From the NCBI GenBank assembly GCA_016706845.1, contig JADJIV010000020.1, forward strand, positions 3,671 to 67,670: a stretch of DNA of 64,000 nucleotides, written 5' to 3'. Below, in pieces: positions 1 through 64,000 of the stretch. The stretch is from a bacterium (lineage in GTDB: Bacteria > Krumholzibacteriota > Krumholzibacteriia > LZORAL124-64-63). Position numbers and translations under genes: made by a program. The notes under the pieces are model-generated. The model worked only from the letters and a program-made list of their open reading frames with translations, was not told the origin of the DNA and did no database searches. The first letter of the stretch is position 1; each line of letters starts with the position of its first letter.

Positions 1-27
1 TCGCGCAGCCGCCGCAGCCGGTCGGTC

Positions 28-624
28 TCAGCCGTCACGTCGGTCCTCCGGCGGCCCGCCGCCCAGCTCCCGGGCCAGCCACGCCTTCGCGAAACGCCAG
101 TCGCGCTTCACCGTGGCGGAGGACACATCGAGCATCGAGGCGACTTCGACGACTTCGAGCCCGAGCAGGAATCGCAACTCGGCGACCTGCGCCCAGCGGG
201 GTTCCGCGGCGGCGAGCCGGTCCAGGGCGCGGTCCAGTTCCAGCACGTCCAGCGGCGACGGGGCGGGGCCGGCGATCTCGTCGTGCAGCGTGACGCGCAG
301 GCCGGCCCCCCGCTTGGCGGCGTTGCGGGCGCGCGCGTGGTCGACCAGGACCCGGCGCATCACCAGGGAGAAGGCCCGCAGGAACTGCTGGCGATCCTCG
401 CAGGACAGGGCTTCGCGGTCCAGCAGCCGCAGCATCGCCTCGTTCACCAGCCCCGCGGGCTCGAGCGTGTGCCCCGCCCGCTCGCGGCTCATGTGCCGCC
501 GCGCGATGGCGTGGAGCTCGGCGTACACGGTCTGGTACAGCTGCTCGCGCGCGGTCTCGTCCCCGTCACGCGCGGCGTGCAGCAGGAGCGTGACGCCCTG
601 GGCTGGTGACGAGTTCGCTGGCAT
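28..624 (-). CDS. ECF-type RNA polymerase sigma-70 factor
   Basis: 198-aa ORF. Region-2-like segment LYQTVYAELHAIARRHM and C-terminal region-4 HTH VASMLDVSSATVKRDWRFAKAWL, as in ECF sigma factors. Confidence 0.85.
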   Translation of the reverse strand: MPANSSPAQGVTLLLHAARDGDETAREQLYQTVYAELHAIARRHMSRERAGHTLEPAGLVNEAMLRLLDREALSCEDRQQFLRAFSLVMRRVLVDHARARNAAKRGAGLRVTLHDEIAGPAPSPLDVLELDRALDRLAAAEPRWAQVAELRFLLGLEVVEVASMLDVSSATVKRDWRFAKAWLARELGGGPPEDRRDG

Positions 625-832
625 GGACGGACCCCCGGCACGGCTGCCGACGCAGGGGCGCGGCCCGGGCAGACGCGCCGGGGCCGGGCCTCCGCAGGGG
701 CCGCGCTATTTTGATAACCGATTGACATTATACCACCGCCCGAGAGGCGGAATCAGCGGAATCTACCCCTGTGGTGCGGGGTTGGAGAGCTGCGGTCGGC
801 GACCGGCTCTTCGAAGCAGCGAGTAATGTCCT

Positions 833-850
833 GGCCGGCGATCGCCGGCC
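833..850 (-). terminator. GC hairpin downstream of the ClC gene
   Basis: Perfect 18-nt palindrome GGCCGGCGATCGCCGGCC immediately after (minus sense) the stop codon at 853-855. No U-tract. Confidence 0.4.
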
Positions 851-852
851 TC

Positions 853-2760
853 TCAAGCCGGCTCACCGAGTCCCCCGTGGACGCGCCGCAGGTAGGCGCT
901 GGAGATGTCGACACGCCTCACGATGCCGATCACGCGCCGCGAGGGCTCACCTTCCAGCACGGCCAGATCCGTCCGATCGCTCAGTACGAACAGTTCCAGG
1001 GCCTTGTCCAGCGAGTCGTCCGGCCCGAGCGTCGGAGCGGTCGTGCACATCAGGTCCGCTGCCACCAGCAATTGATCCAGCGAAGGGGTGCGGGCGGCGA
1101 GGTGCACGTCCTCGGGGCTCAGCATGCCCAGGTAGCTGCCGTCGTCCGCGGTCACGGGCAGACTGTTGTGCGACGACTCGTCCAGCCGGTCGAGGATGCG
1201 GGGCATCCGGTCCTGCGGCCGCAACGTCGCGACGACCAGCCCCGGCACGAGAAACTCGCTCACGCGCAGGCCGGCGAGCACGTCCCGCACATAGTCGCCG
1301 CGATGGGCCGGCGAAAGGGACCGGCTCGCGACCTGCGATCGGTAGAGGGACTGCTCGTCCGAAAGCAGGAACGAGAGCGTGCAGACCCAGAGCGCCGGCA
1401 GCAGCAGGGAGTAGTTCCCGGTCATCTCGCTGACGATGACCAGGGTGGAGATGGGCGTCTTGGCGGCGGCGGCGAAAAAGCCGGCCATGCCGACGATCAC
1501 GAAGCTGGCCGGATGCGGCACCAGGGTCGGCCAGAAGTGCCGCAGGACCAGCCCCAGGGCGCCGCCGCCGCAGCCGCCGATCACCATCGAGGGACCGAAG
1601 ACGCCGCCCGAACCCCCGCTGCCGATTGTCAGGCCCGTGGTCAGGATCTTGCCCAGGGCGATCACCAGCAGCACCAGGGCGAACCGCAGGTCGTCCGCCA
1701 CCGGTGCGGAGGATGACAGCACGCCCTGCAACGAGCCGTAGCCGGAGGATAGGACGGCCAGCAGATCCTGGTCGCGCCCGAACGCGGTGTAGAGGCCGAC
1801 GGCGACCAGCCCGGCCCCGAACGCGCCGACCGCGGGCTTCACCGGCCGAGGCAGGGGCAGACGCCCGAAGGCGTGGGCGAGACCGTAGAAGCTCCGGGTG
1901 TAGAGCATCGCCAGCGCCGCCATGAACAGCGCCAGCATCAGGTAGGCGAGCAGCTGACTGGGACTCTTGAAGCCGAGCGTGGCGACGACTTCCGGCGACA
2001 GCGTGAACAGAGGCGACCAGCCGAAGGCCAGGCCGAACGTGCAGTAGGCCGCCGTGCTGGCCAGGGCCGCCGGGACGATGACGTCGGATTCGAAGTCGGT
2101 GGAGCGGTAGAGGATTTCGGCCGCGAACAAGGCCCCTGCCAGCGGCGCGCGGAAGATCGCCGCCACGCCGGCGCCGACCCCGGCCGCCATCAGGATCCGT
2201 CGCTGTGCCGGCTGCAGGTGGAACAGCTTCCCGATCAGCGACCCGAACCCGGCGCCGATCTGGGCGATGGGCCCCTCGCGACCGCCGGAACCGCCGGTGC
2301 CGATCGTGATCGCGCTGGCGACGAGCTTGACCAGCGGAACGCGCGGCCTGATCACGCCCTGTCCTTCGTGGAAGGCGGCGATGGCGGCGTCCGTCCCGTG
2401 GCCCTCGGCTTCGGGAGCCAGCTTGTACACCAGCAGCCCGCTGAGCAGGCCGCCCGCGACCGGCACCACCAGCAGCCACCAGGGGTGCAGCGTCCGCACG
2501 GCGGCGGCCAACAGCGGCGGTTCCCCTCCGGGGTGGTGCGGCTGGTATCCGGCGATGCCGCCCAGTGCGTAGTGTGCCGTCAACTGGCAGGCGATATAGA
2601 ACGCGATGGCGCCGAGGCCGGCGACCACCCCCACCATCAGCGACAGGCCCATCATCCGGACCTGGGGCCGCAGACGCTGCTGTCCGAGTCCCCAGAACTC
2701 GGGCAGCCATCGCAGTGGGTGCGGGCTCGAAGCAGGTGGAGGTGCCGAGTGGTCCAGCAT
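853..2760 (-). CDS. ClC-family chloride channel / H+-Cl- antiporter with C-terminal CBS pair
   Basis: 635-aa ORF. ClC motifs GREGP (GGSGGREGPIAQIGAGFGS) and GVFGPS, many hydrophobic helices, and a C-terminal tandem CBS-like region. Confidence 0.9.
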   Translation of the reverse strand: MLDHSAPPPASSPHPLRWLPEFWGLGQQRLRPQVRMMGLSLMVGVVAGLGAIAFYIACQLTAHYALGGIAGYQPHHPGGEPPLLAAAVRTLHPWWLLVVPVAGGLLSGLLVYKLAPEAEGHGTDAAIAAFHEGQGVIRPRVPLVKLVASAITIGTGGSGGREGPIAQIGAGFGSLIGKLFHLQPAQRRILMAAGVGAGVAAIFRAPLAGALFAAEILYRSTDFESDVIVPAALASTAAYCTFGLAFGWSPLFTLSPEVVATLGFKSPSQLLAYLMLALFMAALAMLYTRSFYGLAHAFGRLPLPRPVKPAVGAFGAGLVAVGLYTAFGRDQDLLAVLSSGYGSLQGVLSSSAPVADDLRFALVLLVIALGKILTTGLTIGSGGSGGVFGPSMVIGGCGGGALGLVLRHFWPTLVPHPASFVIVGMAGFFAAAAKTPISTLVIVSEMTGNYSLLLPALWVCTLSFLLSDEQSLYRSQVASRSLSPAHRGDYVRDVLAGLRVSEFLVPGLVVATLRPQDRMPRILDRLDESSHNSLPVTADDGSYLGMLSPEDVHLAARTPSLDQLLVAADLMCTTAPTLGPDDSLDKALELFVLSDRTDLAVLEGEPSRRVIGIVRRVDISSAYLRRVHGGLGEPA

Positions 2761-2823
2761 GAATCGTCCCTGGCTCCACGGTAAAGGACGGCTTCGGTGC
2801 GTGGCGCGGCGATCGCGAGGTAC

Positions 2824-4527
2824 TTAGGCCAACCCGTCCGTCAAAGCCCGCAGCCGCTCGACCTCGGCTGCGATGACGTCGGGATCCAGCCTGGGGAACA
2901 GGATCTCGGGCGTGCCCAGCGCCCGCCCCGCCGGCAACGCCTCCAGCCCCTCCGCCCAGCCGCCGCGGTGCAGGTCCGTCTCCATCCCCAGCCACCCCCA
3001 CACCTTCGTCATGCTGAACGGCACCACCGGCGCCAGCATCACCACGAGCTGCCGCACGATCTGCAGCGTGACCGCGATCGAGACGCCGCAGCGCGCCAGG
3101 TCGTCCTTGCGGCTGCGGAAGGGGGCCGACTCGTCGAAGTAGCGGTTGCCGGCCTGGCCGGCGGCGAAGGCCTCGTCCAGGGCGGCGCGGACCTCGAAGC
3201 GCTCCAGGCGCTCGGCCCAGCGCCCGCGGCAGGCGGTCACCTCGTCGAGCGCGGCGCGGTCCAGGTCGGTCAGGTCGGCCTCGGTCCAGGCGGGCACGCG
3301 CCCCTCGAAGTACTTGTGCGCGAAGGTGAACACGCGGTTGATGAGGTTGCCGAAGTTGTTGCCCAGCTCGTTGTCGGAGCGCGACTGCAGGCCCTCCCAG
3401 GTGAAGTTCGTGTCCTTGGTCTCGGGCAGCGTGCGCGCCAGCGTGTAGCGCAGCGTGTCCGCGGAGAAGCGCTGCAGGAAGTCGGGCAGCCAGACGGCGT
3501 AGCCGCGGCTGGTGGACAGCTTGTTGCCTTCGAGGTTCAGGAACTCGTTGGCCGGGACGTTGTCCGGCAGCACCCAGGGCTCGGAGTGGTGCATGAGCAT
3601 GCCGGGGAACATGATCGCGTGGAAGACAATGTTGTCCTTGCCGATGAAGTGGACCAGGCGCGAGCCGGGGTCCTGCCACCAGAGGCGCCACGCCTCGGGA
3701 TCGCCCCGCGCGGCCGCCCACTCGCGCGTCGCGGAGATGTAGCCGATGGGCGCATCGAACCAGACGTAGAAGACTTTGCCCTCGTGGTCGGGCAGGGGCA
3801 CCGGCACGCCCCAGTGCAGGTCGCGGGTGGCGGCGCGCGGCTGCAGGCCGTCCTGGAACCAGCCGCGGCAGTAGTTCAGGATGTTCTCCTTCCACTCCGG
3901 GTGGGTGGCCAGCCAGGCCTCCAGCTCCGGCTGCCAAACGTCCAGGGGCAGGTACCAGTGGACCGTGGCCCGCTTCTCCAGCGGCGAGTTGTCCAGCACG
4001 CTGCGCGGCTCGATGAGCTCGTCGGGGTTCAGCGACGAACCGCACTTCTCGCACTGGTCGCCGCGGGCGCCGGCGCTGTGGCACTGGGGGCAGGTGCCCT
4101 CGATGTAGCGGTCGGCCAGAAAGCGGCCCTGGGTCGGGCTGTAGAACTGCTCGCTCGACTTCTGCACCAGCACGCCGCGGCGGTGCAGGTCCAGGAAGAA
4201 GGCCTGGCTGGTCTCGGTGTGGACGGCGCGGCTGGTCTGCGAGAAGTTGTCGAAGGTCATGCCGAAGCCCTCGAACGAGGCCTTGATCGAGGCGTGGTTG
4301 CGGTCGACCAGCTCCTGGGGCGTGATCCCCTGCTTCTCGGCCGTCAGGGTGATCGGCACGCCGTACTCGTCGGTGCCGCAGATGAACAGCACCTCCCGCC
4401 CCCGCAGCCGCAGGTAGCGCGCGTAGACGTCGGCCGGCAGGTAGGCGCCCGCGAGGTGCCCGAGGTGGATCTCGCCGTTGGCGTAGGGCAGGGCGGCGGT
4501 GATGAGTGTACGCTGGAAATTGCTCAC
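2824..4527 (-). CDS. metG: methionyl-tRNA synthetase
   Basis: 567-aa ORF. Class I HIGH motif (ANGEIHLGHL), KMSKS-like KLSTSRG, and zinc knuckle CPQCHSAGARGDQCEKCG. Confidence 0.95.
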   Translation of the reverse strand: MSNFQRTLITAALPYANGEIHLGHLAGAYLPADVYARYLRLRGREVLFICGTDEYGVPITLTAEKQGITPQELVDRNHASIKASFEGFGMTFDNFSQTSRAVHTETSQAFFLDLHRRGVLVQKSSEQFYSPTQGRFLADRYIEGTCPQCHSAGARGDQCEKCGSSLNPDELIEPRSVLDNSPLEKRATVHWYLPLDVWQPELEAWLATHPEWKENILNYCRGWFQDGLQPRAATRDLHWGVPVPLPDHEGKVFYVWFDAPIGYISATREWAAARGDPEAWRLWWQDPGSRLVHFIGKDNIVFHAIMFPGMLMHHSEPWVLPDNVPANEFLNLEGNKLSTSRGYAVWLPDFLQRFSADTLRYTLARTLPETKDTNFTWEGLQSRSDNELGNNFGNLINRVFTFAHKYFEGRVPAWTEADLTDLDRAALDEVTACRGRWAERLERFEVRAALDEAFAAGQAGNRYFDESAPFRSRKDDLARCGVSIAVTLQIVRQLVVMLAPVVPFSMTKVWGWLGMETDLHRGGWAEGLEALPAGRALGTPEILFPRLDPDVIAAEVERLRALTDGLA

Positions 4528-4638
4528 GGATCCTCCGCTGGGGGTCGCGTCCGGGGCTGGCAGGCCTTATGATCCGGGCAACCTTAAGCGATGGGGACGC
4601 GGCCCCGCAAGGAGCCATCCGGTCGGGGGAGGTCGGCG

Positions 4639-5433
4639 TTGGATCTTGGCGTGAAGGGGCGGGTGGCGCTGGTGACGGCCGGCTCGCGAGGTTTCGGCCG
4701 GGCCGTGGCCGAGGGGCTGGCCCGCGAGGGGGCGCGCGTCGCGCTGTGCGCCCGCGGCGCCGACGACCTGGCCGCGGCCGCGGCGGCGGTGGCCGCGGCC
4801 GGCGACGGCCGCGTGCTGGCCGCGCAGGTCGACGTCGCCGACGGCGACGCGCTGGCGGGCTTCGTCACCGAGATCGAACACGACCTGGGCCCGGTCGAGC
4901 TGCTGCTGGTCAACGCCGGCGGCCCGCCGGCGGTCGGCTTCCTCGAGGCGGACCTCGCGGCCTGGGAGGCGGCCTACCGCCTGAACCTCGAGAGCGCCGT
5001 GAAGGCCTGCCGGCGCGTGCTGCCCGGCATGATGGAGCGCGGCTACGGGCGCATCGTCGCGGTCACCTCGGTGACGGTCCGCCAGCCGCTCGACAACCTG
5101 ACGCTCTCGAACGTGATCCGCCCGGCGGTGCACGCGCTGGTGAAGGACCTGTCCCGTTTGGCGGCGCCCCGCGGCGTGACCGTCAACTCCGTCGCGCCGG
5201 GCTTCCACCTCACCAGCGCGGTGGAGCGGCTGATCGCGCGCAAGCTCGCCGACGGCACGGCCGCCACGCGCGAGGAGGCGCTGGCGGGCTGGGAACGCGA
5301 GATCCCGGCCGGGCGGCTGGGCCGCCCCGAGGAGCTGGCGGCGCTGGTGCTGTTCCTGATGTCGCAGGGGGCCTCCTACGTCACCGGCCAGTGCGTCGCC
5401 TGCGACGGCGGCTGGGTGCGGGGCACGTTCTGA
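4639..5433 (+). CDS. short-chain dehydrogenase/reductase family oxidoreductase
   Basis: Rossmann motif VALVTAGSRGFG. Start placed at TTG 4639, preceded by GGGGGAGG. The six-frame ORF begins at ATG 4591. Confidence 0.8.
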   Translation: MDLGVKGRVALVTAGSRGFGRAVAEGLAREGARVALCARGADDLAAAAAAVAAAGDGRVLAAQVDVADGDALAGFVTEIEHDLGPVELLLVNAGGPPAVGFLEADLAAWEAAYRLNLESAVKACRRVLPGMMERGYGRIVAVTSVTVRQPLDNLTLSNVIRPAVHALVKDLSRLAAPRGVTVNSVAPGFHLTSAVERLIARKLADGTAATREEALAGWEREIPAGRLGRPEELAALVLFLMSQGASYVTGQCVACDGGWVRGTF

Positions 5434-5442
5434 CCGGCGGTC

Positions 5443-5470
5443 TTGACGCCCGGCTGGGCGTTGCTATATT
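5443..5470 (+). promoter_or_regulatory. sigma-70-like promoter (TTGACG-N16-TATATT)
   Basis: TTGACG at 5443-5448 and TATATT at 5465-5470, inside a locally AT-rich patch upstream of the micro-ORF and the FmdB gene. Confidence 0.35.
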
Positions 5471-5514
5471 AGTAGTCAATGAATTTGGAATATATAGGAA
5501 CGACGGGAGTCGCC

Positions 5515-5595
5515 GTGACGAAGGCCCTGATCATCCTCGCGATCTACCTCGCCCTGGTGCGCTGGGTCTTCCCGCGCCTGGGCGTGCCCACCTGA
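5515..5595 (+). CDS. candidate 26-aa hydrophobic micro-protein
   Basis: GTG start 5 nt after GGGAG. Translation VTKALIILAIYLALVRWVFPRLGVPT (one predicted TM helix), ending at TGA 5593-5595. Confidence 0.3.
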   Translation: MTKALIILAIYLALVRWVFPRLGVPT

Positions 5596-5674
5596 GGCGC
5601 CGCCAGCTGCTCGATCGGCGATCGGGCGACGAAACCGGATGATGACGACGGACCGACGACCGGGGGTGCGTGAC

Positions 5675-5880
5675 ATGCCCATGTACGAGTTCGCCTGCCG
5701 CGCCTGCGGCGCCGAGTTCGAGGAGCTCTGCACGGCCGCCGAGGCCGCGGCCGGGAAGGTCGGCTGCCCCGCCTGCGGCGCCCGCAAGTCGGAGCGCAAG
5801 CTCTCCACGTTCGCCAGCAAGGACGCGGCGGCGGCGGCGGCGGCGGTTGCGGCCACAGCAGCCACGGCGGGTTCGGCTGA
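5675..5880 (+). CDS. FmdB-family zinc-ribbon regulatory protein (frame change near 5820)
   Basis: MPMYEFACRACG...GCPACG double CxxC. After about 5820 a second frame reads GRGGGGGGGCGHSSHGGFG-stop (TGA 5878-5880), a typical FmdB tail, followed by an intrinsic terminator. The uncorrected ORF runs on to 6067 with non-protein-like sequence. Confidence 0.65.
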
Positions 5881-5906
5881 GCCCGCTAGGACAGGCATTC
5901 GAGCCG

Positions 5907-5937
5907 AGGGCGCCCGGGGGGCGCCCTTCTTCTTTCC
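5907..5937 (+). terminator. intrinsic terminator
   Basis: 9-bp stem AGGGCGCCC/GGGCGCCCT (5907-5927) followed by TCTTCTTTCC. Confidence 0.6.
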
Positions 5938-6063
5938 GGTCCGACGGGACGCGGCCGGCCGGCCGCCCATCAATGAATTGTCATGTTCGGTGAATTCGCG
6001 GTATCGTCGCCGTCCGCTCTTCGCGTGCCGGTCCGCCGGCGAACCGCTTCCGGAGGATGAACG

Positions 6064-7899
6064 ATGAACCGTCGAACCGTGGGTAGCCTCGCCGCCGCGG
6101 CGGTGCTCCTCGGCCTGCTGGCTGCCGGGTCCGCCGCGGCTGGGACCAAGGACCGGCTGACCGAACAGAACAACAAGTGCCGCATCGTCGTCGGCCAGAT
6201 CAAGTCCAACGCCGACCAGTGCGACCGCAGCATGGCCGCGGCGATCGGCCAGATGCTGTCGACGGCCCTGGCCAACGAAGACCGCTTCATCGTGCTGGCG
6301 AGCCAGGACGAGGTCGCCGAGCTGGCGGGCGAGATCGAACTCGCGGAGTCGGGGATGGTCGAAGCGGGTCGCGGCGCCGAGCGGGGCCTGATGGAGGGCG
6401 CCGACGTCATGGTCACCGGCGCGGTCACCAGCTTCGAACCCGAGGCCAGCGGGGGCGGCGGCCTGCTCGGCGCGGCCAAGAGCCGGCTGGGCGGTTCGGT
6501 CGGCGTCAGCAGCAACACGGCCGAGTGCACGCTGGACCTGAAGCTCGTCGACATCCGCACGCGGCGCGTGATCAAGGCCTTCAGCGTCGAGGGCAAGTCC
6601 AAGAGCTGGTCGACCGACCTGACGGGCCACGGCTGGGTGGAGGACGTCGCGCTGGGCGGCGCGCTGGGCAGCTACTCCAACCAACCCATGGAGAAGGCCC
6701 TGCGCACCGTCCTGGCCAAGGCCGTCGAGCGCGTCGCCAAGGACGTGCCGCAGGAGTACTACCGCTACACCGGCGACGGCCAGTACACGCAGGAGTACAC
6801 GGCGGGCGGCGGCGTAGCTGCGCCGACGTCGGGCGGGGTCGCACAGGCGGCGGGCGGGGCCGGTGACGACGACGACGCACCCCTGCAGACGGCTGCGTCG
6901 GGCGGTCGCGCATCGGGTGGCCGCCCCGCGGGTCAGGCCGCCGAGGACATGGCTCTCTACACCCGCTGCGACTTCGTGCCGGGCGACCGGACGATCTTCT
7001 GCGACGACCTCGACCGCGAGGAGGTCGGCGAGTTCCCGAGCCGCTGGAACCTGGTCGACGGCGTGTTCGAGGTGGCCCGCAAGGGCGAGACCGGCTGGAT
7101 CCTCTGCACGGACACGGGCCACCTGCGCCCCGAACTGCCGGACGCCCCCTTCCCCGAGCGCTACACCATCGAGATGGACGTCTTCGAGAACGGCGAGCCG
7201 CACCGCGGCCACTGGTTCAGCATCATGCTGATGGAGGGCGACGACGTCGCGATCGAATTCTTCTTCGGCGACGGCATCCGCACGCGCGTGCTGGTCGACG
7301 GCGTGGAGAAGGCCAGCAAGGAGCTCCCGCACCGCGCCGGCAAGGGCCGCCACACCATGCGGATCATGGCGACGTCCACGACGTTCAAGTGCTACCTCGA
7401 CAACGAGCGGGTGGGGAACATCCCGAAGCTCGAAGGCGTCGCGCCCGACGGGATCAAGATCCGGATGGACCGCTACGACGACGAGGACAACCCGATGCTC
7501 ATGTCGGGCTTCCGCTTCGCCGCGGGCGGCAAGACCCTGCGCGACCAGCTCGCCCAGGACGGCCGCATCGTCACCCACGGCATCCTGTTCGACTCCGGAT
7601 CGGCCGTGATCAAGGCGGAGTCCTACAAGACGCTCGCCGACCTCGGCGAGCTGCTGAAGGCGGACGCCGGCCTGCGACTGTCGATCGAGGGGCACACCGA
7701 CAGCGAGGGCGCCGACGACGCGAACCTCGTCCTCTCGCAGCAGCGGGCCGCGTCGGTGAAGGACTACCTCGGCAGCGCCTTCGGCGTCGCGGCGGACCGT
7801 CTCGAGGTCAAGGGCCTGGGCGAGACCAGGCCGCTCAGCGCGAACGACACGTCCGAGGGCCGCGCGAACAACCGGCGCGTGGAGCTGGTGAAGATCTGA
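6064..7899 (+). CDS. secreted tri-domain protein: CsgG-like N-terminal domain, central jelly-roll-like domain, C-terminal OmpA peptidoglycan-binding domain
   Basis: Signal peptide (AAGSAAAG). CsgG-like pattern (MLSTALANEDRFIVLASQDE...GADVMVTGAVTSFE...LDLKLVDIRTRRVIKAF). OmpA_C (IEGHTDSEG...NRRVELVKI). GGAGGA RBS 8 nt upstream. Confidence 0.75.
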   Translation: MNRRTVGSLAAAAVLLGLLAAGSAAAGTKDRLTEQNNKCRIVVGQIKSNADQCDRSMAAAIGQMLSTALANEDRFIVLASQDEVAELAGEIELAESGMVEAGRGAERGLMEGADVMVTGAVTSFEPEASGGGGLLGAAKSRLGGSVGVSSNTAECTLDLKLVDIRTRRVIKAFSVEGKSKSWSTDLTGHGWVEDVALGGALGSYSNQPMEKALRTVLAKAVERVAKDVPQEYYRYTGDGQYTQEYTAGGGVAAPTSGGVAQAAGGAGDDDDAPLQTAASGGRASGGRPAGQAAEDMALYTRCDFVPGDRTIFCDDLDREEVGEFPSRWNLVDGVFEVARKGETGWILCTDTGHLRPELPDAPFPERYTIEMDVFENGEPHRGHWFSIMLMEGDDVAIEFFFGDGIRTRVLVDGVEKASKELPHRAGKGRHTMRIMATSTTFKCYLDNERVGNIPKLEGVAPDGIKIRMDRYDDEDNPMLMSGFRFAAGGKTLRDQLAQDGRIVTHGILFDSGSAVIKAESYKTLADLGELLKADAGLRLSIEGHTDSEGADDANLVLSQQRAASVKDYLGSAFGVAADRLEVKGLGETRPLSANDTSEGRANNRRVELVKI

Positions 7900-7958
7900 T
7901 TCCCGGCGGTAAGCGCGGCGGCCGGCCGGTGCGGGTGCGCCGGCCGGCCGCGCCGCGA

Positions 7959-8213
7959 TCAGCGGACCTTTGGGGCGGACTTGCGGAAGCGCGGCGCCAG
8001 CCACGCCACCAGCAGCGCCCACAGGCAGATCACGACACCCAGGCCCAGACCCGTACCGACGAAGGTCACCGGCGCGATGGCGGTCTGGGCGCTCGAGAGC
8101 CACTGCTGCGGCACGTTGGACAGGAACAGGCGGTGGAAGATCAGGCCGAACACCACGCCCAGGACGAGGCTGCCGGCCAGGGTCAGGATCAGACCCGTGC
8201 GGACGCTCTGCAT
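7959..8213 (-). CDS. small membrane protein, unknown function
   Basis: 84-aa ORF with 2-3 hydrophobic helices and no recognisable motif. Confidence 0.4.
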   Translation of the reverse strand: MQSVRTGLILTLAGSLVLGVVFGLIFHRLFLSNVPQQWLSSAQTAIAPVTFVGTGLGLGVVICLWALLVAWLAPRFRKSAPKVR

Positions 8214-8375
8214 GGGGACACCTCCGGATGACGGCGAGTGACGCTGCCGCGCATCCTAGCAGCCCGGCCTGCGTATGTCTCCCCCCGAGCGTGCCGTCTT
8301 GACGGCCGGCCGGGGCCCCGGTACCATCCCGCGGGGGTTCCCGCCGCTCGCAGACGCATCCCGACTGGAGGCGAC

Positions 8376-8804
8376 ATGGCCTGGTGGATCTGGATCATCG
8401 TGGGCGCGATCCTGCTCGCCGCGGAGGCGGTCATCACCGCCGACTTCTATCTCGTCTTCTTCGGCCTGGCCGGGCTGCTGGTGGGCCTGCTCGGGGTCTG
8501 CGGCCTCCACCTGCCGGCCTGGACGCAGTGGCTGCTGTTCGCCGTGCTGGCCGTGGCGGGCCTGCTCCTGTACCGCGGACCCCTGAAGCGCAAGCTCGCG
8601 AAGGTCGACCGGGCGATGGGCCCCGAACTGATCGGGGAGACCGCCAGCGCCCAGGCGCCGATCGCGGCGGGCGCGCGCGGGCGCGTCGACCTGCGCGGCA
8701 CGGCCTGGGACGCCCGCAACGACGGCGACACCGACCTGGCCGCCGGCGCCCGTTGCCTGGTCAAGGGAGTGGACGGGCTGACCCTGCTCGTCCGCGCCGA
8801 GTGA
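8376..8804 (+). CDS. NfeD-family membrane protein
   Basis: ATG 8376 after GGAG. MAWWIWIIVGAILLAAE TM helices plus a C-terminal OB-like soluble domain. Located directly upstream of the SPFH gene. Confidence 0.8.
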   Translation: MAWWIWIIVGAILLAAEAVITADFYLVFFGLAGLLVGLLGVCGLHLPAWTQWLLFAVLAVAGLLLYRGPLKRKLAKVDRAMGPELIGETASAQAPIAAGARGRVDLRGTAWDARNDGDTDLAAGARCLVKGVDGLTLLVRAE

Positions 8805-8838
8805 ACCGAACCGCCAACCGCCTTCATCGGAGGACGCC

Positions 8839-9768
8839 ATGGACACCATGATCGCCGCCGTCGTCGTCGTATTCCTGGTGCTGATCGTGATCGCCAGGAC
8901 CGCGATCGTCGTGCCCCAGCAGTCCGCCTACATCGTGGAATACCTGGGCAAGTACCGCAAGACCATCCAGGCGGGCTTCCACATCCTGGTGCCCTTCGTG
9001 GAGAAGGTCGCCTACAAGCACAGCCTCAAGGAGCGGGCCTTCGACATCGCCGAGCAGGTCTGCATCACGCGCGACAACGTGCAGGTCGGCGTCGACGGCG
9101 TGCTGTACCTGAAGGTGCTCGACCCGCAGCGCGCGTCGTACGGCATCTCCGACTTCAACTTCGCCATCACGCAGCTGTCCCAGACCACGCTGCGCAGCGA
9201 GATCGGCAAGATCGACCTGGACCGCACCTTCGAGGAGCGCGCCACGATCAACCAGCAGGTGGTGCAGGAGCTGGACAAGGCGTCCGACCCGTGGGGCGTC
9301 AAGGTGCTGCGCTACGAGATCAAGAACATCAACCCGCCGCGCGACGTGCTCAGCGCCATGGAGAAGCAGATGCGCGCCGAGCGCGAGAAGCGCGCCACGA
9401 TCCTCACCAGCGAGGGCGAGCGCGACGCCCAGATCAACCGGGCCGAGGGCGAGAAGCAGCGGGTCATCAAGGAGTCCGAGGCCAACCAGCAGCAGCAGAT
9501 CAACGAGGCGCAGGGCGAGGCCGCGGCCATCCTGGCCGTCGCCACGGCCACCGCCGAGGGCCTGCGCCAGGTCGCTTCGGCGCTCAGCACCCCGGGCGGC
9601 GACCAGGCCATGCGCCTGCGCGTGGCCGAGCAGTACGTCAACGAGTTCGGGAAGCTGGCCAAGGCGGGCAACACGCTGGTCCTGCCGGCGAACCTCAGCG
9701 ACGTGGGTTCGATGATCGCGCTGGCGACCAACATCGTGAAGGGCGGGTCCGCGGGCGAGGCGCGCTAG
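8839..9768 (+). CDS. SPFH/band-7 (stomatin/paraslipin-like) protein
   Basis: 309-aa ORF with an N-terminal TM helix, an SPFH core (ITRDNVQVGVDGVLYLKV...TLRSEIGKIDLDRTFEER) and a coiled-coil tail. Confidence 0.9.
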   Translation: MDTMIAAVVVVFLVLIVIARTAIVVPQQSAYIVEYLGKYRKTIQAGFHILVPFVEKVAYKHSLKERAFDIAEQVCITRDNVQVGVDGVLYLKVLDPQRASYGISDFNFAITQLSQTTLRSEIGKIDLDRTFEERATINQQVVQELDKASDPWGVKVLRYEIKNINPPRDVLSAMEKQMRAEREKRATILTSEGERDAQINRAEGEKQRVIKESEANQQQQINEAQGEAAAILAVATATAEGLRQVASALSTPGGDQAMRLRVAEQYVNEFGKLAKAGNTLVLPANLSDVGSMIALATNIVKGGSAGEAR

Positions 9769-10718
9769 CGGCGCGTCCAGCGGGGGCGCGGCGGCGCCGG
9801 CGGCCGCCACGAGCGCCAGGGGAGGCGGCGCCCCGTCTCGTTCAGGTGTTCGCCGGCCCAGATCACCAGCGCGCCCAGCATCAGGCCGCCGATGACGTCC
9901 ACCACGTAGTGGTAGCGGCAGTAGACGGTCGCCGAGCAGAGCAGCACGAACAGGGTCGACATCCACCAGCGGTGGCGGGGGAAGAGCCGCCAGACGTGCC
10001 ACCAGGCCACCATCGAGGCGGCGACGTGGCTGCTCGGGAAGGCGGCGCCCAGGATCGCGCCGTTGGCGTGGATGTAGCGCATGATGTCGGTGAAGATCCA
10101 GCCCTCGACCGGGATCGGGCCGGTGCGGAAGTACTTGGGCCCCCAGGCCGGGAAGAACGTGTACAGGGTGTAGCAGAGCAGCATCACGCCGCCGAGGTCG
10201 CGCGCGAAGGCGCGGATCGCGGGCCAGCGCCGGTTGGCGGGCAGGCTCCCGTCGCGCACGATCATCGTCAGCACCAGCGGCGCCAGGGCGTAGTAGCTGA
10301 AGTAGGCCGCCTCCATCAGCTCGTGGAACCAGGGCCAGGGCCAGGCCCGGCTCCAGGCCAGGCTCGGCTGCAGGCCGAAGATCCTCTCCTCCCAGCCGAT
10401 CAGCACCGGGTCGAAGCTGTCGTGGAACCCGTGGAAGACGATGCCCAGGTACTCCATCTCGGCGTAGAACAGCGGGAATCCGAACGGCAGGTAGATCTCG
10501 CCCAGGAAGCGCACCAGGGCCGAGCGCGACATGCGGGCCAGCGGCGGCAGGAACCACACGAAGAGGGCCGCGCCGAGGTGCCAGACCAGCCGCTCGTAGG
10601 GCCGCGCCACCACGTCCGGCCGCAGCAGCGGGTAGAAGCCGCTGACCACCAGGTACACCACGGCCCAGCGGTCCAGCTCGATGCGGAAGAGGGCCAGCGC
10701 CTGCAGTCTACGGCGCAC
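9765..10718 (-). CDS. PAP2-superfamily membrane enzyme resembling sphingomyelin/IPC-synthase head-group transferases
   Basis: 317-aa polytopic ORF. Lipid phosphate phosphatase motifs FPSSHVAAS and YCRYHYVVDVIGG (SGH and HYxxDV type). Confidence 0.7.
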   Translation of the reverse strand: MRRRLQALALFRIELDRWAVVYLVVSGFYPLLRPDVVARPYERLVWHLGAALFVWFLPPLARMSRSALVRFLGEIYLPFGFPLFYAEMEYLGIVFHGFHDSFDPVLIGWEERIFGLQPSLAWSRAWPWPWFHELMEAAYFSYYALAPLVLTMIVRDGSLPANRRWPAIRAFARDLGGVMLLCYTLYTFFPAWGPKYFRTGPIPVEGWIFTDIMRYIHANGAILGAAFPSSHVAASMVAWWHVWRLFPRHRWWMSTLFVLLCSATVYCRYHYVVDVIGGLMLGALVIWAGEHLNETGRRLPWRSWRPPAPPRPRWTRR

Positions 10719-11727
10719 GGAGCCACCCCTCCCGGCGGTAGAATTCCAGGGTCTCGGCGAAGCCGCGCGCCAGGTCGCGCGCGCCCCCGAAGCCCAGCTC
10801 GTCGCGCAGGCGCGAGCCGTCGCAGACCCAGCCCGGCGCCGCGGCGTCGCGCAGGCGGTCGGCGGCCAGCAGCGGCAGCCGCTCGGCGCGCTCCCGGCCG
10901 GCCAGCTTCGCGGCCAGCCGCAGCGCGCCGACCGGCAGGTGCGTGCAGCGGACGCGGCGGCCCCAGGCGGCGCCCAGGGCGGCGGCCAGCGCGGCCGTGT
11001 CGTGGACGGCGCCGTCCTCGACGAACCACGGCCCGCGGGCGCGCTCGTCCTCCAGCAGCAGGACCGCGGCCGCGGCCGCGTCGCGCCCGTCGAGCAGCGA
11101 CAGGGCGCGGACGTTGCCCAGCTGCGCGGTCCAGCCGTGCTTCGCCGCGCGGAACAGTTCCAGGAAGGCCCGGTCGCGCGGACCGTACAGGGCCGGCGGC
11201 CGCAGCGCGCAGGTCCGCAGCGGCCAGTCGCCCGCCAGTTGCTGCTCCGCGGCCAGCTTCGAGCGGCCGTAACCGGTGATCGGGGCGCAGGGGTCGCTCT
11301 CGCGGCGCGGGCGCTCCGGTCCGGCGGGGCCCGACGCGGCCAGGCTCGAGACCAGCACGAAGCTGCGCACGGTGCCGGAGCGCGCGGCCGCCTCCAGCAG
11401 GCGCCGCGTGCTCAGGACGTTGCCGCGGCGGTAGCCGTCCTCGTCGGGGGAGCGCACGACGCCGGCGCAGTGCAGGACGGCGTCGGCGCCGCGCACCAGC
11501 TCGTCCAGGCCGGCGGTGTCGGCGTCGTCGGGCAGCCCGCGCGGCGGCGCGAGCACCGCCGTCACCGTCGCGACGCGCGGGTCGAGCCAGCGGCGGTCGC
11601 TGGTCGGGCGCACCGCGGCGCGCACGGCGTGGCCGCGCGCCAGCAGCAGGTCGGCGATGTGGCTGCCCAGGAAACCCGTGGCGCCGGTCAGCGCCACCAG
11701 ACCGCGCGTGCCGGCGCCGGCGTTCAT
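10708..11727 (-). CDS. NAD(P)-dependent epimerase/dehydratase-fold reductase (CerR-like candidate)
   Basis: Start ATG at 11727 (MNAGAGTRGLVALTGATGFLGSH, GxxGxxG) and YGRSK catalytic motif. ATGA overlap with the upstream gene. The upstream part of the 621-aa six-frame ORF is out-of-frame overlap. Confidence 0.8.
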   Translation of the reverse strand: MNAGAGTRGLVALTGATGFLGSHIADLLLARGHAVRAAVRPTSDRRWLDPRVATVTAVLAPPRGLPDDADTAGLDELVRGADAVLHCAGVVRSPDEDGYRRGNVLSTRRLLEAAARSGTVRSFVLVSSLAASGPAGPERPRRESDPCAPITGYGRSKLAAEQQLAGDWPLRTCALRPPALYGPRDRAFLELFRAAKHGWTAQLGNVRALSLLDGRDAAAAAVLLLEDERARGPWFVEDGAVHDTAALAAALGAAWGRRVRCTHLPVGALRLAAKLAGRERAERLPLLAADRLRDAAAPGWVCDGSRLRDELGFGGARDLARGFAETLEFYRREGWLRAP

Positions 11728-12854
11728 GACAGCGGCAGGTCGTAGATCCGGTAGGTCTTGTACACCTTGGCGCCCAGCTTCTCGAGGATGCGGTTCATGG
11801 CGGTGTTGTTCTCGAGGATCCAGCTGCACTCGCCGGCGGTGATGCCGCCCTTGACCGCGGCCTTGTAGCTGCGCAGGACCATCAGCACGTCCACGCCCTT
11901 GTGGCGGTGCTCGGGCAGCACGCCCATCAGCAGGGTGCGCGCGTACACGATCTTCTTGCGGTCGGCCAGGAAGCGGAAGATCCCGAAGGGGAACAGGCGG
12001 CCGCGGACGCGCTTGAGCGCCAGGTTGAAGTCCGGGACGGTCATGCTGAACCCGATCGGCTCGCCCTTCCACTCGGCGATCAGCAGCAGGTTCTCGTTGA
12101 CCATCGTCTTCATCTCGCGGCCCGCGAAGTAGAATTCGTCGGGGTCCATGGGGATGAAGCCCCAGTTCTCGTGCCAGCAGCGGTTGTAGAGATCGCGGAT
12201 CAGCTCGACCTCGTTGCGGAAGTCCTTCTTGTTGATCGGCCGCACGGTCAGGTCGCTCTCGCCCCGGAAGACCTGCTTCGCGTTCTCCATCACGCGGTCG
12301 GGGAGCTTGAAGCCGTCGGCGGTGATGCGCCAGGCCCACAGGTCGCGGCTCTTGGCCAGGCCGGGGTACGACTCCAGCAGGTCCTGGTACCAGATCGGGT
12401 TGTAGGCCATGCCGGTGACCGGGGACGACGGCTCGCCCGCGATCAGCAGGCCCGGGTTGTCGTGGTTGGTCGTGAAGTTCAGCGGCCCGCGCATGACCGT
12501 CATGCCCTGCCCGCGCAGCCAGTCGCGGGCGGTGTCGAGCAGGGCGTGGGCCGTGGCGCGGTCCTGCTCGCACTCGAAGAAGCCGAAGAAGCCCGTGGTC
12601 TCGCGCCAGTGCTCGTTGTGGTAGCGGTCGACGCAGGCGCCCACGCGCCCGACGACCCGGCCGTCGCGGCGCGCCAGCCAGAGCCGCGTTTCGGCGTGGC
12701 GGAAGAACGGGTTGTGGGCCGGGTCGAGGAATTCGCGCAGCTGTTTCAGCAGCGGGAAGACGTAGTGGGGGTCGTCGGCGTAGACATCGTACGGCAGCTG
12801 CAGGAACGCCTCGAGGTCGCGCTTGCCGGCGACGGGGGTGATCGCGACGCCCAT
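11724..12854 (-). CDS. GNAT-fold acyltransferase-like protein (bacterial ceramide synthase-like candidate)
   Basis: 376-aa ORF with a C-terminal GNAT-like core (LLMGVLPEHRHKGVDVLM...NTAMNRILEKLGA). Lies between the spt-like and reductase genes. Confidence 0.6.
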   Translation of the reverse strand: MGVAITPVAGKRDLEAFLQLPYDVYADDPHYVFPLLKQLREFLDPAHNPFFRHAETRLWLARRDGRVVGRVGACVDRYHNEHWRETTGFFGFFECEQDRATAHALLDTARDWLRGQGMTVMRGPLNFTTNHDNPGLLIAGEPSSPVTGMAYNPIWYQDLLESYPGLAKSRDLWAWRITADGFKLPDRVMENAKQVFRGESDLTVRPINKKDFRNEVELIRDLYNRCWHENWGFIPMDPDEFYFAGREMKTMVNENLLLIAEWKGEPIGFSMTVPDFNLALKRVRGRLFPFGIFRFLADRKKIVYARTLLMGVLPEHRHKGVDVLMVLRSYKAAVKGGITAGECSWILENNTAMNRILEKLGAKVYKTYRIYDLPLS

Positions 12855-12876
12855 GCGGCCTCCTCGGCGGTTCGGT

Positions 12877-14055
12877 TCAGACGACGCCCAGTTCGCGGCC
12901 CACGCGGGTCATGATGTCCATGGCCCGGTGCACCTCGTCCTCGGTGTGGGTGGCCATCAGGCTCAGGCGGATCAGGGCGCCGCCCTTCTCCACGGCGGGG
13001 GAGACCACGGGGTTGACGAAGACGCCCTCCTCGAACAGCCGCCCGCACATCTGGAAGGCCATCAGGTCCTCGCCGATGACCGCCGGGATGATGGGCGTGT
13101 TCGACGGGCCGGTGTCGAAGCCGGCGTCCTGCAGCCGCTCCATCATGACCGCGGTGTTGCGCCACAGCTGCTTGAGGCGCCACTCCTCCTCGATCATGAC
13201 GTCGATCGCGACCGAGACCGAGGCCACCGAGGCCGGCGGCATGCTCGCCGAGAAGATCAGCGAGCGGGCGATGTGCTGGATGAAGTGGATGGTGTCCTTG
13301 TCCGCGGCGATGAAGCCGCCGACCGAGGCCAGGGACTTGCTGAAGGTGCCCATGATCAGGGGCACGCGCTCGGTGACCCCGAAGTGGTTGGCGGTGCCGC
13401 GGCCCTGCGCGCCCAGCACGCCCACGCCGTGGGCGTCGTCGATCATCAGGACGGCGTTATGGCGCTCGGCCAGGTCCAGGATCTCCGGGATCTTCGCGAT
13501 GTCGCCGTGCATGGAGAACACGCCGTCCACGACGATGAGCTTGCCGTCGGTGGTGCAGACGTCCAGCGTGTGCGCCAGCGACGCCATGTCGTTGTGCTTG
13601 TATTTCTTGACCTGCCCGAAGCTCAGGCGGGTGCCGTCGATGATCGAGGCGTGGTCGGTGCGGTCGACGATGACGGTGTCGTTGCGCCCGACCAGGGCGA
13701 AGATCGCGCCGAGGTTGACCATCATGCCCGTCGAGAAGACCAGGGCGGCCTCCTTGCCGACCAGGCGCGCCAGCTTCTCCTCCAGCTCGAGGTGGATGTC
13801 CAGGGTGCCGTTCAGGAACCGCGAGCCGGCGCAGCCGGTGCCGTACTTGTCCAGGGCCAGCTTGGCGGCTTCCTTCACCCGGGGGTGGTTCGTCAGGCCC
13901 AGGTAGTTGTTGCTCCCGAGCATGATGACCTCGCGGCCCCCGATCCGCACCGTGTTCTCCTGGGCCGATTCGATGACCCGGAAGAAGTGGTACAGCCCGG
14001 CGGCCTGCAGTTCCTTGGCCGTGGTGAATTGGGCGACCTTGTCCAGCAGACCCAT
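12877..14055 (-). CDS. spt: alpha-oxoamine synthase, serine palmitoyltransferase-like
   Basis: 392-aa ORF with PLP-lysine motif GTFSKSLASVGG, plus DDAHGVG and GSRFLNGT. The family also includes BioF and Kbl, so substrate assignment rests on context. Confidence 0.75.
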   Translation of the reverse strand: MGLLDKVAQFTTAKELQAAGLYHFFRVIESAQENTVRIGGREVIMLGSNNYLGLTNHPRVKEAAKLALDKYGTGCAGSRFLNGTLDIHLELEEKLARLVGKEAALVFSTGMMVNLGAIFALVGRNDTVIVDRTDHASIIDGTRLSFGQVKKYKHNDMASLAHTLDVCTTDGKLIVVDGVFSMHGDIAKIPEILDLAERHNAVLMIDDAHGVGVLGAQGRGTANHFGVTERVPLIMGTFSKSLASVGGFIAADKDTIHFIQHIARSLIFSASMPPASVASVSVAIDVMIEEEWRLKQLWRNTAVMMERLQDAGFDTGPSNTPIIPAVIGEDLMAFQMCGRLFEEGVFVNPVVSPAVEKGGALIRLSLMATHTEDEVHRAMDIMTRVGRELGVV

Positions 14056-14170
14056 GTTTCCGTGTTCCTTGTTGAACCGTCGGCTGCGAAAATTGAAAGC
14101 CGTTCTCGTTTGCGGGGGCAGTCGGACCAGAACATATACGGGTTCTCAGTCGCATACCAATAAATTTACA

Positions 14171-15859
14171 TCAGGCCGCAGCGGCCCCCTGCCCTGCGCG
14201 AGCCGGTTTCCCGCTCCTGCTCAGCAGCCACCGCGCCTCCCAGGCCAGGAACAGGGCCATGGCGATCAGTCCGGCGGCGATGCCCGCCAGCAGTCCCTCC
14301 CCGTCGCGCAGGAAACCCGCGATCTGCCAACCGAGGGCCCCGATCGTCGTCGCCAGCATGAACAGCGCGGGCACCAGGGTGGCCGCCCGGGGCTTGTGCA
14401 GCCCGACCAGCCAGCTCGAAACGACCAGCAGGCTGAGCGCCGCCACCAGCTGGTTCGACGCGCCGAAGACCGGCCAGATCCGGTGGTAGCTGTCGCTGGC
14501 GCCGAGCCAGCCGGCCGCCAGCACCGTGATCAGGGTGGCGCCCCAGCGGGTGCCGACGACCGGGGCGCCGCGCACCAGCTCCTGCAGGACGAAGCGGGCC
14601 AGGCGGGTCGAGGTGTCCAGGGTGGTGATCACGAAGGCGTTGATCATCAGGATGCCGAAGAACAGACCGACCGACGCGCCCAGCAGGGGCAGGGCGTCGG
14701 TCAGCCGGGAGAAGCCCGTAGCGAAGGCGACGATGGGGCCGCCGCCCGCCGGGTCCATCAGCTGCTGCAGGCTGCCGGCGACGGGCGAGGCGCCGGCGTC
14801 CCAGCGCAGGGCGCCCGCCGCGATCAGCACCACCAGCGCCGCCAGCCCCGCCTCCAGGATCATGGCGCCGAACCCGATGCGCAGGCCGTCGCTCTCGCGG
14901 GAGATCTGCTTGCTGGTGGTGCCGCCGGCGACCAGGGAGTGGAACCCCGAGATGGCGCCGCAGGCGATCATCACGCACAGCATGGGCCACAGGGGTCCCT
15001 GGGTCGGCGACCGGAAACCCGTGAAGGCCGGCGCCTCCAGCGTGGGGTGCAGTGCGATCAGGCCCAGCACCCCGCCGCCGATGCCCAGGTAGAGGATCCA
15101 GGTGCTCAGGTAGTCGCGCGGCTGCAGGAGCAGCCAGACCGGCAGCGTCGAGGCCAGCACGCAGTAGACCATCAGGATCCAGAACCAGAACGTGACGGCC
15201 GGGATCCCGAACACCTCCGGCGGCAGCACCACCGGCAACCGGACCCCCAGCCAGACCAGGCCGGCCAGCGCGGCCAGGGCCAGCAGCGTGAAGGGCAGCA
15301 GCGGCCGTCCCGGCCGCAGCACGCCCGCCCCGAACACCGACGCCACCGCGATCAGGCCGAAGGTGGGGATCACGATGCTCGGTTCCTTGACCATGGTCTG
15401 GGCGGTGATCACGCCGAAGACCGCGACCACCATCACCAGGGTGCACCACAGGAAGACCGAGAGGATCAGACGCGCGCGGCCGCCCAGCGTGGACTGCGCG
15501 ATCTCGCCGATCGAGACGCCGCCGCTGCGCACCGACGCCATCAGCGCCACGTAGTCGTGGACCGCGCCCATCAGGACCGAGCCAAGGGCGATCCAGCCCA
15601 GCGCCGCCGCCCAGCCGAAGTAGAGCACGCCGAGCAGCGGGCCCACGATCGGACCGGCGCCGGCGATCGAGGAGAAGTGGTGGCCGAACAGGACGGGGGT
15701 GCGCGTCGCCTGGAAGTCCACGCCGTCGGCCCGGCTGCGGCTCGGGACGGCGCGCGCGTCGTCGGGTCCGATCAGGCGGCGGGCGATCCTGCCGCCGTAC
15801 CACCGGTAGCCGACCACGAGCCAGGCGGCGACCAGGCCGCCGATCCACAAGCTGTTCAT
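14171..15859 (-). CDS. cstA: carbon starvation protein A family peptide/pyruvate transporter
   Basis: 562-aa polytopic ORF with the CstA N-terminal signature LFGHHFSSIAGAGPIVGP. Confidence 0.9.
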   Translation of the reverse strand: MNSLWIGGLVAAWLVVGYRWYGGRIARRLIGPDDARAVPSRSRADGVDFQATRTPVLFGHHFSSIAGAGPIVGPLLGVLYFGWAAALGWIALGSVLMGAVHDYVALMASVRSGGVSIGEIAQSTLGGRARLILSVFLWCTLVMVVAVFGVITAQTMVKEPSIVIPTFGLIAVASVFGAGVLRPGRPLLPFTLLALAALAGLVWLGVRLPVVLPPEVFGIPAVTFWFWILMVYCVLASTLPVWLLLQPRDYLSTWILYLGIGGGVLGLIALHPTLEAPAFTGFRSPTQGPLWPMLCVMIACGAISGFHSLVAGGTTSKQISRESDGLRIGFGAMILEAGLAALVVLIAAGALRWDAGASPVAGSLQQLMDPAGGGPIVAFATGFSRLTDALPLLGASVGLFFGILMINAFVITTLDTSTRLARFVLQELVRGAPVVGTRWGATLITVLAAGWLGASDSYHRIWPVFGASNQLVAALSLLVVSSWLVGLHKPRAATLVPALFMLATTIGALGWQIAGFLRDGEGLLAGIAAGLIAMALFLAWEARWLLSRSGKPARAGQGAAAA

Positions 15860-15893
15860 CGTGCCTCCTGCGCGGGCCCGTCGCCCGGCGGGG

Positions 15894-16484
15894 TCAGTCC
15901 TGCGACGGATCCTCGCCGGAACCCTCGGCTTCGAAGATGTGGAACCAGGCGCCGCGGCGCCAGGCGTCGGGGGGCAGGCCGGCCTTGAGGCTGAGCTGGC
16001 CGAGCAGCGTCTCGCGGTCCCAACCCTGTTCCGCCGCGACCTGGGGCAGGAACACCGCCCGCGCGTTCCCGCGGGTCAGGACGACGCCGTGGCGGGGCAC
16101 CTCGATCCCGCTCCAGTCCGCGACGGGCCGCAGGGGCGTGAGGGCCGAGATCTCCAGCGTCAGGCCGGGCAGCTCGTCCTCCGTCAGGGGCAGGAAACGC
16201 GGGTCGCGGAAGGCGGCGGCCAGGGTGTTGGCGATCACGGCCTCGCACAGGGGCGCCGTGCCCACGATGTCGCCGATGCAGCCCCGCAGACGACCGTGGC
16301 GCTGCAGCGTCACGAAGGCGCCGCGCCGCTCTAGTAGCGGCGGGCTCAGCGTGGCGCCCGCGGCTTCGGCGAAGGCGCGCGGCCGCGGCGGCGGCTCGCC
16401 GCCGACCGCGCCGTTCAGGGTCGCGCGCGCGAGCCTCAGCAGGAAGGCGCGCTCCTGCGCCGTCAGCGGCGCGAAGGCGATCAT
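15894..16484 (-). CDS. AMMECR1-domain protein (AmmeMemoRadiSam system protein A-like)
   Basis: 196 aa from ATG 16484, with the RGCIG motif (LRGCIGDIVG). ATGA overlap with the Memo-like gene. Confidence 0.85.
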   Translation of the reverse strand: MIAFAPLTAQERAFLLRLARATLNGAVGGEPPPRPRAFAEAAGATLSPPLLERRGAFVTLQRHGRLRGCIGDIVGTAPLCEAVIANTLAAAFRDPRFLPLTEDELPGLTLEISALTPLRPVADWSGIEVPRHGVVLTRGNARAVFLPQVAAEQGWDRETLLGQLSLKAGLPPDAWRRGAWFHIFEAEGSGEDPSQD

Positions 16485-17362
16485 GCGGCCACCGCGGGAG
16501 GCAGGCAGGCGACGGCGGCGGCGTAGCTCACCGAGAGCGTGTAGTCGCCGTCGCGGTCCGCGCTGCGGGCGTAGTCCACCACGTCGGCCCGCAACCGCTG
16601 CGGCCAGGGCAGCGACATCACCAAGGCGGCGGCCTCCAGGCCGCACATGGTGATGCCGGTGCGCCGCCCATAGTCGAGCAGAGCCTCGGCGTCCCAGGCC
16701 AGGAAGGCGTCCAGGACGCCCTGGTCCAGTTCGCGCAGCCGGTCCGGCACGCAGTCGCGGAACGGGATATAGCCGAAGACGGAGCCGTAGTGGGTCAGGT
16801 CGGTCGAGACCACGAACAGGGTGGTACCGTCGCACCAGGGCGCCAGCGCCTCGGCCGCCACGTACCGCAGGGCCCGCGAGAGGCGGGGCACCAGCAGCGG
16901 CACGATCGGCGGCGGGTCGTCCGTCAGCGCCTGCAACAGGGGCAACTGGATCTCCTCCGCGTGTTCCCGGACGTGGGCGTGGGTGTCCCGCGTGAAGGAC
17001 GCGTTGTGGGCGACGTGCTCGCAGGCGTCCCGGTCCAGCGCGACCTCGCCCAGCGGCGTGGCGTAGGCGTCCCAGCGCGGTGTCGAGATGCGGGACAGCG
17101 CGGCGTGGTGGTTGGGAGCGAGGATCACGATGCGCCGGTAGCCGCTCACCAGGTCGCGCAGCAGCCCCCAGCCCCGCCCCGCCACCCGTCCCGAGTAGGC
17201 GTACCCGGCGTGGGGCACCATCAGCACCACGGGCCTGCCCGCCGGCAGCCGTTCCGGCTCCGCGCCGGCCAGCAGCCCCGTCGCGAGCTTCCGCAACGCC
17301 TGGGGCGAACCCGGATACCACGAACCTGCCAGGGCGCTCGGACGCACGGCGGCGGACCTCAT
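16481..17362 (-). CDS. MEMO1-family protein (AmmeMemoRadiSam system protein B-like)
   Basis: 293-aa ORF with GSWYPG and MVPHAGYAYSG motifs. Confidence 0.85.
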   Translation of the reverse strand: MRSAAVRPSALAGSWYPGSPQALRKLATGLLAGAEPERLPAGRPVVLMVPHAGYAYSGRVAGRGWGLLRDLVSGYRRIVILAPNHHAALSRISTPRWDAYATPLGEVALDRDACEHVAHNASFTRDTHAHVREHAEEIQLPLLQALTDDPPPIVPLLVPRLSRALRYVAAEALAPWCDGTTLFVVSTDLTHYGSVFGYIPFRDCVPDRLRELDQGVLDAFLAWDAEALLDYGRRTGITMCGLEAAALVMSLPWPQRLRADVVDYARSADRDGDYTLSVSYAAAVACLPPAVAA

Positions 17363-17429
17363 CGCTCGACCCCCTTGCGATCATCGACCGCCCCGCATCC
17401 TACCAGATAGCGGCCGACTTCCCTCCCGG

Positions 17430-17444
17430 CCCCCCCCCCCCCCC
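17430..17444. repeat. C15 homopolymer in a divergent intergenic region
   Basis: 15 consecutive C residues counted directly, between the Memo-like (minus) and STAS (plus) gene starts. Confidence 0.9.
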
Positions 17445-17584
17445 GCCCCTGGCCGGGCCGGGGTGCCCCCTGCGCCAGGAGGGCGCAGGGCCTGATGCTG
17501 GGCCTGCCCGGGGGGCGATCGGCATCATTCTGTTTGGGCGTCGTGCGGCAGCGCCGTGCCTTATCCCCCTTCGGGAGGACCCGC

Positions 17585-17932
17585 GTGAAGATTACCGAGA
17601 AGCCCCAGGGCGAAGTCATGATCCTGCAGCTGTCGGGCAAGATCATGGGCGGCGAGGACCACGAGCTGTTCCACAGCCAGATCAAGACCCTCATCAACGA
17701 GGGCTACGTGGACGTGGTCCTGAACATGGGCAAGGTCAACTGGATCAACTCGACCGGCCTCGGCGTGCTCGTCTCCGGCTACCACACGCTGAAGAAGAAC
17801 GGCGGGCAGATGCGGATCTGCGACGTGAGCGGTCGGATCGACAACATCCTGAACGTCACGCAGCTCAAGCTCGTGTTCGAGACCTACGACAACGAGGCGG
17901 CCGCCCTCGCATCCCTGGGACATACCGGTTGA
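17585..17932 (+). CDS. STAS-domain protein (anti-sigma-factor antagonist family)
   Basis: GTG 17585 after GGGAGGAC. STAS pattern (VVLNMGKVNWINSTGLGVLV...RICDVSGRIDNILNVTQL). Confidence 0.8.
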   Translation: MKITEKPQGEVMILQLSGKIMGGEDHELFHSQIKTLINEGYVDVVLNMGKVNWINSTGLGVLVSGYHTLKKNGGQMRICDVSGRIDNILNVTQLKLVFETYDNEAAALASLGHTG

Positions 17933-19699
17933 CCCATCCGCTGATCAACCCCGTCCACAGCTTCCACATCCCCGTCATGGGGACGGGGTTCACCGTGGAT
18001 ACGCCGCTGAAGGTGGCCCGCTACGGGATCTCCTCGGTGGTCTCCCTGGTCGACGACATCCTGCTCGAACAGATGCGCGGACTGGTGTGCCGCCGCGAGG
18101 GCCGCGGCTTCGAGGCCGTCCCGTCCGACGCCGAGGACGCGCGCGCCGACCGGATCACGCGCTACCTCGACCTGCTCGCCGAGGTGGTCGACCGCCAGAT
18201 CGAGCAGGTGCGCGAGGCCGTCTTCGAGAAGGGCAGCGAGATCACCCGCTACTTCGAGATGCTCCCCGGCTCGCCGCTGCGCGCCGCCTACGAGCGCATG
18301 CAGGAGGCCGCGGGCCCCGCCCGCGCCCGGCTCCAGGAGGAGCTGCGCGGCGCGGTCGTCGCCGGCGGCATCGACGTCAACATCATGACCAAGCTCGACC
18401 GCGTCCGGCTGCGCCACGGTTTGCCGCTGGGCCCCACCTTCACCGACGCGATGAGCGCGCTGCGCGGCTACGCCCGCAGCCGGCTGCGCTCCTCGGTGGT
18501 CCTCTCGGCGGGCGTCAACCGCCGCCTGTTCGGCTACCTGGCCGAGTTCGACGATTTCTTCCCCGACGGCGCCGGCGACATGCGCAAGCGGATCGTGCTG
18601 AAGGTGAGCGACTTCCGCTCGGCCCAGGTCCAGGCCCGCCTGCTGGCCCAGAAGGGCCTGTGGGTCTCCGAGTTCCGGGTCGAGTCCGGCCTCAACTGCG
18701 GCGGGCACGCCTTCGGCGGGACGGGCACGCTGCTCGGCCCCGTGCTCGAGGACTTCCGCCGCGAGCGCGCGCGCCTGTCCGCGCAGCTGCGCGAGAGCTG
18801 GGCCGCGGCGCTGGCGTCCCTGGGGCGCGCCGTGCCCGCCACGTCCCCCGAGCAGCGGGTCACGGTCCAGGGCGGCATCGGCACGGCCGAGGAGAACGAA
18901 CTGCTGCTGCGCCACTACGGTGTCGACGGCACCGGCTGGGGCACCCCCTTCCTGATGGTGCCCGAGGCCGTCAACATCGACCCGGTCCACCTCGACCGGC
19001 TCTGCAAGGCCGGCGAGGACGACATCCACCTGAGCGACAACTCGCCGCTGGGCGTCCCGTTCTGGAGCCTGCGCAATTCGGAAAGCGAGCTGCTGCGGCT
19101 GCAGCGGATCGACGAGGGTCACCCGGGCAGCGCCTGCCCCAAGGGGTTCCTGGTCGCCGAACACCGAATTCACCAAGGTGCCGATCTGCACGGCCAGCCG
19201 CGCCTACCAGCGGCGCAAGCTGCAGGCGATCGCCGACGCCGGGCTGGACGCGGCCGACGCGTGAGCAACAGACGGACGACGTGGTGGTCAAGGCGTGCAT
19301 CTGCCACGACCTGGCCGGCGGCGCGACCCTGCCCTCGGGGATCGACCCCGACGCCCGCACCGCGGTCTGCTGCGGCCCCAACACGGCCTACTTCACGCGG
19401 TCGGCCAGCCTGCGCGAGATGATCGACCACATCTACGGCCGCGACCGGTTGCCCCTGGCCGAGCCGCGCCCCCACATGCTGCTGAAGGAACTGAGCCTGC
19501 ACCTGGAGCGTCTGCGCGAGGCCGCGTCCGACCGCCAGGACCAGGGCGCCGAGGCGGCGGCGAAGGTGCGCGAGAACCTGCAGGCCGGGATCGAGCATTA
19601 CCGCGAACTGGCGGCGCAGGCCCTGGCCGGCGCGCGCGCGAGAGCTTCCTCGAGCGCCTCGAGTCACTGCAGTCGGATCTGATGTCGCCGAAGTCCTAG
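17929..19699 (+). CDS. conserved hypothetical protein of about 590 aa (enzyme-like), reading frame broken three times
   Basis: TTG 17929 overlaps the STAS stop (TTGA). Protein-like translation continues across frames at about 19158, 19262 and 19635 (…PKGFLV / TEFTKVPICTASRAYQRRKLQAIADAG / VVVKACICHDLAGG… / ESFLERLESLQSDLMSPKS-stop). I could not recognise a family. Confidence 0.5.
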
Positions 19700-20463
19700 C
19701 CCCGCCGCACGAGGATCCGCGCGTCCCGCATCACGGCGCCCAGCGCCGAGGTCCCCGCCCACACCCATCCCGCCCAGCCGTCCCGCACGCAGCCGCGCCG
19801 CACGTACTGCCGCCAGAACGTCGCCGGCGCCGCGATCCACAGGTGCCAGGCCGCCCGCGTCCGCGATCCCGTGTGCGCCTCCAGCCGCGTGTACTGCTCG
19901 ACCTTGCGCAGGTACTCCCGCCAGGACGTCATGGTGTGGTGGTCGAGGGGGCCGGCGAGGTCGCCGATCGTCGCGCCGGGCGGCAGGCGCACGCCCTCGT
20001 GGACCGCCGCGTCGTCGAACGTCGCGCCCCGCGTGCGGAACAGGCGCAGGTGGGGCCGTCCCGCCAGTTCGCGGCAGGTCATGCGCCGGCCCAGCACGTG
20101 CGCATCGACGGGGACGCGCCAGGCGTCGCAGGTCTCGAGCGAATCGTCCGCCAGGCGCCGGCGCAGCTCGTCGCGCAGTTCGGCGGAAAGGCGTTCGTCG
20201 GCGTCGATCCACAGCGACCAGGGCGTGTCCGCCAGCGCCAGGGCGCGCCGGCGGGCGGGGCCGAAGCCGTCCATGGACGTCTCGGCCAGGCGCACCGCGA
20301 AGCGTCCCGCAGTTTGCTCACGGGCCAGCAGGGCGAGGGTGCCGTCGCGACTGCCGGTATCCACGACCGCGAGGGTGTCGGCCACGCCGGCGAGCGAATC
20401 GAGGCACGCCGGCAGCCGGCGTTCCTCGTTGCGCACGATCATCGTCGCCGTTAGCTTGCGCAT
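19696..20463 (-). CDS. family 2 glycosyltransferase
   Basis: MRKLTATMIVRNEERRL…VVDTGSRDGT…IDADE (DxD). Start taken at ATG 20463. Confidence 0.85.
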   Translation of the reverse strand: MRKLTATMIVRNEERRLPACLDSLAGVADTLAVVDTGSRDGTLALLAREQTAGRFAVRLAETSMDGFGPARRRALALADTPWSLWIDADERLSAELRDELRRRLADDSLETCDAWRVPVDAHVLGRRMTCRELAGRPHLRLFRTRGATFDDAAVHEGVRLPPGATIGDLAGPLDHHTMTSWREYLRKVEQYTRLEAHTGSRTRAAWHLWIAAPATFWRQYVRRGCVRDGWAGWVWAGTSALGAVMRDARILVRRG

Positions 20464-20573
20464 GGCCGCGGCTCCCCCGTGTTGGCGGTTCGGTCCTGCG
20501 GCGCACGATAGCACGCGCCGGTCCTGCCGCGAAGTCCGGGCCGCCGCCGCTCCGGACAGTCCGGAGGTCCGAA

Positions 20574-21638
20574 GTGACGCATCCCCTGCCGACGGCGCAG
20601 TCCGTCCGCGACGCCCTGCGCGAGGTCCTGGTGCCCGGCACCCGGGTCGACGTGGTCAAGATCGACCTGATCGGCGACGTGCAGGTCGCCGACGGCGCGG
20701 TCGAGGTGCGGATCAAGCACACCACCGAGAAGCAGGAGACCATCGACGCCGTGTGCGGGCTGGTCGAGGCGCGCGTGCGCGCGTTGCCCGGCGTGCGCGA
20801 GGTGCGCGTCGCGGTCGACAGCCCCGCGCCGCCGCCCAAGCGCGCGGCGCAGAACCCCGACCCCTGGGCCGACCGGGCCCGCCTCGACGGCGTGAAGCGC
20901 ATCGTCGCGGTGGCCAGCGGCAAGGGCGGCGTGGGCAAGTCGACGGTCGCGGTGAACCTGGCGCTGGCCCTGCAGGCGCTGGGGTACCGCGTCGGCCTGA
21001 TGGACGCGGACATCTACGGGCCGTCGCTGCCCACGATGCTCGGCACGCAGGAAGGTCCCGTGGCGCTGGGCGAGAAGGCCATCGGCCCCGTCGTCGCGCA
21101 CGGGCTGCAGTGCATCTCGATGGGCATGCTGGTCCCGCCGGGGCAGGCCGTGGTCTGGCGCGGGCCGATGGTCATGGCGGCGGTGCGGCAGTTCCTGAAG
21201 GACGTGGTCTGGGAGGACCTCGACTACCTGGTGGTCGACATGCCGCCGGGCACCGGCGACGCCCAGCTCACCCTGGTCCAGCAGGTGCCGGTCGACGGCG
21301 TGGTGATGGTGACCACGCCGCAGGAGCTCGCGCTGGCGGACGTGCGCCGCGGCATCCAGATGTTCGGCCAGGTGGGGGCGCCGGTGCTGGGCGTGGTGGA
21401 GAACATGAGCTACTTCCACTGCCCGGACAACGGCAAGCACTACCACATCTTCGGCAAGGGCGGCGGCCGTGCGGTCGCCGACGAGTTCGGGGTGCCCCTG
21501 CTCGCGGAGCTGCCCCTGGACCCGGCGACCCGCGAGGGCGGGGACTCGGGCGAACCCGTGGTGGAGGCGGGCGACAGCCCGACGCGGGCGGCGTTCCTGG
21601 AGTTGGCGCGCAAGGTTTCTGCGCGGCTCGGACTGTGA
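20574..21638 (+). CDS. apbC: Mrp/NBP35-family Fe-S cluster carrier ATPase
   Basis: N-terminal DUF59-like domain followed by the deviant Walker A VASGKGGVGKSTVAVNLA. GTG start. Confidence 0.9.
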   Translation: MTHPLPTAQSVRDALREVLVPGTRVDVVKIDLIGDVQVADGAVEVRIKHTTEKQETIDAVCGLVEARVRALPGVREVRVAVDSPAPPPKRAAQNPDPWADRARLDGVKRIVAVASGKGGVGKSTVAVNLALALQALGYRVGLMDADIYGPSLPTMLGTQEGPVALGEKAIGPVVAHGLQCISMGMLVPPGQAVVWRGPMVMAAVRQFLKDVVWEDLDYLVVDMPPGTGDAQLTLVQQVPVDGVVMVTTPQELALADVRRGIQMFGQVGAPVLGVVENMSYFHCPDNGKHYHIFGKGGGRAVADEFGVPLLAELPLDPATREGGDSGEPVVEAGDSPTRAAFLELARKVSARLGL

Positions 21639-21646
21639 TCCGTTTT

Positions 21647-21794
21647 GTGAAACACTGACCTCGAGACCCTGTCGCCGGGGACGCGCGCCGGGCACTTCCT
21701 GTGCCCGGCGTGCTCGACGTTCAGGCCGCTTCGCCCTCCTGGCGAAGCGGCCTTGCCGACGCCCCGGCGACAGGGCTCGAGGTCAGTGTTTCAC
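21647..21794. repeat. 148-bp compound inverted repeat (outer 34/33-nt arms enclosing two GC hairpins)
   Basis: Arms at 21647-21680 and 21762-21794 are complementary except for a 1-nt indel. Inner hairpins at 21686-21710 (loop TTCCT) and 21724-21752 (loop CTCCT). Confidence 0.8.
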
Positions 21795-21939
21795 GCGACC
21801 GCTGTCGGCGTGGAGACGGTCCGCGAAGGGAGGTGTGCGGCATTTGTGAAAGGGGGAAATTCGCTTCCTTGCGGGGGGCATTCGTGAATAATCCGGGGCG
21901 TCGCGCCGGGAGTCGGGCGGTTCGCAGCGGGAGGACGCG

Positions 21940-23148
21940 GTGACGGGTCGGAGCCGGTGGTGGGCGGAGGACGGGATCGTGTTCGCGGCGCTGCTGCTGG
22001 CGGCGCTGGCGTCGATGCTGTCGGTGGCGATCGCCCAGCTGCTGCTCGGCGTGGCCCTGCTGGCGGCGCTCGTGCGGGTGGCGTCGCGGCGCGACCGGCC
22101 GGCGCGCACGGGGCTCGAGCTGCCGTTCCTGCTGCTGCTGGTCTGGGCGCTGGCGACGATCCCCTGTCCGACGCGCCGCACGAGGGCCTGCGCAACGCGC
22201 GCCGCTTCTACCTGTTCGTGCCGCTGTGGCTGGGGGCGACCTACGTCGTGGGCGAGCGGCGCCGCTGGGCGGTGCTGGCGGCGGTCGCGCTGGGCGCGAC
22301 GGTCAACGCCGTCTACAGCGTCCTGGTCGAATCGGTGATGCCCGGGGACTACGCGCACCGCATCGGCATGATCCAGCACAGCATCATCACCGCGAGCTGG
22401 CTCGTGATGGCGGTCGCCCTGCTGGCGGGGGCCGTCGTGCTGCTGGGGCCCGGACGGCGGCTGCGCCTGGCGGCCGGCGCCGTCCTGGTGCCGCTGCTCG
22501 TCGCGCTCGCGCTGACCCAGTCGCGCAGCGCCTGGCTGGGCGCCGCCGCGGGCTTCGGCCTGATGACGCTGTGCGCGCGGCCGCGCCTGATCCTGCCGCT
22601 GCTGCTGGCTGGCGGCCGCGGGCGTCGCGCTGTCGCCCGCGCACCTGCGCGACAGGCTGTGGTCGGTGACCGATCCGAGCGACGCCACCAACGCGCAGCG
22701 CCTGGTCCTGTGGCGGGCCGGGCTGGACCTCGTGCGCGAACACCCGGTCGTCGGCGTCGGCGACCGCAACCTCGCGCCGCTCACGCCCGAGCTCGTGGTG
22801 GTGCCGGGCGCCACCCTGACCACCCACGTTCGCCACCTGCACCAGAACTTCCTGCAGCTCGCGGCGATCTGGGGCGTGCCGGGGTTCGTCTTCGGCACCT
22901 GGTTCCTGCTGGGGCTGGGCTGGCGGCTGGCACGCCGCTGGCGGGCGCTGCGCCCCGCCGGAGCGCGCGCGCCGCCCGCGCAGCGCATCTGGGCACTGGG
23001 TGCGCTGGGCGTCTGGGCGGGCGTGGTCATCGCTGGTTTCTTCGACTGGACGTTCGGGGATCCCGAGCTGGGACTGGTCTACCTGCTGGCGGCCGGCATC
23101 GCGCTGGCGCCTCAAGAGGCGGGCCCGCTCGTCAGGCGAGCCCGGCGC
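21940..23148 (+). CDS. O-antigen ligase / Wzy-like polytopic membrane protein (two frame changes, 3' end runs into the C-tract)
   Basis: TM-rich translation with the Wzy_C-like motif LTQSRSAWLG. The frame changes at the CCCC run 22161-22164 and again near 22610. The true stop is obscured by the low-complexity block. Confidence 0.65.
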
Positions 23149-24236
<1,088 letters not shown>

Positions 24237-24239
24237 GCC

Positions 24240-25748
24240 GCCGTTCGGTCAGCTGACGCCGCACCCTGTCGTCGAGATCCTCCCACCCGCCGGCGGTCTG
24301 CGGCTCCCCGCGATCGTCGTCGTCGGGGCCGCCCGCGCGGTTCCACACCGCGGCCGCGTCCAGCAGTTCCTGCAGGCGCTGCGGCTGTTCCGCGCTCAGG
24401 TCGTGCAGCTCCCGGGGATCGTCGGTGAGATGGTAGAGCGCCAGCGGCGCCAGGGGGCGGCGTCGGGCGATGAGCTTCCACGGCCCGGTGCGCACGCCGA
24501 CCAGGTCCGGGCCGTAGGCGATGTCCTCCGACAGCAGGGTCCTCTGCGCTGCGGAATTCCCGGCGTCGTCGGGGGGCTGGGCCCGGCCGATCAGGGACGC
24601 CGGCGCGTTGGCGGGCAGCGGCAGCGGCGGCTGGCCCAGCCAGGCGGCGGCCGTCGGCGCCAGGTCGCAGAGCGAGACCGGACGGTCCCGGACGACGCCG
24701 GCCGGGACGCCGGGGCCCCGCGCCAGCCAGGGCACGTGCAGCAGCTCCTGGAACTGGGTGTGGCCGTGGCCGATGGCGCGCAGGTCGCGCGGGTCGTGGT
24801 CCCACCGAGGCGCGCCGCTTCGGCGTGCTCCAGGAATTCTTCGCCGTGATCCGACCAGATCATCACCAGGGTGTTCGTCGCGAGACCCCAGTCCTCGAGC
24901 CGGTCCAGGATCGTTCCCAGCGATTCGTCGACGTGACGGACCGACGCGGCGTAGAGGGCCCTCTTGGCGGCCAGGGCCAGGGCGGCCGGACCGTCCAGCG
25001 GCAGGGAGACCCGCCCGAGGTGCGGCACGCCGGCCCGCTCGTCGCCCCAGCGCGCCAGCGCCCGCAGCTGCGCGTCGCCGTAGCCGCTCGCGCCCGCGGC
25101 TTCGAGCAGCGGCGCGCAGAGCCGCCGCGGCGGCATGGTCGGTTCGTGCGCGTCGTTGAACAGGACGAAGGCGCAGAAGGGCCGGTCGGCCCGGCGCCGG
25201 ATCCAGTCCAGGGCGAGGTCGGCGAGGTCGGGCGCGGCGTGGTTGCGGTAGATCCGCTCCTGGAAGCTCTCCGCCAGGCCGAAGCCCACGAAGGGGTTGG
25301 AGAAGATGGCGCCGGTGCGGTAGCCGCGGCCGGCCAGGTGGCCGGCCAGCGTGGCCGCGCCGTCCCGCAGGCGCGCGGGGGCCTGCTGCGCCATGTTGCG
25401 CGGGCCGCCGCGCATCCCGGCGCCGTGCAGGCAGGGCATCAGGCCGGTGAACGCGCTGGCGAACGAGGGCAGCGTCCAGGGGGCCGGCGCGTTCGCGTCG
25501 GCGAAGCGCAGGCCGTCGCGGGCCACGGCGTCCAGGGCGGGGGTCAACGGTCCCGTCGCGGCGACGGCGCCGGCGTGGTCGGCGCGCAGGGTGTCCACCG
25601 CGAGCAGCAGCAGGTTGGGCGGCCCTTCGCGGCGGGGCGCGGCGGACGGCGGCGACACGGTCCGACGCAGGCAGGCCGCGAGGCGGTCGCGGCTCGCGGA
25701 CAGGCGCCGTCGGCGCGTCATGGGCAGGAAAGGGTCGTTGTGGTTCAT
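24240..25748 (-). CDS. sulfatase-like hydrolase/transferase (alkaline phosphatase superfamily), one frame change, 3' end uncertain
   Basis: LLLLAVDTLRADH metal site and WTLPSFAS nucleophile region (Thr rather than Cys/Ser-x-P-x-R). Frame change near 24803. The C-terminus decays into the G/C block. Confidence 0.7.
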
Positions 25749-25801
25749 CGCCCCGTGTTCGCTTCCTGGACAGTCGCGGTCTAGGCGACTAGTCTAGGTT
25801 C

Positions 25802-26260
25802 ATGGACCTGCGCGCGCACATCCCCGAAGGCTGCCTGCTGCCGAGACTGGCCTGCTCGAGCCAGGAAGAGGCCGTCGCCATGCTCGCCACGGCCGTGGCC
25901 CGCGCCGTCGGCCTGCCCGACGACCGGGCGCTGCGGCAGGAGATCCTCGCGCGCGAGGCCGTCGGGGACACCAACGTCGGCCTGGGCGTCGCCATTCCCC
26001 ACATCCGCACCCGGCTGGTCGGCAGGCCCCTGCTCGCGGTCGCCACGCTGGCCGGGCCCCTGCCCCGCGAGGGTCACGAGCCTCCGGTGGACGTCCTGCT
26101 GCTGATCGTGGGCCCCCAGCAGGACCCGCGCGCGATGCTGCGGCTCCTGGCCCGCCTGGTGCGGCAGGTCAAGGTCCCCGGCTTCCTCGACGACCTGCGG
26201 CGGGCCGCGACGCCCGCCGAATTGATCGCGGCCTTTCCCCGCGAGGAGCCGGCGGCCTGA
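25802..26260 (+). CDS. PTS EIIA type-2 domain protein (PtsN-like paralogue)
   Basis: 152-aa ORF with the active-site region GLGVAIPH. Confidence 0.75.
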   Translation: MDLRAHIPEGCLLPRLACSSQEEAVAMLATAVARAVGLPDDRALRQEILAREAVGDTNVGLGVAIPHIRTRLVGRPLLAVATLAGPLPREGHEPPVDVLLLIVGPQQDPRAMLRLLARLVRQVKVPGFLDDLRRAATPAELIAAFPREEPAA

Positions 26261-26380
26261 AGCGGCACGTTTTCCGCTTGGCCCCGCCCCCGACCGTGGG
26301 CTATGTTAAACGGCCCGGCAACGGCCCACAACCGAGATCATCCCCGTGAACGTTTTCCCTCCGCAAGGGAGCGAGGTCCG

Positions 26381-29300
26381 ATGACCAGCCAATCCAGGAT
26401 CCCCCGCCGCGGTGCATGGATCGCCATCGTGGCCGCGACGGTCGCCTGCGCCGCGACCGTCCATGCCGCCGCCGACCATCTGCTGATCAGCGAGGTCCTC
26501 GTCAAGGAGCGGCCGGGCGTCACGTCCTACGGCAGCGAGTACGTCGAGATCACCAACGCGGGCGCCGCGGCGGCCAGCCTCGCGCAGGTCTACCTGACCG
26601 ATGCGGGCAACAGCCTCAACGCGACGACCTTCTACTACAACATCGTCACGGGCGGAAGCGCCGGCGGCGGCGGCACCTCGGGCGATTTCCACGCCCGCTT
26701 CCCCGCGGGCGCGACGCTGGCTCCGGGCGCGTCGGTGGTGGTGGCGCTGCGCGGCAGCGCGGCCTTCCAGACCTCGCACGGCCGGCTGCCCGACTACGAG
26801 CTGTTCGAGGACGGCATCGCGCCCGACGCCGTGCCCGAGCTGGTCGAAGCCTTCCCCGGCAGCATCGGCTTCGGCCTGGGCAACGGCACGGCCAACACGG
26901 TGCCCACGGGCGGCTGGCTCGACGACCTCTCCGAGACCCTGGTGATGTACCGGTGGGACGGCGCCTCCGACCTGGTGGCCGACCTGGACTACCTGACCTG
27001 GGGGACGAGCACCTCGCTGCGCATCAACAAGACCGGCGTGACGGTCGACGGGCCCGACGCCGACAGCGTCGCGAGCGCCTATCTGGCCGACACCGCCGCG
27101 GGTTCGCAGCAGGCGATCACCACAATCCACGTCTACGGCGACTGCTTCCAGCGGTTCAGCACCGACGAGGGCACCGAGACCGCCACCGGCGGCAACGGCC
27201 TGACCGGGCACGACGAGACCAGCGAGAACCTGACGGCGACCTGGAGCGTGACCGCCGACCAGGACCCGACCTCGACCGGGACCGCGCCGGTCGCGACGCC
27301 CCTGATCACCGCGGCCGAGACCTCGCCCGCGACGCCCTACAACACCCTGCCGGTGACCGTCTCGGCGACGGTCCTGTCCCCGGCCGGCAACGCGGCGAAC
27401 GCGGCGGCCCTGCACTGGCGCACCAACGCCGGCTGGACCGAGACGCCCGCCGCGGCCGCGGGCAACGTCTGGAGCGCGCAGATCCCCGCCCTGCCGGCCG
27501 GCACGGTCGTGCAGTGGTACGTGACCGCCGCCGGGCCTCGCCGGCGGCCCGAGCGCGCTGCCCCACGGCGCGCCGCTCTACGTACGCGCCTATACCGTGC
27601 AGCAGGCGCCCGATCCGGGCGACAGCCCGCCGCACCTGCTGCTGACCGAGGTCTGCGTGCAGGGCAGCGATCACGAGTTCATCGAGATCTACAACCCGAC
27701 CGACGAGGCCGTGGAACTCGACAACTACTACGTCACCGACGCGGTCTACAACACCCAGGGCTACTGGCTGCTGCCGGCGGGCAACCCCTCCTCCGGCACC
27801 ATCGGCGGCGGCACCTTCACGGACTTCCAGGCCCGTTTCCCGGCCGGCGCGACCATCGAGCCGGGCGAGGCGCTGACGCTGTCGCTGGCCGGCAGCGAGA
27901 AGTTCCAGACGGTCTGGGGCGCGGCGCCCGACTTCGAGATCCGCGAGGACGGCGCCTCGGCGGACGCGGTCCCGAACATGCGCGAGGTCTTCCCGGGCAG
28001 CCTGCAGGGCGACGAGACCGGCGCCTGGGCGACGTTGACCAACACCGCCGAGATCGTCGTGCTCTACTACTGGAACGGCTCCAGCAACCTGGTCACCGAC
28101 ATCGACATGTTCATGTGGGGTTCGAGCACCAGCGCCCGCGTGGACAAGACGGGCGTCACGGTCAACGGCTCGACCTACGCCGCGGACACGCCCGTGGCCT
28201 CGCAGGACCAGTTCATGCTGGCCCACGACATCCTGGGCAGCTTCCAGCGGCTCGATCCGGGGGAGGGCACCGAGACCGAGACCGGCGGCAACGGCCCCCT
28301 GGGCCACAACGAGACCAGCGAGAACGTCAGCGGCACCTGGAACGCCGCCGACGGCACGCCCGGCGTCTACGAGGTGGTCGAACTGGCCGTCACCTCGGCG
28401 ACGCTCGCGCCCCAGCACCCGCAGCCGGGCGAAGAGGCCGTGGTGACCGCCGCGGTGACCGGCACGGCCGCGGTGACCGGAGTGTCCCTGCGCTACTCCC
28501 TGGACGGGGGCGCGTTCACGGACGTCGCCTGCACCGACAACGGCAACGGCACCTGGAGCGGCACGATCCCCGCTCAGGCCGAGGGCGTCGAGGTGGCCTG
28601 GTACGTGACGGCCGCGGGCGCGGGCGGCGCGTCGGCGGTCTGGCCGGAGGGGGGCGCCGCCGAGGCGCCGTCCTACACGGTCGAGACGCTCGTCCCCGGC
28701 TACGGCCTGGCCAAGCTGCTGATGACCAAGGTCTGCACGCTCGGCACCGCCGCGGAGTTCGTGGAGATCTGCAACCCGAACGCCTTCGACGTGCCGCTGC
28801 GCAACTTCTACGTGACCGACGCGGTGTACTACGAGAGCCAGGCCTACTGGAACCTGCCGGCGGGCACGCCGTCGCGCGCCACGCTCGGCGGCGGCGACTT
28901 CACCGACTTCCTGGCGAAGTTCCCCGACGACGCGGTGCTGGCGGCCGGCGACACGATCACCGTTTCGATCGGCGGCAGCCAGAGCTACCTCTCCGCCTGG
29001 GGCGTGATGCCCTACTACGAGCTGTTCGAGGACGACGACTACGAGGACTCGGTCGACGACCTGCAGGAGGTGTTCCCGGGCAGCATCAACGGCGTCACCG
29101 TGCCCACGCTGTCCAACCTCTCGGACACCGGCACCTACATCAACGGCGAAATCGTGGCCCTGTTCTTCTGGGACGGCGTCAGCGACCTCGTGACCGACAT
29201 CGACGTCTTCCTCTGGGGCGAAGGCAACTCGTACACGGTCGTCAAGACCGGCATCACCATCGGCACCAGCACCTACGCCGCCGAGGCCGGCTATCCCGAC

Positions 29301-29819
29301 AAGTTCATGACCGAGCACGCCAACGGCGAGGCCTACGTCCGCCTCGACGCGACCGAGGGCGCCCAGGTTCAGACCGGCGGCAACGGCTTCGAGGGCGCCG
29401 ACGAGACCAGCGAGAACCTGTCGACCACCTGGGCCGTCCAGGTCGTGACCCCGGTGGCGCCCCCGATGCCCGAGGGCTCCGGCGAGGTGAGTCTGGTCGT
29501 GCCGGCGCAGACCTTCCTGGCGTCGCGCGGCGAGACCTTCCGCATCACGTTCACGGCGTCGCCCGGGGCGGAGACGGTCCTGCGCATCATCGACCTGAAC
29601 GGTCGCCTGGTGCGCCACCTCTACGACTCGCGCTTCGACGGCGACGCTTCCATCGTGCCCGACACGCCGTCGATCAGGGTGTGGGACGGACGCAACGAGA
29701 CCTACGAGCTGGCCCGGGCCGGGATGTACGTCGTCCACCTCCAGGTGACCGACCCCAGGACAGGCAAGAGGATCGAAAAGACCGCACCGGCCGTGGTGTC
29801 CACGCGCCTGAGCAACTAG
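26381..29819 (+). CDS. secreted protein of about 1146 aa with three lamin-tail-domain (LTD) modules and a FlgD-Ig/T9SS-type C-terminal domain (one frame change near 27541)
   Basis: Signal peptide. Three paralogous modules begin LLISEVLV…EYVEITNAG, LLLTEVCVQGSDHEFIEIYNPTDEAVELDNYYVTD and LLMTKVCTLGTAAEFVEICNPNAFDVPLRNFYVTD, each with a GGNG…ETSENL motif. C-terminal Ig-like domain ETFRITFTA…LRIIDLNGRLVRHL…GMYVVHLQV. Confidence 0.75.
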
Positions 29820-29834
29820 GGGAGGCTGAGAGGC

Positions 29835-30722
29835 ATGATCCGCAGCGCAACGATCACCGTCGCCCTCGTGCTCGGGCTGGCCGCGTCCACGGCGCAGGCG
29901 GCCTTCGAGAACGTCGACATCAGCCCGCGGGCGCGGGCCATGGGCGGCGCCGCCGTGGCGGTCGCCGACGACGCCTTCGCGCCCTTCTTCAACCCGGCCG
30001 GGATGGCGGGGCAGAAGCGCCCCGTCCTGGGCAACTCCTACGTGAAGCCCTACGGCCTGAGCTTCAACGAGCAGATGTACTTCGGCGGCGTGGCGCCGCT
30101 GTCGGCCCGCCTGGGCGCGCTCGGCTTCGGCTACCGCCGCTTCGCCGTGACGTACCAGGACGTCGACCTGACGACCGAGAGCACGTTCACGCTGGCCCAC
30201 GGCCTGACGCTGTACGAGGACCTCCACTCGACGATCAGGTTCGGCACGGCGCTGAACCTCTACGATCTGGAGTACGCCGAGACCGTCGGCGGCGTCGACC
30301 CCGGCCACGCCAGCGTCGTGGGCGCGGACGTCGGCCTGCAGGTCATCCTGCACGAGCGCACCCGCCTGGGCGTGATGGTCCGCAACCTGAACAACCCCCA
30401 GATCGGCCTCGACAACGAGGAGCTCCAGCAGCAGCTGACCGGCGGCATCTCCTACGTGCCGTACGACGGGGTCGTGACCGCCTTCGAGGTGGGCAACTCC
30501 CTCGACGGCCAGACCCGCTACCGCGGCGGCGTCGAGTTCGCCGCCCTCGGGGCGCTGAGCCTGCGCGGCGGCGTGGCCACCAACCCCTCGCTGGTGACCG
30601 GCGGCTTCGGCTACGGCTACGGCGGGATCACGGTCGACTACGGCTTCTCGACGGGCGGCGGGGTGCTGGCCCCCAGCCACCAGTTCGGGATGACCTTCGC
30701 CTGGGGCGGTGAGGCGCCGTGA
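29835..30722 (+). CDS. outer-membrane beta-barrel protein, PorV/PorQ-like
   Basis: Signal peptide …STAQA/AF. N-terminal motif SPRARAMGGAAVAVADDAFAPFFNPAGMAG. Alternating beta-strand pattern. Confidence 0.6.
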   Translation: MIRSATITVALVLGLAASTAQAAFENVDISPRARAMGGAAVAVADDAFAPFFNPAGMAGQKRPVLGNSYVKPYGLSFNEQMYFGGVAPLSARLGALGFGYRRFAVTYQDVDLTTESTFTLAHGLTLYEDLHSTIRFGTALNLYDLEYAETVGGVDPGHASVVGADVGLQVILHERTRLGVMVRNLNNPQIGLDNEELQQQLTGGISYVPYDGVVTAFEVGNSLDGQTRYRGGVEFAALGALSLRGGVATNPSLVTGGFGYGYGGITVDYGFSTGGGVLAPSHQFGMTFAWGGEAP

Positions 30723-33283
30723 GGAACACGATCGCAGCGGTGTGGATGGCGGCGCTGATGCTGGCCGCCGTTCCCGCCGCGCAAGCCTCGTCGGCGTCCG
30801 CCGGCAAGCTCGACCTCAACCAGGCCACGCTGGAGCAGATCCGCGGCCTGCCGGTGAGCGAGGAGCTGGCCCGGGCGATCTACGACCACCGGACCTACGT
30901 GAGCTACTTCGAGAACGTCTACGACCTCATGGAGGTCGCGGGCATGACGCCGGCCGACCTGGCCGCGCTCAAGCCCCTGGTGATGACCCTGCCGCCAGCG
31001 CCCACGGACGCCGGCATGGCCCGCCTGGCCGCCTCCTACGAGCAGGTCAGCGGCTTCCTGAGCCAGGAAGGCGCGAGCGAGGGCCTGGTCGACGAGTACC
31101 TCGACCTGATCCGCGACCCCGTCGACATCAACGGCCTGGACCTGTTCGACCTCATGTCGTTCCAGAACGTGTCGCCGGTGGACGCCAAGGCGATCCTGCG
31201 CGCGCGGCAGCGGCTGGGCGCCTTCGCCGACGACCGCCAGCTGCGGCGCAGCGACGGCCTGAGCTACTTCGCCTTCCGCAACATCCGCGACTTCGTCGTC
31301 TACGGGGCGCCGGAAAGCGGCGGGGGCAGCAAGGTCCACGGCAACTACCAGCTGCGCTGGTACGACACCCCCTACGTGCTCGACGACAGCGACATCGCCG
31401 GCGCGGGCGGCCTGACCTCCGCCGACGAGATCACGGCCGGCACGCTGCTGACCGAGGGGAACGCCCACCTGACCCAGAAGCTGACCCTGAACCTCGGCGA
31501 CGGCTTCCGGGCCGGCGCGCTGACGCACCGCGGACTGGGCGAGGACTCCTGGCGCGAGACGATGAAGGGCTACTTCGGCGTCGACGACCGGCGCTTCGGG
31601 GACCTGCGCCTCAAGCGCCTCTACTTCGGCAACTACCGGGTCGCCTTCGGCCAGGGCCTGATCATGGACAACACGGACTTCATGATGAGCCGCAAGACCG
31701 GCTTCGGCTGGAACAAGCGGCCCATCGGCGTGCGCGGCGACCTCAGCCGCAGCAGCGAGTTCGCCCTGACCGGCCTGGCCGCCGAGGCCAGCTACGGCCG
31801 CCTGCACGGCACGATGTTCCTGTCCTGGGACCGCAAGGACGGCATCCTGAACCCGGACGGGACGGTCAACCAGTACATCGTGATGAAGCCGCGGCCGACC
31901 GACGACTGGCTCGGCGACCACCTGGCCTTCGAGGCCGGGCGCTCCTACGCCGTCGGCGCGCTCAAGGACACCCCGACGCTCCTGAAGCGCGACGCCTTCC
32001 GCGAGGACATCGTCGGCGGCAACCTGAAGTTCATGCTCGACGACGCCTCCTACGTGGGCGTGACGGCCTACGAGGCCAAGTACGACCGGGCCTTCGACGC
32101 CGACCCGTCCACCCTGGTCAGCTATTACAGCCTGGTGGACCGCGACCTGCTGGAAGCCCGCGACAGCGAACTGTGGTCGGGCTACACGAGCGTCGAGGAG
32201 GACGCGACGGCGGGCACCCGCACCGAGCACAAGTTCCGCCGCGTCTACGGCGCCGAGTTCCAGACGGTGTTCGACAACGTTTCGCTACAGGGCGAGTACG
32301 GCGTGCTGCAGGACCCGAAGGCCGGCTGGTTCCACGGGAACAGCCCCGACGCCCTGGTCCTGAACGCCTTCGCCCAGTGGGACGACCTGAACCTGCTGGC
32401 GCTGTACCGCGACTACGACCTGGGCTTCGACAACCCCTACAACCGGGCCTTCTCGAACGACAACCGCTACGAGCAGACCCTGCTGGACTCGCCGTTCCGC
32501 CTCAACGACGACCTCTACTCCTGGCTGGCGGTCAACACGCCGCAGCCGAAGCCGGAGCAGGGCGTCTTCCTGTCCACGCGCTACCGCATCAGCCGCACGC
32601 TGATCCTCAACGGCCTGGAGTACGACCAGTGGCAGCGCAAGTCCGACAACGCGGACCTGCAGCGCTACACGGTGCGCCTGGAGTACCAGCCCACTTTCAA
32701 CCTGCGCTTCCGCCTGCGCCACCGCTTCAGCAGCCGCAGCGAGACCAATCCCGACGACGTGCGCTGGTTCCGCTCCTGGGAGTCGCGGTTCGAGATGATC
32801 ACGCTGCTGAGCAACATGAACCGGCTGCGCTTCATGTACATGACCAGCAACGTGATGTTCCCCCCGCGGGCCCGCCTCAGCGGCACCCCCGACGGGGGCA
32901 CGACGCCCTACGAGGACGACGGCATCCCGGGCGTCGGCACCGCCGGCATGCCGGCCCACGCGTTCCAGGCGATGTACGAGCACCGCCTGTCGCCGGGCGT
33001 CTCGCTGAGCCTCAGCACCGAGATCTACAACGGCTTCGTCTGGAACTTCGAGGGCAACGAGTTCGTGGTCGTCGACGGCCGGGGTTTCCGCAACTGGGCC
33101 AGTATCGAGAGCCGCGTATCGGACCGGCTGTTCTTCCAGCTGAAGGCGACGCGGGACCACAACCTCCCGCGGACCTACCTCGACGTGCGCGCCTACCAGG
33201 ACGCGTACGGCGCCGACATCGAGAGCAGCTACGCGCCGCGGGACTGGACGACGTTCCGCATGCAGCTCGACTACACCTTCTGA
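30719..33283 (+). CDS. outer-membrane protein: N-terminal ComEA-type helix-hairpin-helix repeats fused to a large beta-barrel
   Basis: GTG start in a GTGA overlap. Signal peptide. HhH motifs LDLNQATLEQIRGLPVSEELARAIYDHR and DLMSFQNVSPVDAKAILRARQRLG. About 650 aa of strand-like sequence ending …RMQLDYTF. Confidence 0.65.
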   Translation: MRNTIAAVWMAALMLAAVPAAQASSASAGKLDLNQATLEQIRGLPVSEELARAIYDHRTYVSYFENVYDLMEVAGMTPADLAALKPLVMTLPPAPTDAGMARLAASYEQVSGFLSQEGASEGLVDEYLDLIRDPVDINGLDLFDLMSFQNVSPVDAKAILRARQRLGAFADDRQLRRSDGLSYFAFRNIRDFVVYGAPESGGGSKVHGNYQLRWYDTPYVLDDSDIAGAGGLTSADEITAGTLLTEGNAHLTQKLTLNLGDGFRAGALTHRGLGEDSWRETMKGYFGVDDRRFGDLRLKRLYFGNYRVAFGQGLIMDNTDFMMSRKTGFGWNKRPIGVRGDLSRSSEFALTGLAAEASYGRLHGTMFLSWDRKDGILNPDGTVNQYIVMKPRPTDDWLGDHLAFEAGRSYAVGALKDTPTLLKRDAFREDIVGGNLKFMLDDASYVGVTAYEAKYDRAFDADPSTLVSYYSLVDRDLLEARDSELWSGYTSVEEDATAGTRTEHKFRRVYGAEFQTVFDNVSLQGEYGVLQDPKAGWFHGNSPDALVLNAFAQWDDLNLLALYRDYDLGFDNPYNRAFSNDNRYEQTLLDSPFRLNDDLYSWLAVNTPQPKPEQGVFLSTRYRISRTLILNGLEYDQWQRKSDNADLQRYTVRLEYQPTFNLRFRLRHRFSSRSETNPDDVRWFRSWESRFEMITLLSNMNRLRFMYMTSNVMFPPRARLSGTPDGGTTPYEDDGIPGVGTAGMPAHAFQAMYEHRLSPGVSLSLSTEIYNGFVWNFEGNEFVVVDGRGFRNWASIESRVSDRLFFQLKATRDHNLPRTYLDVRAYQDAYGADIESSYAPRDWTTFRMQLDYTF

Positions 33284-33299
33284 CCGGGAGATCGAGACG

Positions 33300-34589
33300 A
33301 TGATGCTCACGACCAGGAATCACAGCGCGATCGCGGCGGCGGCCGTGCTGCTCGCGCTGCTGTCGCTCGCCTCGCCGCGGCCGGCCGGCGCCGGCCAGGC
33401 GCTGAACGCCGCCTACGGCGACGTCGCGAACTTCCGGCACCCGGAGATCGAGGCCATGTCCGGCACCGGCGCGGCGCTGTTCCGCGGCGGCTTCTCCGCC
33501 GTGCTGAACCCCGCCATGCTCGGGGACGCCGCCGGCTGGCGCCTGGACGCGGCCGGCTCGCTGGCCCAGGACCACGAGGACCGCTTCCAACCCCTCTGGG
33601 ACAGCTTCGGCAGCTACATCACCGACACGGCGATCGCCAGCAACCGCAGCCACGACTTCGACACGGGCTTCGCCCTGTCCGGCCGCGCCCTGCCGCGGCT
33701 CGGCGTCGGGGCCGCCCTGACCACCCGCTACGACTTCGGCTACGAGTTCCGCGAGGAGGTCCGCGACCCCAGCACCACCGCCGACCCCTACGACCAGATC
33801 CTCGAGGAGCGCTCCGTCACCGGCGGCGGCAGCCTGCGCGACCTCAGCCTGGGGACGGCCTGGGAGCCCGGCCCGGGCGTCTCGCTGGGCGCCACGGTCC
33901 ACTACGTCTTCGGGACCCGCACCCTGGACTTCGACCGGCGCGACGTGCAGGTCCCGGCCGACAGCTACCTGGTCTCCGAGTCGCACGACGCCGACGGCAT
34001 GAACGCCACCCTGGGCGTGCGCGCGTGCGCGGGCGAGCGCTTCGTGCTGGGCGCGGCCTGGGACACGCCCCTGAAGATCGAGGGCGACTGGACCACGACC
34101 ACCACGCTGGGCGCCGCCGCCCCGACGGCAGCGGTCGAGGGGGTCACCGTGCAGTACCCCGGCCGCCTGCGGGCCGGTCTCGCCTACTACCCCCGCTCCG
34201 AGCCCCGCACCGTCTTCGCCGCCGACGTCGTCTACACCGAGTGGAGCGAGCTGGAGGACAGCCGCGACGCGGCCGCCGGCGCCGCCCTGGAGAACACGAT
34301 GGACGTGCAGATCGGCGTGCAGCACACCTTCTACAACGGCATGCCGCTGCGCTTCGGCTTCCGCCACCTGGACAGCTACGCCGACCGCGAGGCCGGCACG
34401 GCCAGCTTCAGCGCGGGCGTGGGCTTCCCCTACGCGGCCGGCATGTTCTCCGTCTCGGCGGAGTTGGGCAAGCTGGGCAGCCGCCAGGAGCACTGGTATT
34501 CCTATCCAGACGGGTACGCCGTGGCGCCGACGTCGCGCGTGGAGGACAACCGGTTCCGCGTGGGCGCGGGCCTGACCTACGCCTTCTAG
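33300..34589 (+). CDS. outer-membrane beta-barrel protein (PorV/FadL-like)
   Basis: Signal peptide. Motif MSGTGAALFRGGFSAVLNPAML. C-terminal beta-signal …RVGAGLTYAF. Confidence 0.55.
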   Translation: MMLTTRNHSAIAAAAVLLALLSLASPRPAGAGQALNAAYGDVANFRHPEIEAMSGTGAALFRGGFSAVLNPAMLGDAAGWRLDAAGSLAQDHEDRFQPLWDSFGSYITDTAIASNRSHDFDTGFALSGRALPRLGVGAALTTRYDFGYEFREEVRDPSTTADPYDQILEERSVTGGGSLRDLSLGTAWEPGPGVSLGATVHYVFGTRTLDFDRRDVQVPADSYLVSESHDADGMNATLGVRACAGERFVLGAAWDTPLKIEGDWTTTTTLGAAAPTAAVEGVTVQYPGRLRAGLAYYPRSEPRTVFAADVVYTEWSELEDSRDAAAGAALENTMDVQIGVQHTFYNGMPLRFGFRHLDSYADREAGTASFSAGVGFPYAAGMFSVSAELGKLGSRQEHWYSYPDGYAVAPTSRVEDNRFRVGAGLTYAF

Positions 34590-34618
34590 CCGGGGAGGAT
34601 CCCCCGCGAGGAGTGACC

Positions 34619-36364
34619 ATGAGCATCAGCGCCCGTCGACTGCGCCCCGCAGCCGCGGCCCTGGCCCTGGCCTTCGTCCTGCTCGCCGCCGCCGGCTCTC
34701 CCGGCGGGGCCGGGACCGCCGACGCGCAGCAGGGCCCCGTCCGGCTGCACCTGCTCTGGACGAACGACGTCCACGGCCACATCGCGCCGGAGCCGGCGCG
34801 ATTCATGAACCCGTCGTTCCCGCCGCCGCTGGGCGGCGGCGCGTCGCTGGCGAACTACCTCGCCGGAGTCCGCGAAGAGGCCGCCGCCGCGGGCGAGGAC
34901 GTCCTGGTGGTCGACGTGGGCGATTTCTTCCAGGGCACGCCCGTGGGCTCCAAGACCAGGGGCGACGCCGTCATGGCGTACTTCGAGCAGCTCCGCTACG
35001 ACGTGATCGTGCCGGGCAACCACGACTTCGACATGGGCCGCGACAACACCGAGCGCCTGGCCAACGGCACCCGCATCCCCTTCGTCTGCGCCAACCTGCG
35101 CGACGCCGCGGACGGCGAGATCGTCGACTGGTGCGTGCCCACGCTCATGCTCGAGCGGGCCGGCCTGAAGATCGGCGTCATCGGCATCATCACCACCGGC
35201 ACCGAGCACATGTCCTTCCCGGCGAACATCGAGGGCCTGATCTTCGACCCCATGGTGCCCGTCATCGAGACCTGGCGCGACCGGCTGCGGGCCGACGGCG
35301 CCGACCTCATCTTCCTGCTGATCCACGAAGGCCTGCCCTTCGACCCGCTGGAGGGCTGGCGGCGCATCGTCGGCGGCGGCGAAGCCGAAACCGGCCAGTC
35401 GGAGTCCCAGGGCGGGGCGTACGGCACGGTGACCGGCGGCGCCCTGAACCTCATGGAGATCGTCAACGCGGTCGAGGGCATCGACGTGGCGGTCGGCGGG
35501 CACACGCACCGCGGCTACGAGCAGCCCTGGATCGACCCCATGACCCACACGATGTGCTTCGAGAGCTTCGGCAACGGGTCGAGCGTGGGCCACGCCATCC
35601 TGAAGGTCGACCCCGTCACGCGCACGCTGCTGGGCTACGAGAGCCCGCACGACCGCGGCGTCCTGATCACGCTCTTCGAGGACGAGCTGTGGCCCGACCC
35701 GGCGATGCGCCGCGTCCTGCAGCCCTACCTCGCGAAGACCGACGCGGAGATGGGCAAGGTCGTCGGCAGCGCGGCGGTCAACCTCACGCGCGGCGACCCC
35801 GGCGCCTCCCTGATGGGCAACCTGGTCACCGACGCGATGCGCGAGTACTTCGACGCCGACTTCTCGTTCCAGAACCTCGGCGGCCTGCGCGCCGACGTCC
35901 CGGCCGGCAACATCACGGCGCGCGACGTCTTCAGCGTGCTGCCCTTCGGCAACGAGCTCGTCGTGGTGCAGATGCCGGGCTCCCTGATCCGGACCCTGGT
36001 CGAGCGCAAGGTCGCCGGCGACTCCGGCGGCATCTGCGTCTCGGGCCTCCGCATGCGCTACAACAAGCAGCGCCCCGACGGCGACCGGGTCTGCGAGCTG
36101 GAGATCGCCGGCGCGCCGCTGGACCCCGAGCGCATGTACCGCGTGGTCACCACCACCTTCCTCATGGAAGGCAACAGCGGCCTGGACTTCCTGACCACCG
36201 TGCCGGCGCAGGACATCGAGCTGACCCAGATCACGATCGACGCCGCCTTCGAGCAGTACCTGGAGCGCCACAACCCCGTGCGGCCCCGCGTGGACGACCG
36301 CTGGGTCGAGGACCCCGCCGGCGTCCAGGCCTCCTACCTGGCCAGGCCCCCCGCGGCGGACTGA
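34619..36364 (+). CDS. secreted bifunctional metallophosphatase / 5'-nucleotidase (UshA family)
   Basis: Signal peptide with RR. Calcineurin-like motifs NDVHGH, GDFFQG, GNHDFD and GGHTH, plus a C-terminal 5'-nucleotidase substrate-binding domain. Confidence 0.9.
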   Translation: MSISARRLRPAAAALALAFVLLAAAGSPGGAGTADAQQGPVRLHLLWTNDVHGHIAPEPARFMNPSFPPPLGGGASLANYLAGVREEAAAAGEDVLVVDVGDFFQGTPVGSKTRGDAVMAYFEQLRYDVIVPGNHDFDMGRDNTERLANGTRIPFVCANLRDAADGEIVDWCVPTLMLERAGLKIGVIGIITTGTEHMSFPANIEGLIFDPMVPVIETWRDRLRADGADLIFLLIHEGLPFDPLEGWRRIVGGGEAETGQSESQGGAYGTVTGGALNLMEIVNAVEGIDVAVGGHTHRGYEQPWIDPMTHTMCFESFGNGSSVGHAILKVDPVTRTLLGYESPHDRGVLITLFEDELWPDPAMRRVLQPYLAKTDAEMGKVVGSAAVNLTRGDPGASLMGNLVTDAMREYFDADFSFQNLGGLRADVPAGNITARDVFSVLPFGNELVVVQMPGSLIRTLVERKVAGDSGGICVSGLRMRYNKQRPDGDRVCELEIAGAPLDPERMYRVVTTTFLMEGNSGLDFLTTVPAQDIELTQITIDAAFEQYLERHNPVRPRVDDRWVEDPAGVQASYLARPPAAD

Positions 36365-36502
36365 ATCCCGCCCGGCGATTCCGCCTCAAGCCCGTCCGCC
36401 GCCTACCGATGAAGGTGCGGAGGACGGGCTTCCGCATTTCCGCCCGCCGCCACGATGACCGACGGGGATCCGGCCCGCCCGGACCAACCGAGGAGACGCT
36501 GC

Positions 36503-37744
36503 GTGATCGAGCTGAAGACGGGTGTGGTCAACGAGCAGCTGCGTCGCTTTCGTCTGCGCATGAACCGCATGGTCGTGGGGCAGCCCGCCGCCACGGACCG
36601 GATCGCGGACTGCTTCAGCCGCCTGATCGCCGGGATCCACGATCCCGAGCGGCCGCTGCTGACGATGATGTTCCTGGGGCCGACCGGCGTCGGCAAGACC
36701 GAGACGGTGCGCTGCCTGGCCGAGTCGCTGTTCGGCGACCGCCGGGCCTTCACCCGGATCAACTGCCAGGAGTTCTCGGCCCACTACAACATCTCCAAGC
36801 TGCTCGGCTCGCCGCCGGGCTACGTGGGCGGCGAGATCCGGCCGCTGCTGGCGCAGGAGAATCTCGACAAGCACCACCTCAAGGCCCTGGAAAAGCGCTC
36901 GGGCATGATCTGCGAGGACGGCGGCCGGCTGGCCGACATGTACCCGCCCGAGTCGCCGCGCCGCCTGTCGATCGTGCTGTTCGACGAGATCGAGAAGGCC
37001 CACCCCAAGATGTGGAACACCCTGCTGGGGATCCTCGAGGACGGGCACCTGGTGCTGGCCAACAACGAGGAAGTGGACTTCACCGGCTCGATCATCGTGC
37101 TGACCTCGAACGTGGGCAGCCAGGCGATGAACGAGCGCCTCAGCCGCAGCGGCATCGGCTTCCGCGCCGCCGAAGACGACGCGGGCCTGGACGGCGACCT
37201 CGAGGCCGCCGTCACGCGCGAGGCGAAGAAGATCTTCCCGATGGAGTTCCTGAACCGCTTCGACGAGCAGATCACCTACCACACGCTCAAGCGCGAGCAC
37301 CTCTTCGAGATCCTCGACAACCAGATCTCCCAGGTGCACCACCGCGCCCTGGGCAGCGCCGAGCCCTTCCTGCTGGAGGTCACCCGCCGCGCCAAGGAGC
37401 GCCTGGTCGAGGAGGGCACCGACCCCGAGTACGGCGCCCGCCCCCTGAAGCGCGTGGTGGAGAAGCGGATCGTGACGCCCGTGTCGCACTACATCTGCAG
37501 CGACCAGATCCGCCGCGGCGACCTCGTCATGATCGACCACGACGGCGACGACTACGTGTTCATGAAGGAACCCGGCATCGACTGGGAGCGCGACGAGCAG
37601 GCCGGGCGGGTCACCGCCGCCGGCAAGTGGGCGCGCACGGACCTGGGCGTGCGGGACGACGGGGGCGAGAAGAAGAAGATGGTCGAGGAGGCCGGGCACG
37701 CCGCGGCGCCCGCCGAGGCCCTGACCGGCGCCGTCATCGACTAG
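36503..37744 (+). CDS. single-module Clp/Hsp100 D2-like AAA+ ATPase
   Basis: GTG 36503 after GAGGAG. Walker A GPTGVGKT, Walker B IVLFDEIEKA, sensor-2 GARPLKR. No N-domain or D1 ring. Confidence 0.75.
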   Translation: MIELKTGVVNEQLRRFRLRMNRMVVGQPAATDRIADCFSRLIAGIHDPERPLLTMMFLGPTGVGKTETVRCLAESLFGDRRAFTRINCQEFSAHYNISKLLGSPPGYVGGEIRPLLAQENLDKHHLKALEKRSGMICEDGGRLADMYPPESPRRLSIVLFDEIEKAHPKMWNTLLGILEDGHLVLANNEEVDFTGSIIVLTSNVGSQAMNERLSRSGIGFRAAEDDAGLDGDLEAAVTREAKKIFPMEFLNRFDEQITYHTLKREHLFEILDNQISQVHHRALGSAEPFLLEVTRRAKERLVEEGTDPEYGARPLKRVVEKRIVTPVSHYICSDQIRRGDLVMIDHDGDDYVFMKEPGIDWERDEQAGRVTAAGKWARTDLGVRDDGGEKKKMVEEAGHAAAPAEALTGAVID

Positions 37745-37762
37745 ACCGCGCTGCGGGAACGC

Positions 37763-37795
37763 GAACGGCCGCGCCGATCGACGGCGCGGCCGTTC
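37763..37795. terminator. bidirectional hairpin terminator
   Basis: 14-bp perfect stem GAACGGCCGCGCCG/CGGCGCGGCCGTTC with a 5-nt loop, followed by GTATTTT. Lies between convergent genes. Confidence 0.7.
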
Positions 37796-37823
37796 GTATT
37801 TTCAGCCGGTCGCGGCGCCGGCC

Positions 37824-38165
37824 TCAGGGCTGGAACAGGATCCGGCCGCAGCTCTCGCAGGACATCACGCGGTTCACGTTCGTCACCGACGTGAACGCCG
37901 TGGGCACGTTGGCGAAGCACCCCGTGCAGTGGCCGTCCCAGACCGGGACCACGGGGTTCTCGAAGCGGGTCTTGAGCCGCAGGTAGTAGCTGCGGTGGCG
38001 CGGTTCGATCTGCTCGAGCAGGCCGGCGATGTCGCGCTGGATCTTCTCGACGCTCATGGGGAAGCCCATGGCCTCGAGCGCCTTCGCCTTGCCTTCGTCC
38101 TGGGCGTCCCGCAGCTGCAGTTCCAGGTTCTGGATCGAGACCAGCAGAGCCAGCTGTCGGTTCAT
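37824..38165 (-). CDS. C4-type zinc-ribbon / coiled-coil protein (DUF164-like, short form)
   Basis: 113 aa with paired CxxC motifs, CTGC…CESCGRIL. ATGA overlap with ptsN. Confidence 0.6.
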   Translation of the reverse strand: MNRQLALLVSIQNLELQLRDAQDEGKAKALEAMGFPMSVEKIQRDIAGLLEQIEPRHRSYYLRLKTRFENPVVPVWDGHCTGCFANVPTAFTSVTNVNRVMSCESCGRILFQP

Positions 38166-38680
38166 CCCTGTCCCTCCGTCAAGACCAGGCAGAATTCGGC
38201 GTAGTCGTCGGCTTTCAGCGCGGCGTCGCGCAGGGCGGCGTCCTGCATCTTGTCGATCAGGACGGCGAGCGAGCGGATGTACTGGTTGCCCGTATCCTGG
38301 GGCGGGGCGATCAGCATGAAGAACAGGTGGGTCGGGCCGCCGTCCATCGAGTCGAAGTCCACGCCCGCGCGCGAGCGCGCCACGACGATGATCAGGTTCT
38401 GCGCCGCGAGCGTGCGTCCGTGCGGGAAGGCCACGCCCGGGCCGACGGCGGTGCTGCCCTGGGCCTCGCGGCTCTTGAGCATCTCCAGGATCGTTTCCTT
38501 GTTGGTGATCGGGGAACCGGCGAGCAGGGCGTCGGCCATTTCGGCGAGGACGCCTGTCTTGTCCTTGGCCTGCAACTCCCCGATGAAGCGTGTCCCGGAG
38601 GTGAGTTGCAGGACGTCCTTGATGTCCATGGAGACCGCCTTGTTCTGCGCGCTGTTTCCCTGCATCATTGATCCCGGCAA
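38162..38680 (-). CDS. ptsN: PTS EIIA-Ntr nitrogen regulatory protein
   Basis: EIIA type-2 domain with GPGVAFPHG. The start is ambiguous (ATG at 38680, 38668 or 38629). Confidence 0.8.
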   Translation of the reverse strand: MPGSMMQGNSAQNKAVSMDIKDVLQLTSGTRFIGELQAKDKTGVLAEMADALLAGSPITNKETILEMLKSREAQGSTAVGPGVAFPHGRTLAAQNLIIVVARSRAGVDFDSMDGGPTHLFFMLIAPPQDTGNQYIRSLAVLIDKMQDAALRDAALKADDYAEFCLVLTEGQG

Positions 38681-38763
38681 ACCTAACCAATAGAATGTTG
38701 TTCCTCAAGGTGCAAATAGGTCCGCGTTACGCCGGGAGGCGGCCGGACCGGGAAAGGCGGGGC

Positions 38764-39744
38764 GTGGAGCCGAACGAAGGGGACGCGGGGAACCGCGGGG
38801 AGGGCGTGGTCATCAACGCCGGCAGCGGCCACTGCACGGTGGTCTGCGACGGGCGGGAGATCCCCTGCCGCCTGCGCGGGCGGCTCAAGCAGGGGCTGCA
38901 GACCGAGCGGACGCTGGTCGTGGCCGGCGACCGCGTGCGCATCGCCCCGGTGCCCGGGGACCCGGCCATCGCCGTGGTGGAGGAGGTCCTGCCGCGCCGC
39001 AACCGCATCTCCCGCACGTCCTCCAAGCGCGAGCGCGGCCGCCGCGAGCAGGTCATGATGGCCAACCTCGACCAGGTGGTCGTGGTGCAGTCCGTCCGCC
39101 AGCCGGAGCCCTCCGGCGGGCTGATCGACCGCCTGCTGGTCGCCGCCGAGCGCTACGGGGTCGAGGGCGTGCTCTGCCTGAACAAGGTGGACCTGGACCC
39201 GGCCGCCGCCGCCGCGCCCGCCTGGGACCATTACCGCGCCATCGGTTACGTGGTGCTGCGGACGTCCGTGGTGAGCGGCGAGGGGATCGATGCCTTCCGC
39301 GACCGGCTGCAGGGTCGCATCTCGCTGCTGCTGGGCGCCTCGGGCACCGGCAAGAGCTCGCTGCTGGCCCGGGCCACCGGCCTGCGGCTGCGGATCGGCG
39401 AGGTGACCGCCAAGACCGGCCTGGGACGGCACACCACGACCCAGACCGAACTCTACCCCTTGGGCAACGGCGGCTTCATCGCCGACACGCCGGGCATCCG
39501 CGGCTTCGACCCCTGGGACGTGGCGCCGATCGAGCTGCGGGAGCTGTTCCCCGACTTCACGGCGCCCGCCCAGACCTGCCGCTACGACACCTGCCTGCAC
39601 CGCGACGAGCCCGACTGCGGGGTCAAGCGGGCCGTGGCCGGCGGCGAACTGCCCGCCTGGCGCCTCGCCGCTTACCTGGGCATCCTGAAGGACCTGCAGG
39701 AGAGGGACGTCGTGCGGGGGCCTCAGCGCAGGAGGTCGTCGTAG
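38764..39744 (+). CDS. rsgA: ribosome small-subunit-dependent GTPase A
   Basis: OB-fold N-terminus, circularly permuted GTPase (LNKVDL…GASGTGKSSLL) and zinc finger CRYDTCLHRDEPDC. The start (GTG 38764) is uncertain. Confidence 0.85.
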   Translation: MEPNEGDAGNRGEGVVINAGSGHCTVVCDGREIPCRLRGRLKQGLQTERTLVVAGDRVRIAPVPGDPAIAVVEEVLPRRNRISRTSSKRERGRREQVMMANLDQVVVVQSVRQPEPSGGLIDRLLVAAERYGVEGVLCLNKVDLDPAAAAAPAWDHYRAIGYVVLRTSVVSGEGIDAFRDRLQGRISLLLGASGTGKSSLLARATGLRLRIGEVTAKTGLGRHTTTQTELYPLGNGGFIADTPGIRGFDPWDVAPIELRELFPDFTAPAQTCRYDTCLHRDEPDCGVKRAVAGGELPAWRLAAYLGILKDLQERDVVRGPQRRRSS

Positions 39745-40028
39745 AAGACGACGGCCTCGGCGCCCTCGTGGAGCAGGCCGGTCGAGGGGTCGCATCCCGG
39801 TGAGGTCGCGGTAGGCGACCGCGTGGTCGGCGAGCTGGGCCTCCCACCAGCCCGGCAGGGCGATGCCGAGCAGCCGGTCGGACCTGGCCGTGACCTCGTA
39901 GTGGACCAGCCCGGTCGCCAGGGTGGCGATGGCGGTCGACAGACCGATGATTGCAGGGTACGCACGTCAGGGAGCCTCCGGGATCGTGCCGGAGCGATTC
40001 AGGAGCAACCGGGATGCCAGGAGGGCAG

Positions 40029-41162
40029 ATGAGGGCGCATTCGCTCCGAAAAGACGTGAAAAGGGTCGTTTCGGGCGCCCTGGCCCGGCTCTGCCGCCGC
40101 CGGCCGGTGACCCCGGAGCGGCTGCTCGCCGAGCAGCCGCGGCGCATCCTCGTGGTGCGCCAGCACAACCAGATGGGCGACATGGTCTGCGCGACGCCGG
40201 CCCTGCGCGCCCTGCGCGAGTCCTTCCCCCGGGCCGAGATCGCGCTGGTCTGCGCGCCGGTCAACCGGGACGTCGTCCTGCACAATCCCCACCTCGACCG
40301 GGTGCTGGTCTTCGACAAGCGGGCCTGCACCCGGCCGTTGCCGCTGCTGCGCTTCCTCGGGGAACTGCGCCGGCTGCGGCCCGACGCCGCCTTCGTGCTG
40401 AACTCGGTCTCCTACTCGGTGACGAGCGCCGCGCTCGCCGCGGCCAGCGGCGCGCCGCTGCTGATCGGGGGCGACAGCCTGCCCTTCGGCTTCGACATCA
40501 GCCGCCACGCCTACTCCCTGGTGATGCCGTCGCAGCCCGCGCTGGACCGCCACGCCGTCGACCACAACCTCGCGCCGCTGGAAGCCATCGGGATCCGCAC
40601 CGCGGACCGCAGCACCGTCGTGGTGCCGGCGGCCGCGGAGGAGGCGGCCGCACGCGCGATCGACGATCATGTGCCCGGCTCGGGCGGGCTGTGGCTCCTG
40701 CATCCGGGCGCCGGCAAAGCGCAGAACCGGTGGCCGGCCGGGCGCTTCGCCGAGGTGGCCGCGCGGGCGGTGCGCGAAGGCCGGCGGGTGCTGGTCCTGC
40801 AGGGACCGGCCGACGGTCCGGCGATGGCGGAGTTCTCGTCGGCGCTGGCCGACCGGCTCGCGCCGCTGGGGCTGGCGCCGCCGCCGATCAACCCGCCGGT
40901 CACGGTGGGCGTCTGCGCGGCCCTGCTGGCGCGGGCCGACCGCTTCCTGTGCAACGACACGGGCCTGATGCACGTGGCGGGCGCGGTGCGGGCGCCCACG
41001 CTGGCCCTGTTCGGCCCCACCGATCCCGGCCTGTGGGGCCCGCAGGCGCCGGAGGTCCTCTGCCTGCGCGGCGCGCAGGGGCGGCTTGAAGCGCTGGAGA
41101 TCGACACCGTGTGGGAACGCTGGCGGCAACTGCCGCCGCGGTCCGGCCCAACCAGGGGATGA
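40029..41162 (+). CDS. family 9 glycosyltransferase (heptosyltransferase-like)
   Basis: AGGAGG then ATG 40029. RILVVRQHNQMGDMVCATPALRAL and C-terminal NDTGLMHVAGA motifs. Confidence 0.85.
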   Translation: MRAHSLRKDVKRVVSGALARLCRRRPVTPERLLAEQPRRILVVRQHNQMGDMVCATPALRALRESFPRAEIALVCAPVNRDVVLHNPHLDRVLVFDKRACTRPLPLLRFLGELRRLRPDAAFVLNSVSYSVTSAALAAASGAPLLIGGDSLPFGFDISRHAYSLVMPSQPALDRHAVDHNLAPLEAIGIRTADRSTVVVPAAAEEAAARAIDDHVPGSGGLWLLHPGAGKAQNRWPAGRFAEVAARAVREGRRVLVLQGPADGPAMAEFSSALADRLAPLGLAPPPINPPVTVGVCAALLARADRFLCNDTGLMHVAGAVRAPTLALFGPTDPGLWGPQAPEVLCLRGAQGRLEALEIDTVWERWRQLPPRSGPTRG

Positions 41163-41836
41163 GCATGCAAACTCCGATCGCGATCCTGGTGCTGCTGTTC
41201 TCGCTCACCTTCCACGAATTCGCCCACGCGCGGGCCGCCCTGCGCCTGGGGGACGACACGGCCAAACGCCTGGGCCGCGTCTCGCTGAATCCGCTGGCCC
41301 ACATCGATCCCGTCGGCACGATCATCGTGCCGCTGGTGATGGCCCTGTTGCCGGGCGGGATGATCTTCGGCTGGGCCAAGCCCGTGCCGGTGGACGAGCG
41401 CCGCCTCAGCAGCCCCCTGCGCGATCAGGCCCTGATCGCCGCCGCCGGACCGGTCAGCAACCTGATCCTGGCCGCGGTCTTCGCGGTCGGCCTGGGCCTG
41501 ACGCTGGCCGGCGGCCACGGCGGGCCGCTGGCCACGCTGGCCGGCGGGGACGTCGGCGTCTTCCTGCGGCTGCTGTGCCAGTGGGGGGTCAGCTTGAACG
41601 TGCTGCTGGCCCTGTTCAACCTGATCCCCCTGCCGCCCCTGGACGGCAGCTGGATCATGCGGCTCGCGCTGCGCGGCGACGCGCGCGCCGCGTACGAGCG
41701 TTTGCGCCCCTACGGCTTCCTGATGGTGCTGGTGCTGATGTACGTAGGTCTGGGCAGCGTGCTCGGGCGGGGGGTCGCGGTGGTCGGGGGCTGGTATCTG
41801 GAAGTGGCGCTGGCCGTGGGCGGCCTGCTGACGTAA
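41159..41836 (+). CDS. M50 (site-2 protease family) membrane metalloprotease
   Basis: HEFAH zinc motif and NLIPLPPLDG motif. ATGA overlap with the GT9 gene. Confidence 0.85.
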   Translation: MSMQTPIAILVLLFSLTFHEFAHARAALRLGDDTAKRLGRVSLNPLAHIDPVGTIIVPLVMALLPGGMIFGWAKPVPVDERRLSSPLRDQALIAAAGPVSNLILAAVFAVGLGLTLAGGHGGPLATLAGGDVGVFLRLLCQWGVSLNVLLALFNLIPLPPLDGSWIMRLALRGDARAAYERLRPYGFLMVLVLMYVGLGSVLGRGVAVVGGWYLEVALAVGGLLT

Positions 41837-42363
41837 GGGGGCCGGCCGCCAGCCGGTTCCCGAACGGACGCCGGCACGCCGGGATCCCGGAGGATCCCGG
41901 CGTTCGCGTCGAGCCCGCGGCTGGTCGGGCGCCGCCGGCTCAGTCGCTCCACGCTGGCGACTTCGTAACCCTGGTAGGGGTCCGAGTCCACCGTGACGGT
42001 CACCGTCGCGACCGCACTCTCGTTCTCGTTCACGTCGACGGCCGAGATCCGGTAGACGTTCGCGCCGACCATCGGGTTCTCGTCGATGTACCAGGTCTCG
42101 GAGATCGGCGCCTGGCACATGGTCGCGACCCGCGTGCCGTTGGCCCGGTAGACCATGTATCCGGCCAGATCGGCGTCGGTGTTGTTCGGGGCCCAGTGCA
42201 CGATGACCTGGGCCTCGATCACTTCGCCGAGGATGTCGACGGGGACCGCGGGCGGCGCCGTGTCGACGACGGTCGGCGGACGGGTCACGTCGTCGCTGCC
42301 GCATCCGGCCAGCATCGCCACGCACCACAGTCCCGTGATCATCAGCTTCGTCTTGCCTGCCAC
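41710..42363 (-). CDS. lipoprotein with fibronectin type III-like domain (3' about 230 nt doubtful)
   Basis: AAGGAGG then GTG 42363. Lipobox AMLAGC. FN3-like WAPNNTDADLAGYMVYR…VYRISAVD. After …YQGYEVAS the translation becomes non-protein-like, crosses the hairpin at 41876-41903 and runs antisense into the M50 gene. An alternative-frame stop lies near 41939. Confidence 0.6.
   Translation of the reverse strand: MAGKTKLMITGLWCVAMLAGCGSDDVTRPPTVVDTAPPAVPVDILGEVIEAQVIVHWAPNNTDADLAGYMVYRANGTRVATMCQAPISETWYIDENPMVGANVYRISAVDVNENESAVATVTVTVDSDPYQGYEVASVERLSRRRPTSRGLDANAGILRDPGVPASVREPAGGRPPYVSRPPTASATSRYQPPTTATPRPSTLPRPTYISTSTIRKP
41876..41903. terminator. bidirectional hairpin terminator
   Basis: 12-bp stem ACGCCGGGATCC/GGATCCCGGCGT with loop CGGA, 40 nt downstream of the M50 stop. 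Confidence 0.5.
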
Positions 42364-42674
42364 CTTGGATCCTCCTTGACCAGCCACGTCTTGGACCGGA
42401 GGCGCCGCGCGTGTCGCGCAGCAGAGCCATCTCCGGTTTCGAGCGAACTTGCGGTTGGGAAGCTGCAAGGGCGGTGCCAGCGGGGGCGGAAGGGCGCCCG
42501 GAGCCCGCGCCCACGGTAATGCCTTGGGACCAGAAGGGTTGCGAAGGGGTCGATCGGGGTGGGCCCTGCCTGTGGCTTCCCCGTGGTGTCCGGGGACGGG
42601 GAACCGTGCCCCGTCTTGCACGGTCCGGGCCCCGCCGCCGTGCAGTTTGCACCCCGGGCCTGGTTGAAATGTCC

Positions 42675-42703
42675 TTGACAGCAAGGAAGTTAAGAGGGAC
42701 GAT
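42675..42703 (+). promoter_or_regulatory. possible promoter (TTGACA-N17-GACGAT)
   Basis: Consensus -35 at 42675-42680 and a weak -10 at 42698-42703, about 75 nt upstream of the HU/IHF gene. Confidence 0.25.
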
Positions 42704-42777
42704 GGCTTCGGCCCAGCCATGTCGGCCGTCGGGGGAGTCGATGCCGAGCTGGACGCTCAGCGGGAAAGGGGGACCTG

Positions 42778-43059
42778 ATGACCAAGGCGGATATTGTCGA
42801 GGATATCGCTCAAAAAACGGGTCTGACCAAGAAGGAAGTCGGGGAGACGGTGGACCTTTTCCTCGAGCAGGTGAGTGACCTGCTCTCCCAGGGACACCAT
42901 CTCGAGATCAGGGGCTTCGGCACCTTCAAGGTGAAGGAGCGCAAGGAGCGCATGGCGCGCAATCCCCGGACGGGGGATGCCGTGCCGGTGCCTTCGCGCC
43001 GCGTGCCTGTCTTCAAGGTCTCGAAGATGCTCAAGGACAAGGTGGCTCATCATTCCTGA
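42778..43059 (+). CDS. HU/IHF-family DNA-binding protein
   Basis: 93 aa with GFGTFKVKERKERMARNPRTGDAVPVP (beta-arm with RNPRTG). Confidence 0.9.
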   Translation: MTKADIVEDIAQKTGLTKKEVGETVDLFLEQVSDLLSQGHHLEIRGFGTFKVKERKERMARNPRTGDAVPVPSRRVPVFKVSKMLKDKVAHHS

Positions 43060-43153
43060 GCCTGCGGGCGCCCGATGCGGCAGCCGAAGTCTCGATCCGG
43101 CCTTCCCGCCCTGCGCGGGGAGGCCGGTCGCCTGTTCCGCCGGGAGGTGACCG

Positions 43154-44198
43154 ATGCTGGACCTGCGCAGCGACACCGTGACCCGTCCGGACGCCGCGAT
43201 GCGCCGGGCGATCGCCGAGGCCGAGGTCGGGGACGACGTCTTCGGCGACGACCCGACCGTCAACCGCCTCCAGGAGCGCACCGCCGAACTGCTGGGCAAG
43301 GAAGCGGCCCTGTTCGTGCCCAGCGGCACCATGGCCAACCAGATCGCGCTGCGCGTCCAGACCCGCCCCGGCGACCAGGGTGGTCTGCGAGGCCGACTGC
43401 CACATCTACCGCTACGAGCAGGGCGGGCCGGCCGCCCTCTCCGGCCTGCTGCTGGCCTGCGTGCCCGGCGACCGCGGCGCGCTCCCCTGGTCCGCCATCC
43501 AGCCGGCCCTGAACCCCGACGACGACCACGCCGCCCGCCCGGCCCTGATCTGCCTGGAGAACACGCACAACCGGGCCGGCGGGCGCATCCTGCCGCAGGC
43601 GCAGGTGGTCGAGGTCGGGCGCGAAGCCCACGCCCGCGGCCTGCGGTTGCACCTGGACGGGGCGCGGCTGTGGAACGTCCACGCCGCGACCGGCGCCGCC
43701 CTGGCGGAACTGGCCGCGCCGGCCGACACCGTCAGCGTCTGCTTCTCCAAGGGGCTCGGGGCGCCGGTGGGCTCGGCCCTGGCCGGGGACGCCGCCCTGA
43801 TCCGCGAAGCCCGGCGCGCCCGCAAGCTCTACGGCGGCGGCATGCGTCAGGTGGGGATCCTGGCCGCGGCCTGCCTGCACGCCCTGGACCACAACCTGGC
43901 GCGCCTGGGCCAGGATCACGTACACGCCCGCCTGCTGGTCGAAGGTCTGGACAACCCGGCCCTCAGGCTCGATCATCCCGTCGAGACCAACATCGTTATC
44001 CTGCGGGTCGCCGACGAGCGGCGCCTGCTCGAACACCTGTGCGGGAGCGGCATCCTGGCCGTGGCGTTCGGATCCGGACGCGTGCGTCTGGTGCCGAACC
44101 TCATGATCGACCGCGAGGGCATCCTGGCGGTGCGGGCCGCGCTGGACGCCTACCGCGCGCCCGCGCCCGCGAACCAGACACGAGGGGATGCGAGTTGA
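43154..44198 (+). CDS. ltaE: low-specificity L-threonine aldolase (frame change at GGG 43378-43380)
   Basis: [12 protein letters not shown]…VPSGTMANQ in one frame, continuing [16 protein letters not shown]…[12 protein letters not shown] in the next. Confidence 0.8.
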
Positions 44199-45016
44199 CG
44201 ACACCGGCGGACTGGGACTGGCTGATTCCCCCGACGCACGCCGAGCGCGAGACCGTCGCGTTCCTGCGCGCCACCGTCGCGGCGTCCGGCGCGCAGGGTG
44301 TCGTGATCGGGCTCTCGGGGGGCATCGACTCGGCCGTCAGCGCCGCCCTGGCGGTGCGCGCCCTGGGCGCCGGGGCCGTGCTCGGCGTCTACCTGCCTTA
44401 CCGCACCAGCAGTCCGGACTCGCTGGCCGACGCCGAGCTGGTGGCCGCCGCGCTGGGCATCCGTTCCGAACGGCACGACATCAGCGACCTCGCCGACGCC
44501 TACCTGCGCGACGTCCCGCCCGAGGCCGGCCTGCGCCGCGGGAACGTGATGGCGCGCTGCCGCATGATCGTGCTGTACGACCTCTCGGCGCGCGACCGCA
44601 CGCTGGTGCTGGGCACCGGCAACCGCACCGAGACCCTGCTGGGCTACGCGACCCTGCACGGGGATGCGGCCTTCGGGCTGAATCCCCTGGGCGATCTCTA
44701 CAAGGCCGAGGTGCGCGCCCTGGCGCGCCACCTGGGCCTGCCGGCGCGGGTCATCGAGAAGGCGCCGAGCGCCGACCTGTGGGCGGGACAGACCGACGAG
44801 GACGAGCTGGGCTTCACCTACGAGCAGGCCGATCTCCTGCTGCACCACATGGTGGACCTGGAACTGGACGACGGCCGGCTCGCGTCCCTCGGCTTCGCGC
44901 CGGAACTGGTCGCCACGGTCCGCGACCGCGTCCGGGCGCAGGCCTTCAAGTGGCTGCCGGTGCCGTCCGCGACCTTCCCGGGACGCCCCCTGCCGGACAT
45001 CGCAGGCGGCTTCTGA
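44195..45016 (+). CDS. nadE: NH3-dependent NAD+ synthetase
   Basis: TTG start in a TTGA overlap. PP-loop [10 protein letters not shown]. Confidence 0.85.
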
Positions 45017-45017
45017 G

Positions 45018-45761
45018 GTGGAGACGCCCGAGCGCCCCGTCACCGTGGCGATCCCGGATCTCGCGGAGTCCGGGGGTTCGTGCCTGTTCGTGGCGACGCC
45101 GATCGGCAACCTGGACGACGTGACCCTGCGCGCGCTCGCAGCGCTGCGCGACGCCGACATCGTCTACGCCGAGGACACGCGGCGCACGCGGGGCCTGCTG
45201 TCGCGCTACGGGCTGCACGCCCGCATGGAGCCCTACCACGACCACAACAAGGAGCGGCAGGCGCCGCGGGTGGTCGAGCGGGTGCGGCAGGGAGAGCGCG
45301 TGGTCGTGGTCAGCGACGCCGGCATGCCCGCGGTGGCCGACCCGGGCTACCTGATCGTCCAGGGCCTGCGCGAGGCCGGCCTGCCCTGGTCGGTGGCGCC
45401 CGGCGCCTCGAGCGTGCTGGCGGCGCTGGTGCTGTCGGGGTTCCCGACCGACCGGTTCCTGTTCACGGGCTACACGCCGCGCAAGCCCGGGAAGCTGCGG
45501 AACTTCCTGGAAGAGGCGCTGGCGGAGCGGGGCACGGTGGTCATGCTCGAGTCCTGCCACCGCATCCGCAAGACGCTGGCCGCGCTCGTCGAGGTGGCCC
45601 CGGACCGCGAGCTGGCGATCGCGCGCGAGATCACGAAGATCCACGAGGAGACGCTGCGCGGCACGGCCGCGGAACTTCTGGAAGTGATGGACGGTCCCCG
45701 CCTGAAGGGGGAACTGGTGCTGCTGGCCCGCGGCCGGCCCGCCGGCGGAGGAGGAGCCTGA
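45018..45761 (+). CDS. rsmI: 16S rRNA (cytidine1402-2'-O)-methyltransferase
   Basis: LFVATPIGNLDDVTLRALAALRDADIVYAEDTR, tetrapyrrole-methylase fold. Confidence 0.85.
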   Translation: METPERPVTVAIPDLAESGGSCLFVATPIGNLDDVTLRALAALRDADIVYAEDTRRTRGLLSRYGLHARMEPYHDHNKERQAPRVVERVRQGERVVVVSDAGMPAVADPGYLIVQGLREAGLPWSVAPGASSVLAALVLSGFPTDRFLFTGYTPRKPGKLRNFLEEALAERGTVVMLESCHRIRKTLAALVEVAPDRELAIAREITKIHEETLRGTAAELLEVMDGPRLKGELVLLARGRPAGGGGA

Positions 45762-45762
45762 G

Positions 45763-46593
45763 ATGGACAGGATCGGACTGAAGACGATGGCCCGCGACAA
45801 GGTCAAGCCGCTGGTGCTCGCCCTGGACCGCGCCGGCGTGTCGCCCGACGGCGTGTCGCTCGCCGGGCTGGGGATCAGCGTCTTCGCCGCCTGGATCACG
45901 GCCGCGGGGCAGCTGTTCCTCGGCGCCCTGGTGCTGATCGTCGGTTCGGTGTTCGACATGCTGGACGGCGATCTGGCGCGCCTGCAGGGGCGGGCCAGCA
46001 AGCGCGGCGCCTTCCTCGATTCCAACTTCGACCGCCTGTCCGAGGCGGCGGTCTACGCGGGGCTGGCCTGGTTCTACATGGAAGCCCTGTCGTGGCCGGA
46101 TTCCGGTGCGGTGCTGCTGGTGATCCTGGCGCTGACCGGCTCGCTGACCACCAGCTACGCGCGCGCGCGGGCCGAGGGCCTGGGCGTCGCCTGCACGGGC
46201 GGCTGGCTGCAGCGCCCCGAGCGCATGGTCCTTTTGATCCTCGGCATGATCCTGGGCCGTCACGTCTTGAAGCTGGTGCTGGCGCTGCTGGCGGCCGCGA
46301 CCCTCTTCACCACGCTGCAGAGGATCGCGGCGGTCAGCCGCGACCTGGGGGACGAGCCGCGCCCGGAGCGGCGGCGGCCGCCGCGCGCGGTCCCCGCCGA
46401 CCCGTCGTCCATCGACACGGCGCCCGCCGGGGCGCGGGACGCGCGGGAACCCTCCCGCCCCGGACCCGCGCACGACGCCGCGCCGGCTCCCGCGGCGCCG
46501 GTCGCCGACGGTCCCGCCCCCGACGGCGAGGTCCGTCTCGAGCCCGACGACGACGACGACGACCCCTACGCGGATCTCCACCGCCGTGTCTGA
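45763..46593 (+). CDS. CDP-alcohol phosphatidyltransferase family protein
   Basis: Motif DMLDGDLARLQGRASKRGAFLDSNFDRLSE (DGx2ARx8Gx3Dx3D). Acidic, Pro-rich C-terminal tail. Confidence 0.8.
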   Translation: MDRIGLKTMARDKVKPLVLALDRAGVSPDGVSLAGLGISVFAAWITAAGQLFLGALVLIVGSVFDMLDGDLARLQGRASKRGAFLDSNFDRLSEAAVYAGLAWFYMEALSWPDSGAVLLVILALTGSLTTSYARARAEGLGVACTGGWLQRPERMVLLILGMILGRHVLKLVLALLAAATLFTTLQRIAAVSRDLGDEPRPERRRPPRAVPADPSSIDTAPAGARDAREPSRPGPAHDAAPAPAAPVADGPAPDGEVRLEPDDDDDDPYADLHRRV

Positions 46594-47236
46594 TCCGGCC
46601 CGCCGGGGCCTGCTGATCACGTTCGAGGGACCCGAGGGCAGCGGCAAGTCGACGCTCATCCGGGGCCTCGCCGCGCGCCTCGCGGCGCTCGGCCGCCCGG
46701 TGGTGACGACGCGCGAGCCGGGGGGCACCCCCGTCGGCGAGCGCATCCGGGACGTGCTGCTGGACCCCGAGCTGACGGAACTCCGTCCCGAGACCGAACT
46801 GCTGCTGATGGTGGCCAGCCGCGCCCAGCTGGTCCGGGAGATCGTCCGCCCGGCCCTCGCCGCCGGACGGATCGTGCTCTGCGACCGCTACGCCGACGCC
46901 TCGGTCGCCTACCAGGGCGCCGGCCGCGAGCTGGGCCGCCGGCGGGTGGACGCGCTGAACGACTTCGCGGTGGAGGGGACGACGCCCGACCTGACCCTGC
47001 TCTGCCTGCTCCCCCCGGCCGCCGGCCGCGAGCGGTGCGGGGACCGCGATCCCGACCGCCTCGAGCGCGAAACGGCGGACTTCCACGAGCGGGTCTACGG
47101 CGCCTACCTCGCCATGGCCGCGTCCGGCGACCCCCGCTTCCGCACCCTGGACGCGACCGCCCCGCCCGCCGGGCAGGTCGAGCAGGCCCTGGCCCACCTG
47201 CGCGGTCTGGAACACGATTTGCTGACGGGACTATAA
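46586..47236 (+). CDS. tmk: thymidylate kinase
   Basis: P-loop FEGPEGSGKST and DRY motif (CDRYADAS). Confidence 0.9.
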   Translation: MSDPARRGLLITFEGPEGSGKSTLIRGLAARLAALGRPVVTTREPGGTPVGERIRDVLLDPELTELRPETELLLMVASRAQLVREIVRPALAAGRIVLCDRYADASVAYQGAGRELGRRRVDALNDFAVEGTTPDLTLLCLLPPAAGRERCGDRDPDRLERETADFHERVYGAYLAMAASGDPRFRTLDATAPPAGQVEQALAHLRGLEHDLLTGL

Positions 47237-47304
47237 TCGCTTATGGATGTGCCCGAAATCAGGGGCGCTGCGTCCCCCGACACCCGTGAGAAAGCCGGTC
47301 GAGC

Positions 47305-49041
47305 ATGATGGCCCTTGCGCGCAATTTCGCCGCTCTGCGGCGCTCCCTGCCGGTCCTGGTCGTTCTGCCGGTCCTGGTCGTACTGGCGGCCCTGGCCGCG
47401 CCCGCGGCGCCCGCCGCCGCCCAGGATTCCACGCGGACCCCGGAGCGGCCCCGCGGCACCGACCGCCAGCGCTACATCGAGGCCCTGCAGACCCTGGGCA
47501 ACGTCTACGAGCGCGTCTTCTACAACTACGTCGACGATGTCGACGCCGACGCGCTGCTCGAGGCCGGCATCAACGGCATGATGGACTACCTCGACGAACA
47601 CTCGCAGTACCTGCCGCCGAAGAACTACGAGGACCTCATGATGTCCACCGAGGGGGAGTTCGGCGGGCTCGGCATCACCATCAACATCCGCGACCACTTC
47701 CCGACCGTGGTCTCGCCGATCGAGGGCACGCCGGCGTTCCTGATGGGCATCCAGGGCGGCGACCGCATCGTGGAGATCGAGGGCGAGTCCACCTTCGACT
47801 TCGGCAGCGACGACGCCGTGAAGCTGCTGCGCGGCGAGCCGGGCACGCAGGTGACGATCACCATCCAGCGCGAGGGCACGGCCGAGCCGTTCCCGCTGAC
47901 CATCACGCGCGCCGTGATCGTGGTCGAGAGCGTCCCCTACGCCTTCATGATGGGGGACATCGGCTACATCCGCGTCCAGAGCTTCGCCCGCACCACGCCC
48001 GAGGAGATCCGCGACAAGATCGCCGAGCTGCGCGCCCAGAACGCGCGCGGCCTGGTGCTCGACCTGCGCTGGAACCCGGGCGGCCTGCTGGAGTCCGCCA
48101 ACGGCGTGAGCGAGCTGTTCCTGGACCACAACGAGCTCATCGTCTACACCAAGGGACGCCTGCGCAACCAGAACCGCAGCTACTACGCCGAGAAGGACCA
48201 CCAGGCCGCCGCGGGCCTGCCGACGGTCGTCATGATCAACGGCGCCTCCGCCTCGGCCAGCGAGATCGTGGCCGCCGCCGTGCAGGACCACGACGCCGCG
48301 CTGGTGGTCGGCAAGACGAGCTACGGCAAGGGCTCGGTCCAGACCGTCTTCCCCCTGAGCGAGGACAGCGCCCTGAAGCTCACCACGGCCAAGTACTACA
48401 CGCCCAGCGGCCGCTCGATCCACAAGGACCGCCACGAGGACGACAGCGACCTCGACCTGACGCTGGAACCGGCCCGCGACGGCCCGCCCGACGTCGAGCT
48501 CGACCTGCCGCGCTCCGAGAAGGAGAAGTTCGCCACCGACAGCGGGCGCGTCGTCTACGGCGGCGGCGGCATCACGCCGGACATCGAGGTCGAGCAGCCC
48601 TTCCTGGCCGACTTCGAGGTCGCGCTGGAGCGCGACGGCGCCCTGTTCAGCTTCGCCACGTGGTGGGCCGCCTACCACGACGTGCCCGGCGACCTGCAGG
48701 TCGACGCCCCGATGTTCGTGTCCTTCAAGGAGCACCTGCGCAAGCGGGAGAAGATCGAGGAGTACCTGGGCGTCTACGACCTGAAGCTCGACGACGCGCT
48801 GCTGGACGCCAACCGCGCCTACATCGAGCAGGGGATCCGGCGCGAGCTGATGCGCCACAAGTTCGGCCAGCTGGCCGCCTACCAGGTGGCCATCGAGGAC
48901 GACGTCCAGCTCAAGGAAGTCCTGAAGCTCTTCGAGCGGGCCCGCACCCTCGACGACCTGCTGCGCCTCGCGCGCGAGTGGGAGAGCTCCCGGGTCGCGG
49001 AGGCGGGCGCGAAGGACGCCGGCGCACCCGTGGTCCGTTGA
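47305..49041 (+). CDS. S41 carboxy-terminal processing protease
   Basis: Signal/TM segment, PDZ region and catalytic segment INGASASASEIVAAA. Confidence 0.85.
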   Translation: MMALARNFAALRRSLPVLVVLPVLVVLAALAAPAAPAAAQDSTRTPERPRGTDRQRYIEALQTLGNVYERVFYNYVDDVDADALLEAGINGMMDYLDEHSQYLPPKNYEDLMMSTEGEFGGLGITINIRDHFPTVVSPIEGTPAFLMGIQGGDRIVEIEGESTFDFGSDDAVKLLRGEPGTQVTITIQREGTAEPFPLTITRAVIVVESVPYAFMMGDIGYIRVQSFARTTPEEIRDKIAELRAQNARGLVLDLRWNPGGLLESANGVSELFLDHNELIVYTKGRLRNQNRSYYAEKDHQAAAGLPTVVMINGASASASEIVAAAVQDHDAALVVGKTSYGKGSVQTVFPLSEDSALKLTTAKYYTPSGRSIHKDRHEDDSDLDLTLEPARDGPPDVELDLPRSEKEKFATDSGRVVYGGGGITPDIEVEQPFLADFEVALERDGALFSFATWWAAYHDVPGDLQVDAPMFVSFKEHLRKREKIEEYLGVYDLKLDDALLDANRAYIEQGIRRELMRHKFGQLAAYQVAIEDDVQLKEVLKLFERARTLDDLLRLAREWESSRVAEAGAKDAGAPVVR

Positions 49042-49044
49042 CCG

Positions 49045-50244
49045 TCAGATCCGCGCGAACGCCTGCGCGAGGTCCGCGATGACATCCTCGGGGTCCTCGA
49101 GCCCCACCGACAGCCGCACCATCGCCGGGTCGATGCCCACCTTCAGCAGGTCCTCCTCCGAGTAGGTGCTGTGGGTCATCGTGGCGGGATGCTCGATCAG
49201 GGTGTCCACGTCCCCGAGGCTGACCGCCAGGGTGCACAGCTCCACGCCGTTCATCACCGTGCGGCCGGCGTCGCGGCCGCCCGCGATCAGGAAGCTGATC
49301 AGGCCGCCGAAGCCGGACTGCTGCCGCTTCGCCAGCTCGTGCTGGGGGTGCGAGGGCAGGCCGGGGTAGATCACGCGCGTCACCTTGGGGTGCTTCTCCA
49401 GCCACTTCGCCACCGTCATCGCGTTCTCGCCGTGCTGGCGGACGCGCACCGCGAGGGTCTTCAGCCCGCGGATCAGCAGCCAGGCGTTGAAGGGGCTGAT
49501 GCAGCCGCCGATGTCGCGCAGGGTCTCGAAGCGGGCGCGGGTGATGAACTCGGACGAGCCCACCAGGATGCCGGCGATCGCGTCGCCGTGGCCGCCGATG
49601 TACTTGGTCCCGCTGTGCAGCACGATGTCGGCGCCCATCTCCAGCGGCCGCTGCAGCACCGGCGTGCAGAACGTGTTGTCCACCAGCAGCGGGATGCCGC
49701 GCCGGCGCGCGATCGCGGCCACCGCGGGCAGGTCGGTCAGCACCAGCGTGGGGTTGGCCGGCGTCTCGACGTAGAGCAGCTTCGTGGCCGGGGTGATCGC
49801 GCGCTCGAAGTTGGCGGGGTCGGTGGCGTCGACCTCCGAGACCGCGATGCCGAGGCGCGGCAGCGTGTGGGTGAACAGCTGGTGGGTGCCGCCGTAGAGG
49901 GTGTCGCCCGAGACGATGTGGTCCCCGCTGCCGCACAGGGTCAGCACGGCGGTGGTGCAGGCGGCCATGCCGCTGGCCAGGGCCAGGGCGGCCTCGCCGC
50001 CCTCCAGCGCCGCCATGCGGCACTCGAGGGCCTCCTGGGTGGGGTTGCCCAGCCGCGTGTACAGGAAGCCGTCGTTCTCCCCCGCGAAGATGGCGGCGCC
50101 GTGCTCGGCGCTGTCGAAGGCGAAGGTGGAGGTCTGGACGATCGGGACCGAGACCGGCCGGGCCGTGCGCCAGCGGCCGTCCGAAACGTGGCCGTGGCCG
50201 TGGATGCAGCGCGTCTGGAAGCCGTAGTTCTTCTTCTCGGACAT
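49045..50244 (-). CDS. Cys/Met-metabolism PLP enzyme (methionine gamma-lyase / O-acetylhomoserine sulfhydrylase family)
   Basis: 399 aa from ATG 50244, with PLP-lysine motif HSGTKYIGGHGD. Confidence 0.85.
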   Translation of the reverse strand: MSEKKNYGFQTRCIHGHGHVSDGRWRTARPVSVPIVQTSTFAFDSAEHGAAIFAGENDGFLYTRLGNPTQEALECRMAALEGGEAALALASGMAACTTAVLTLCGSGDHIVSGDTLYGGTHQLFTHTLPRLGIAVSEVDATDPANFERAITPATKLLYVETPANPTLVLTDLPAVAAIARRRGIPLLVDNTFCTPVLQRPLEMGADIVLHSGTKYIGGHGDAIAGILVGSSEFITRARFETLRDIGGCISPFNAWLLIRGLKTLAVRVRQHGENAMTVAKWLEKHPKVTRVIYPGLPSHPQHELAKRQQSGFGGLISFLIAGGRDAGRTVMNGVELCTLAVSLGDVDTLIEHPATMTHSTYSEEDLLKVGIDPAMVRLSVGLEDPEDVIADLAQAFARI

Positions 50245-50379
50245 GGGTCCCCCCGCCTTCCGGGCGGTCCGGGCGGGATTGCGCTTGCAATCTCCCGCCG
50301 CCCTGGAACAATGGGCCGGTCGCGACGTAAGAGCCCGCCGCAGACGTCGGCAACGTCCCGCAGAATACCAGGATTCAAG

Positions 50380-51342
50380 ATGGAAGCCACGAAGACCGCT
50401 GTCAATCCCGCCGCCGCGGCCATCGCCGTGCGGAACTTGACGTTCGCCTACGCGGCGGCGCCGGTCCTGCAGGACGTCAGCTTCGGCCTGGAGAAGCGGG
50501 CCGTGGGCCTGCTCGGCCCCAACGGCTCCGGCAAGACCACGCTGCTGCGGGCCCTGCTCGGCCACCTGCCGCTGAAGCGGGGGGCCGTCTCGGTCATGGG
50601 CTGCGACATGGCGCGCGACCCCCGCGGCGCCCGCCGCCGGCTCGGCTGGATGCCCGAGCGCGGCGGCATCCTGCCCGGCATGAGCGGCGTCGCCATGGTG
50701 GCCTACCTGGGCGAGCTCGGCGGCATGCCGCCGACCGACGCCCTGCAGCGGGCCCACGAGGTCCTGAACTACGTCGGCCTCGCCGACGAGCGCTACCGCG
50801 AGGCCGACACCTACAGCCAGGGCATGCGCCAGCGCCTGAAGCTGGCCCAGGCCCTGGTCCACGACCCCGACTGGCTGCTGCTGGACGAGCCGACCAGCGG
50901 CCTGGACCCCCGCGGCCGCGTCAGCATGCTCGAACTCATGCGCGACCTGGCGGCGAACAAGGGCTTCGGGATCATCCTGTCGACCCACCTGCTGGCCGAC
51001 GTGCGCGAGGTCTGCCAGGAGATCCTGGTCCTGCGCCAGGGCCGGCTGCTGAGCCACGGCCGCGTCGAGGCGGCGCCGCCCGGGGCGACCGCGCAGTTCC
51101 TGGTCGAGGGCTTCGGCGACGAGCCCGCGTTCCAGGCCGCGCTGCGGGAAGCGGGGCTCGAGGCCGTGCGCCGCGAGCGGCTGCTGGAAATCACCGCCCC
51201 GGCCGACGCCGGCGCCCGCCTGGTGCTGGCGGCCGCCTCGGCCAGCGGCTTCGCGCTGCGCCGCCTGCAGCCGCGCCGCGAGACGCTCGAGGACCTGTTC
51301 TACCAGCTCGTCGACGACGCCGACGACGCGCGCAAGGACTGA
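50380..51342 (+). CDS. ABC transporter ATP-binding protein (module 1)
   Basis: Walker A GPNGSGKTT, signature SQGMRQR, Walker B LLLDEP. Confidence 0.9.
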   Translation: MEATKTAVNPAAAAIAVRNLTFAYAAAPVLQDVSFGLEKRAVGLLGPNGSGKTTLLRALLGHLPLKRGAVSVMGCDMARDPRGARRRLGWMPERGGILPGMSGVAMVAYLGELGGMPPTDALQRAHEVLNYVGLADERYREADTYSQGMRQRLKLAQALVHDPDWLLLDEPTSGLDPRGRVSMLELMRDLAANKGFGIILSTHLLADVREVCQEILVLRQGRLLSHGRVEAAPPGATAQFLVEGFGDEPAFQAALREAGLEAVRRERLLEITAPADAGARLVLAAASASGFALRRLQPRRETLEDLFYQLVDDADDARKD

Positions 51343-51343
51343 C

Positions 51344-52195
51344 ATGCCCGTCTACGAACGCGGATACCGTCCCTGGGAGCACAGCGGCCGCCGCGCGCGC
51401 GCGCCCTGGTGGACGATCGCGCGGCGCGGCATCGCCGAGCCGCTGAAGAGCCGCCGCCTGCTGTTCCTGCTGGCGGTCGCCTGGGTGCCGGCCATCGTCA
51501 AGGGCGGCATCCTGTACTTCACCTTCCAGATGGGCGAGCTGTCGCGCCTGATCGGCGGCAAGTGGACCGACATCGGGCCGCGCGGCTTCCTGACCTACCT
51601 GGGCTGGCAGTCGCCGTTCGTGCTGATCCTGCTGGCGATCATCGGCTCGGGCCTGATCAGCCGCGACCGCCGCGAGAACGGCCTCGCGCTGTACCTGGCG
51701 CGGCCCCTGAACGTGCGCGACTACGTCTTGGGCAAGGGCGCCGTGATCATGTTCTACTACTGCGCCGTGACGCTGCTGCCCGTCTGGGCGCTGTGCCTCT
51801 TCGGCTACCTGGTGACCAGCGGCGCGACCGGGATGCAGATGCTGCTGCTGATCCCCCTGCAGGCGCTGGCCTACTGCCTGGTGACCGGAGCCGGCTTCAC
51901 GCTGGTGCTGCTGGCCCTCTCCTCGGTCGGCCAGCGCACGGTGTTCGTCGCCCTGTGGTGGGTGCTGCTCTACGCCGGCACCGACGGGCTGGCGCAGATC
52001 ATGTCGCTGTTCAGCCCCGGCCTCGAGATCCTGAACTTTCCCGGCCAGTTCCTGAACGCGGGCCTCGTCTTCTTCGGCGGCGAACCGCTGTGCGTGGTGC
52101 CGCCGGCGGTGAGCCTGCTGGTCGTGCTGGCCTACGCGGCCCTGGGCGCCTGGGTGCTGCGGCGGCGGATCAAGCCCGTGGAGGTGGTGGCGTGA
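51344..52195 (+). CDS. ABC-2-type permease (module 1)
   Basis: 283 aa with six hydrophobic helices. Begins 1 nt after the ATPase stop. Confidence 0.7.
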   Translation: MPVYERGYRPWEHSGRRARAPWWTIARRGIAEPLKSRRLLFLLAVAWVPAIVKGGILYFTFQMGELSRLIGGKWTDIGPRGFLTYLGWQSPFVLILLAIIGSGLISRDRRENGLALYLARPLNVRDYVLGKGAVIMFYYCAVTLLPVWALCLFGYLVTSGATGMQMLLLIPLQALAYCLVTGAGFTLVLLALSSVGQRTVFVALWWVLLYAGTDGLAQIMSLFSPGLEILNFPGQFLNAGLVFFGGEPLCVVPPAVSLLVVLAYAALGAWVLRRRIKPVEVVA

Positions 52196-53139
52196 ACGTC
52201 GCACCCGCGAGCGGCGCCGCCGCCGTCCTGCAGGCCGAACGGGTCAGCAAGTGGTTCGGCGAGGTCATCGCCGTCAACGACTGCACGCTGACCCTGGGGC
52301 CCGGCGTGACCGGGCTGCTGGGCCTCAACGGCGCCGGCAAGACGACCCTGTTCAAGATGCTGTCGGGCCTGATCACGCCCAGCCAGGGCGAGGTGCTCAT
52401 CCGCGGGCACCGCCTGCGCCGCGACGTGGGCCTGTTCCGCCGCGTGGGGTTCTGCCCCGAGAGCGACGCGCTGTTCGACTGGCTGACCGGCCGCGAGTTC
52501 ATCCGGCTGATGGTGCGCCTGATGGGGTACGACGGCACGGAGGTGGTCGCGCGCGCCGAGCGCGCCCTGGAGCTCGTGCACCTCGGCGACGCCGCCGACC
52601 GGCGCATCGGCGCCTACTCCAAGGGCATGCGCCAGAAGATCAAGATGGCCCAGGCCCTGGCCCACGATCCCGAGATCGTCTTCCTGGACGAGCCGCTCAA
52701 CGGCATGGACCCCGTGTCGCGGCGGGAGATCGTCGCGCTGGTGCAGCGCCTGGGCGAGGCGGGGCGCTGCGTGGTGGTGTCGAGCCACATCCTGCCGGAG
52801 ATCGAGACCATGACCCGCTCGATCGTGCTGATCCACCGCGGCAAGCTCATGGCCGAGGGCGACATCACCGAGATCCGCGACGCGATCCACGACCGCCCCA
52901 CCATCGTGGCGCTCACCTCGACCGAGGCGCGGCGCCTGGCGTCGTCGCTGGCCGGGCGCGACCTGGTGCGCGGGGTCGAGATCGACGAGTTCGGCCGCGT
53001 CGTGGCGCGCACCGACCACGCCGTCAACTTCTACCGCGAGCTGCCGGGCTGGCTGCTGGCGGAGTCCCTGCCCGTCGACGAGATCGAGACCCTCGACGAC
53101 AACCTGCAGGCGGTCTTCGACTATCTGGTGGGAGGGTGA
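52192..53139 (+). CDS. ABC transporter ATP-binding protein (module 2)
   Basis: GTG start in a GTGA overlap. GLNGAGKTT, SKGMRQK, VFLDEP. Confidence 0.9.
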   Translation: MNVAPASGAAAVLQAERVSKWFGEVIAVNDCTLTLGPGVTGLLGLNGAGKTTLFKMLSGLITPSQGEVLIRGHRLRRDVGLFRRVGFCPESDALFDWLTGREFIRLMVRLMGYDGTEVVARAERALELVHLGDAADRRIGAYSKGMRQKIKMAQALAHDPEIVFLDEPLNGMDPVSRREIVALVQRLGEAGRCVVVSSHILPEIETMTRSIVLIHRGKLMAEGDITEIRDAIHDRPTIVALTSTEARRLASSLAGRDLVRGVEIDEFGRVVARTDHAVNFYRELPGWLLAESLPVDEIETLDDNLQAVFDYLVGG

Positions 53140-53140
53140 G

Positions 53141-54010
53141 ATGAGCGTCGCGGCACCGACCGCCCCTGCGGGAGCCGTCCCGGCCGGCGCCGGGAACGAC
53201 CGCCCGCTGGGCCTGGCGGTCTCGGCCTTCTGGATCGCGTTCTTCTCCTTCCGGGAGATGCTGCGCCGCCGGCGCATCCTCTCGGTGGGGCTGCTGATGC
53301 TGCTGCCGGTGGTGCTGGCGGTGGCGTGGCGGGCCCTGGACCGCGAGGGCGCGATCCCGCCGGACCTGCTGCTGGCCAACCTCAGCGGCATGGTCTACAT
53401 CCACTTCATGGTCGCGGTCGTCTCGCTGGCCTTCGGCCTGTCGGCCATCGGGGAGAGCGCCGACGAGGGCACGATCATCTACTACTGGACGCGCCCCCTG
53501 CGCCGCGAGGCCATCTACCTGGGACGCCTGGTGGCGGCGCAGACGGTGGCCGGCCTGCTGGTGGCGGGTTCGCTGGTCGCCTCGTTCCTGGTGATGACGG
53601 TCGGCAACTTCGGGATCATCTCGCTGGACTTCCTGAAGCTCTACGTCAGCACCTGCCTGGTCATCCTCTACGGCGCGTTCGTCTACACGGCCATCTTCGC
53701 CGCCATCGGCACCGGGCTGAAGAAGCCCATGCTGCCGGCTATCATTTTCGCGTTCGGCTGGGAGTCCATCGGCGGCAATGCGCCGCTGCGGCTGCAGGAG
53801 CTGACGGTGGTCTTCCACCTGCGCAACCTGCTGCACAACACGGCGGCTTCGACCGGCAGCATGCCCAACCTGCTGCAGGAGCTGAAGGTCATGCTCCTGC
53901 ACGAGGTGCCGCCGTCCGCGTGGCACTCCTTCCTGGTGCTGCTGGCGGTGGCGGTCGTCGCCTTCGCGTTGGGGTGCTGGCTGCTGCGGCGCAAGGAGAT
54001 CTTCCGCTGA
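53141..54010 (+). CDS. ABC-2-type permease (module 2)
   Basis: 289 aa, polytopic. Begins 1 nt after the ATPase stop. Confidence 0.7.
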   Translation: MSVAAPTAPAGAVPAGAGNDRPLGLAVSAFWIAFFSFREMLRRRRILSVGLLMLLPVVLAVAWRALDREGAIPPDLLLANLSGMVYIHFMVAVVSLAFGLSAIGESADEGTIIYYWTRPLRREAIYLGRLVAAQTVAGLLVAGSLVASFLVMTVGNFGIISLDFLKLYVSTCLVILYGAFVYTAIFAAIGTGLKKPMLPAIIFAFGWESIGGNAPLRLQELTVVFHLRNLLHNTAASTGSMPNLLQELKVMLLHEVPPSAWHSFLVLLAVAVVAFALGCWLLRRKEIFR

Positions 54011-54175
54011 GCGGCCGGTTTGACAGTGGCCGCGACCGGTGTTAGCGTGCGGGGGATTTCCCCGCCGCGATCCACCCGCCATGACAGTGTGCAGGCCCGG
54101 CGCCGCCGGGCGAGTTCGAGGCTGCCCCGCCGGCGCGCCAGCGTCCCGCCGCCGGGGTCAACAGTTGGAGGCGTC

Positions 54176-55687
54176 ATGTCCGCGATCCGCAAGACCCTGG
54201 TCACCGCCGCCGTCCTGGCCGTGGCGCTGGGCGCCGTGTCGGCGTCGGCCGAGGGCTACCAGGACCTCAAGGAGCAGGTGAGGGAGTTCACGCTGCCCAA
54301 CGGCATCCATTTCATCGTGCTCGAGCGCCACGACGTGCCGGTGTTCTCGTTCAACACCTACGTGAGCGTCGGCAGCGCCCAGGAGGTCACGGGCATCACG
54401 GGCATCGCCCACATCCTGGAGCACATGGCGTTCAAGGGGACCGCCGAGATCGGCACCACCGACGCCAAGAAGGAGGCCCAGGCCATGGCGGCCGAGGACG
54501 CGGCCTTCGCCGCGCTGAAGGCCGAGCGCCTGAAGGGCGACCGCGCCGACCCGGCGAAGCTGGCCGAGCTGGAGCAGGCCTTCACCGAGGCCAAGGACGC
54601 GGCCCGCGCCTTCGTCGTCAGCAACGAGTTCGGGCAGATCGTCGAGAACAACGGCGGCCGCGGCATGAACGCCGGCACCGGCACCGACGACACGAGCTAC
54701 ATGTACAGCCTGCCGAGCAACCGGCTGGAGCTGTGGGCCTACCTCGAGGGCACGCGCATGTCGCGCCCCGTGCTGCGCGAGTTCTACACCGAGAAGGACG
54801 GCCCGGTGACCGAGGAGCGCCGCATGCGCACCGAGAACAGCCCGATCGGCATGCTCATCGAGCAGTTCCAGAACCTGGCCTTCATGGCCCACCCGTACCA
54901 CCACTCGACCATCGGCTGGATGACGGACCTCAACACGATCACCCGCGAGGACTGCGAGACCTTCTACCGGACCCACTACGTGGGCCGCAACATGACGGTG
55001 GCCGTGGTCGGCGACGTCGACTTCGACGAGGTCAAGCGGCTGGCCGGGAAGTACTTCAGCGGCGTGTCGGCCGCCGAGCCGCCGGTGATCGAGACCTTCG
55101 ACGCCCCGCAGAAGGGCGAGCGCCGCATGGTGATCGAGGACGAGTCGCAGCCCTTCTACATCTGCGGCTACCACATCGGCAACTGGGCCCACGCCGACGC
55201 CGCGGTCTACGACGCCATCGCCGACATCCTCGGCCAGGGGCGCACCAGCCGGCTCTACGAGCGCCTGGTCAAGCAGGACAAGTCGGCGGTCCAGGCCTTC
55301 AGCTTCGCCGGCTACCCCGGCGACAAGTACCCGACCCTGCTGGCCGTGCTGGGGATGCCCGCCAAGGACGTCACCGCCGAGCAGCTCGAGGCCGCGGTGT
55401 TCGAGGAGATCCAGAGGCTCGTGGACGGCGGCGTGACGGAGCAGGAGCTGGCGGGCGTGAAGCGCCGCGCCCGCGCCAACTTCGTGCGCTCGCTGGAGGG
55501 CAACATGGGTCTGGCCGCCCAGCTGTCCGAGTACCAGGGCAAGCAGGGCGACTGGCGCCGCATGTTCTCCCAGCTCGAGGCCATCGACGCGGTGACCGTA
55601 GAGGACGTGCAGCGCGTCGCCGGCGAGATCTTCGTTCCCAACAACCGCACGGTTGCCTTCATCAAGACGGTCGAGGCCGCCAACTGA
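54176..55687 (+). CDS. secreted M16 (pitrilysin-family) zinc peptidase, catalytic subunit
   Basis: Signal peptide and inverted zinc motif HILEH (GIAHILEHMAFKGT). Confidence 0.9.
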   Translation: MSAIRKTLVTAAVLAVALGAVSASAEGYQDLKEQVREFTLPNGIHFIVLERHDVPVFSFNTYVSVGSAQEVTGITGIAHILEHMAFKGTAEIGTTDAKKEAQAMAAEDAAFAALKAERLKGDRADPAKLAELEQAFTEAKDAARAFVVSNEFGQIVENNGGRGMNAGTGTDDTSYMYSLPSNRLELWAYLEGTRMSRPVLREFYTEKDGPVTEERRMRTENSPIGMLIEQFQNLAFMAHPYHHSTIGWMTDLNTITREDCETFYRTHYVGRNMTVAVVGDVDFDEVKRLAGKYFSGVSAAEPPVIETFDAPQKGERRMVIEDESQPFYICGYHIGNWAHADAAVYDAIADILGQGRTSRLYERLVKQDKSAVQAFSFAGYPGDKYPTLLAVLGMPAKDVTAEQLEAAVFEEIQRLVDGGVTEQELAGVKRRARANFVRSLEGNMGLAAQLSEYQGKQGDWRRMFSQLEAIDAVTVEDVQRVAGEIFVPNNRTVAFIKTVEAAN

Positions 55688-55725
55688 CGCGACCACCGCG
55701 TCGCGCCATGGAAAGGAGACAGGTC

Positions 55726-57862
55726 ATGAAGCGAATCATCAAGACGGCGGCCCCGGTCCTGCTGCTGCTGGCGGCGGTGGCCCTGGCCTCGCCCGCGTCC
55801 GCGGCCCGCAACAAGCCGTGGGAGAAGATCAAGACGCCCGCCCTGGGCGAGATCCGCCTGCCCGACTACCAGCGCGTGCAGCTGGACAACGGCATGGTGC
55901 TCTACCTGGCCGAGGATCACGAACTGCCGATGATCGAGCTGTCGGCCACCATCCGCGCCGGCCAGATCTACGAACCCGAGGGCAAGACGGGCCTGGCCGC
56001 CCTGACGGGCGAGGTCCTGCGCTCCGGCGGCACCGCCAGCTGGTCCGGCGACGAGATCGACGAGAAGATGGAGTCCCTCGGCGCCGCGGTCGAGACCTAC
56101 GTCGCCGAGTACACCGCCGGCGCCTACCTGTCGGCCCTGACCGAGGACGCCGACACGGCCCTGGCCGTCCTGGCCGAGATCCTGCGCAGCCCGCGCTTCG
56201 CCGAGGACAAGCTCGACCTGGCCAAGACCCAGCACAAGGCCGGCATCGCGCGGCGCAACGACGAGCCGATGAGCATCGCGCAGCGCGAGTTCTCCCGCGT
56301 GATCCTGGGCCCGGACCACCCCCTGGCCCGCAACGAGGAGTACGACACCCTCGGCGCGATCGCGCGCCAGGACCTGGCCGACTTCCACGCCGACTGGTTC
56401 GGCCCCGACCGCACCTACCTGGTCGTGGTCGGCGACTTCGACGCCGCGGCGATGACCGGGAAGATCGAGACCGCGTTCGCGGGCTGGCCGGCTGCGCGCC
56501 GGCCCCTGCCGGCGGACCCGGTGGTGCCCGACCTGCCGCGCACCGTGAACGTCGCGTCCAAGGCCGACCTCACGCAGTCGACGGTGATCCTGGGCCACAA
56601 GGGCATCCGCAACGACAGCCCGCACTACGCCGGCATCGAGGTCGCCAACCGGATCCTGGGCGGCGGCTTCGCCTCGCGCCTGTTCAACGAGGTGCGCAGC
56701 GCCCGCGGCCTGGCCTACTCCACCGGCAGCGCCGCGGGCACCGATTGGCGCCAGCCGGGCGTGTTCGTGGCCTACGCCGGCACCAAGAGCGAGTCCACCG
56801 AGCAGGCCGCGGCCGTGATGATCGAGCAGATCGAGAAGATGACGCGCGAGCCGGTGACCGCCGAGGAGCTGCGCACCGCGGTCGACGGCATCCTCAACAG
56901 CGACGTCTTCAACTACGATTCCAAGCGCGAGGTCCTGGACCGCATGGTGCTGTTCGAGATGAACGGCTACCCCGCGGACTTCCTGACCGGCTACCGGGCC
57001 GCGGTCCAGTCCATGACCGCCGCAAAGGTGCTCGAGGCCTGCCAGGCGGTCTGGAAGCCGGAGGTCCTCTCGGTCCTGGCGGTCGGCAACCCGGACGACT
57101 TCGACGGCGACCTGAGCCGCTTCGGGGCCGTGAACACGATCGACATCGCGATCCCCGAGCCCAAGCTGACCCTGGAGATCCCCGCCGCCACGCCGGAGTC
57201 CCTGGCCGCCGGCCAGAAGCTCCTGGACCGCGCGGCCGCGGCCGTGGGCGGCAAGAAACTCGCGGACATGAAGGGCTTCGCCACCAAGCAGACGCTCGTG
57301 GCCGAGATCCAGGGCATGTCCCTGAACATCACCATGGAGACCACGATCCTGCTGCCGGACCGCCTGAAGCTGATCCAGAAGCTGCCCTTCGGCGAGTCCA
57401 CGCAGGTCCTCGACGGCGAGAAGGGCTGGGTCCAGAGCCCCATGGGCGTCCAGGACATCGAGGGCGACGACCTCGCCAAGATGCGCGACCAGATCCAGGG
57501 CGACCTGCTGATGCTGCTGCGCGACCACGCCCGGCCGCACCTGCCAGGCCCTGCCGTCCGAGGAACTCGACGGCAAGACCTGCGAGCGGGTCTACATCAC
57601 CGACGAGAGCGGCGACTACACGCTGATGTTCCTCGACGCCGCGACCGGCCTGCCCGTGATGGAGCAGAGCAAGGGCGAGGCGCCGATGACCGGCGAGCCG
57701 GTCACCCAGAAGGTCAAGTACGACACCTACAAGGATTTCGGCGGGGTGCAGCGCCCGGCGACGTTCACGATCCTGTTCGACGACGAGGTCTTCGCCACGG
57801 GGCAGACCACGTCGTTCACGCTGAACCCGACGGTCGCGGCGGGGTTCTTCGCCAAGCCGTAG
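55726..57862 (+). CDS. secreted M16-family protein lacking HxxEH, with a C-terminal extension of about 210 aa (LolA-like?), one frame change near 57530
   Basis: Signal peptide and two M16 half-domains without the zinc motif. The tail continues in a second frame (…TCQALPSEELDGKTCERVYITDESGDYTLMFLDAATGLPV…). Confidence 0.75.
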
Positions 57863-57887
57863 GCCGGGATTCTCCAGCCGGACAGCA

Positions 57888-57919
57888 GAAGGCGGGTGGT
57901 CGAGGGACCACCCGCCTTC
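57888..57919. terminator. strong GC hairpin
   Basis: 14-bp perfect stem GAAGGCGGGTGGTC/GACCACCCGCCTTC with a 4-nt loop, 26 nt after the M16 stop. Confidence 0.6.
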
Positions 57920-58020
57920 GTCAGATCTTGGAAGAAGCCGCGACCAGGGTCATCCGGGTTTCCCCAGGTAGCGTGAAGCCTTGCTGTTCCGGATCGTCGC
58001 CGTTGGTTGCAGCTTCTTCG
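57888..58020 (-). ncRNA. candidate small RNA (speculative)
   Basis: Minus-strand TATAAT at 58032-58027 inside an AT-rich island. Long-range pairing GAAGAAGC (57931-57938) with GCTTCTTC (58012-58019). Would end at the 57888-57919 hairpin. Confidence 0.2.
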
Positions 58021-58126
58021 CCTACAATTATATCAAAATCAACAGTGATTTTGTGATAATATTTGAATATATGACGCTATCCCGTTACTCGGACCCATAA
58101 TATTTTATGAAATATGCAGTTAATGA

Positions 58127-59563
58127 TCAGTCGGGGACCTGCATGACAAGCGGGGCCTCGGCCAGCCATGGGTGCCGCCGGCGCAGTTCCTCGGCACCCC
58201 CCGCTTCACGCGGCCACCACACGCCGGCGCGCCGGGAGTGCCACAACAGGGCGGCGCTGTCGGTCAGGATCGGGCCCGGGGGCAGGTCACGGCAGCGCGC
58301 GACGGCCGTCGGCAAACCGGGCGCGGCGGCGATCGCCCGCTCCCGCGCCTGGTCCCATCCCGGCAGGCGCGCCGGGGTCAGCACCAGGGCGACGGTGCCG
58401 GCCGCGACCAGCACGGCGGCGCGCATCGACGATCGCATGGCGGGCCGGACCTCCCGCAGCCGGTCGGCGAGAAGCAGCCAGAGCTCCCAGGCGGCGGCCG
58501 GCAGCAGGACGGCCAGGTGGCGCAGGTCGTGGGAGAAGGGGGCGTAGACGATCACCAGCAGCGCGAGGGTCCCGGCCAGCAGCGCCGTCGGCCGCAGCGC
58601 GTTGCGACCGTCCGGCCGACGGACGACCGCCGCGGCGACGCCGGCGGCCAGCATTCCCCAGGGCAGCCAGTTGTCCAGCCGCGCCAGGTAGTAGACCAGC
58701 CCCCGGACGGCCTTGCCGAGCAGCACGTCGGGCCGGCGCAGGAGCGTCGCGCCAAGCCACTCCGGGCTCTCCCGCAAGTAGGCGGCGTAACCGGGCAGCT
58801 CCGCCGTTCCCTTCAGGTGCTCGGCGTAGGCCTGCAGCGCGAAGAACGGCTGGCCGGTCACCACGAGGTTGCGGATCCACCACGGCGCCATCACGAGCCC
58901 CCAGACCGCGGCGGTCCGCAGCAGCGCGCGGCCGCGGCAGCCGGTCAGCAGCAGCCACAGCCAGGGCACCCAGACCAGATCGGTCCGCAGCAGCGCGACG
59001 GCCGCGGCGAGCAGGCCGTCGATCGCGGCCGCGGGCGCTGAGGCCGCGGCACCTTCGCGCCGCCGCACCCAGAGCAGCAGCAGCAGCAGCGCGACCGGCG
59101 TCTCGACCTGGGACCAGCCCGCGGTCATCGCCAGCAGCGGGCTCAGCAGCAGCGTGGCGCACCAGGGCAGGGCGGCGTCGAGCCGACCCCGTCGCTGCAA
59201 CGCCGCCCCACCGACCGCGACCGTCAGGCCGAGCAGCGCCGCGTGGAGCAGGCGCGTCAGGTCCTCGGCCCGCCGCGGGTCGTCGCCCGACAGGCCGACC
59301 GGCAACGTCAGCAGCACGGGGTAGCCGGGCGGGCGGTGGATCAGCGGCTGCGGCGCGCGGTCGGCGAAGGGGAACGACAGCGACAGGGGGTAGACCACGT
59401 CGCTCAGGAAGCCTTCGCCGCGCACCAGGTGGCGGGCCGTCGCCAGGTGGGTGTAGAGGTCGCTGTCCTCGGGCGAGGGGGTCGCGGGGTGCGCGGCGAT
59501 CCAGGCGAGGGTGAAGACGGCGGCGGCCGCCGCGAGCGCCGCCGCGCGGCGGCCGCCGGACAC
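58127..59563 (-). CDS. polytopic GT-C-fold glycosyltransferase-like membrane protein (ArnT/PMT family-like)
   Basis: 478 aa with more than 10 hydrophobic helices and an N-terminal loop containing DSDLYTHLATARH. Family call is tentative. Confidence 0.5.
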   Translation of the reverse strand: MSGGRRAAALAAAAAVFTLAWIAAHPATPSPEDSDLYTHLATARHLVRGEGFLSDVVYPLSLSFPFADRAPQPLIHRPPGYPVLLTLPVGLSGDDPRRAEDLTRLLHAALLGLTVAVGGAALQRRGRLDAALPWCATLLLSPLLAMTAGWSQVETPVALLLLLLWVRRREGAAASAPAAAIDGLLAAAVALLRTDLVWVPWLWLLLTGCRGRALLRTAAVWGLVMAPWWIRNLVVTGQPFFALQAYAEHLKGTAELPGYAAYLRESPEWLGATLLRRPDVLLGKAVRGLVYYLARLDNWLPWGMLAAGVAAAVVRRPDGRNALRPTALLAGTLALLVIVYAPFSHDLRHLAVLLPAAAWELWLLLADRLREVRPAMRSSMRAAVLVAAGTVALVLTPARLPGWDQARERAIAAAPGLPTAVARCRDLPPGPILTDSAALLWHSRRAGVWWPREAGGAEELRRRHPWLAEAPLVMQVPD

Positions 59564-59564
59564 C

Positions 59565-60140
59565 TCAGGCCGTCCCGCGGCTGCCGGGCTTCACCACGGG
59601 CAGGCCCTGGCGGCACAGCGGGCAGTCGTCCGCCGGCCAGGTCACGACGTCCACCTTCAGCAGGGACGCGACCGGCACGGGCAGCGCCACGTCCGCCGTC
59701 GTGCGGTCGACCAGGGCGGCGGCGCCGACCACGATGCCGCCCGCGGCCGTGACGATGTCCGCCACCTCCTGCGTCGAGGTGCCGCGGGTGATGACGTCTT
59801 CGACGATGAGCGCCTTGTCGCCCTTCTCCAGCGTGAAATCGCGGCGCAGGCTCATCACGCCGTCCTTGCGCTCGGTGAACACGAAGCGGCGGCCCAGGGC
59901 GCGGGCGACCTCGTGGCCCAGCAGCAGCGCGCCGAGGGCGGGCGAGACCACCACGTCGACGCGCGCCGCGTCGCAGCGCACGGCCAGGCGACGGCCGAGG
60001 TCCAGGGCCAGTTCCGGGTACTGCAGGACCAGCGCACACTGGAAGTAGGTGTCGCTGTGGCGGCCGCTGCTCAGCAGGAAGTGGCCGCGCCGCAGCGCGC
60101 CCAGCTCGGTCATCAGGTCCATCAGGGCGGTGTCGTTCAT
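59565..60140 (-). CDS. pyrE: orotate phosphoribosyltransferase
   Basis: PRPP-binding motif [16 protein letters not shown] 60140 in an ATGA overlap with pyrF. Confidence 0.9.
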
Positions 60141-60885
60141 CGTCGGCACAACTCCTCGGTGATGGCGCGCAGGGCGGCGCCGGGGTCGGGGGCCCCGGTC
60201 ACGGGCCGGCCCACGACCAGGAAGTCGGCGCCGTCGGCGAGCGCCCGCGCCGGCGTGGCGACGCGGCGCTGGTCGTCGTCGGCGCCGCCGGCCGGGCGGA
60301 CGCCCGGCGTCACGGCCAGGATCCCGGGGCCCAGGGCCGCGCGCAGGGCGCGCAGGTCCGGGGCGCGCAGACGACCCCGTCGCAGCCGGCCTCCCAGGCG
60401 AGGCGCGCCAGGCGCACGACGCGCTCGGCGGGGGTGCCGCCGCCGGGAGCCGTCTGCTCGAGCTCGTCCGCGCCGAGACTCGTGAGTACCGTGACGGCCA
60501 GCAGGGCCGGGCGCCGGCCGCCGACGGCGCCCGCGCGCGCCGCCGCGACCGCGGCTTCCAGCATGCGGCGCCCGCCGTCGGCGTGCAGGGTGAGCAGGCT
60601 CACGTCCAGCGCGCAGGCGGCGCGCACCGCGCCGGCGACGGTGTTGGGGATGTCCTTGAGCTTGAGGTCGAGGAAGACGTCGCGGCCCGCGGCGCGCAGG
60701 TCGGCCACGACGGCCGGCCCCGCGGCGGTGAACAGCTCCAGGCCGACCTTGACCAGGCGGCCGCGGGGGCCGAGCGCGCCCGCGAGCCGCAGGGCGTCGT
60801 CGCGGCCGGCGACGTCCAGGGCGGTGATGACGCGCTCGTCGACGGGGGCGCCGCGCAGGGACGCCAGCAGTTGTTCGCGGTTCAT
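60137..60885 (-). CDS. pyrF: orotidine 5'-phosphate decarboxylase (frame change at GGGG 60360-60363)
   Basis: [11 protein letters not shown] motif. The C-terminal part (…[22 protein letters not shown]…DFLVVGRP) is in a second frame. Confidence 0.85.
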
Positions 60886-61027
60886 GGCCGGATGTCCTCG
60901 GTCGCGGGACGGCGGCGGGGGGCGATTTGCCTTGCCCGCTCCAGACCGTTAGTCTATACCCTTCTACCAGCCGCCAGGGCCGAATGCAACGTGAAATCAG
61001 CCCGCCGACGCGCGGGGGAGGGCACCC

Positions 61028-62287
61028 GTGCTGGACCGGAAATTCCTGCGCGAGAACCGGGAACTCGTGACCGCCGCCGTCGCCGCCAAGCGCGACTCGG
61101 CGGACGTCGACGCCTACTACCGCGCCGACGGGGAGCGCCGGGCCTGCCTGCAGGAGTACGAGGAGCTGCAGGCCGAGGCCAACCGCGCCAACAAGGCCAT
61201 CGCCGCCGGCCGCAAGTCCGGCGCCGACACCGGCGCCGACCTCGCGCGCATGAAGGTGATCTCCGCCCGCCTCAAGGACCTCCGGCAGCAGGCCGACGCC
61301 GCCGAGGCCGCCGCCGAGACGCTCTACCTGCGGCTGCCCAACGTGCCGCACGCGAGCGTGCGCACCGGCGGCGAGCAGGACAACACCGTGGTGCGCAGCT
61401 GGGGCGAGATCCCCGCGCCCGCCTTCGCCGTGAAGCCCCACTGGGACCTCGGCGCCGAACTCGGCCTCATGGACCTCGAGGCCGCCGCCCGCATGTCGGG
61501 CTCGGGCTTCACCCTGCTCACCGGCCAGGGCGCCCGCCTCGAGCGGGCCCTGATCAACTTCATGCTCGACGTGCACCTCGAGCAGGGCTACGTCGAAGTC
61601 AACGCGCCCTACCTCGTCAACCGCGAGGCGATGACCGGCACCGGCCAGCTGCCCAAGATGGAAGAGGACATGTACGCCTGTCCGCTCGACGGGCTCTACC
61701 TGATCCCGACGGCCGAGGTCCCGGTCACCAACATGCACCGCCAGTCGACGCTGGACTGGGAGCGCCTGCCGCTGAAGTACGTCGCCTTCTCGCCCTGCTT
61801 CCGCCGCGAGGCCGGCGCGGCGGGCAAGGACACCCGCGGCCTGCTGCGCGTCCACCAGTTCCACAAGGTGGAGATGGTGCAGTTCGTGCGGCCGGGGACG
61901 TCCTACGAGACCCTGGAGACCCTGACCGACGACGCCGAGGAGATCCTGCGCCGGCTGGGGCTGCCCTACCGCGTCGTGGCCCTCGCTTCGGGCGACCTCA
62001 GCTTCGCGGCGGCCAAGTGCTACGACCTGGAGGCGTGGGCCGCCGGCGTCGGCAAGTGGCTGGAAGTGTCGAGCTGCAGCAACTTCGAGGATTTCCAGGC
62101 CCGCCGCGCCGGCATCCGCGCCAAGGGTCCCGACGGCGCCGTCTTCGTCCACACCCTCAACGGCTCCGGCCTCGCGCTGCCCCGCGTCCTGGTGGCGATC
62201 CTCGAGAACTACCAGACGCCCGACGGGCGCGTCCGCGTGCCCGAGGTCCTGCGCCCCTACCTGGGCGGACTCGAACACCTCGGGTAA
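61028..62287 (+). CDS. serS: seryl-tRNA synthetase
   Basis: N-terminal coiled-coil arm and class II core ([25 protein letters not shown]). GTG start. Confidence 0.95.
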
Positions 62288-62296
62288 GGAGGCGGC

Positions 62297-63547
62297 ATGG
62301 CCTGGTGGCCCGGGACATTGCGGTTCCTGCGCAGGCGCCGGGTCTTCACCGCCTACGTGCTGGCCGGCAGCCTCGCGATCCTGATGATCGTCGGCTGGGG
62401 GGCGTACCGCGTCGCCGGCCGCGTGGAGCAGCAGGCGCAGCTCTCGACCTGGCTGCTGTCGCACTTCGCGAGCGTGCACCTCGGACAGGGGGGGGGCGGC
62501 GGCCTGCAGGAAGTCCTGCTGCGCTCGCGCGAGCTGGACGTGCCCTTCATCGTGACCGACAACCAGGGCCGCCCGCTGCTGTGGAACTCGCCGGTCGTGG
62601 GCATCCCGATGCCGGATTCGCTGGAGACGCTGGCGCGCGTGAACCCCGCCGGCGGCAACGGCGGCGACCTCGACCGGATCCTGGCGCTGGTGAAGCAGTA
62701 CGACGCCCGCAACGAGCCGTTCGCCATCACGGACCCGCGCACCGGCCAGCGCGTGCTGACGCTGCACTACGGCGCCTCGGCCCTCAGCCGCCAGATCCGC
62801 TGGCTGCCCTACGCCGAACTGGCGCTGCTGGCGGTCTTCTTCCTGCTGATCGTCTGGGCCCTGAGCCTGCAGCGCGAGGGCCACGAGCAGAAGCTCTTCG
62901 CCGGCATGGCCAAGGAAACGGCCCACCAGTTGGGCACGCCCATCACCTCGATCATGGGCTGGCTGGAGATCCTGCGCGACCGCCGCCCCGACGACGTCGT
63001 CGAGGAGCTCGGCCGCGACGTGGCCCGCCTGGGCAAGGTGTCCGAACGCTTCAGCCAGATCGGTTCGCGGCCGCAGCTCGCGGACGCCGACCTGGCGGCG
63101 ACCGTCGAGTCGACCGTCGCCTACTTCCGCCGCCGGCTGCCCCACCTCGGCGGCCACGTCGAGATCACGGTCGCGGACCGCCACACCCGCGGCTGCCGGT
63201 TCAACCGGGACCTGCTGGAGTGGGTGCTCGAGAACCTGATCAAGAACGGCATCGACGCGATGAAGGACGGCGTGGGCGAGATCGTGCTGTCCCTGGACGA
63301 CGGCGCCGACGGCGCGGTCCAGCTGCGGGTCCGGGACACCGGCTGCGGCGTCGCGCCCCAGCACCGGAACCGCATCTTCGAGGCCGGGTATACGACCAAG
63401 AGCCGCGGCTGGGGGATGGGGCTGGCCCTGGTCCGGCGCATCGTCGTGCAGTACCACGGCGGGCGCATCCAGATCGAGGAGACGGGCGCGGGGGGGACCA
63501 CCTTCCTGATCACGCTGCCGGGAGAGGAGCCGTTTGTCGCCGTATAG
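62297..63547 (+). CDS. sensor histidine kinase
   Basis: Two TM segments, H-box [14 protein letters not shown]-box [10 protein letters not shown] and G-boxes DTGCGV/GWGMGL. Confidence 0.9.
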
Positions 63548-64000
63548 GATCCTGTGGGTCGACGACCAGATCGAGGAGCTGCGCTCCCACGTCGTGTACC
63601 TCACCGAGAAGGGCTACCAGGTGGACGGCGTCAACAACGGGCGCGACGCCGTCGCCATGCTGGCCGGCGCCCGCTACGACGCGGTGCTGCTGGACGAGAT
63701 GATGCCGGGCATGGGCGGCCTCGAGACGCTGGTCGAGATCAAGAAGGTGCGCGAGAACGTCCCGGTGATCATGATCACCAAGAGCGAGGAGGAGGACCTG
63801 ATGCGGCGCGCCATCGGCAGCCGCATCGACGACTACCTGGTCAAGCCGGTCTCCCCGCTGCAGATCGTCTCGGCGCTCAAGCGCCTGCTCGAGGGCCGCC
63901 GCATCCTGGGCGAGCAGGTCAACCGCGACTACCTCGCCCACTACGGCACGGTCGGCGGTCGCCTGGCCCGCGCCAAAACGCCCGGCGACTGGGAGGCGCT
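63533..64000 (+). CDS. response regulator, receiver domain (PorX-like; 3' truncated by the window end)
   Basis: TTG start overlapping the kinase 3' end. ILWVDDQ…[11 protein letters not shown]…[26 protein letters not shown]. Sequence continues beyond the receiver domain. Confidence 0.8.

Follow-up and report, generated by a model that had tools for sequence, protein, structure and literature searches.

A compact spt-bcerS-cerR operon with a candidate ceramide head-group transferase gene in Krumholzibacteriota

The window, that is, the 64,000-nucleotide stretch of bacterial DNA that was analysed (GCA_016706845.1 JADJIV010000020.1:3671-67670; from an uncultured member of the Krumholzibacteria type), carries four consecutive open reading frames on the minus strand at 9765-14055 (Table 1). 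Reading the sequence places all four where a preliminary description, made from the sequence alone, had put them, and Pfam and NCBIfam models confirm the four folds: an alpha-oxoamine synthase (AOS), a GNAT acyltransferase, an epimerase-fold SDR and a PAP2 protein. The two overlapping junctions that had been claimed are both present, with 4 nt (ATGA) shared by the GNAT and SDR genes and 11 nt shared by the SDR and PAP2 genes; the spt and GNAT genes are separated by a 22-nt gap that contains GAGGAGG. The start of cerR is the ATG at 11727 rather than the start of the longer open reading frame. The motifs that had been named are there (GTFSKS, GATGFLG, YGRSK and HYxxDV, the last reading HYVVDV), except that the supposed SGH reads PSSH. 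As the description also noted, no ACP or acyl-ACP synthetase gene is present in the four-gene cluster; in tblastn searches of the genome, Caulobacter AcpR had no match and Caulobacter AasR had weak generic AMP-binding matches only. The region upstream of spt is probably the operon promoter and 5' UTR; a sigma-70 consensus scan found no site within 14056..14170.

Table 1. Features of the operon and of a possible donor-supplying gene in the window.
Feature	Coordinates	Strand	Length	Remarks
spt, serine palmitoyltransferase, CFB/Sphingobacterium type	12877..14055	(-)	392 aa	PLP lysine in GTFSKS
bcerS, tandem-GNAT N-acyltransferase, orthologue of CC_1154/CCNA_01212	11724..12854	(-)	376 aa	
cerR, extended-SDR (epimerase-fold) reductase, orthologue of CC_1164/CCNA_01222	10708..11727	(-)	339 aa	
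PAP2_3 polytopic membrane protein, candidate ceramide phospho-head-group transferase (Aur1/SMS-like)	9765..10718	(-)	317 aa	GTG start
Intergenic region, cstA stop to spt start	14056..14170	(-)	115 nt	locally A+T-richer
Phosphatidylinositol-phosphate-synthase-like gene	45763..46593	(+)		profile matches PF01066, NF045883

By homology, the first gene is a serine palmitoyltransferase (Spt). The Pfam domain Aminotran_1_2 spans residues 42-380, that is, a full-length AOS fold, and the best NCBIfam model is NF047600 (CFB-type Spt) with 575.1 bits, about 160 bits above the next family (413); the alphaproteobacterial model NF047603 gives 297 bits. The NF047600 score is below the curated equivalog cut-off of 640, which is reached by no genome of the phylum; because the model was evidently built from Bacteroidota, we read this score as a near miss and not as a sign of another family. 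The best PDB match is the Spt of Sphingobacterium multivorum (3a2b, 447 bits), with 54% identity over 385 residues and GTFSKS aligned with the equivalent motif. In a maximum-likelihood tree the synthase falls within the Spt clade (support 100/100) together with 3a2b and Caulobacter Spt; E. coli BioF and Kbl, Thermus BioF/Kbl and the Caulobacter ALAS-like sequences lie outside it, and the genome's own AOS paralogues group with Kbl. This placement, with Spt and apart from BioF, Kbl and ALAS/HemA, together with the 3a2b identity and the NF047600 margin, bears out the Spt-like synthase of the preliminary description. The window enzyme thus resembles the S. multivorum enzyme (PDB 3a2b, 8guh) in sequence, PLP-lysine motif and clade, but it comes from another phylum, and the Krumholzibacteriota Spt sequences form a separate subclade (support 99/97).

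For the next two genes the reference was Caulobacter, in which bCerS and CerR were identified by their position in the sphingolipid locus. In each of three Caulobacter genomes the window GNAT has a single full-length match (E 3e-60 to 4e-72) that sits after lptF2/lptG2, the position of cerS (CC_1154); searching in reverse with the Caulobacter bCerS orthologue returns the window GNAT as the sole match (E 8e-63), and BLASTP aligns the two over their full length with 34% identity (34-39% overall; E 6e-71). The AF2 model (pLDDT 89.9) has a tandem-GNAT fold resembling amine N-acyltransferases. Judged by these reciprocal best matches, the second gene is orthologous to the genetically defined Caulobacter bCerS, as had been proposed.

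The SDR (Pfam Epimerase, 92 bits) has the extended-SDR cofactor and catalytic motifs (TGxxGxxG, as GATGFLG at residues 15-21, and YxxxK, in YGRSK). In all three Caulobacter genomes its best match is the SDR in the aasR-cerR-acpR-spt block, that is, CerR, over the full length and with E-values of 1e-17 to 1e-20; other Caulobacter SDRs score 8e-11 or weaker. The reverse search from the Caulobacter CerR orthologue returns the window SDR alone, and BLASTP gives a full-length alignment with 30% identity (E 6e-20); identity to CerR is modest (30-35%) and the SDR family is very large. With a reciprocal, full-length best match at E about 1e-20, the third gene is by this measure orthologous to Caulobacter CerR, and the proposed CerR-type reductase holds.

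The arrangement is conserved. The gene order is kept in relatives in which the GNAT is 51-66% identical, and among 121 genomes sampled from the phylum, the Spt-type gene and the PAP2 homologue occur in exactly the same 52, at adjacent coordinates; this co-occurrence (52/52) extends to families in which the PAP2 protein is only 29-38% identical. The four-gene arrangement is therefore not due to chance. In the window and in relatives bcerS adjoins spt; a natural Spt-GNAT fusion (P0148) is flanked by SDR and PAP2_3 genes; and beside distant members of the GNAT family (35-41% identical) lies an AOS gene, accompanied by an SDR gene in two of the three loci.

The preliminary description had also matched the locus to the Caulobacter ceramide route with a head-group transferase added; the Spt, bCerS and CerR comparisons support this, and the PAP2 comparisons point the same way by small margins. 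The Caulobacter matches lie in the locus aasR-cerR-acpR-spt ... lptF2-lptG2-cerS, whose order agrees with the published one (PMC11324152; bioRxiv 10.64898/2026.04.12.717747). The Caulobacter crescentus Spt (CC_1162/CCNA_01220), bCerS (CC_1154/CCNA_01212) and CerR (CC_1164/CCNA_01222) represent the same three enzyme families, all clustering with spt. However, Caulobacter has an alphaproteobacterial-type Spt as well as AcpR, AasR and LptF2/G2 paralogues, whereas this locus has a CFB-type Spt and none of these other three; its genes form one compact operon with the PAP2_3 gene, which has no homologue in the Caulobacter genomes searched, and the cpg genes for ceramide phosphoglycerate are absent from this operon. 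Genes for ACP and acyl-ACP synthetase are reported to accompany spt in alpha-, beta- and gamma-Proteobacteria (PMC9386255), so their absence here fits an Spt of the CFB type. The preliminary description went too far in expecting sphingolipid synthesis to stand out in this lineage: Spt-like, bCerS and CerR genes are already inferred for about 40 phyla of bacteria (PMC11334938), so the four-gene operon is clearly one more case of a known pathway.

The product of the fourth gene matches PAP2_3 in Pfam (55 bits) and nearly reaches the threshold for PAP2_C, the SMS C-terminal domain (26.8 bits; threshold 27). In an alignment of 18 sequences of the family, H231 (in PSSH) and R268, H270 and D274 (in RYHYVVDV) are invariant, K195 is the sole invariant lysine, and the phosphatase C1 motif KxxxxxxRP is absent from all 18. 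In the SMSr family, the catalytic triad is His-His-Asp. With the AF2 model (pLDDT 80.9) as query, the top three Foldseek matches are Aur1 (9vj4), Aur1 (9ivc) and human SMSr (8ijq), with phosphatases ranking below; these matches are weak in absolute terms (best E 0.035, TM about 0.5) and the margins are small (E 0.035-0.11 for Aur1/SMSr vs 0.33 for the phosphatase). The best PDB profile match is likewise AUR1 (E 1.2e-4), by a small margin over a phosphatase (4.6e-4). Human SMSr, although the third-best fold match, has a TM-score of only 0.32-0.37 and no significant sequence match. Both rankings favour Aur1/SMSr over phosphatases by these small margins, which agrees with the proposed resemblance to sphingomyelin/IPC synthases, and the protein is probably an Aur1-like enzyme that adds a phosphate-linked head group.

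Two characterized systems frame this prediction. BT_1522, an Aur1 homologue, is the phosphatidylinositol (PI)-dihydroceramide synthase of Bacteroides thetaiotaomicron (PMC9246714), and SMSr transfers phosphoethanolamine from phosphatidylethanolamine to ceramide, giving ceramide phosphoethanolamine (CPE; PMC7988496). The window protein shares a polytopic PAP2_3-type fold with yeast Aur1 (PDB 9vj3, 9vj4, 9ivc) and BT_1522 (NF052609); the C2/C3 motifs of Aur1 (AFPSLH...YLTHHYFVDL) line up with AFPSSH...YCRYHYVVDV; and its gene, too, is linked to ceramide synthesis genes, although inside an spt-bcerS-cerR operon and not in an inositol-lipid cluster. The similarity to AUR1 and BT_1522 is restricted to a motif region of about 75 residues, to which the match with the BT_1522 equivalog NF052609 is also confined (22.9 bits; cut-off 480); this rules out membership of that equivalog, or orthology with BT_1522, and identifies a separate subfamily, which would at most share the function of the BT_1522 family.

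Which phospholipid would donate the head group can be approached from the rest of the genome. Its single match to the CDP-alcohol phosphatidyltransferase family PF01066 is a gene in the window (45763..46593) that scores 140.9 bits with NF045883 PIPSynth (cut-off 170) and 98.7 bits with the BT_1523-type model; this gene could supply PI to the operon. The genome also carries MIPS and CdsA, whereas none of Psd, PgsA and PssA turned up in it (84% complete). MIPS is near-universal in the phylum (115/121 genomes, whether the cluster is present or not) and thus gives no specific support for an inositol head group. Taken together, MIPS, CdsA and a PIPS-like gene as the only CDP-alcohol transferase, without Psd, PgsA or PssA, point to inositol phosphoceramide (IPC) as a candidate product, in a genome whose absences are to be read against a completeness of only 84%.

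We consider it likely, from homology and gene context, that the operon makes a phosphosphingolipid in four steps, with PI the most likely donor, which would make IPC the product. In step 1, Spt would form 3-ketosphinganine by condensation of L-serine and a long-chain acyl thioester; acyl-CoA, the thioester used by the Sphingobacterium enzyme, is the probable substrate, since neither a dedicated ACP nor a dedicated acyl-ACP synthetase is present. In steps 2 and 3, the order of which is disputed in the literature, the tandem-GNAT bCerS would N-acylate the long-chain base and CerR would reduce the 3-keto group, giving dihydroceramide. In step 4, the PAP2_3 protein would, through its His-His-Asp triad, transfer a phospho-alcohol head group from a glycerophospholipid to the C1 hydroxyl of ceramide with release of diacylglycerol, as do Aur1, BT_1522 and SMS/SMSr; in this genome the donor would most likely be PI.

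The same pathway could end in another head group, that is, PE or PG could be the donor and CPE or ceramide phosphoglycerol (CPG) the product. The SMS motif HYTxDV is similar to the HYVVDV of the window protein, which also just misses the PAP2_C threshold, is not a BT_1522 orthologue and has SMSr, a CPE synthase, among its top three fold matches; further, CPE is a prominent sphingolipid of Bacteroides fragilis (PMC12132519). In the accessible literature that was searched, no gene was found assigned to bacterial CPE or CPG. We nevertheless judge a non-inositol head group rather unlikely, given that this 84%-complete genome revealed no gene for Psd, PgsA or PssA, that its sole CDP-alcohol transferase is PIPS-like and that the fold and the profile searches both put Aur1 ahead of SMSr.

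Alternatively, the PAP2 protein could be a lipid phosphate phosphatase that trims or recycles sphingolipids by removing phosphate from ceramide-1-phosphate, from a long-chain-base phosphate or from a phosphorylated intermediate of the head group. Phosphatases belong to the same superfamily and share the His-His-Asp triad with transferases, and Bacillus subtilis PgpB ranks fourth among the fold matches and third among the profile matches. The C1 motif that helps PAP2 phosphatases to bind phosphate is, however, missing in 18/18 family members, ceramide phosphotransferases rank above phosphatases in both searches, and the operon has no ceramide or long-chain-base kinase gene to make such a substrate; this makes a phosphatase improbable. 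Still less credible is a synthase that uses alanine, glycine or cysteate and yields a 1-deoxy-sphingolipid, sulfonolipid or other N-acyl amino-lipid: abundant 1-deoxyceramides have been reported from bacteria (PMC11334938) and the Spt score is below its equivalog cut-off, but the enzyme is 54% identical to a characterized Spt, the PDB cysteate acyltransferase scores 226 bits against 447 for 3a2b, and attachment of a head group at C1 by the PAP2 enzyme would require a hydroxyl at that position.

If the IPC assignment is carried further, the PAP2_3 subfamily might, tentatively, form a second bacterial family of IPC synthases, independent of and distinct from BT_1522, in a Krumholzibacteriota family in which PI may be the only or main CDP-diacylglycerol-derived phospholipid and the membrane would be built on the pair of PI and IPC. 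Were this true, that pair would amount to a reliance on inositol lipids that is elsewhere characteristic of fungi and plants.

The preliminary description had reported four consecutive minus-strand genes with two overlapping junctions, and the reading frames confirm this arrangement: the alpha-oxoamine synthase (AOS; gene 1) and the GNAT (gene 2) are separated by a gap of 22 nt that contains GAGGAGG, the GNAT and the epimerase-type reductase (SDR; gene 3) overlap by 4 nt (ATGA), and the SDR and the PAP2_3 membrane protein (PAP2; gene 4) overlap by 11 nt. A 621-aa ORF at gene 3 in a mechanical ORF listing is an upstream extension and was rejected as the true start of the SDR. In Pfam, genes 1-4 match Aminotran_1_2, Acetyltransf_1 (C-terminal half only), Epimerase, and PAP2_3/PAP2/PAP2_C, respectively. 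On the upstream side, a 115-nt intergenic region separates the operon from cstA; a scan for sigma-70 promoters and terminators found no relevant site around the operon. The window (G+C ~71%) is located on contig 20 of a 3.37-Mb source genome (51 contigs, estimated 84% complete).

Coordinates of the operon and of other loci mentioned in the text (window positions unless a genome or locus is named; G000, source genome; G123, Caulobacter sp. KR2-114; L136, fusion locus; C, contig)
Feature	Position	Strand	Remarks
Gene 1, AOS (predicted spt)	12877-14055	minus	392 aa
Gene 2, GNAT	11724-12854	minus	376 aa
Gene 3, SDR	10708-11727	minus	339 aa; start is the ATG within ATGA
Gene 4, PAP2	9765-10718	minus	317 aa; GTG start
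cstA	14171-15859		
NfeD-SPFH pair	8238-9768	plus	
High-G+C segment	22001-24000		
620-aa ORF	43154-45016	plus	
CDP-alcohol transferase, MIPS and CdsA set	45763-46593 (+); G000 C12:77527-78747; G000 C43:2705-3091		
Kbl-like AOS paralogue	G000 C6:9872-10941	minus	
CerR orthologue	G123:C4:6211-7137		
Spt-GNAT fusion locus	L136:5003-9258		

Downstream, the operon meets a convergent pair of NfeD and SPFH (Band 7/stomatin-like) genes; the stop codon of the pair overlaps that of the PAP2 gene by 4 nt. A membrane-microdomain scaffold next to sphingolipid genes is a suggestive combination. The adjacency is not conserved in the relatives examined (loci L006-L010), so we left the pair out of the system. 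Elsewhere in the window, the G+C content of one segment climbs to 84%, accompanied by a strongly anomalous AT skew. In a 620-aa ORF, an N-terminal piece of 75 residues resembles threonine aldolase (Beta_elim_lyase) and residues 364-602 form a full NAD synthase domain; this is either an in-frame fused gene remnant or an over-extended ORF.

Gene 1 is, by sequence and phylogeny, a predicted serine palmitoyltransferase (Spt). Among NCBIfam models, NF047600 (CFB-type Spt) scores highest, at 575 bits, which is short of its 640-bit cut-off and 160 bits above the next model; scores are lower for Kbl, BioF, ALAS, and the alpha- and beta-proteobacterial Spt types. The top-scoring relative of known structure is the Spt from Sphingobacterium multivorum (PDB 3a2b; 447 bits; 54% identity across 385 residues), compared with 311 bits for a Thermus BioF/Kbl enzyme; an identity as sulfonolipid synthase was rejected on score (226 vs 447 bits). 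In a maximum-likelihood tree, gene 1 groups with 12 orthologues from its phylum in one clade (support 99/97), which is nested within an Spt clade (100/100) to which 3a2b and the Caulobacter Spt also belong; the BioF and Kbl of E. coli, the Thermus enzyme and two ALAS-like proteins from Caulobacter fall outside. Clustering with BioF or Kbl, which would have spoken against a sphingolipid pathway, was thus not observed, and these identities were rejected for gene 1; the Kbl-like AOS paralogues of the source genome, three in number, lie elsewhere and group with Kbl. One Kbl-like AOS paralogue is interrupted, with its two neighboring parts in different reading frames, which reflects either a frameshift or an assembly error.

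[quoted passage not shown] We found neither a family model (NCBIfam) nor a solved structure (PDB) for either enzyme, and a direct query of PDB sequences with the GNAT returned nothing useful. Three Caulobacter genomes were located by a CtrA scan and searched with the GNAT and SDR. Each contains one strong, full-length match to the GNAT (E 3e-60 to 4e-72, 34-39% identity); in all three the best match to the SDR is the epimerase-fold gene adjoining Spt (full length, E 1e-17 to 1e-20; the next-best Caulobacter SDR gives E 8e-11). The locus in Caulobacter sp. AP07 reads AMP-binding, SDR, ACP, Spt, ..., LptF-like, LptG-like, GNAT; this is the published order (CC_1165 aasR, CC_1164 cerR, CC_1163 acpR, CC_1162 spt, CC_1156/1155 lptF2/G2, CC_1154 cerS; PMC11324152; bioRxiv 10.64898/2026.04.12.717747), by which we recognized the GNAT as cerS and the SDR as cerR. 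In the reverse search of the source genome, the Caulobacter GNAT and SDR each match only the window genes, and the best match to the Caulobacter Spt is the window Spt. Pairwise BLASTP alignments run end to end (GNAT, 34% identity, E 6e-71; SDR, 30% identity, E 6e-20). The fold search with the GNAT model (pLDDT 89.9) was informative, identifying a tandem GNAT that resembles glucosamine N-acetyltransferase and mycothiol synthase, both of which are amine N-acyltransferases. With best matches in both directions across three genomes, genes 2 and 3 are the predicted bCerS and CerR. The CerR orthologue in Caulobacter sp. KR2-114 was read through one in-frame TAG (possibly a pseudogene, or a sequencing error).

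As had been noted, the cluster holds no ACP or acyl-ACP synthetase gene; in the source genome, Caulobacter AcpR has no match and AasR has weak generic matches only. In alpha-, beta-, and gamma-Proteobacteria, spt reportedly co-occurs with these two genes (PMC9386255), so their absence here fits a non-proteobacterial Spt.

The genes are linked, beyond mere neighborhood. In relatives with a GNAT 51-66% identical, the four genes keep their order, and Memo/AMMECR1/CstA genes again lie upstream; the near homologues of the GNAT and PAP2 carry the source labels Candidatus Krumholzibacteria or Krumholzibacteriia. The GNAT family is large (1,344 clusters at 50% identity, E<1e-30), and at three loci with more distant members (35-41% identical) an AOS adjoins in all three, an epimerase-type SDR is nearby in two, and no PAP2 gene is present; this argues that Spt, bCerS, and CerR form the core and that PAP2_3 is an accessory of some lineages. 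The GNAT family also includes a natural Spt-bCerS fusion from a different metagenomic lineage (P0148, 780 aa), with an epimerase-type SDR upstream and a PAP2_3 26% identical to that of the window downstream.

Within the phylum (121 genomes, all one class), 52 genomes have an Spt-type gene (scoring 499 bits or more, or cut by a contig end) and a PAP2 homologue occurs in exactly those 52; because the sampled genomes are related, this 52/52 agreement represents a handful of lineages, not 52 independent events. The GNAT is present in 51 of the 52; in the remaining genome, Spt lies at the end of a contig. The pattern extends to two further families of the phylum, in which the PAP2 is just 29-38% identical and is still 2-3 kb from Spt. 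This co-occurrence with Spt is the strongest evidence for a role of the PAP2 gene in the predicted pathway.

The PAP2 family is tightly conserved (the best 120 matches are at least 59% identical), with invariant P228-S-S-H231, R268, H270, and D274 in the alignment; the C1 motif (KxxxxxxRP) is absent from it. The motifs quoted in the preliminary description are present in the cluster, except that the PAP2 C2 motif is PSSH, not SGH. A single-sequence search of the PDB gave nothing useful; profile and fold searches were informative. The AF2 model (pLDDT 80.9, pTM 0.80) most closely matches the yeast inositol phosphoceramide (IPC) synthase Aur1 with ceramide (9vj4, TM 0.51/0.57), followed by Aur1-Kei1 (9ivc), human SMSr (8ijq), and then the PgpB phosphatase from Bacillus subtilis. 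AUR1 is also the best PDB match to the family profile (E 1.2e-4), aligning AFPSSH...YCRYHYVVDV with AFPSLH...YLTHHYFVDL. An Aur1-like bacterial IPC synthase has precedent in BT_1522 from Bacteroides (PMC9246714). The window PAP2 is not an orthologue of BT_1522 (22.9 bits vs a cut-off of 480) and has no homologue in Caulobacter. The PAP2 gene is a good candidate for an uncharacterized ceramide phosphotransferase family.

The gene content of the source genome favors phosphatidylinositol as the head-group donor and IPC as the product, with ~16% of the genome missing and MIPS also present in cluster-free genomes. The genome encodes a full-length MIPS (325 bits), CdsA, and a single detected CDP-alcohol phosphatidyltransferase, located within the window (45763-46593), that is PIP-synthase-like (NF045883, 140.9 bits, cut-off 170; archaetidylinositol-phosphate synthase, 139; BT_1523 type, 98.7); Psd (Pfam and tblastn), PgsA, and PssA were not found in it. 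MIPS occurs in 115 of the 121 phylum genomes whether or not the cluster is present, so its co-occurrence does not single out cluster carriers. No inositol-lipid cluster surrounds MIPS; its neighbors are a metallo-beta-lactamase-fold gene, DegT, and sugar transferases. In the literature, we found no gene assigned to bacterial ceramide phosphoethanolamine or PG-ceramide synthesis.

Bacterial sphingolipids influence outer membranes and host interactions, and to our knowledge the genes for head-group attachment are known in few cases only (the Caulobacter cpg genes and Bacteroides BT_1522). The core ceramide pathway is itself ordinary: it has been defined genetically in Caulobacter, as cited in PMC11087976 and PMC11324152, and the number of bacterial phyla with inferred homologues has grown from 9 to ~40 (PMC11334938). 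Our search found no paper naming both Krumholzibacteriota and sphingolipids. The interpretation of the cluster as a ceramide-phospholipid pathway is supported, and sphingolipid production is likely in one family-level lineage of this uncultured phylum and in a few genomes from two other families; the lineage may count phosphatidylinositol among its major lipids. The cassette is compact and would lend itself to direct expression, its last gene representing a candidate phosphotransferase family whose presence tracks spt perfectly across the sampled phylum, and the assignment of likely sphingolipid producers to this lineage would aid in reading environmental lipid surveys.

What the first reader, a model, noticed from the sequence alone, without database searches (positions are those of the whole stretch)
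26381..36364. Candidate extracellular nucleic-acid capture/scavenging locus: triple-LTD cargo, two PorV-like barrels, HhH-fused barrel and 5'-nucleotidase
Five plus-strand genes are packed with gaps of -4 to +29 nt, and all five carry signal peptides.

They encode:
- a surface protein of about 1146 aa with three lamin-tail-domain modules and a FlgD-Ig/T9SS-type C-terminal domain;
- a PorV/PorQ-like barrel;
- a barrel carrying two ComEA-type helix-hairpin-helix motifs at its N-terminus;
- a second PorV/FadL-like barrel;
- a UshA-type 5'-nucleotidase.

From established knowledge, ComEA HhH domains bind dsDNA non-specifically, bacterial LTDs are typically fused to or found next to extracellular nucleases and phosphoesterases, UshA enzymes convert nucleotides to importable nucleosides plus phosphate, and PorV shuttles T9SS C-terminal-domain cargo.

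I infer that the combination is a dedicated outer-membrane machine that tethers extracellular DNA or RNA and feeds its breakdown products to the cell. I know of no characterised system with this gene set.
Basis: partly seen in the sequence, partly recalled or inferred. Interest (0 to 1): 0.75.

Follow-up and report, generated by a model that had tools for sequence, protein, structure and literature searches.

The report
Conserved outer-membrane nucleic-acid scavenging cluster
This is a real gene cluster, conserved across a whole candidate phylum, that encodes a large surface protein, three outer-membrane barrels and a secreted 5'-nucleotidase; it most likely captures and processes extracellular nucleic acid, using an outer-membrane machine that has not been described before.

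Summary
Profiles confirm three LTD modules, two ComEA-family HhH units, a PorV-like barrel, a FadL/BamG-like barrel and an intact 5'-nucleotidase.

Two caveats apply. Gene 1 carries a 1-nt insertion near 27536, which is probably an assembly error. Its FlgD_ig tail is weak by profile.

The gene order is conserved in every evaluable locus of 80 Krumholzibacteriota species. A homologous core (tail-bearing surface protein, g2, g3, g4, g5-like) also occurs in WOR-3-type genomes. There it sits with NucT-like PLD nucleases, ExeM/NucH-type OB and DUF5689 (DdbD-like) domains, and once beside pstSCAB-phoU. Some Krumholzibacteriota add a ComEC-like MBL lipoprotein. The g1-type LTD module is fused to extracellular nucleases in other phyla.

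These associations support the nucleic-acid reading, but several points weaken it:
- The HhH units are acidic with degenerate hairpins.
- This locus encodes no nuclease.
- LTD function is unproven.
- The WOR-3 g5-like proteins are catalytically dead.

A dedicated secretion or anchoring apparatus remains a serious rival. I found no published description. I rate it a new variant of polymer-utilisation loci, with an uncharacterised barrel family.

The parts
26381..27535 (+). g1, 5' part. It encodes a Sec signal peptide, LTD module 1 (about 26471-27250) and the first Ig-like (CBM_56-like) domain. The reading frame is lost at about 27536.
   Evidence: GC3 frame analysis and translation. Pfam LTD E 1e-7. 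1-nt insertion relative to L004, L005, L006 and L008.
27537..29819 (+). g1, 3' part. It encodes LTD module 2 (about 27630-28352), a second Ig-like domain (about 28374-28676), LTD module 3 (about 28710-29438) and a locus-specific T9SS-like C-terminal domain (about 29472-29816).
   Evidence: Pfam LTD E 2e-10 and 8e-4; FlgD_ig only E 0.11. The repaired protein aligns without gaps to the 1145-aa orthologue P0312. AlphaFold2 model of module 3 plus tail has pLDDT 86.7, with top Foldseek hits PorU and PorZ. The tail is conserved just upstream of g2 in 79 loci plus the WOR-3-type loci.
29835..30722 (+). g2: a 295-aa barrel of the PorV/PorQ superfamily (FadL-like) with a signal peptide.
   Evidence: NCBIfam PorV_fam E 3e-12, 46.7 bits, below the cut-off of 90. 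The family profile hits only PorV 6H3I_F in the PDB, E 1.4e-7. Homologous to g4, hhalign probability 98.6%. Present in 74/74 loci.
30719..33283 (+). g3: an 854-aa outer-membrane protein. It has a signal peptide, two ComEA-family HhH units (about 30800-31003 and 31115-31318) and a barrel of about 24 strands (about 31331-33280) ending in YTF.
   Evidence: Pfam HHH_3, two stretches, E 1.3e-17, and no family for the barrel. PDB sequence hits cover only the HhH part (EEPD1, ComEA). AlphaFold2 pLDDT 65, pTM 0.64, about 24 strands. Foldseek gives only generic large barrels at TM about 0.3. The family is 41-98% identical across 80 species and extends to WOR-3, TA06 and Cloacimonadota.
33300..34589 (+). 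g4: a 429-aa FadL/TodX/BamG-like barrel with a signal peptide and a terminal YAF.
   Evidence: NCBIfam BamG E 2.6e-17, 63 bits, below the cut-off of 250. The family profile against the PDB gives BtBAM BamG 9HIV_F 1.4e-18, PgBAM 9HJM_F 2e-16, TodX 1e-14 and PorV 0.02. Present in 67/67 loci.
34619..36364 (+). g5: a secreted 5'-nucleotidase (metallophosphoesterase plus 5_nucleotid_C) with a type I signal peptide and no lipobox or C-terminal sorting domain.
   Evidence: Pfam Metallophos E 1.7e-9 and 5_nucleotid_C E 8.6e-37. Best PDB hits are 3IVD and 2Z1A. Motifs NDVHGH, GD, GNHD, IHEG and GGHTH are intact. Present in 54/54 loci.
36455..37744 (+). g6: a cytoplasmic AAA+ protein resembling only the D2 half of ClpB. 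It is a frequent downstream neighbour, and membership of the unit is uncertain.
   Evidence: Pfam AAA_2 plus ClpB_D2-small. Present in 46/51 Krumholzibacteriota loci but absent from the WOR-3-type loci. The only plus-strand terminator-like hairpin lies after it, at 37780-37794.
25802..26260 (+). PtsN-like PTS EIIA-2 gene immediately upstream. It is a frequent neighbour and is probably not part of the machine.
   Evidence: Pfam PTS_EIIA_2 E 9e-20 and NCBIfam nitro_reg_IIA E 1.8e-13. It is upstream in many loci but not all.

Best explanation
The locus encodes a conserved outer-membrane module of Krumholzibacteriota. A homologous core occurs in WOR-3/TA06-type genomes, and g3-family proteins also occur in MAGs labelled Cloacimonadota. 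It works like a polymer-utilisation locus for extracellular nucleic acid or related phosphodiester polymers.

Proposed mechanism:
1. g1 is a large modular surface protein. In this lineage it carries three extended LTD modules.
2. g1 is held at the cell surface through a locus-specific T9SS-like C-terminal domain. That domain docks on the PorV-like barrel g2 and/or the BamG/FadL-like barrel g4.
3. Both small barrels associate with the roughly 24-strand barrel g3, in the way PorV associates with SprA and BamG with BamA.
4. g3 is the conduit across the outer membrane. Its two N-terminal ComEA-family HhH units lie in the periplasm.
5. Hydrolases with signal peptides then break down what enters. 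Here that is the 5'-nucleotidase g5. Sister lineages add a ComEC-like MBL lipoprotein, and WOR-3-type genomes add NucT-like PLD nucleases. The products are nucleosides plus phosphate.

Shown: the domain identities, the conservation of the unit, and the lineage-variable nuclease and phosphoesterase partners.

Inferred: physical assembly of the barrels, anchoring of g1 through its tail, the direction of transport, and the substrate.
For: - Gene order g1-g2-g3-g4-g5 is kept in every evaluable locus of 80 species.
- The same core recurs in WOR-3-type loci L084-L086: a tail-bearing protein, then a g2 homologue (E 5e-13 to 4e-27), a g3 homologue, a g4 homologue (E 7e-5 to 2e-16) and a g5-like protein (E 2e-20 to 2e-33).
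- In those loci the first gene carries the ExeM/NucH OB region (E 1e-25) and DUF5689 (43 bits, above threshold). One or two secreted NucT/Nuc-like PLD genes are inserted, and L085 abuts pstSCAB-phoU.
- DUF5689 is DdbD, the predicted dsDNA-binding partner of the outer-membrane transporter in the experimentally validated Bacteroides DNA-utilisation locus. It is also required for Riemerella transformation.
- Thirteen to fourteen Krumholzibacteriota loci insert a lipoprotein whose best NCBIfam match is the ComEC/Rec2 MBL domain.
- The g1-type LTD module (43-49% identity) is fused in other phyla to Exo_endo_phos, Endonuclease_1, YhcR-like OB and DUF5689.
- The g1 tail is conserved specifically at this position and does not match other FlgD_ig proteins in the same loci.
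- PorV and BamG are precedents for FadL-like barrels that tether surface proteins to large barrels.
- All the hydrolases have type I or lipoprotein signals and no surface-sorting tail, so they most likely act in the periplasm. That implies the polymer is imported.
Against: - HhH1 is acidic in all 19 homologues (pI 4.1-4.8) and HhH2 is about neutral. The GIG hairpins of ComEA are lost or halved.
- The window's own locus has no nuclease.
- LTD function is unknown, and the LTD is dispensable in ExeM in vivo.
- In some lineages the first gene shows only Big_5, PKD or fn3 domains.
- The WOR-3 g5-like proteins have lost every metallophosphoesterase motif and the substrate-binding domain. The conserved role of that component therefore cannot be catalysis.
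- The locus is universal and strongly conserved across the phylum. That is more typical of housekeeping machinery than of accessory nutrient loci.
- The locus encodes no inner-membrane transporter and no energy source.
- The g3 model has only moderate confidence, and its most conserved loops are poorly modelled.
Confidence: 0.5

Rival explanations
1. The cluster is a dedicated secretion and anchoring apparatus. g3 is an outer-membrane translocon for the tail-bearing protein g1, in the manner of a single-cargo T9SS or a two-partner system. g2 and g4 act as shuttle and anchor barrels. The HhH units are structural, as in GspK. The enzymes are co-regulated passengers or work together with the exported protein.
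For: - The cargo tail is the only part of gene 1 conserved across all lineages, and it is specific to this locus.
- g2 is PorV-like.
- The g1 tail model best matches the T9SS proteins PorU and PorZ.
- The HhH units are acidic and weakly resemble the T2SSK HhH-like domain in 17 of 19 homologues.
- The payload domains vary widely.
Against: - It does not explain why a g5-like phosphoesterase-fold protein is always present.
- It does not explain why NucT-like, ComEC-like MBL, ExeM-OB and DUF5689 modules recur.
- The locus encodes no inner-membrane or energising components.
- g3 has no similarity to SprA or Omp85.
Confidence: 0.22
2. The machine takes up DNA for natural transformation rather than for nutrition. 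It would be the functional equivalent of PilQ-ComEA, or of the Riemerella outer-membrane uptake proteins.
For: - Homology links to competence proteins: ComEA-family HhH units, a ComEC-like MBL domain and NucT-like nucleases.
- The Bacteroides ddb locus and the Riemerella transformation genes are evolutionarily related, showing that the two roles can interconvert.
Against: - A 5'-nucleotidase and periplasmic nucleases would destroy the incoming DNA.
- No comEC, dprA or comF gene lies in any of the loci examined.
- The adjacency to a pst operon in L085 points to phosphate acquisition.
Confidence: 0.1
3. The cluster is housekeeping outer-membrane biogenesis machinery. g4 is this phylum's BamG, and g2 and g3 are envelope-assembly partners. 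The nucleotidase is merely a neighbour.
For: - The best PDB matches of the g4 family are BamG of the Bacteroides and Porphyromonas BAM complexes.
- BamG is reported to be conserved in most FCB phyla.
- The locus is universal and highly conserved.
- In WOR-3-type genomes it follows an LpxL-like acyltransferase gene, a 239-aa ABC ATPase gene (my reading: LptB-like) and rpoN.
Against: - g4 scores 63 bits against a BamG cut-off of 250, and matches TodX almost as well.
- No bamA, bamD or bamH gene is in the locus.
- The nuclease and OB-domain associations would be unexplained.
Confidence: 0.08

Closest known systems
Bacteroidales DNA-utilisation locus ddbABCDEF, and the related Riemerella anatipestifer outer-membrane transformation genes (bioRxiv 10.1101/2025.03.18.642099; PMC8459023)
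   Same: The logic is the same: a surface DNA-binding protein, an outer-membrane barrel, and secreted or periplasmic nucleases. Riemerella additionally needs a periplasmic HhH protein. The WOR-3-type version of this cluster carries DUF5689, the DdbD domain.
   Different: The Ddb and Riemerella barrel is a TonB-dependent transporter with a lipoprotein partner. Here the barrel has no match to TonB-dependent transporter families (no Pfam family at all), is fused to the HhH units, comes with two FadL-like barrels, and has its surface protein attached through a T9SS-like tail. The window's own locus has no DUF5689 and no nuclease.
Type IX secretion outer-membrane complexes (SprA-PorV translocon; PorU-PorV-PorQ-PorZ attachment complex; PorP/SprF with type B tails)
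   Same: A Sec-exported protein with an Ig-like C-terminal sorting domain is encoded next to a FadL-like PorV-superfamily barrel and a large barrel. Cargo and its cognate barrel being adjacent is known for SprB and SprF (my own knowledge).
   Different: g2 scores far below the PorV and PorQ equivalog cut-offs. g3 is unrelated to SprA. There is no PorU sortase and no PorKLMN in the locus. The tail is a subtype specific to this locus.
Bacteroidota BAM complex, BamA-BamG-BamH (PMC12611786; PMC12578637)
   Same: A FadL-like 14-strand barrel binds the back of a large barrel and serves as a platform for a surface protein. The closest solved relatives of g4 are the BamG subunits.
   Different: g4 does not reach the BamG family cut-off. 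The partner barrel is not an Omp85 protein. No BamD or BamH is present.
Shewanella eDNA scavenging enzymes: ExeM/NucH-type nucleases (LTD, OB, EEP) plus UshA-type nucleotidases (PMC6085458; PMC8289736)
   Same: LTD, OB-fold and 5'-nucleotidase components are combined to turn extracellular DNA into nucleosides and phosphate.
   Different: In Shewanella these are dispersed single enzymes. Here the LTD protein lacks any catalytic domain and is genetically locked to three outer-membrane barrels.
ComEA (periplasmic DNA receptor and ratchet of competent bacteria)
   Same: The g3 N-terminus contains two HHH_3 units homologous to ComEA and EEPD1.
   Different: The units are fused to an outer-membrane barrel, are acidic, and have degenerate GIG hairpins. 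The score is 33 bits against a comE family cut-off of 152.

Membership tests
Lamin-tail-domain (LTD, PF00932) proteins | Match to the LTD profile at or above Pfam's gathering score | tested here: met
   Module 2 scores 41.4 bits against a cut-off of 34.3. Modules 1 and 3 score 32.4 and 20.2 bits, but are 38-48% identical to module 2.
T9SS cargo (type A C-terminal domain) | C-terminal domain matching Por_Secre_tail/TIGR04183 or FlgD_ig, together with an N-terminal Sec signal | tested here: inconclusive
   g1 reaches only E 0.11 for FlgD_ig and has no TIGR04183 hit. Orthologues P0372 and P0375 and the WOR-3 counterparts do carry FlgD_ig and Por_Secre_tail. The top Foldseek hits are PorU and PorZ.
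T9SS cargo (type A C-terminal domain) | The genome encodes the T9SS core (SprA/Sov, PorK-N, PorU, PorV) | not testable with these tools
   Only a 64-kb window and 10-kb flanks of related loci were available. No core gene was seen in them.
PorV / PorQ (T9SS) | Score above the NCBIfam equivalog or subfamily cut-off | tested here: not met
   g2 scores: PorV_fam 46.7 against 90, T9SS_OM_PorV 13.9 against 250, PorQ 18.5 against 220. Superfamily relationship only: the g2 profile hits PorV 6H3I_F at E 1.4e-7.
BamG (Bacteroidota BAM subunit) | Score above the NCBIfam BamG cut-off | tested here: not met
   g4 scores 63 bits against a cut-off of 250. BamG is the best PDB relative, but TodX is close behind.
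BamG (Bacteroidota BAM subunit) | Association with BamA and BamH | not testable with these tools
   Association cannot be tested with sequence tools. No bamA or bamH gene lies in the locus.
ComEA | HHH_3 DNA-binding domain with intact G-h-G hairpins and a basic surface | tested here: not met
   The HHH_3 domain is present (64 bits against a cut-off of 27). However, the comE family score is 33 against 152. Hairpins read LP-VSEE and GMT where ComEA has LPGIGPV and GIG. Net charge of HhH1 is -4 to -8.
5'-nucleotidase / UshA family | Metallophos plus 5_nucleotid_C domains with intact metal-binding and catalytic motifs | tested here: met
   Both Pfam domains score above threshold. Motifs D-x-H, GD, GNH, H and GHxH are present. 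Best solved relatives are 3IVD and 2Z1A. It is not the UshA equivalog (142 bits against 600).
Ddb-type DNA-utilisation locus | DdbC-type TonB-dependent transporter plus a DUF5689 partner plus secreted nucleases | tested here: not met
   The window locus has no match to TonB-dependent transporter families, no DUF5689 and no nuclease. DUF5689 and nucleases appear only in the WOR-3-type versions.

The most novel reading that the evidence does not exclude
g3, together with the PorV-like and BamG-like barrels, is a previously unrecognised TonB-independent outer-membrane nucleic-acid translocon. In this reading a barrel of about 24 strands is fused to ComEA-family domains and is served by a capture protein anchored through a dedicated C-terminal domain. 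It would be the functional counterpart of PilQ-ComEA or DdbCD in Krumholzibacteriota, WOR-3/TA06 and allied candidate phyla.
Probability: 0.3. Interest if true: 0.85.

Novelty: new variant of a known kind. Interest (0 to 1): 0.68.

Why it matters
How large polyanions such as DNA cross the outer membrane is known for only two routes: the type IV pilus with its secretin, and, recently, a TonB-dependent transporter in Bacteroidota. This cluster is a testable candidate for a third architecture, found in uncultured phyla that are common in sediments, soils and wastewater, where extracellular DNA is a major pool of phosphorus and nitrogen.

It also extends an emerging theme in this part of the bacterial tree: FadL-like barrels (PorV, PorQ, BamG) acting as adaptors that tether surface proteins to large barrels.

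Finally, it defines a sizeable family of about 800-aa outer-membrane proteins that has no Pfam model for its barrel and no literature.

Tried and rejected
- **Sigma-54 promoter upstream of g1.** I tested this because rpoN or a ptsN-like gene precedes the locus. The window has GGCACG-N4-CCGC at -118, but the motif is absent upstream of g1 in the other 58 loci examined, apart from an unrelated match at -269 in L045, and is absent even in relatives of 95-98% identity. Rejected.
- **Rfam scan of the whole window.** No family matched.
- **Foldseek of the g3 model.** It returned only generic large barrels (TonB-dependent transporters, FimD and PapC ushers, MtrB, SlpA) at TM about 0.3. Pfam on 19 homologues found nothing for the barrel. 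The barrel could not be assigned to a family.
- **Metagenome scan with an alignment of distant g3 homologues.** I reached the WOR-3 loci through a homologue search and contig look-ups instead.
- **Divergent upstream alkaline-phosphatase-superfamily gene as a possible phosphodiesterase.** NCBIfam places it nearest arylsulfatase and choline-sulfatase, so I did not count it as evidence.
- **Whether g4 is the phylum's true BamG orthologue.** This could not be settled without whole genomes.
- **Terminator and promoter scans.** They found no more sites than expected by chance. Only the position of one hairpin just after g6 is suggestive.

Full report
**Gene model**

The window is about 71% GC, so long spurious ORFs are common. 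I therefore called genes from third-codon-position GC. This gives five plus-strand genes:
- g1 26381..29819
- g2 29835..30722
- g3 30719..33283
- g4 33300..34589
- g5 34619..36364

All five products start with a basic n-region, a hydrophobic core and an AxA-type site. g3 and g4 end in the typical outer-membrane-protein signal (…DYTF, …TYAF).

The coding frame changes near 27536. Compared with four relatives of 90-96% identity, the window carries one extra base there. Removing it gives a 1145-aa protein that aligns without gaps to an intact 1145-aa orthologue (P0312, 89.9% identity).

The same window also contains a second frame break, in the neighbouring sulfatase-family gene (two HSPs meeting near 24810). 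It further contains 1.07 kb of poly-C/poly-G junk at 23150-24220. An assembly indel is therefore the likeliest cause of the g1 frameshift.

**Domain checks**
- **g1.** It has three paralogous modules of about 240 aa (38-48% identical to one another). Each matches Pfam LTD (E 1e-7, 2e-10, 8e-4). Ig-like domains that weakly resemble CBM_56 separate them.
- **g1 tail.** The C-terminal 115 aa reach only E 0.11 for FlgD_ig. Orthologues carry Por_Secre_tail plus FlgD_ig. An AlphaFold2 model of module 3 plus tail (pLDDT 86.7) finds the T9SS proteins PorU and PorZ as its best PDB matches.
- **g2.** It matches NCBIfam PorV_fam below cut-off (46.7 against 90). A profile of 17 orthologues hits only PorV (6H3I_F) in the PDB, at E 1.4e-7.
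- **g4.** It matches NCBIfam BamG below cut-off (63 against 250). Its family profile is closest to BamG of the Bacteroides and Porphyromonas BAM complexes (9HIV_F at 1.4e-18, 9HJM_F at 2e-16). TodX follows at 1e-14 and PorV at only 0.02.
- **g2 and g4** are homologous to each other (hhalign probability 98.6%).
- **g3.** It has two HHH_3 units (E 1.3e-17) whose only solved relatives are EEPD1 and ComEA. The remaining roughly 650 aa match no Pfam family in any of 19 homologues. They are modelled as a barrel of about 24 strands (pLDDT 65, pTM 0.64) with only generic barrel matches.
- **g5.** It is a standard two-domain 5'-nucleotidase with all metal and catalytic motifs.

**Conservation**

A scan of one genome per GTDB species returned 80 loci. 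Many record titles name Krumholzibacteria, Krumholzibacteriia or Krumholzibacteriota; the rest carry other labels or none. In every locus long enough to judge, the order is kept: g2 in 74/74, a g1-type gene in 68/68, g4 in 67/67 and g5 in 54/54. A ClpB-D2-like AAA+ gene follows in 46/51.

g3 is 41-98% identical across the set. g1 is the most variable gene: its payload may be LTD, Big_5, PKD, fn3 or OB domains. Its last roughly 110 residues are nevertheless conserved in 79 loci. They do not match other FlgD_ig proteins in the same loci. The tail is therefore a subtype specific to this locus. That points to a dedicated relationship between the tail and the barrels.

**Beyond the phylum**

A profile search of 1.84 billion representative proteins found 132 relatives at E<1e-30. 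These include full-length proteins of about 790-890 aa named from WOR-3, TA06, Stahlbacteria and Cloacimonadota MAGs.

Three such loci (L084-L086) show the same core. In order they encode a tail-bearing protein, a g2 homologue, a g3 homologue, a g4 homologue and a roughly 300-aa homologue of the g5 phosphoesterase half. The variable parts are telling:
- The first gene carries the ExeM/NucH OB region (E 1e-25), DUF5689 (43 bits) and FlgD_ig/Por_Secre_tail.
- One or two secreted single-HKD PLD proteins are inserted. They are closest to NucT and Nuc.
- L085 abuts pstSCAB-phoU.

DUF5689 is DdbD. That is the predicted dsDNA-binding partner of the outer-membrane transporter in the validated Bacteroides DNA-utilisation locus, and it is required for Riemerella transformation.

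Within Krumholzibacteriota, 13-14 loci insert a lipoprotein between g4 and g5. Its best NCBIfam match is the ComEC/Rec2 MBL domain.

The g1-type LTD module is fused in Acidobacteriota, KSB1, Bacteroidetes and others to Exo_endo_phos, Endonuclease_1, YhcR-like OB folds and DUF5689.

**Interpretation**

These independent associations make nucleic-acid or phosphodiester processing the best-supported theme. The layout resembles a polymer-utilisation locus: a surface binder, an outer-membrane conduit and periplasmic hydrolases. PorV-SprA and BamG-BamA-BamH are precedents for FadL-like barrels that tether surface proteins to big barrels. I therefore propose that g2 and g4 dock the g1 tail onto g3.

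**Cautions**
- The HhH units are not ComEA-like in the features that bind DNA. HhH1 is acidic in all 19 homologues (net -4 to -8), and HhH2 is roughly neutral. The hairpins read LP-VSEE and GMT where ComEA has LPGIGPV and GIG.
- LTD function is unknown, and the LTD is dispensable for ExeM activity in vivo.
- The window's locus has no nuclease.
- The WOR-3 g5-like proteins have lost every catalytic motif, so that component's conserved role is not catalysis.
- The locus is universal in the phylum, which is unusual for accessory nutrient loci.
- Hence a dedicated export and anchoring apparatus for the tail-bearing protein remains a serious rival. Transformation-type uptake and envelope biogenesis are lesser ones.

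**Novelty**

Full-text searches found no description of this gene set or of an HhH-fused barrel. I rate it a new variant of known polymer/DNA-utilisation loci, built on an uncharacterised barrel family. There is perhaps a 30% chance that it represents a genuinely new outer-membrane nucleic-acid translocon.

Noticed in passing
window 23150-24220: About 1.07 kb of near-pure poly-C followed by poly-G runs, roughly 95% GC in all three codon phases. It lies between the ApbC/Mrp-like gene and the sulfatase-family gene. It looks like a sequencing or assembly artefact, not biology.
   Followed up: partly
window 24262-25757 (minus strand): The alkaline-phosphatase-superfamily (sulfatase-like) gene matches its orthologue as two HSPs that meet near 24810, which I read as a second frameshift in this window. 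Its 3' end abuts the homopolymer junk. The gene is a divergent upstream neighbour of the cluster in 43 fetched loci besides the window.
   Followed up: partly
window 36455-37744: A 429-aa AAA+ protein made only of a ClpB D2-type module (AAA_2 plus ClpB_D2-small), with no N-domain or D1. It follows g5 in 46/51 Krumholzibacteriota loci, and the only plus-strand terminator-like hairpin lies after it (37780-37794). It has no obvious link to an envelope machine.
   Followed up: partly
L084 14758-15666; L085 14577-15503; L086 14854-15765: The WOR-3-type homologues of the g5 phosphoesterase domain have lost all five metallophosphoesterase motifs and lack the 5_nucleotid_C domain. They keep a signal peptide and the family-specific FxNPxFPPxLGG segment, so they look like conserved pseudoenzymes.
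   Followed up: partly
L084 and L086, 2849-7141; window 25802-26260: In WOR-3-type genomes the cluster directly follows an LpxL-like acyltransferase gene, a 239-aa ABC ATPase gene that I read as LptB-like, and rpoN. In Krumholzibacteriota a PtsN-like EIIA gene often precedes it. No conserved sigma-54 promoter was found upstream of g1.
   Followed up: yes
L004-L083 record titles: Loci that are clearly from one lineage (g3 41-98% identical, same synteny) are deposited under many names: Fibrobacteraceae, Gemmatimonas, Latescibacterota, Eisenbacteria and even Saccharimonadaceae. Taxonomic labels of these MAGs are unreliable.
   Followed up: no
L009, L011, L012: Three separate contigs of one MAG (CAYMCR01) each carry a copy of the cluster, at 69-70% identity to the window's g3. 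This means either paralogous copies or a mixed-strain bin.
   Followed up: no
window g3 residues 311-345 and 565-613 (about 31649-31753 and 32411-32557): The most strongly conserved stretches of g3 (GQGLxMDNTD…RKTGFGWNKRPxGVRGDLSRS, and YDxGFDNPYNRAFSND…NTPQPKPE) fall in loops that AlphaFold2 models with very low confidence. They are candidates for partner or substrate contacts.
   Followed up: no

What the first reader, a model, noticed from the sequence alone, without database searches (positions are those of the whole stretch)
30719..33283. ComEA-like helix-hairpin-helix domain fused to an outer-membrane beta-barrel of about 650 residues
After a signal peptide come two HhH motifs: LDLNQATLEQIRGLPVSEELARAIYDHR and NVSPVDAKAILRARQRLG. 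The rest of the protein has alternating strand-like sequence and ends in the aromatic beta-signal QLDYTF. In ComEA, HhH modules act as periplasmic DNA receptors. Fusing such a module to a barrel would place DNA binding at the outer membrane, either as a receptor or as part of a conduit.
Basis: partly seen in the sequence, partly recalled or inferred. Interest (0 to 1): 0.6.

Follow-up and report, generated by a model that had tools for sequence, protein, structure and literature searches.

The report
ComEA-like domains on an outer-membrane barrel
This gene joins two ComEA-type helix-hairpin-helix modules to a predicted 24-strand outer-membrane barrel, and in several uncultured phyla it sits in a conserved operon with surface proteins and nucleotide-degrading enzymes, so it is probably the outer-membrane gate of an undescribed system for scavenging environmental DNA or RNA.

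Summary
ORF 30719-33283(+) encodes 854 aa: a signal peptide, two HHH_3 modules (Pfam E 1.3e-17), then about 24 beta-strands ending in QLDYTF. The N-domain model superposes on ComEA at 1.1-1.2 A.

The modules are not canonical. None of the four hairpins keeps G-h-G (PVSE, GMT, NVS, GLS). The N-domain is acidic (net -9). The genome has a separate canonical ComEA and a ComEC.

The barrel has no close solved relative and no Pfam or NCBIfam model. Its inferred lumen is net basic in all 26 aligned family members, with an R/K ladder on strand 17.

The gene is single-copy and accessory (32 of 81 genomes sampled in the phylum). It sits in a cluster: CTD cargo (LTD or OB-fold), PorV-like barrel, HhH-barrel, FadL-like barrel, phosphoesterase. 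The cluster holds across the fetched loci down to 37% identity. Three of five more distant loci (27-31%) keep the theme with other enzymes: acid phosphatase, EEP nucleases, PHP.

Best reading (about 0.5): the outer-membrane gate of a nucleic-acid scavenging locus. It is analogous to, but unrelated to, the TonB-dependent ddbABCDEF system of Bacteroides. Whether the HhH modules bind DNA is open.

The parts
26381..29819 (+). Cargo gene: secreted protein with three LTD (lamin-tail) modules and a C-terminal FlgD-Ig-like sorting domain. It is read in two frames in this assembly because of one extra base near 27531-27538.
   Evidence: Pfam LTD 5.4e-15 (C part) and 7.9e-8 (N part). The same C-terminal domain occurs on about 140 ORFs of the genome, 128 of them at the extreme C-terminus. 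A SprA homologue is present. The frameshift is absent from four close relatives and from independent metagenome contigs.
29835..30722 (+). PorV/PorQ-like (FadL-fold) outer-membrane barrel, 295 aa. Its stop overlaps the start of the HhH-barrel gene.
   Evidence: NCBIfam PorV_fam 3.1e-12, below the cut-off. Found directly upstream of the HhH-barrel in every fetched locus with enough flank. GTGA overlap.
30719..30787 (+). Signal peptide (residues 1-23, ...AQA|SS).
   Evidence: Read directly from the sequence; no predictor was run.
30800..30979 (+). HhH module 1 (residues 28-87). Hairpins LP-VSEE and AGMTP. Net charge -4.
   Evidence: Pfam HHH_3, residues 28-87 matching profile 3-63/65. Aligned to ComEA and EEPD1 with a one-residue gap at the first glycine. 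Charge.
30989..31117 (+). Acidic helical linker (residues 91-133, net -6).
   Evidence: Helices 95-114 and 121-132 in the full model, at low to moderate confidence. Charge.
31118..31306 (+). HhH module 2 (residues 134-196). Hairpins QNVSP and DGLSY. Net charge +1 here, 0 to +5 in most relatives. This is the better conserved module.
   Evidence: Second HHH_3 stretch. hhalign to the genome's own ComEA, probability 86%. Conservation; charge.
31331..33283 (+). Beta-barrel of about 24 strands (residues 205-854) with a C-terminal beta-signal ...QLDYTF.
   Evidence: AF2 DSSP strands, pTM 0.71. Foldseek hits only to large outer-membrane barrels, TM 0.25-0.29. Alternating hydrophobicity in the strands. 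C-terminus.
31649..31765 (+). Conserved long loop L3 (residues 311-349, GQGLIMDNTDF...RKTGFGWNKRPIGVRGDLSRS).
   Evidence: 54% of its columns are at least 90% conserved among 42 homologues, against 12-15% in the most variable loops, L1 and L5.
32417..32554 (+). Conserved long loop L7 (residues 567-612, YDLGFDNPYNRAFSN..RY...QPKPEQG). It was the signature used to fish relatives.
   Evidence: 50% of its columns are at least 90% conserved. The pattern [FY]DNPYxR[SGA]F[SA] found 460 confirmed relatives among the GTDB species genomes.
32702..32737 (+). Strand 17, LRFRLRHRFSSR: an inferred lumen-facing arginine/lysine ladder (R663, R665, R667, R669, R673).
   Evidence: Hydrophobic alternation on the AF2 strands. 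These positions are R/K in 17-23 of the 26 family members.
33300..34589 (+). Second FadL-fold barrel, 429 aa (weakly BamG-like).
   Evidence: NCBIfam BamG 2.6e-17 over 357 residues, far below the cut-off. Found directly downstream of the HhH-barrel in the fetched loci; a gene of 415-483 aa holds the same place in L090, L091 and L093.
34619..36364 (+). Secreted, probably periplasmic, 5'-nucleotidase / UshA-YfkN-type metallophosphoesterase.
   Evidence: Pfam 5_nucleotid_C 8.2e-37 and Metallophos 1.6e-9. NCBIfam nucleotidase families, all below equivalog cut-offs. ATG at 34619 and an N-terminal signal-like sequence without a lipobox Cys. No CTD.
36455..37744 (+). Single-ring ClpB-D2-type AAA+ ATPase. 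It is linked to the cluster only within Krumholzibacteria-type genomes, and its membership of the system is uncertain.
   Evidence: Pfam AAA_2 2.1e-34 and ClpB_D2-small 6.9e-18. tblastn finds it next to the cluster only in the closer loci. The only terminator-like site on the + strand follows it, at 37780.

Best explanation
The protein is the outer-membrane gate of a conserved nucleic-acid scavenging locus found in Krumholzibacteria-, Eisenbacteria- and Zixibacteria-type bacteria. Shown: it is a signal-peptide protein with two ComEA-fold HhH modules followed by a barrel of about 24 strands. It is co-oriented and tightly packed with, and in related populations co-transcribed with, a T9SS-type cargo (three LTD modules), a PorV-like barrel, a FadL-like barrel and a secreted 5'-nucleotidase. 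Inferred: the LTD (elsewhere OB-fold) cargo is exported by the type IX system and held at the surface by the PorV-like barrel, where it captures extracellular DNA or RNA. Fragments made by extracellular nucleases pass through the arginine/lysine-lined lumen of the 24-strand barrel. These nucleases are encoded in the cluster in some lineages and elsewhere in this genome. The conserved polar loops L3 and L7 probably fold into the lumen as the selectivity or gating element. The tandem HhH modules hang at the periplasmic mouth and take over the incoming polyanion, or hand it to partners. Module 2, which is basic and highly conserved, is the likelier contact. The 5'-nucleotidase then strips phosphate, so that nucleosides and phosphate can cross the inner membrane. 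No TonB box, plug, pilus or secretin is involved.
For: Architecture. Conserved cluster: tblastn finds LTD cargo, PorV-like barrel, HhH-barrel, 429-aa barrel and 5'-nucleotidase in the same order in the fetched loci that have enough flank, down to 37% identity, in MAGs labelled Krumholzibacteria, Eisenbacteria, Zixibacteria and Gemmatimonadota. Non-homologous replacement at 27-31% identity: L090 carries class-B acid phosphatase, a UshA-like+EEP fusion and an EEP+LTD nuclease. L091 carries an OB-fold+CTD cargo, 5'-nucleotidase, PHP and an LTD protein. L093 carries 5'-nucleotidase and two LTD proteins, with DHH nearby. The inferred lumen is net +3 to +18 in all 26 family members although the whole barrel is acidic in most, and the R/K ladder on strand 17 is conserved. 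The cargo's C-terminal domain is shared by about 140 ORFs, and SprA is present. Operon: 4-nt overlap and gaps of 15-29 nt, with no + strand terminator-like site before 37780. Metatranscriptome contigs at 95-99% identity span the gene junctions. The gene is accessory, not housekeeping: 32 of 81 genomes in the phylum. LTD is a known companion of extracellular nucleases and of 'DNA-degradation loci' (PMC6085458, PMC8289736). A PUL-like DNA-utilisation locus exists in Bacteroides (10.1101/2025.03.18.642099).
Against: There is no experiment on any member. The four HhH hairpins lack G-h-G, and the ComEA lysine after the second hairpin is replaced. The whole N-domain is acidic, pI about 4.5. The Krumholzibacteria-type cluster itself contains no recognisable nuclease. 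LTD has no proven DNA-binding role in bacteria, and ExeM works almost normally without it in vivo (PMC6085458). Two distant loci lack the theme or are uninformative: in L089 the barrel is followed by a GGDEF protein, and L092 is a 5.5-kb contig with a peptidase M1 gene downstream and no upstream flank. The lumen assignment rests on an AF2 model (pLDDT 73) and a hydrophobicity rule. I could not read coordinates, so whether the HhH domain is periplasmic or inside the pore is not settled. Metatranscriptomes can contain DNA.
Confidence: 0.5

Rival explanations
1. The locus is the same, but the HhH modules do not touch nucleic acid. The degenerate, acidic N-domain is a plug or gate that sits in or under the basic pore. 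Alternatively it is a docking platform for the neighbouring barrels or the nucleotidase. The barrel is a channel selective for nucleotides or phosphate esters.
For: All four G-h-G hairpins are lost, the post-hairpin lysine is replaced, and net charge is -9 for the N-domain against about +15 for the inferred lumen wall. After ComEA, the nearest structural neighbours are HhH folds with no known DNA-binding role: PsbU and the pseudopilin GspK/XcpX (the role statement is my own knowledge). The linker to strand 1 is only about 10 residues.
Against: Module 2 is very strongly conserved and usually basic (0 to +5), with invariant Arg residues. A variant (P0207) carries about 430 aa of TPR in front of the HhH modules, which is hard to fit inside a pore and suggests a periplasmic domain. 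The best sequence and structure matches are still ComEA and EEPD1.
Confidence: 0.25
2. This is the first reader's strong version: a transformation-type outer-membrane DNA translocon. Intact DNA is pulled in by the tethered ComEA-like modules acting as a ratchet, and is passed to ComEA and ComEC for uptake as genetic material.
For: ComEA fold at 1.1-1.2 A rmsd. The lumen is basic. The genome has ComEA and ComEC. Bacteroidota use a barrel plus a periplasmic HhH protein for transformation in Riemerella (PMC8459023), and that system is related to a DNA-utilisation locus (10.1101/2025.03.18.642099).
Against: The hairpins are degenerate and the domain is acidic. The constant partners are catabolic enzymes (5'-nucleotidase, acid phosphatase, EEP nucleases, PHP), not recombination or competence genes. 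ComEA and ComEC lie on other contigs.
Confidence: 0.1
3. The three barrels are a dedicated type IX attachment or display platform for the LTD or OB-fold cargo, analogous to PorV/PorQ/PorU/PorZ. Nothing is transported through the large barrel. The nucleotidase link reflects only what the displayed cargo does.
For: The cargo has a T9SS-type C-terminal domain. PorV-family and FadL-family barrels flank the gene. SprA is present. The BamG precedent shows that FadL-fold barrels can serve as anchors for surface proteins (PMC12611786).
Against: About 140 other CTD proteins in the genome do without such a platform. A 24-strand barrel with two highly conserved polar loops and a conserved basic lumen suggests a substrate path. 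The secreted nucleotidase has no CTD.
Confidence: 0.1
4. The barrel is an exporter. It secretes DNA or another polyanion, such as a matrix polymer, outward, as the TPR-barrel exporters BcsC, PgaA and PelB do.
For: One relative has a TPR-HhH-barrel architecture like the TPR-porin exporters (the comparison is from my own knowledge). The lumen is basic.
Against: No synthase or inner-membrane export genes are in the cluster. The partners are degradative phosphoesterases.
Confidence: 0.05

Closest known systems
ComEA (G. stearothermophilus/B. subtilis 8dss, 8dfk; T. thermophilus ComEA-related 2duy; Vibrio cholerae periplasmic ComEA)
   Same: It has the same HHH_3 fold, with two HhH motifs per module and no connector helix. 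Sequence profile hits are 2.9e-9 and 5.5e-8, and structural rmsd is 1.1-1.2 A at 32-36% identity. Both are exported across the inner membrane.
   Different: The module is duplicated, tethered to an outer-membrane barrel, acidic and without G-h-G hairpins. The post-hairpin lysine is replaced. It scores far below NCBIfam's ComEA cut-offs (33 vs 152; 25 vs 53). The genome has a separate canonical ComEA.
ddbABCDEF DNA-utilisation locus of Bacteroides thetaiotaomicron, and the related Riemerella anatipestifer transformation genes (barrel RA0C_RS04915, surface protein RA0C_RS04920, periplasmic HhH protein RA0C_RS02645)
   Same: The logic matches, and both occur in the FCB group of bacteria. There are surface nucleic-acid-binding proteins and nucleases, an outer-membrane barrel, periplasmic phosphoesterases and, in Riemerella, a periplasmic HhH protein (10.1101/2025.03.18.642099, PMC8459023).
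   Different: DdbC is a TonB-dependent SusC-like transporter with a DUF5689 lipoprotein lid. Here the barrel has about 24 strands and no Plug, TonB_dep_Rec or CarboxypepD_reg match. The HhH domain is fused to the barrel, the surface partner is T9SS cargo rather than a lipoprotein, and two FadL-fold barrels accompany it. No homology was detected.
OprP/OprO phosphate- and pyrophosphate-specific porins (arginine ladder)
   Same: A ladder of basic residues along the lumen wall of a barrel, as expected for a channel for phosphorylated anions (the OprP comparison is from my own knowledge).
   Different: OprP is a 16-strand trimeric porin without extra domains. No sequence or fold relationship was found.
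Large outer-membrane barrels: chaperone-usher FimD/PapC (24 strands), Deinococcus SlpA (30 strands), MtrB, TonB-dependent receptors
   Same: These are the best Foldseek matches, with similar barrel size. The usher strand number equals the count made here.
   Different: TM-scores are only 0.25-0.29 at 8-11% identity. There is no usher, plug or SLH domain and no Pfam match. This is a resemblance in size class only.
EEPD1 (human endonuclease/exonuclease/phosphatase domain-containing 1, 9yi2)
   Same: It is the best sequence match for the N-domain (profile E 1.4e-17). It likewise has two tandem HHH_3 modules, attached to an EEP nuclease domain. EEP nucleases occur in the distant loci.
   Different: It is a eukaryotic soluble protein whose HhH modules are joined to a nuclease, not to a membrane barrel.
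PorV/PorQ (T9SS) and FadL/BamG barrels
   Same: The two flanking genes match these families weakly, consistent with 14-strand FadL-fold barrels that hold surface proteins.
   Different: Both score far below the family cut-offs (47 vs 90; 63 vs 250). This concerns the neighbours, not the HhH-barrel itself.

Membership tests
ComEA (DNA receptor of natural transformation) | HHH_3-type (HhH)2 fold | tested here: met
   Pfam PF12836 at 64 bits against a cut-off of 27, two stretches. Foldseek rmsd 1.1-1.2 A to 8dss and 2duy.
ComEA (DNA receptor of natural transformation) | G-h-G hairpins (LPGIGxxxA ... VxGIGxK) | tested here: not met
   The hairpins read LP-VSEE (one residue shorter), AGMTP, QNVSP and DGLSY. 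The genome's own ComEA reads LPGVGAVLA and VKGIGPKLS.
ComEA (DNA receptor of natural transformation) | Score above the curated family thresholds (TIGR01259, TIGR00426) | tested here: not met
   33.1 bits against 152.35, and 25.2 against 53.1.
ComEA (DNA receptor of natural transformation) | Basic DNA-contact surface, including the lysine after the second hairpin | tested here: not met
   Module 1 is -4, the linker -6 and the whole N-domain -9. The lysine position is Ala in module 1 and Phe/Tyr/Trp in module 2. Module 2 alone is weakly basic, 0 to +5 (PMC9747964 for the contact residues).
ComEA (DNA receptor of natural transformation) | Binds DNA and is required for DNA uptake | not testable with these tools
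   Needs EMSA or anisotropy and genetics.
TonB-dependent transporter / SusC-DdbC type | N-terminal plug with a TonB box and a 22-strand barrel (Pfam Plug, TonB_dep_Rec) | tested here: not met
   No Pfam or NCBIfam match apart from HHH_3. The N-domain is all-helical HhH. About 24 strands. TM-score to TonB-dependent receptors 0.22-0.24.
Chaperone-usher outer-membrane usher | Usher domain (PF00577) with a mid-barrel plug and periplasmic N and C domains | tested here: not met
   No Pfam match. Foldseek TM-score 0.25-0.29 at about 10% identity. No chaperone or pilin genes nearby.
Outer-membrane beta-barrel protein (general) | Signal peptide, an even number of amphipathic strands with short periplasmic turns and long loops, and a C-terminal aromatic beta-signal | tested here: met
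   24 strands, turns of 2-5 residues, C-terminal ...QLDYTF. All top Foldseek hits are outer-membrane barrels.
PUL-like nucleic-acid utilisation locus (functional class, e.g. ddbABCDEF) | Outer-membrane transporter co-encoded with surface binding proteins and secreted nucleases or nucleotidases | tested here: met
   Conserved synteny in the fetched loci, and enzyme replacement in the distant loci L090, L091 and L093. The Krumholzibacteria-type cluster has a nucleotidase but no nuclease.
PUL-like nucleic-acid utilisation locus (functional class, e.g. ddbABCDEF) | Locus required for depletion or use of exogenous DNA | not testable with these tools
   No cultured carrier. Needs SIP, metatranscriptomics or heterologous reconstitution.
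T9SS cargo (applies to the neighbouring LTD protein) | C-terminal sorting domain shared by many secreted proteins, in a genome with the SprA translocon | tested here: met
   An iterated HMM finds the domain on about 140 ORFs, 128 of them at the C-terminus. SprA family match of 221-227 bits against a cut-off of 200. It resembles FlgD_ig/CHU_C rather than the classical Por_Secre_tail.

The most novel reading that the evidence does not exclude
The family is a third, self-contained route for moving nucleic acid across a diderm outer membrane, independent of type IV pili and secretins and of TonB. An arginine-lined 24-strand pore conducts DNA or RNA strands. Its own tethered, diverged ComEA-fold modules act as the periplasmic ratchet or hand-over device. 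It works in a complex with two FadL-fold barrels and T9SS-displayed LTD or OB-fold capture proteins.
Probability: 0.17. Interest if true: 0.85.

Novelty: new variant of a known kind. Interest (0 to 1): 0.64.

Why it matters
Extracellular DNA and RNA are major pools of phosphorus, nitrogen and carbon in sediments, soils and wastewater biofilms. How diderm bacteria get polyanionic nucleic-acid fragments across the outer membrane is known for only a few systems: pilus and secretin in Proteobacteria, and the TonB-dependent DdbCD recently described in Bacteroides.

This family has at least 460 species-level genomes, at least 100 clusters at 50% identity, no Pfam or NCBIfam barrel model and no characterised member. 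It would add a transporter class unrelated to either known route. It would also link the type IX secretion system to nutrient capture in uncultured FCB-related phyla.

It offers a direct test of whether an HhH domain that has lost its G-h-G hairpins still binds nucleic acid. It also gives a genomic marker for 'DNA foragers' in metagenomes. If the HhH modules prove to be only a plug or a dock, the find is still a new barrel family with an unusual built-in domain.

Tried and rejected
1. Known barrel family. Pfam and NCBIfam give nothing beyond HHH_3. A PDB sequence profile hits only the HhH region. Foldseek gives only generic large barrels at TM 0.25-0.29. Usher, TonB-dependent receptor, LptD, SlpA and MtrB membership is rejected.

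2. Housekeeping machine (BAM, Lpt or a T9SS core part). Rejected because only 32 of 81 genomes in the phylum carry it, concentrated in two families, and because SprA exists separately.

3. Dedicated translocon for the LTD cargo. Weakened because the same C-terminal domain is on about 140 ORFs while the barrel is single-copy.

4. Pseudogenised operon. The LTD gene is split by a frameshift in this assembly. Four near-identical MAGs and independent metagenome contigs, including one at least 99% identical, lack the extra base. I treat it as an assembly error or a private mutation.

5. The divergent sulfatase-family gene as a nucleotide phosphodiesterase. NCBIfam points to arylsulfatase or choline-sulfatase types at sub-threshold scores, so this is unresolved and not used.

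6. Promoter or Pho-box search. The sigma-70 scan found nothing, as expected for this phylum. No Pho-box model was available.

7. Position of the HhH domain relative to the pore. Model coordinates and PAE are not exposed by the tools, so this was only inferred, from the short linker and the TPR-bearing variant.

8. Literature searches for an HhH-barrel fusion, or for a PorV/LTD/nucleotidase locus, found no description.

Full report
**1. Observation**

- Its GTG start overlaps the TGA stop of the upstream gene (GTGA), behind a GGTGAGG ribosome-binding-like site.
- The N-terminus looks like a Sec signal peptide, ...AAVPAAQA|SS. This was read by eye; no predictor was run.
- Pfam finds HHH_3 with E 1.3e-17 (64 bits, cut-off 27), in two stretches.
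- The whole-genome scan places the two modules at residues 28-87 and about 134-196.
- A profile of 26 family members hits the tandem HhH region of EEPD1 (9yi2, 1.4e-17). It also hits ComEA of Geobacillus and Bacillus (8dss 2.9e-9; 8dfk 5.5e-8) and 2duy.
- An AlphaFold2 model of the N-domain alone (37 sequences, pLDDT 77) superposes on ComEA 8dss_B at 1.1 A over 63 columns. It superposes on 2duy at 1.2 A (TM 0.76).

For the rest of the protein, the full-length model (42 homologues, pLDDT 73, pTM 0.71) gives 24 long strands between residues 207 and 852.
- Turns of 2-5 residues alternate with long loops.
- Every significant Foldseek hit is a large outer-membrane barrel.
- The protein ends FRMQLDYTF.

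In detail: signal peptide, two ComEA-fold modules, and a barrel of about 650 residues with about 24 strands.

**2. How ComEA-like are the modules?**

The fold is ComEA-like. The sequence features associated with DNA binding are not.
- The four hairpins read LP-VSEE (one residue shorter than LPGIGP), AGMTP, QNVSP and DGLSY.
- The same holds across the family down to 27% identity.
- The genome's own ComEA, on another contig, is canonical: LPGVGAVLA...VKGIGPKLS.
- hhalign puts module 2 in register with that ComEA. It shows G to N and G to S in hairpin 1, and GIGPK to GLSYF in hairpin 2.
- In G. stearothermophilus ComEA, Lys166, Lys195 and Thr196 contact DNA phosphates (PMC9747964).
- The Lys195 position is Ala in module 1 and Phe/Tyr/Trp in module 2.
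- Net charge is -4 for module 1, -6 for the helical linker and +1 for module 2 (0 to +5 in most relatives). It is -9 for the whole N-domain, and 23 of the 26 members are net negative.
- NCBIfam's ComEA models are matched far below their cut-offs.
- After ComEA, the nearest structural neighbours include PsbU and the pseudopilin GspK/XcpX. To my knowledge these are HhH folds with no DNA-binding role.

Module 2 remains a candidate: it is highly conserved (QNVSPVDAxAI...R..G...R.LR..GLS) and mildly basic.

**3. The barrel**

No Pfam or NCBIfam model covers it, and no PDB sequence relative exists. The fold matches have TM 0.25-0.29 (SlpA, FimD/PapC, TonB-dependent receptors, MtrB). It is therefore a separate barrel family.

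Two long loops are unusually conserved:
- L3, residues 311-349, GQGLxMDNTDF...RKTGFGWNKR..GDLSR.
- L7, residues 567-612, FDNPYNRAFSN..RY.

Half of their columns are at least 90% conserved, against 12-15% in the most variable loops, L1 and L5. Such loops typically fold into the lumen; this is inference.

I assigned the more polar face of each strand as lumen-facing. On that assignment the lumen wall carries 31 R+K against 16 D+E here. It is net positive (+3 to +18) in all 26 family members, although the whole barrel is acidic in most. Strand 17 (LRFRLRHRFSSR) forms an R/K ladder that is conserved across the family. This is what one expects of a path for phosphorylated anions. The OprP arginine ladder is the textbook case (my own knowledge).

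**4. Context**

The gene is the third of five tightly packed, co-oriented genes:
- Cargo with three LTD modules, 26381-29819.
- PorV-like barrel, 29835-30722.
- HhH-barrel, 30719-33283.
- FadL/BamG-like barrel, 33300-34589.
- Secreted 5'-nucleotidase, 34619-36364.

Within Krumholzibacteria-type genomes only, a ClpB-D2-type AAA+ gene follows. The only + strand terminator-like site lies after it, at 37780.

The cargo ends in a FlgD-Ig-like domain. An iterated HMM finds that domain on about 140 ORFs of the genome, 128 of them at the extreme C-terminus. The genome also has a SprA homologue. The cargo is therefore one of many type IX substrates.

The HhH-barrel is single-copy. It is present in 32 of 81 sampled genomes of the phylum, concentrated in two families. 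It is an accessory function, not envelope housekeeping.

**5. Conservation of the cluster**

- The family has 816 representative proteins at E up to 1e-3, 103 of them below 1e-30. Full-length architecture is kept down to 27% identity.
- 460 species-level genomes carry a confirmed relative.
- In the fetched loci with enough flank, tblastn finds cargo, PorV-like barrel, HhH-barrel, 429-aa barrel and 5'-nucleotidase in the same order. This includes MAGs labelled Eisenbacteria, Zixibacteria and Gemmatimonadota at 37-47% identity.

The strongest evidence comes from more distant loci, where the enzymes change but the theme does not:
- L090 (27% identity) has 868 aa / 312 aa / barrel / 483 aa. These are followed by class-B acid phosphatase (1.2e-37), a UshA-like+EEP fusion and an EEP+LTD nuclease.
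- L091 (31%) has an OB-fold+CTD cargo / 278 aa / barrel / 415 aa, then 5'-nucleotidase, a PHP phosphoesterase and an LTD protein.
- L093 (28%) has a TPR-HhH-barrel of 1251 aa / 466 aa / 5'-nucleotidase / LTD / LTD, with a DHH phosphoesterase nearby.

Two distant loci do not help. In L089 the barrel is followed by a GGDEF protein. L092 is a 5.5-kb contig with a peptidase M1 gene downstream and no upstream flank.

LTD is a known companion of extracellular nucleases (ExeM, PMC6085458) and of 'DNA-degradation loci' (PMC8289736). Its own role is unproven.

**6. Expression and integrity**

Metatranscriptome contigs from biofilm and aquifer samples, 95-99% identical, cover all five genes. They span the junctions at 29819/29835, 30719 and 33283/33300. 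This is consistent with a polycistronic transcript in related populations. DNA carry-over cannot be excluded.

The cargo gene is split into two frames in this assembly by one extra base near 27531-27538. Four near-identical MAGs and independent metagenome contigs, one at least 99% identical, lack that base. It is an assembly error or a private mutation, and the locus is best regarded as intact.

**7. Mechanism**

Most likely (about 0.5), this is the outer-membrane gate of a nucleic-acid scavenging locus.
- T9SS-displayed LTD or OB-fold proteins, held by the PorV-like barrel, capture the polymer.
- Fragments made by extracellular nucleases cross the basic 24-strand pore. Those nucleases are encoded in the cluster in some lineages. 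This genome has secreted-looking EEP genes elsewhere.
- The tethered HhH modules at the periplasmic mouth receive the fragments or recruit partners.
- The secreted 5'-nucleotidase releases nucleosides and phosphate.

What is shown: the architecture, the synteny, the enzyme replacement and the charge pattern. What is inferred: the direction of transport, the substrate, the surface display and the role of the HhH modules.

The periplasmic location of the HhH modules is inferred from three things. They precede strand 1, the linker is short, and one variant carries a large TPR domain in front of them. Coordinates and PAE were not available to me.

**8. Rivals**

- The HhH domain is an acidic plug, gate or dock with no nucleic-acid contact, while the locus function stays the same (0.25).
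- A true transformation translocon feeding ComEA and ComEC (0.10).
- A T9SS cargo-display platform with no transport (0.10).
- An exporter of a polyanion (0.05).

**9. Comparison with known systems**

- It works most like the PUL-like ddbABCDEF DNA-utilisation locus of B. thetaiotaomicron and the related Riemerella transformation genes. Those combine a barrel, a surface DNA binder and, in Riemerella, a periplasmic HhH protein. It is not a member of that group: there is no TonB box, no plug and no SusC-type barrel.
- It is not a ComEA by curated thresholds or hairpin motifs, although it shares the fold.
- I found no publication describing an HhH-barrel fusion or this locus. [quoted passage not shown]

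**10. Verdict**

This is a real and widespread but uncharacterised protein family and locus. The nucleic-acid theme is well supported by context. ComEA-style DNA binding by the HhH modules is doubtful. Earlier notes of this scan on relatives reach similar conclusions. They are not independent evidence. I checked the points I took from them: the ddb comparison, the basic lumen and the cluster.

Noticed in passing
window 27531-27538 (inside the LTD cargo gene 26381-29819): One extra base in a GC run (GCCGGGCCTCGCC against GCCGGGAC-CGCC in relatives) splits the three-LTD gene into two frames. Four near-identical MAGs and independent metagenome contigs lack it. It is probably an assembly error.
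   Followed up: yes
window 22001-24000: G+C rises to 0.84 with strong negative GC and AT skew. The adjacent sulfatase-family ORF (24591-25748, minus strand) may be cut short by it.
   Followed up: no
genome contig C2:88745-92723 (minus strand): The SprA (T9SS translocon) homologue is matched in two different open frames (1432 and 2319 aa). This suggests another indel in this assembly, or a split gene.
   Followed up: no
whole genome (G000): About 140 ORFs carry the same FlgD-Ig-like domain of about 60 aa as the LTD cargo, and 128 of them end within 25 residues after it. This appears to be the phylum's version of the T9SS C-terminal sorting signal.
   Followed up: partly
window 36455-37744: A stand-alone single-ring ClpB-D2-type AAA+ ATPase follows the nucleotidase in all Krumholzibacteria-type loci, but not in Eisenbacteria- or Zixibacteria-type ones. 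The metatranscriptome depth peak at 36608-37011 probably reflects cross-mapping of the conserved AAA core.
   Followed up: partly
L090:9080-10993: A 637-aa protein fuses an UshA-like metallophosphatase N-domain to an ExeM/NucH-like EEP nuclease domain. It lies next to an EEP+LTD nuclease and a class-B acid phosphatase, downstream of a distant HhH-barrel.
   Followed up: partly
L093:8001-11756 (P0207): A variant of the family has about 430 aa of TPR repeats in front of the HhH modules and the barrel (1251 aa). This is reminiscent of the TPR-porin exporters. It is followed by a 466-aa barrel, a 5'-nucleotidase and two LTD proteins.
   Followed up: partly
window 25802-26260 and 37824-38708: Two PTS EIIA-2 (PtsN-like) genes flank the locus. 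One lies directly upstream of the cargo gene and is syntenic in most Krumholzibacteria-type loci. It may be a nutrient-status regulator of the operon.
   Followed up: no
L003-L007 (record titles): MAGs whose protein match to this gene is 95-98% identical are labelled Latescibacterota, Gemmatimonas sp., Fibrobacter sp. or just 'bacterium'. Many Krumholzibacteria-like MAGs are labelled 'uncultured Fibrobacteraceae'. Public taxonomic labels for this group are unreliable.
   Followed up: no
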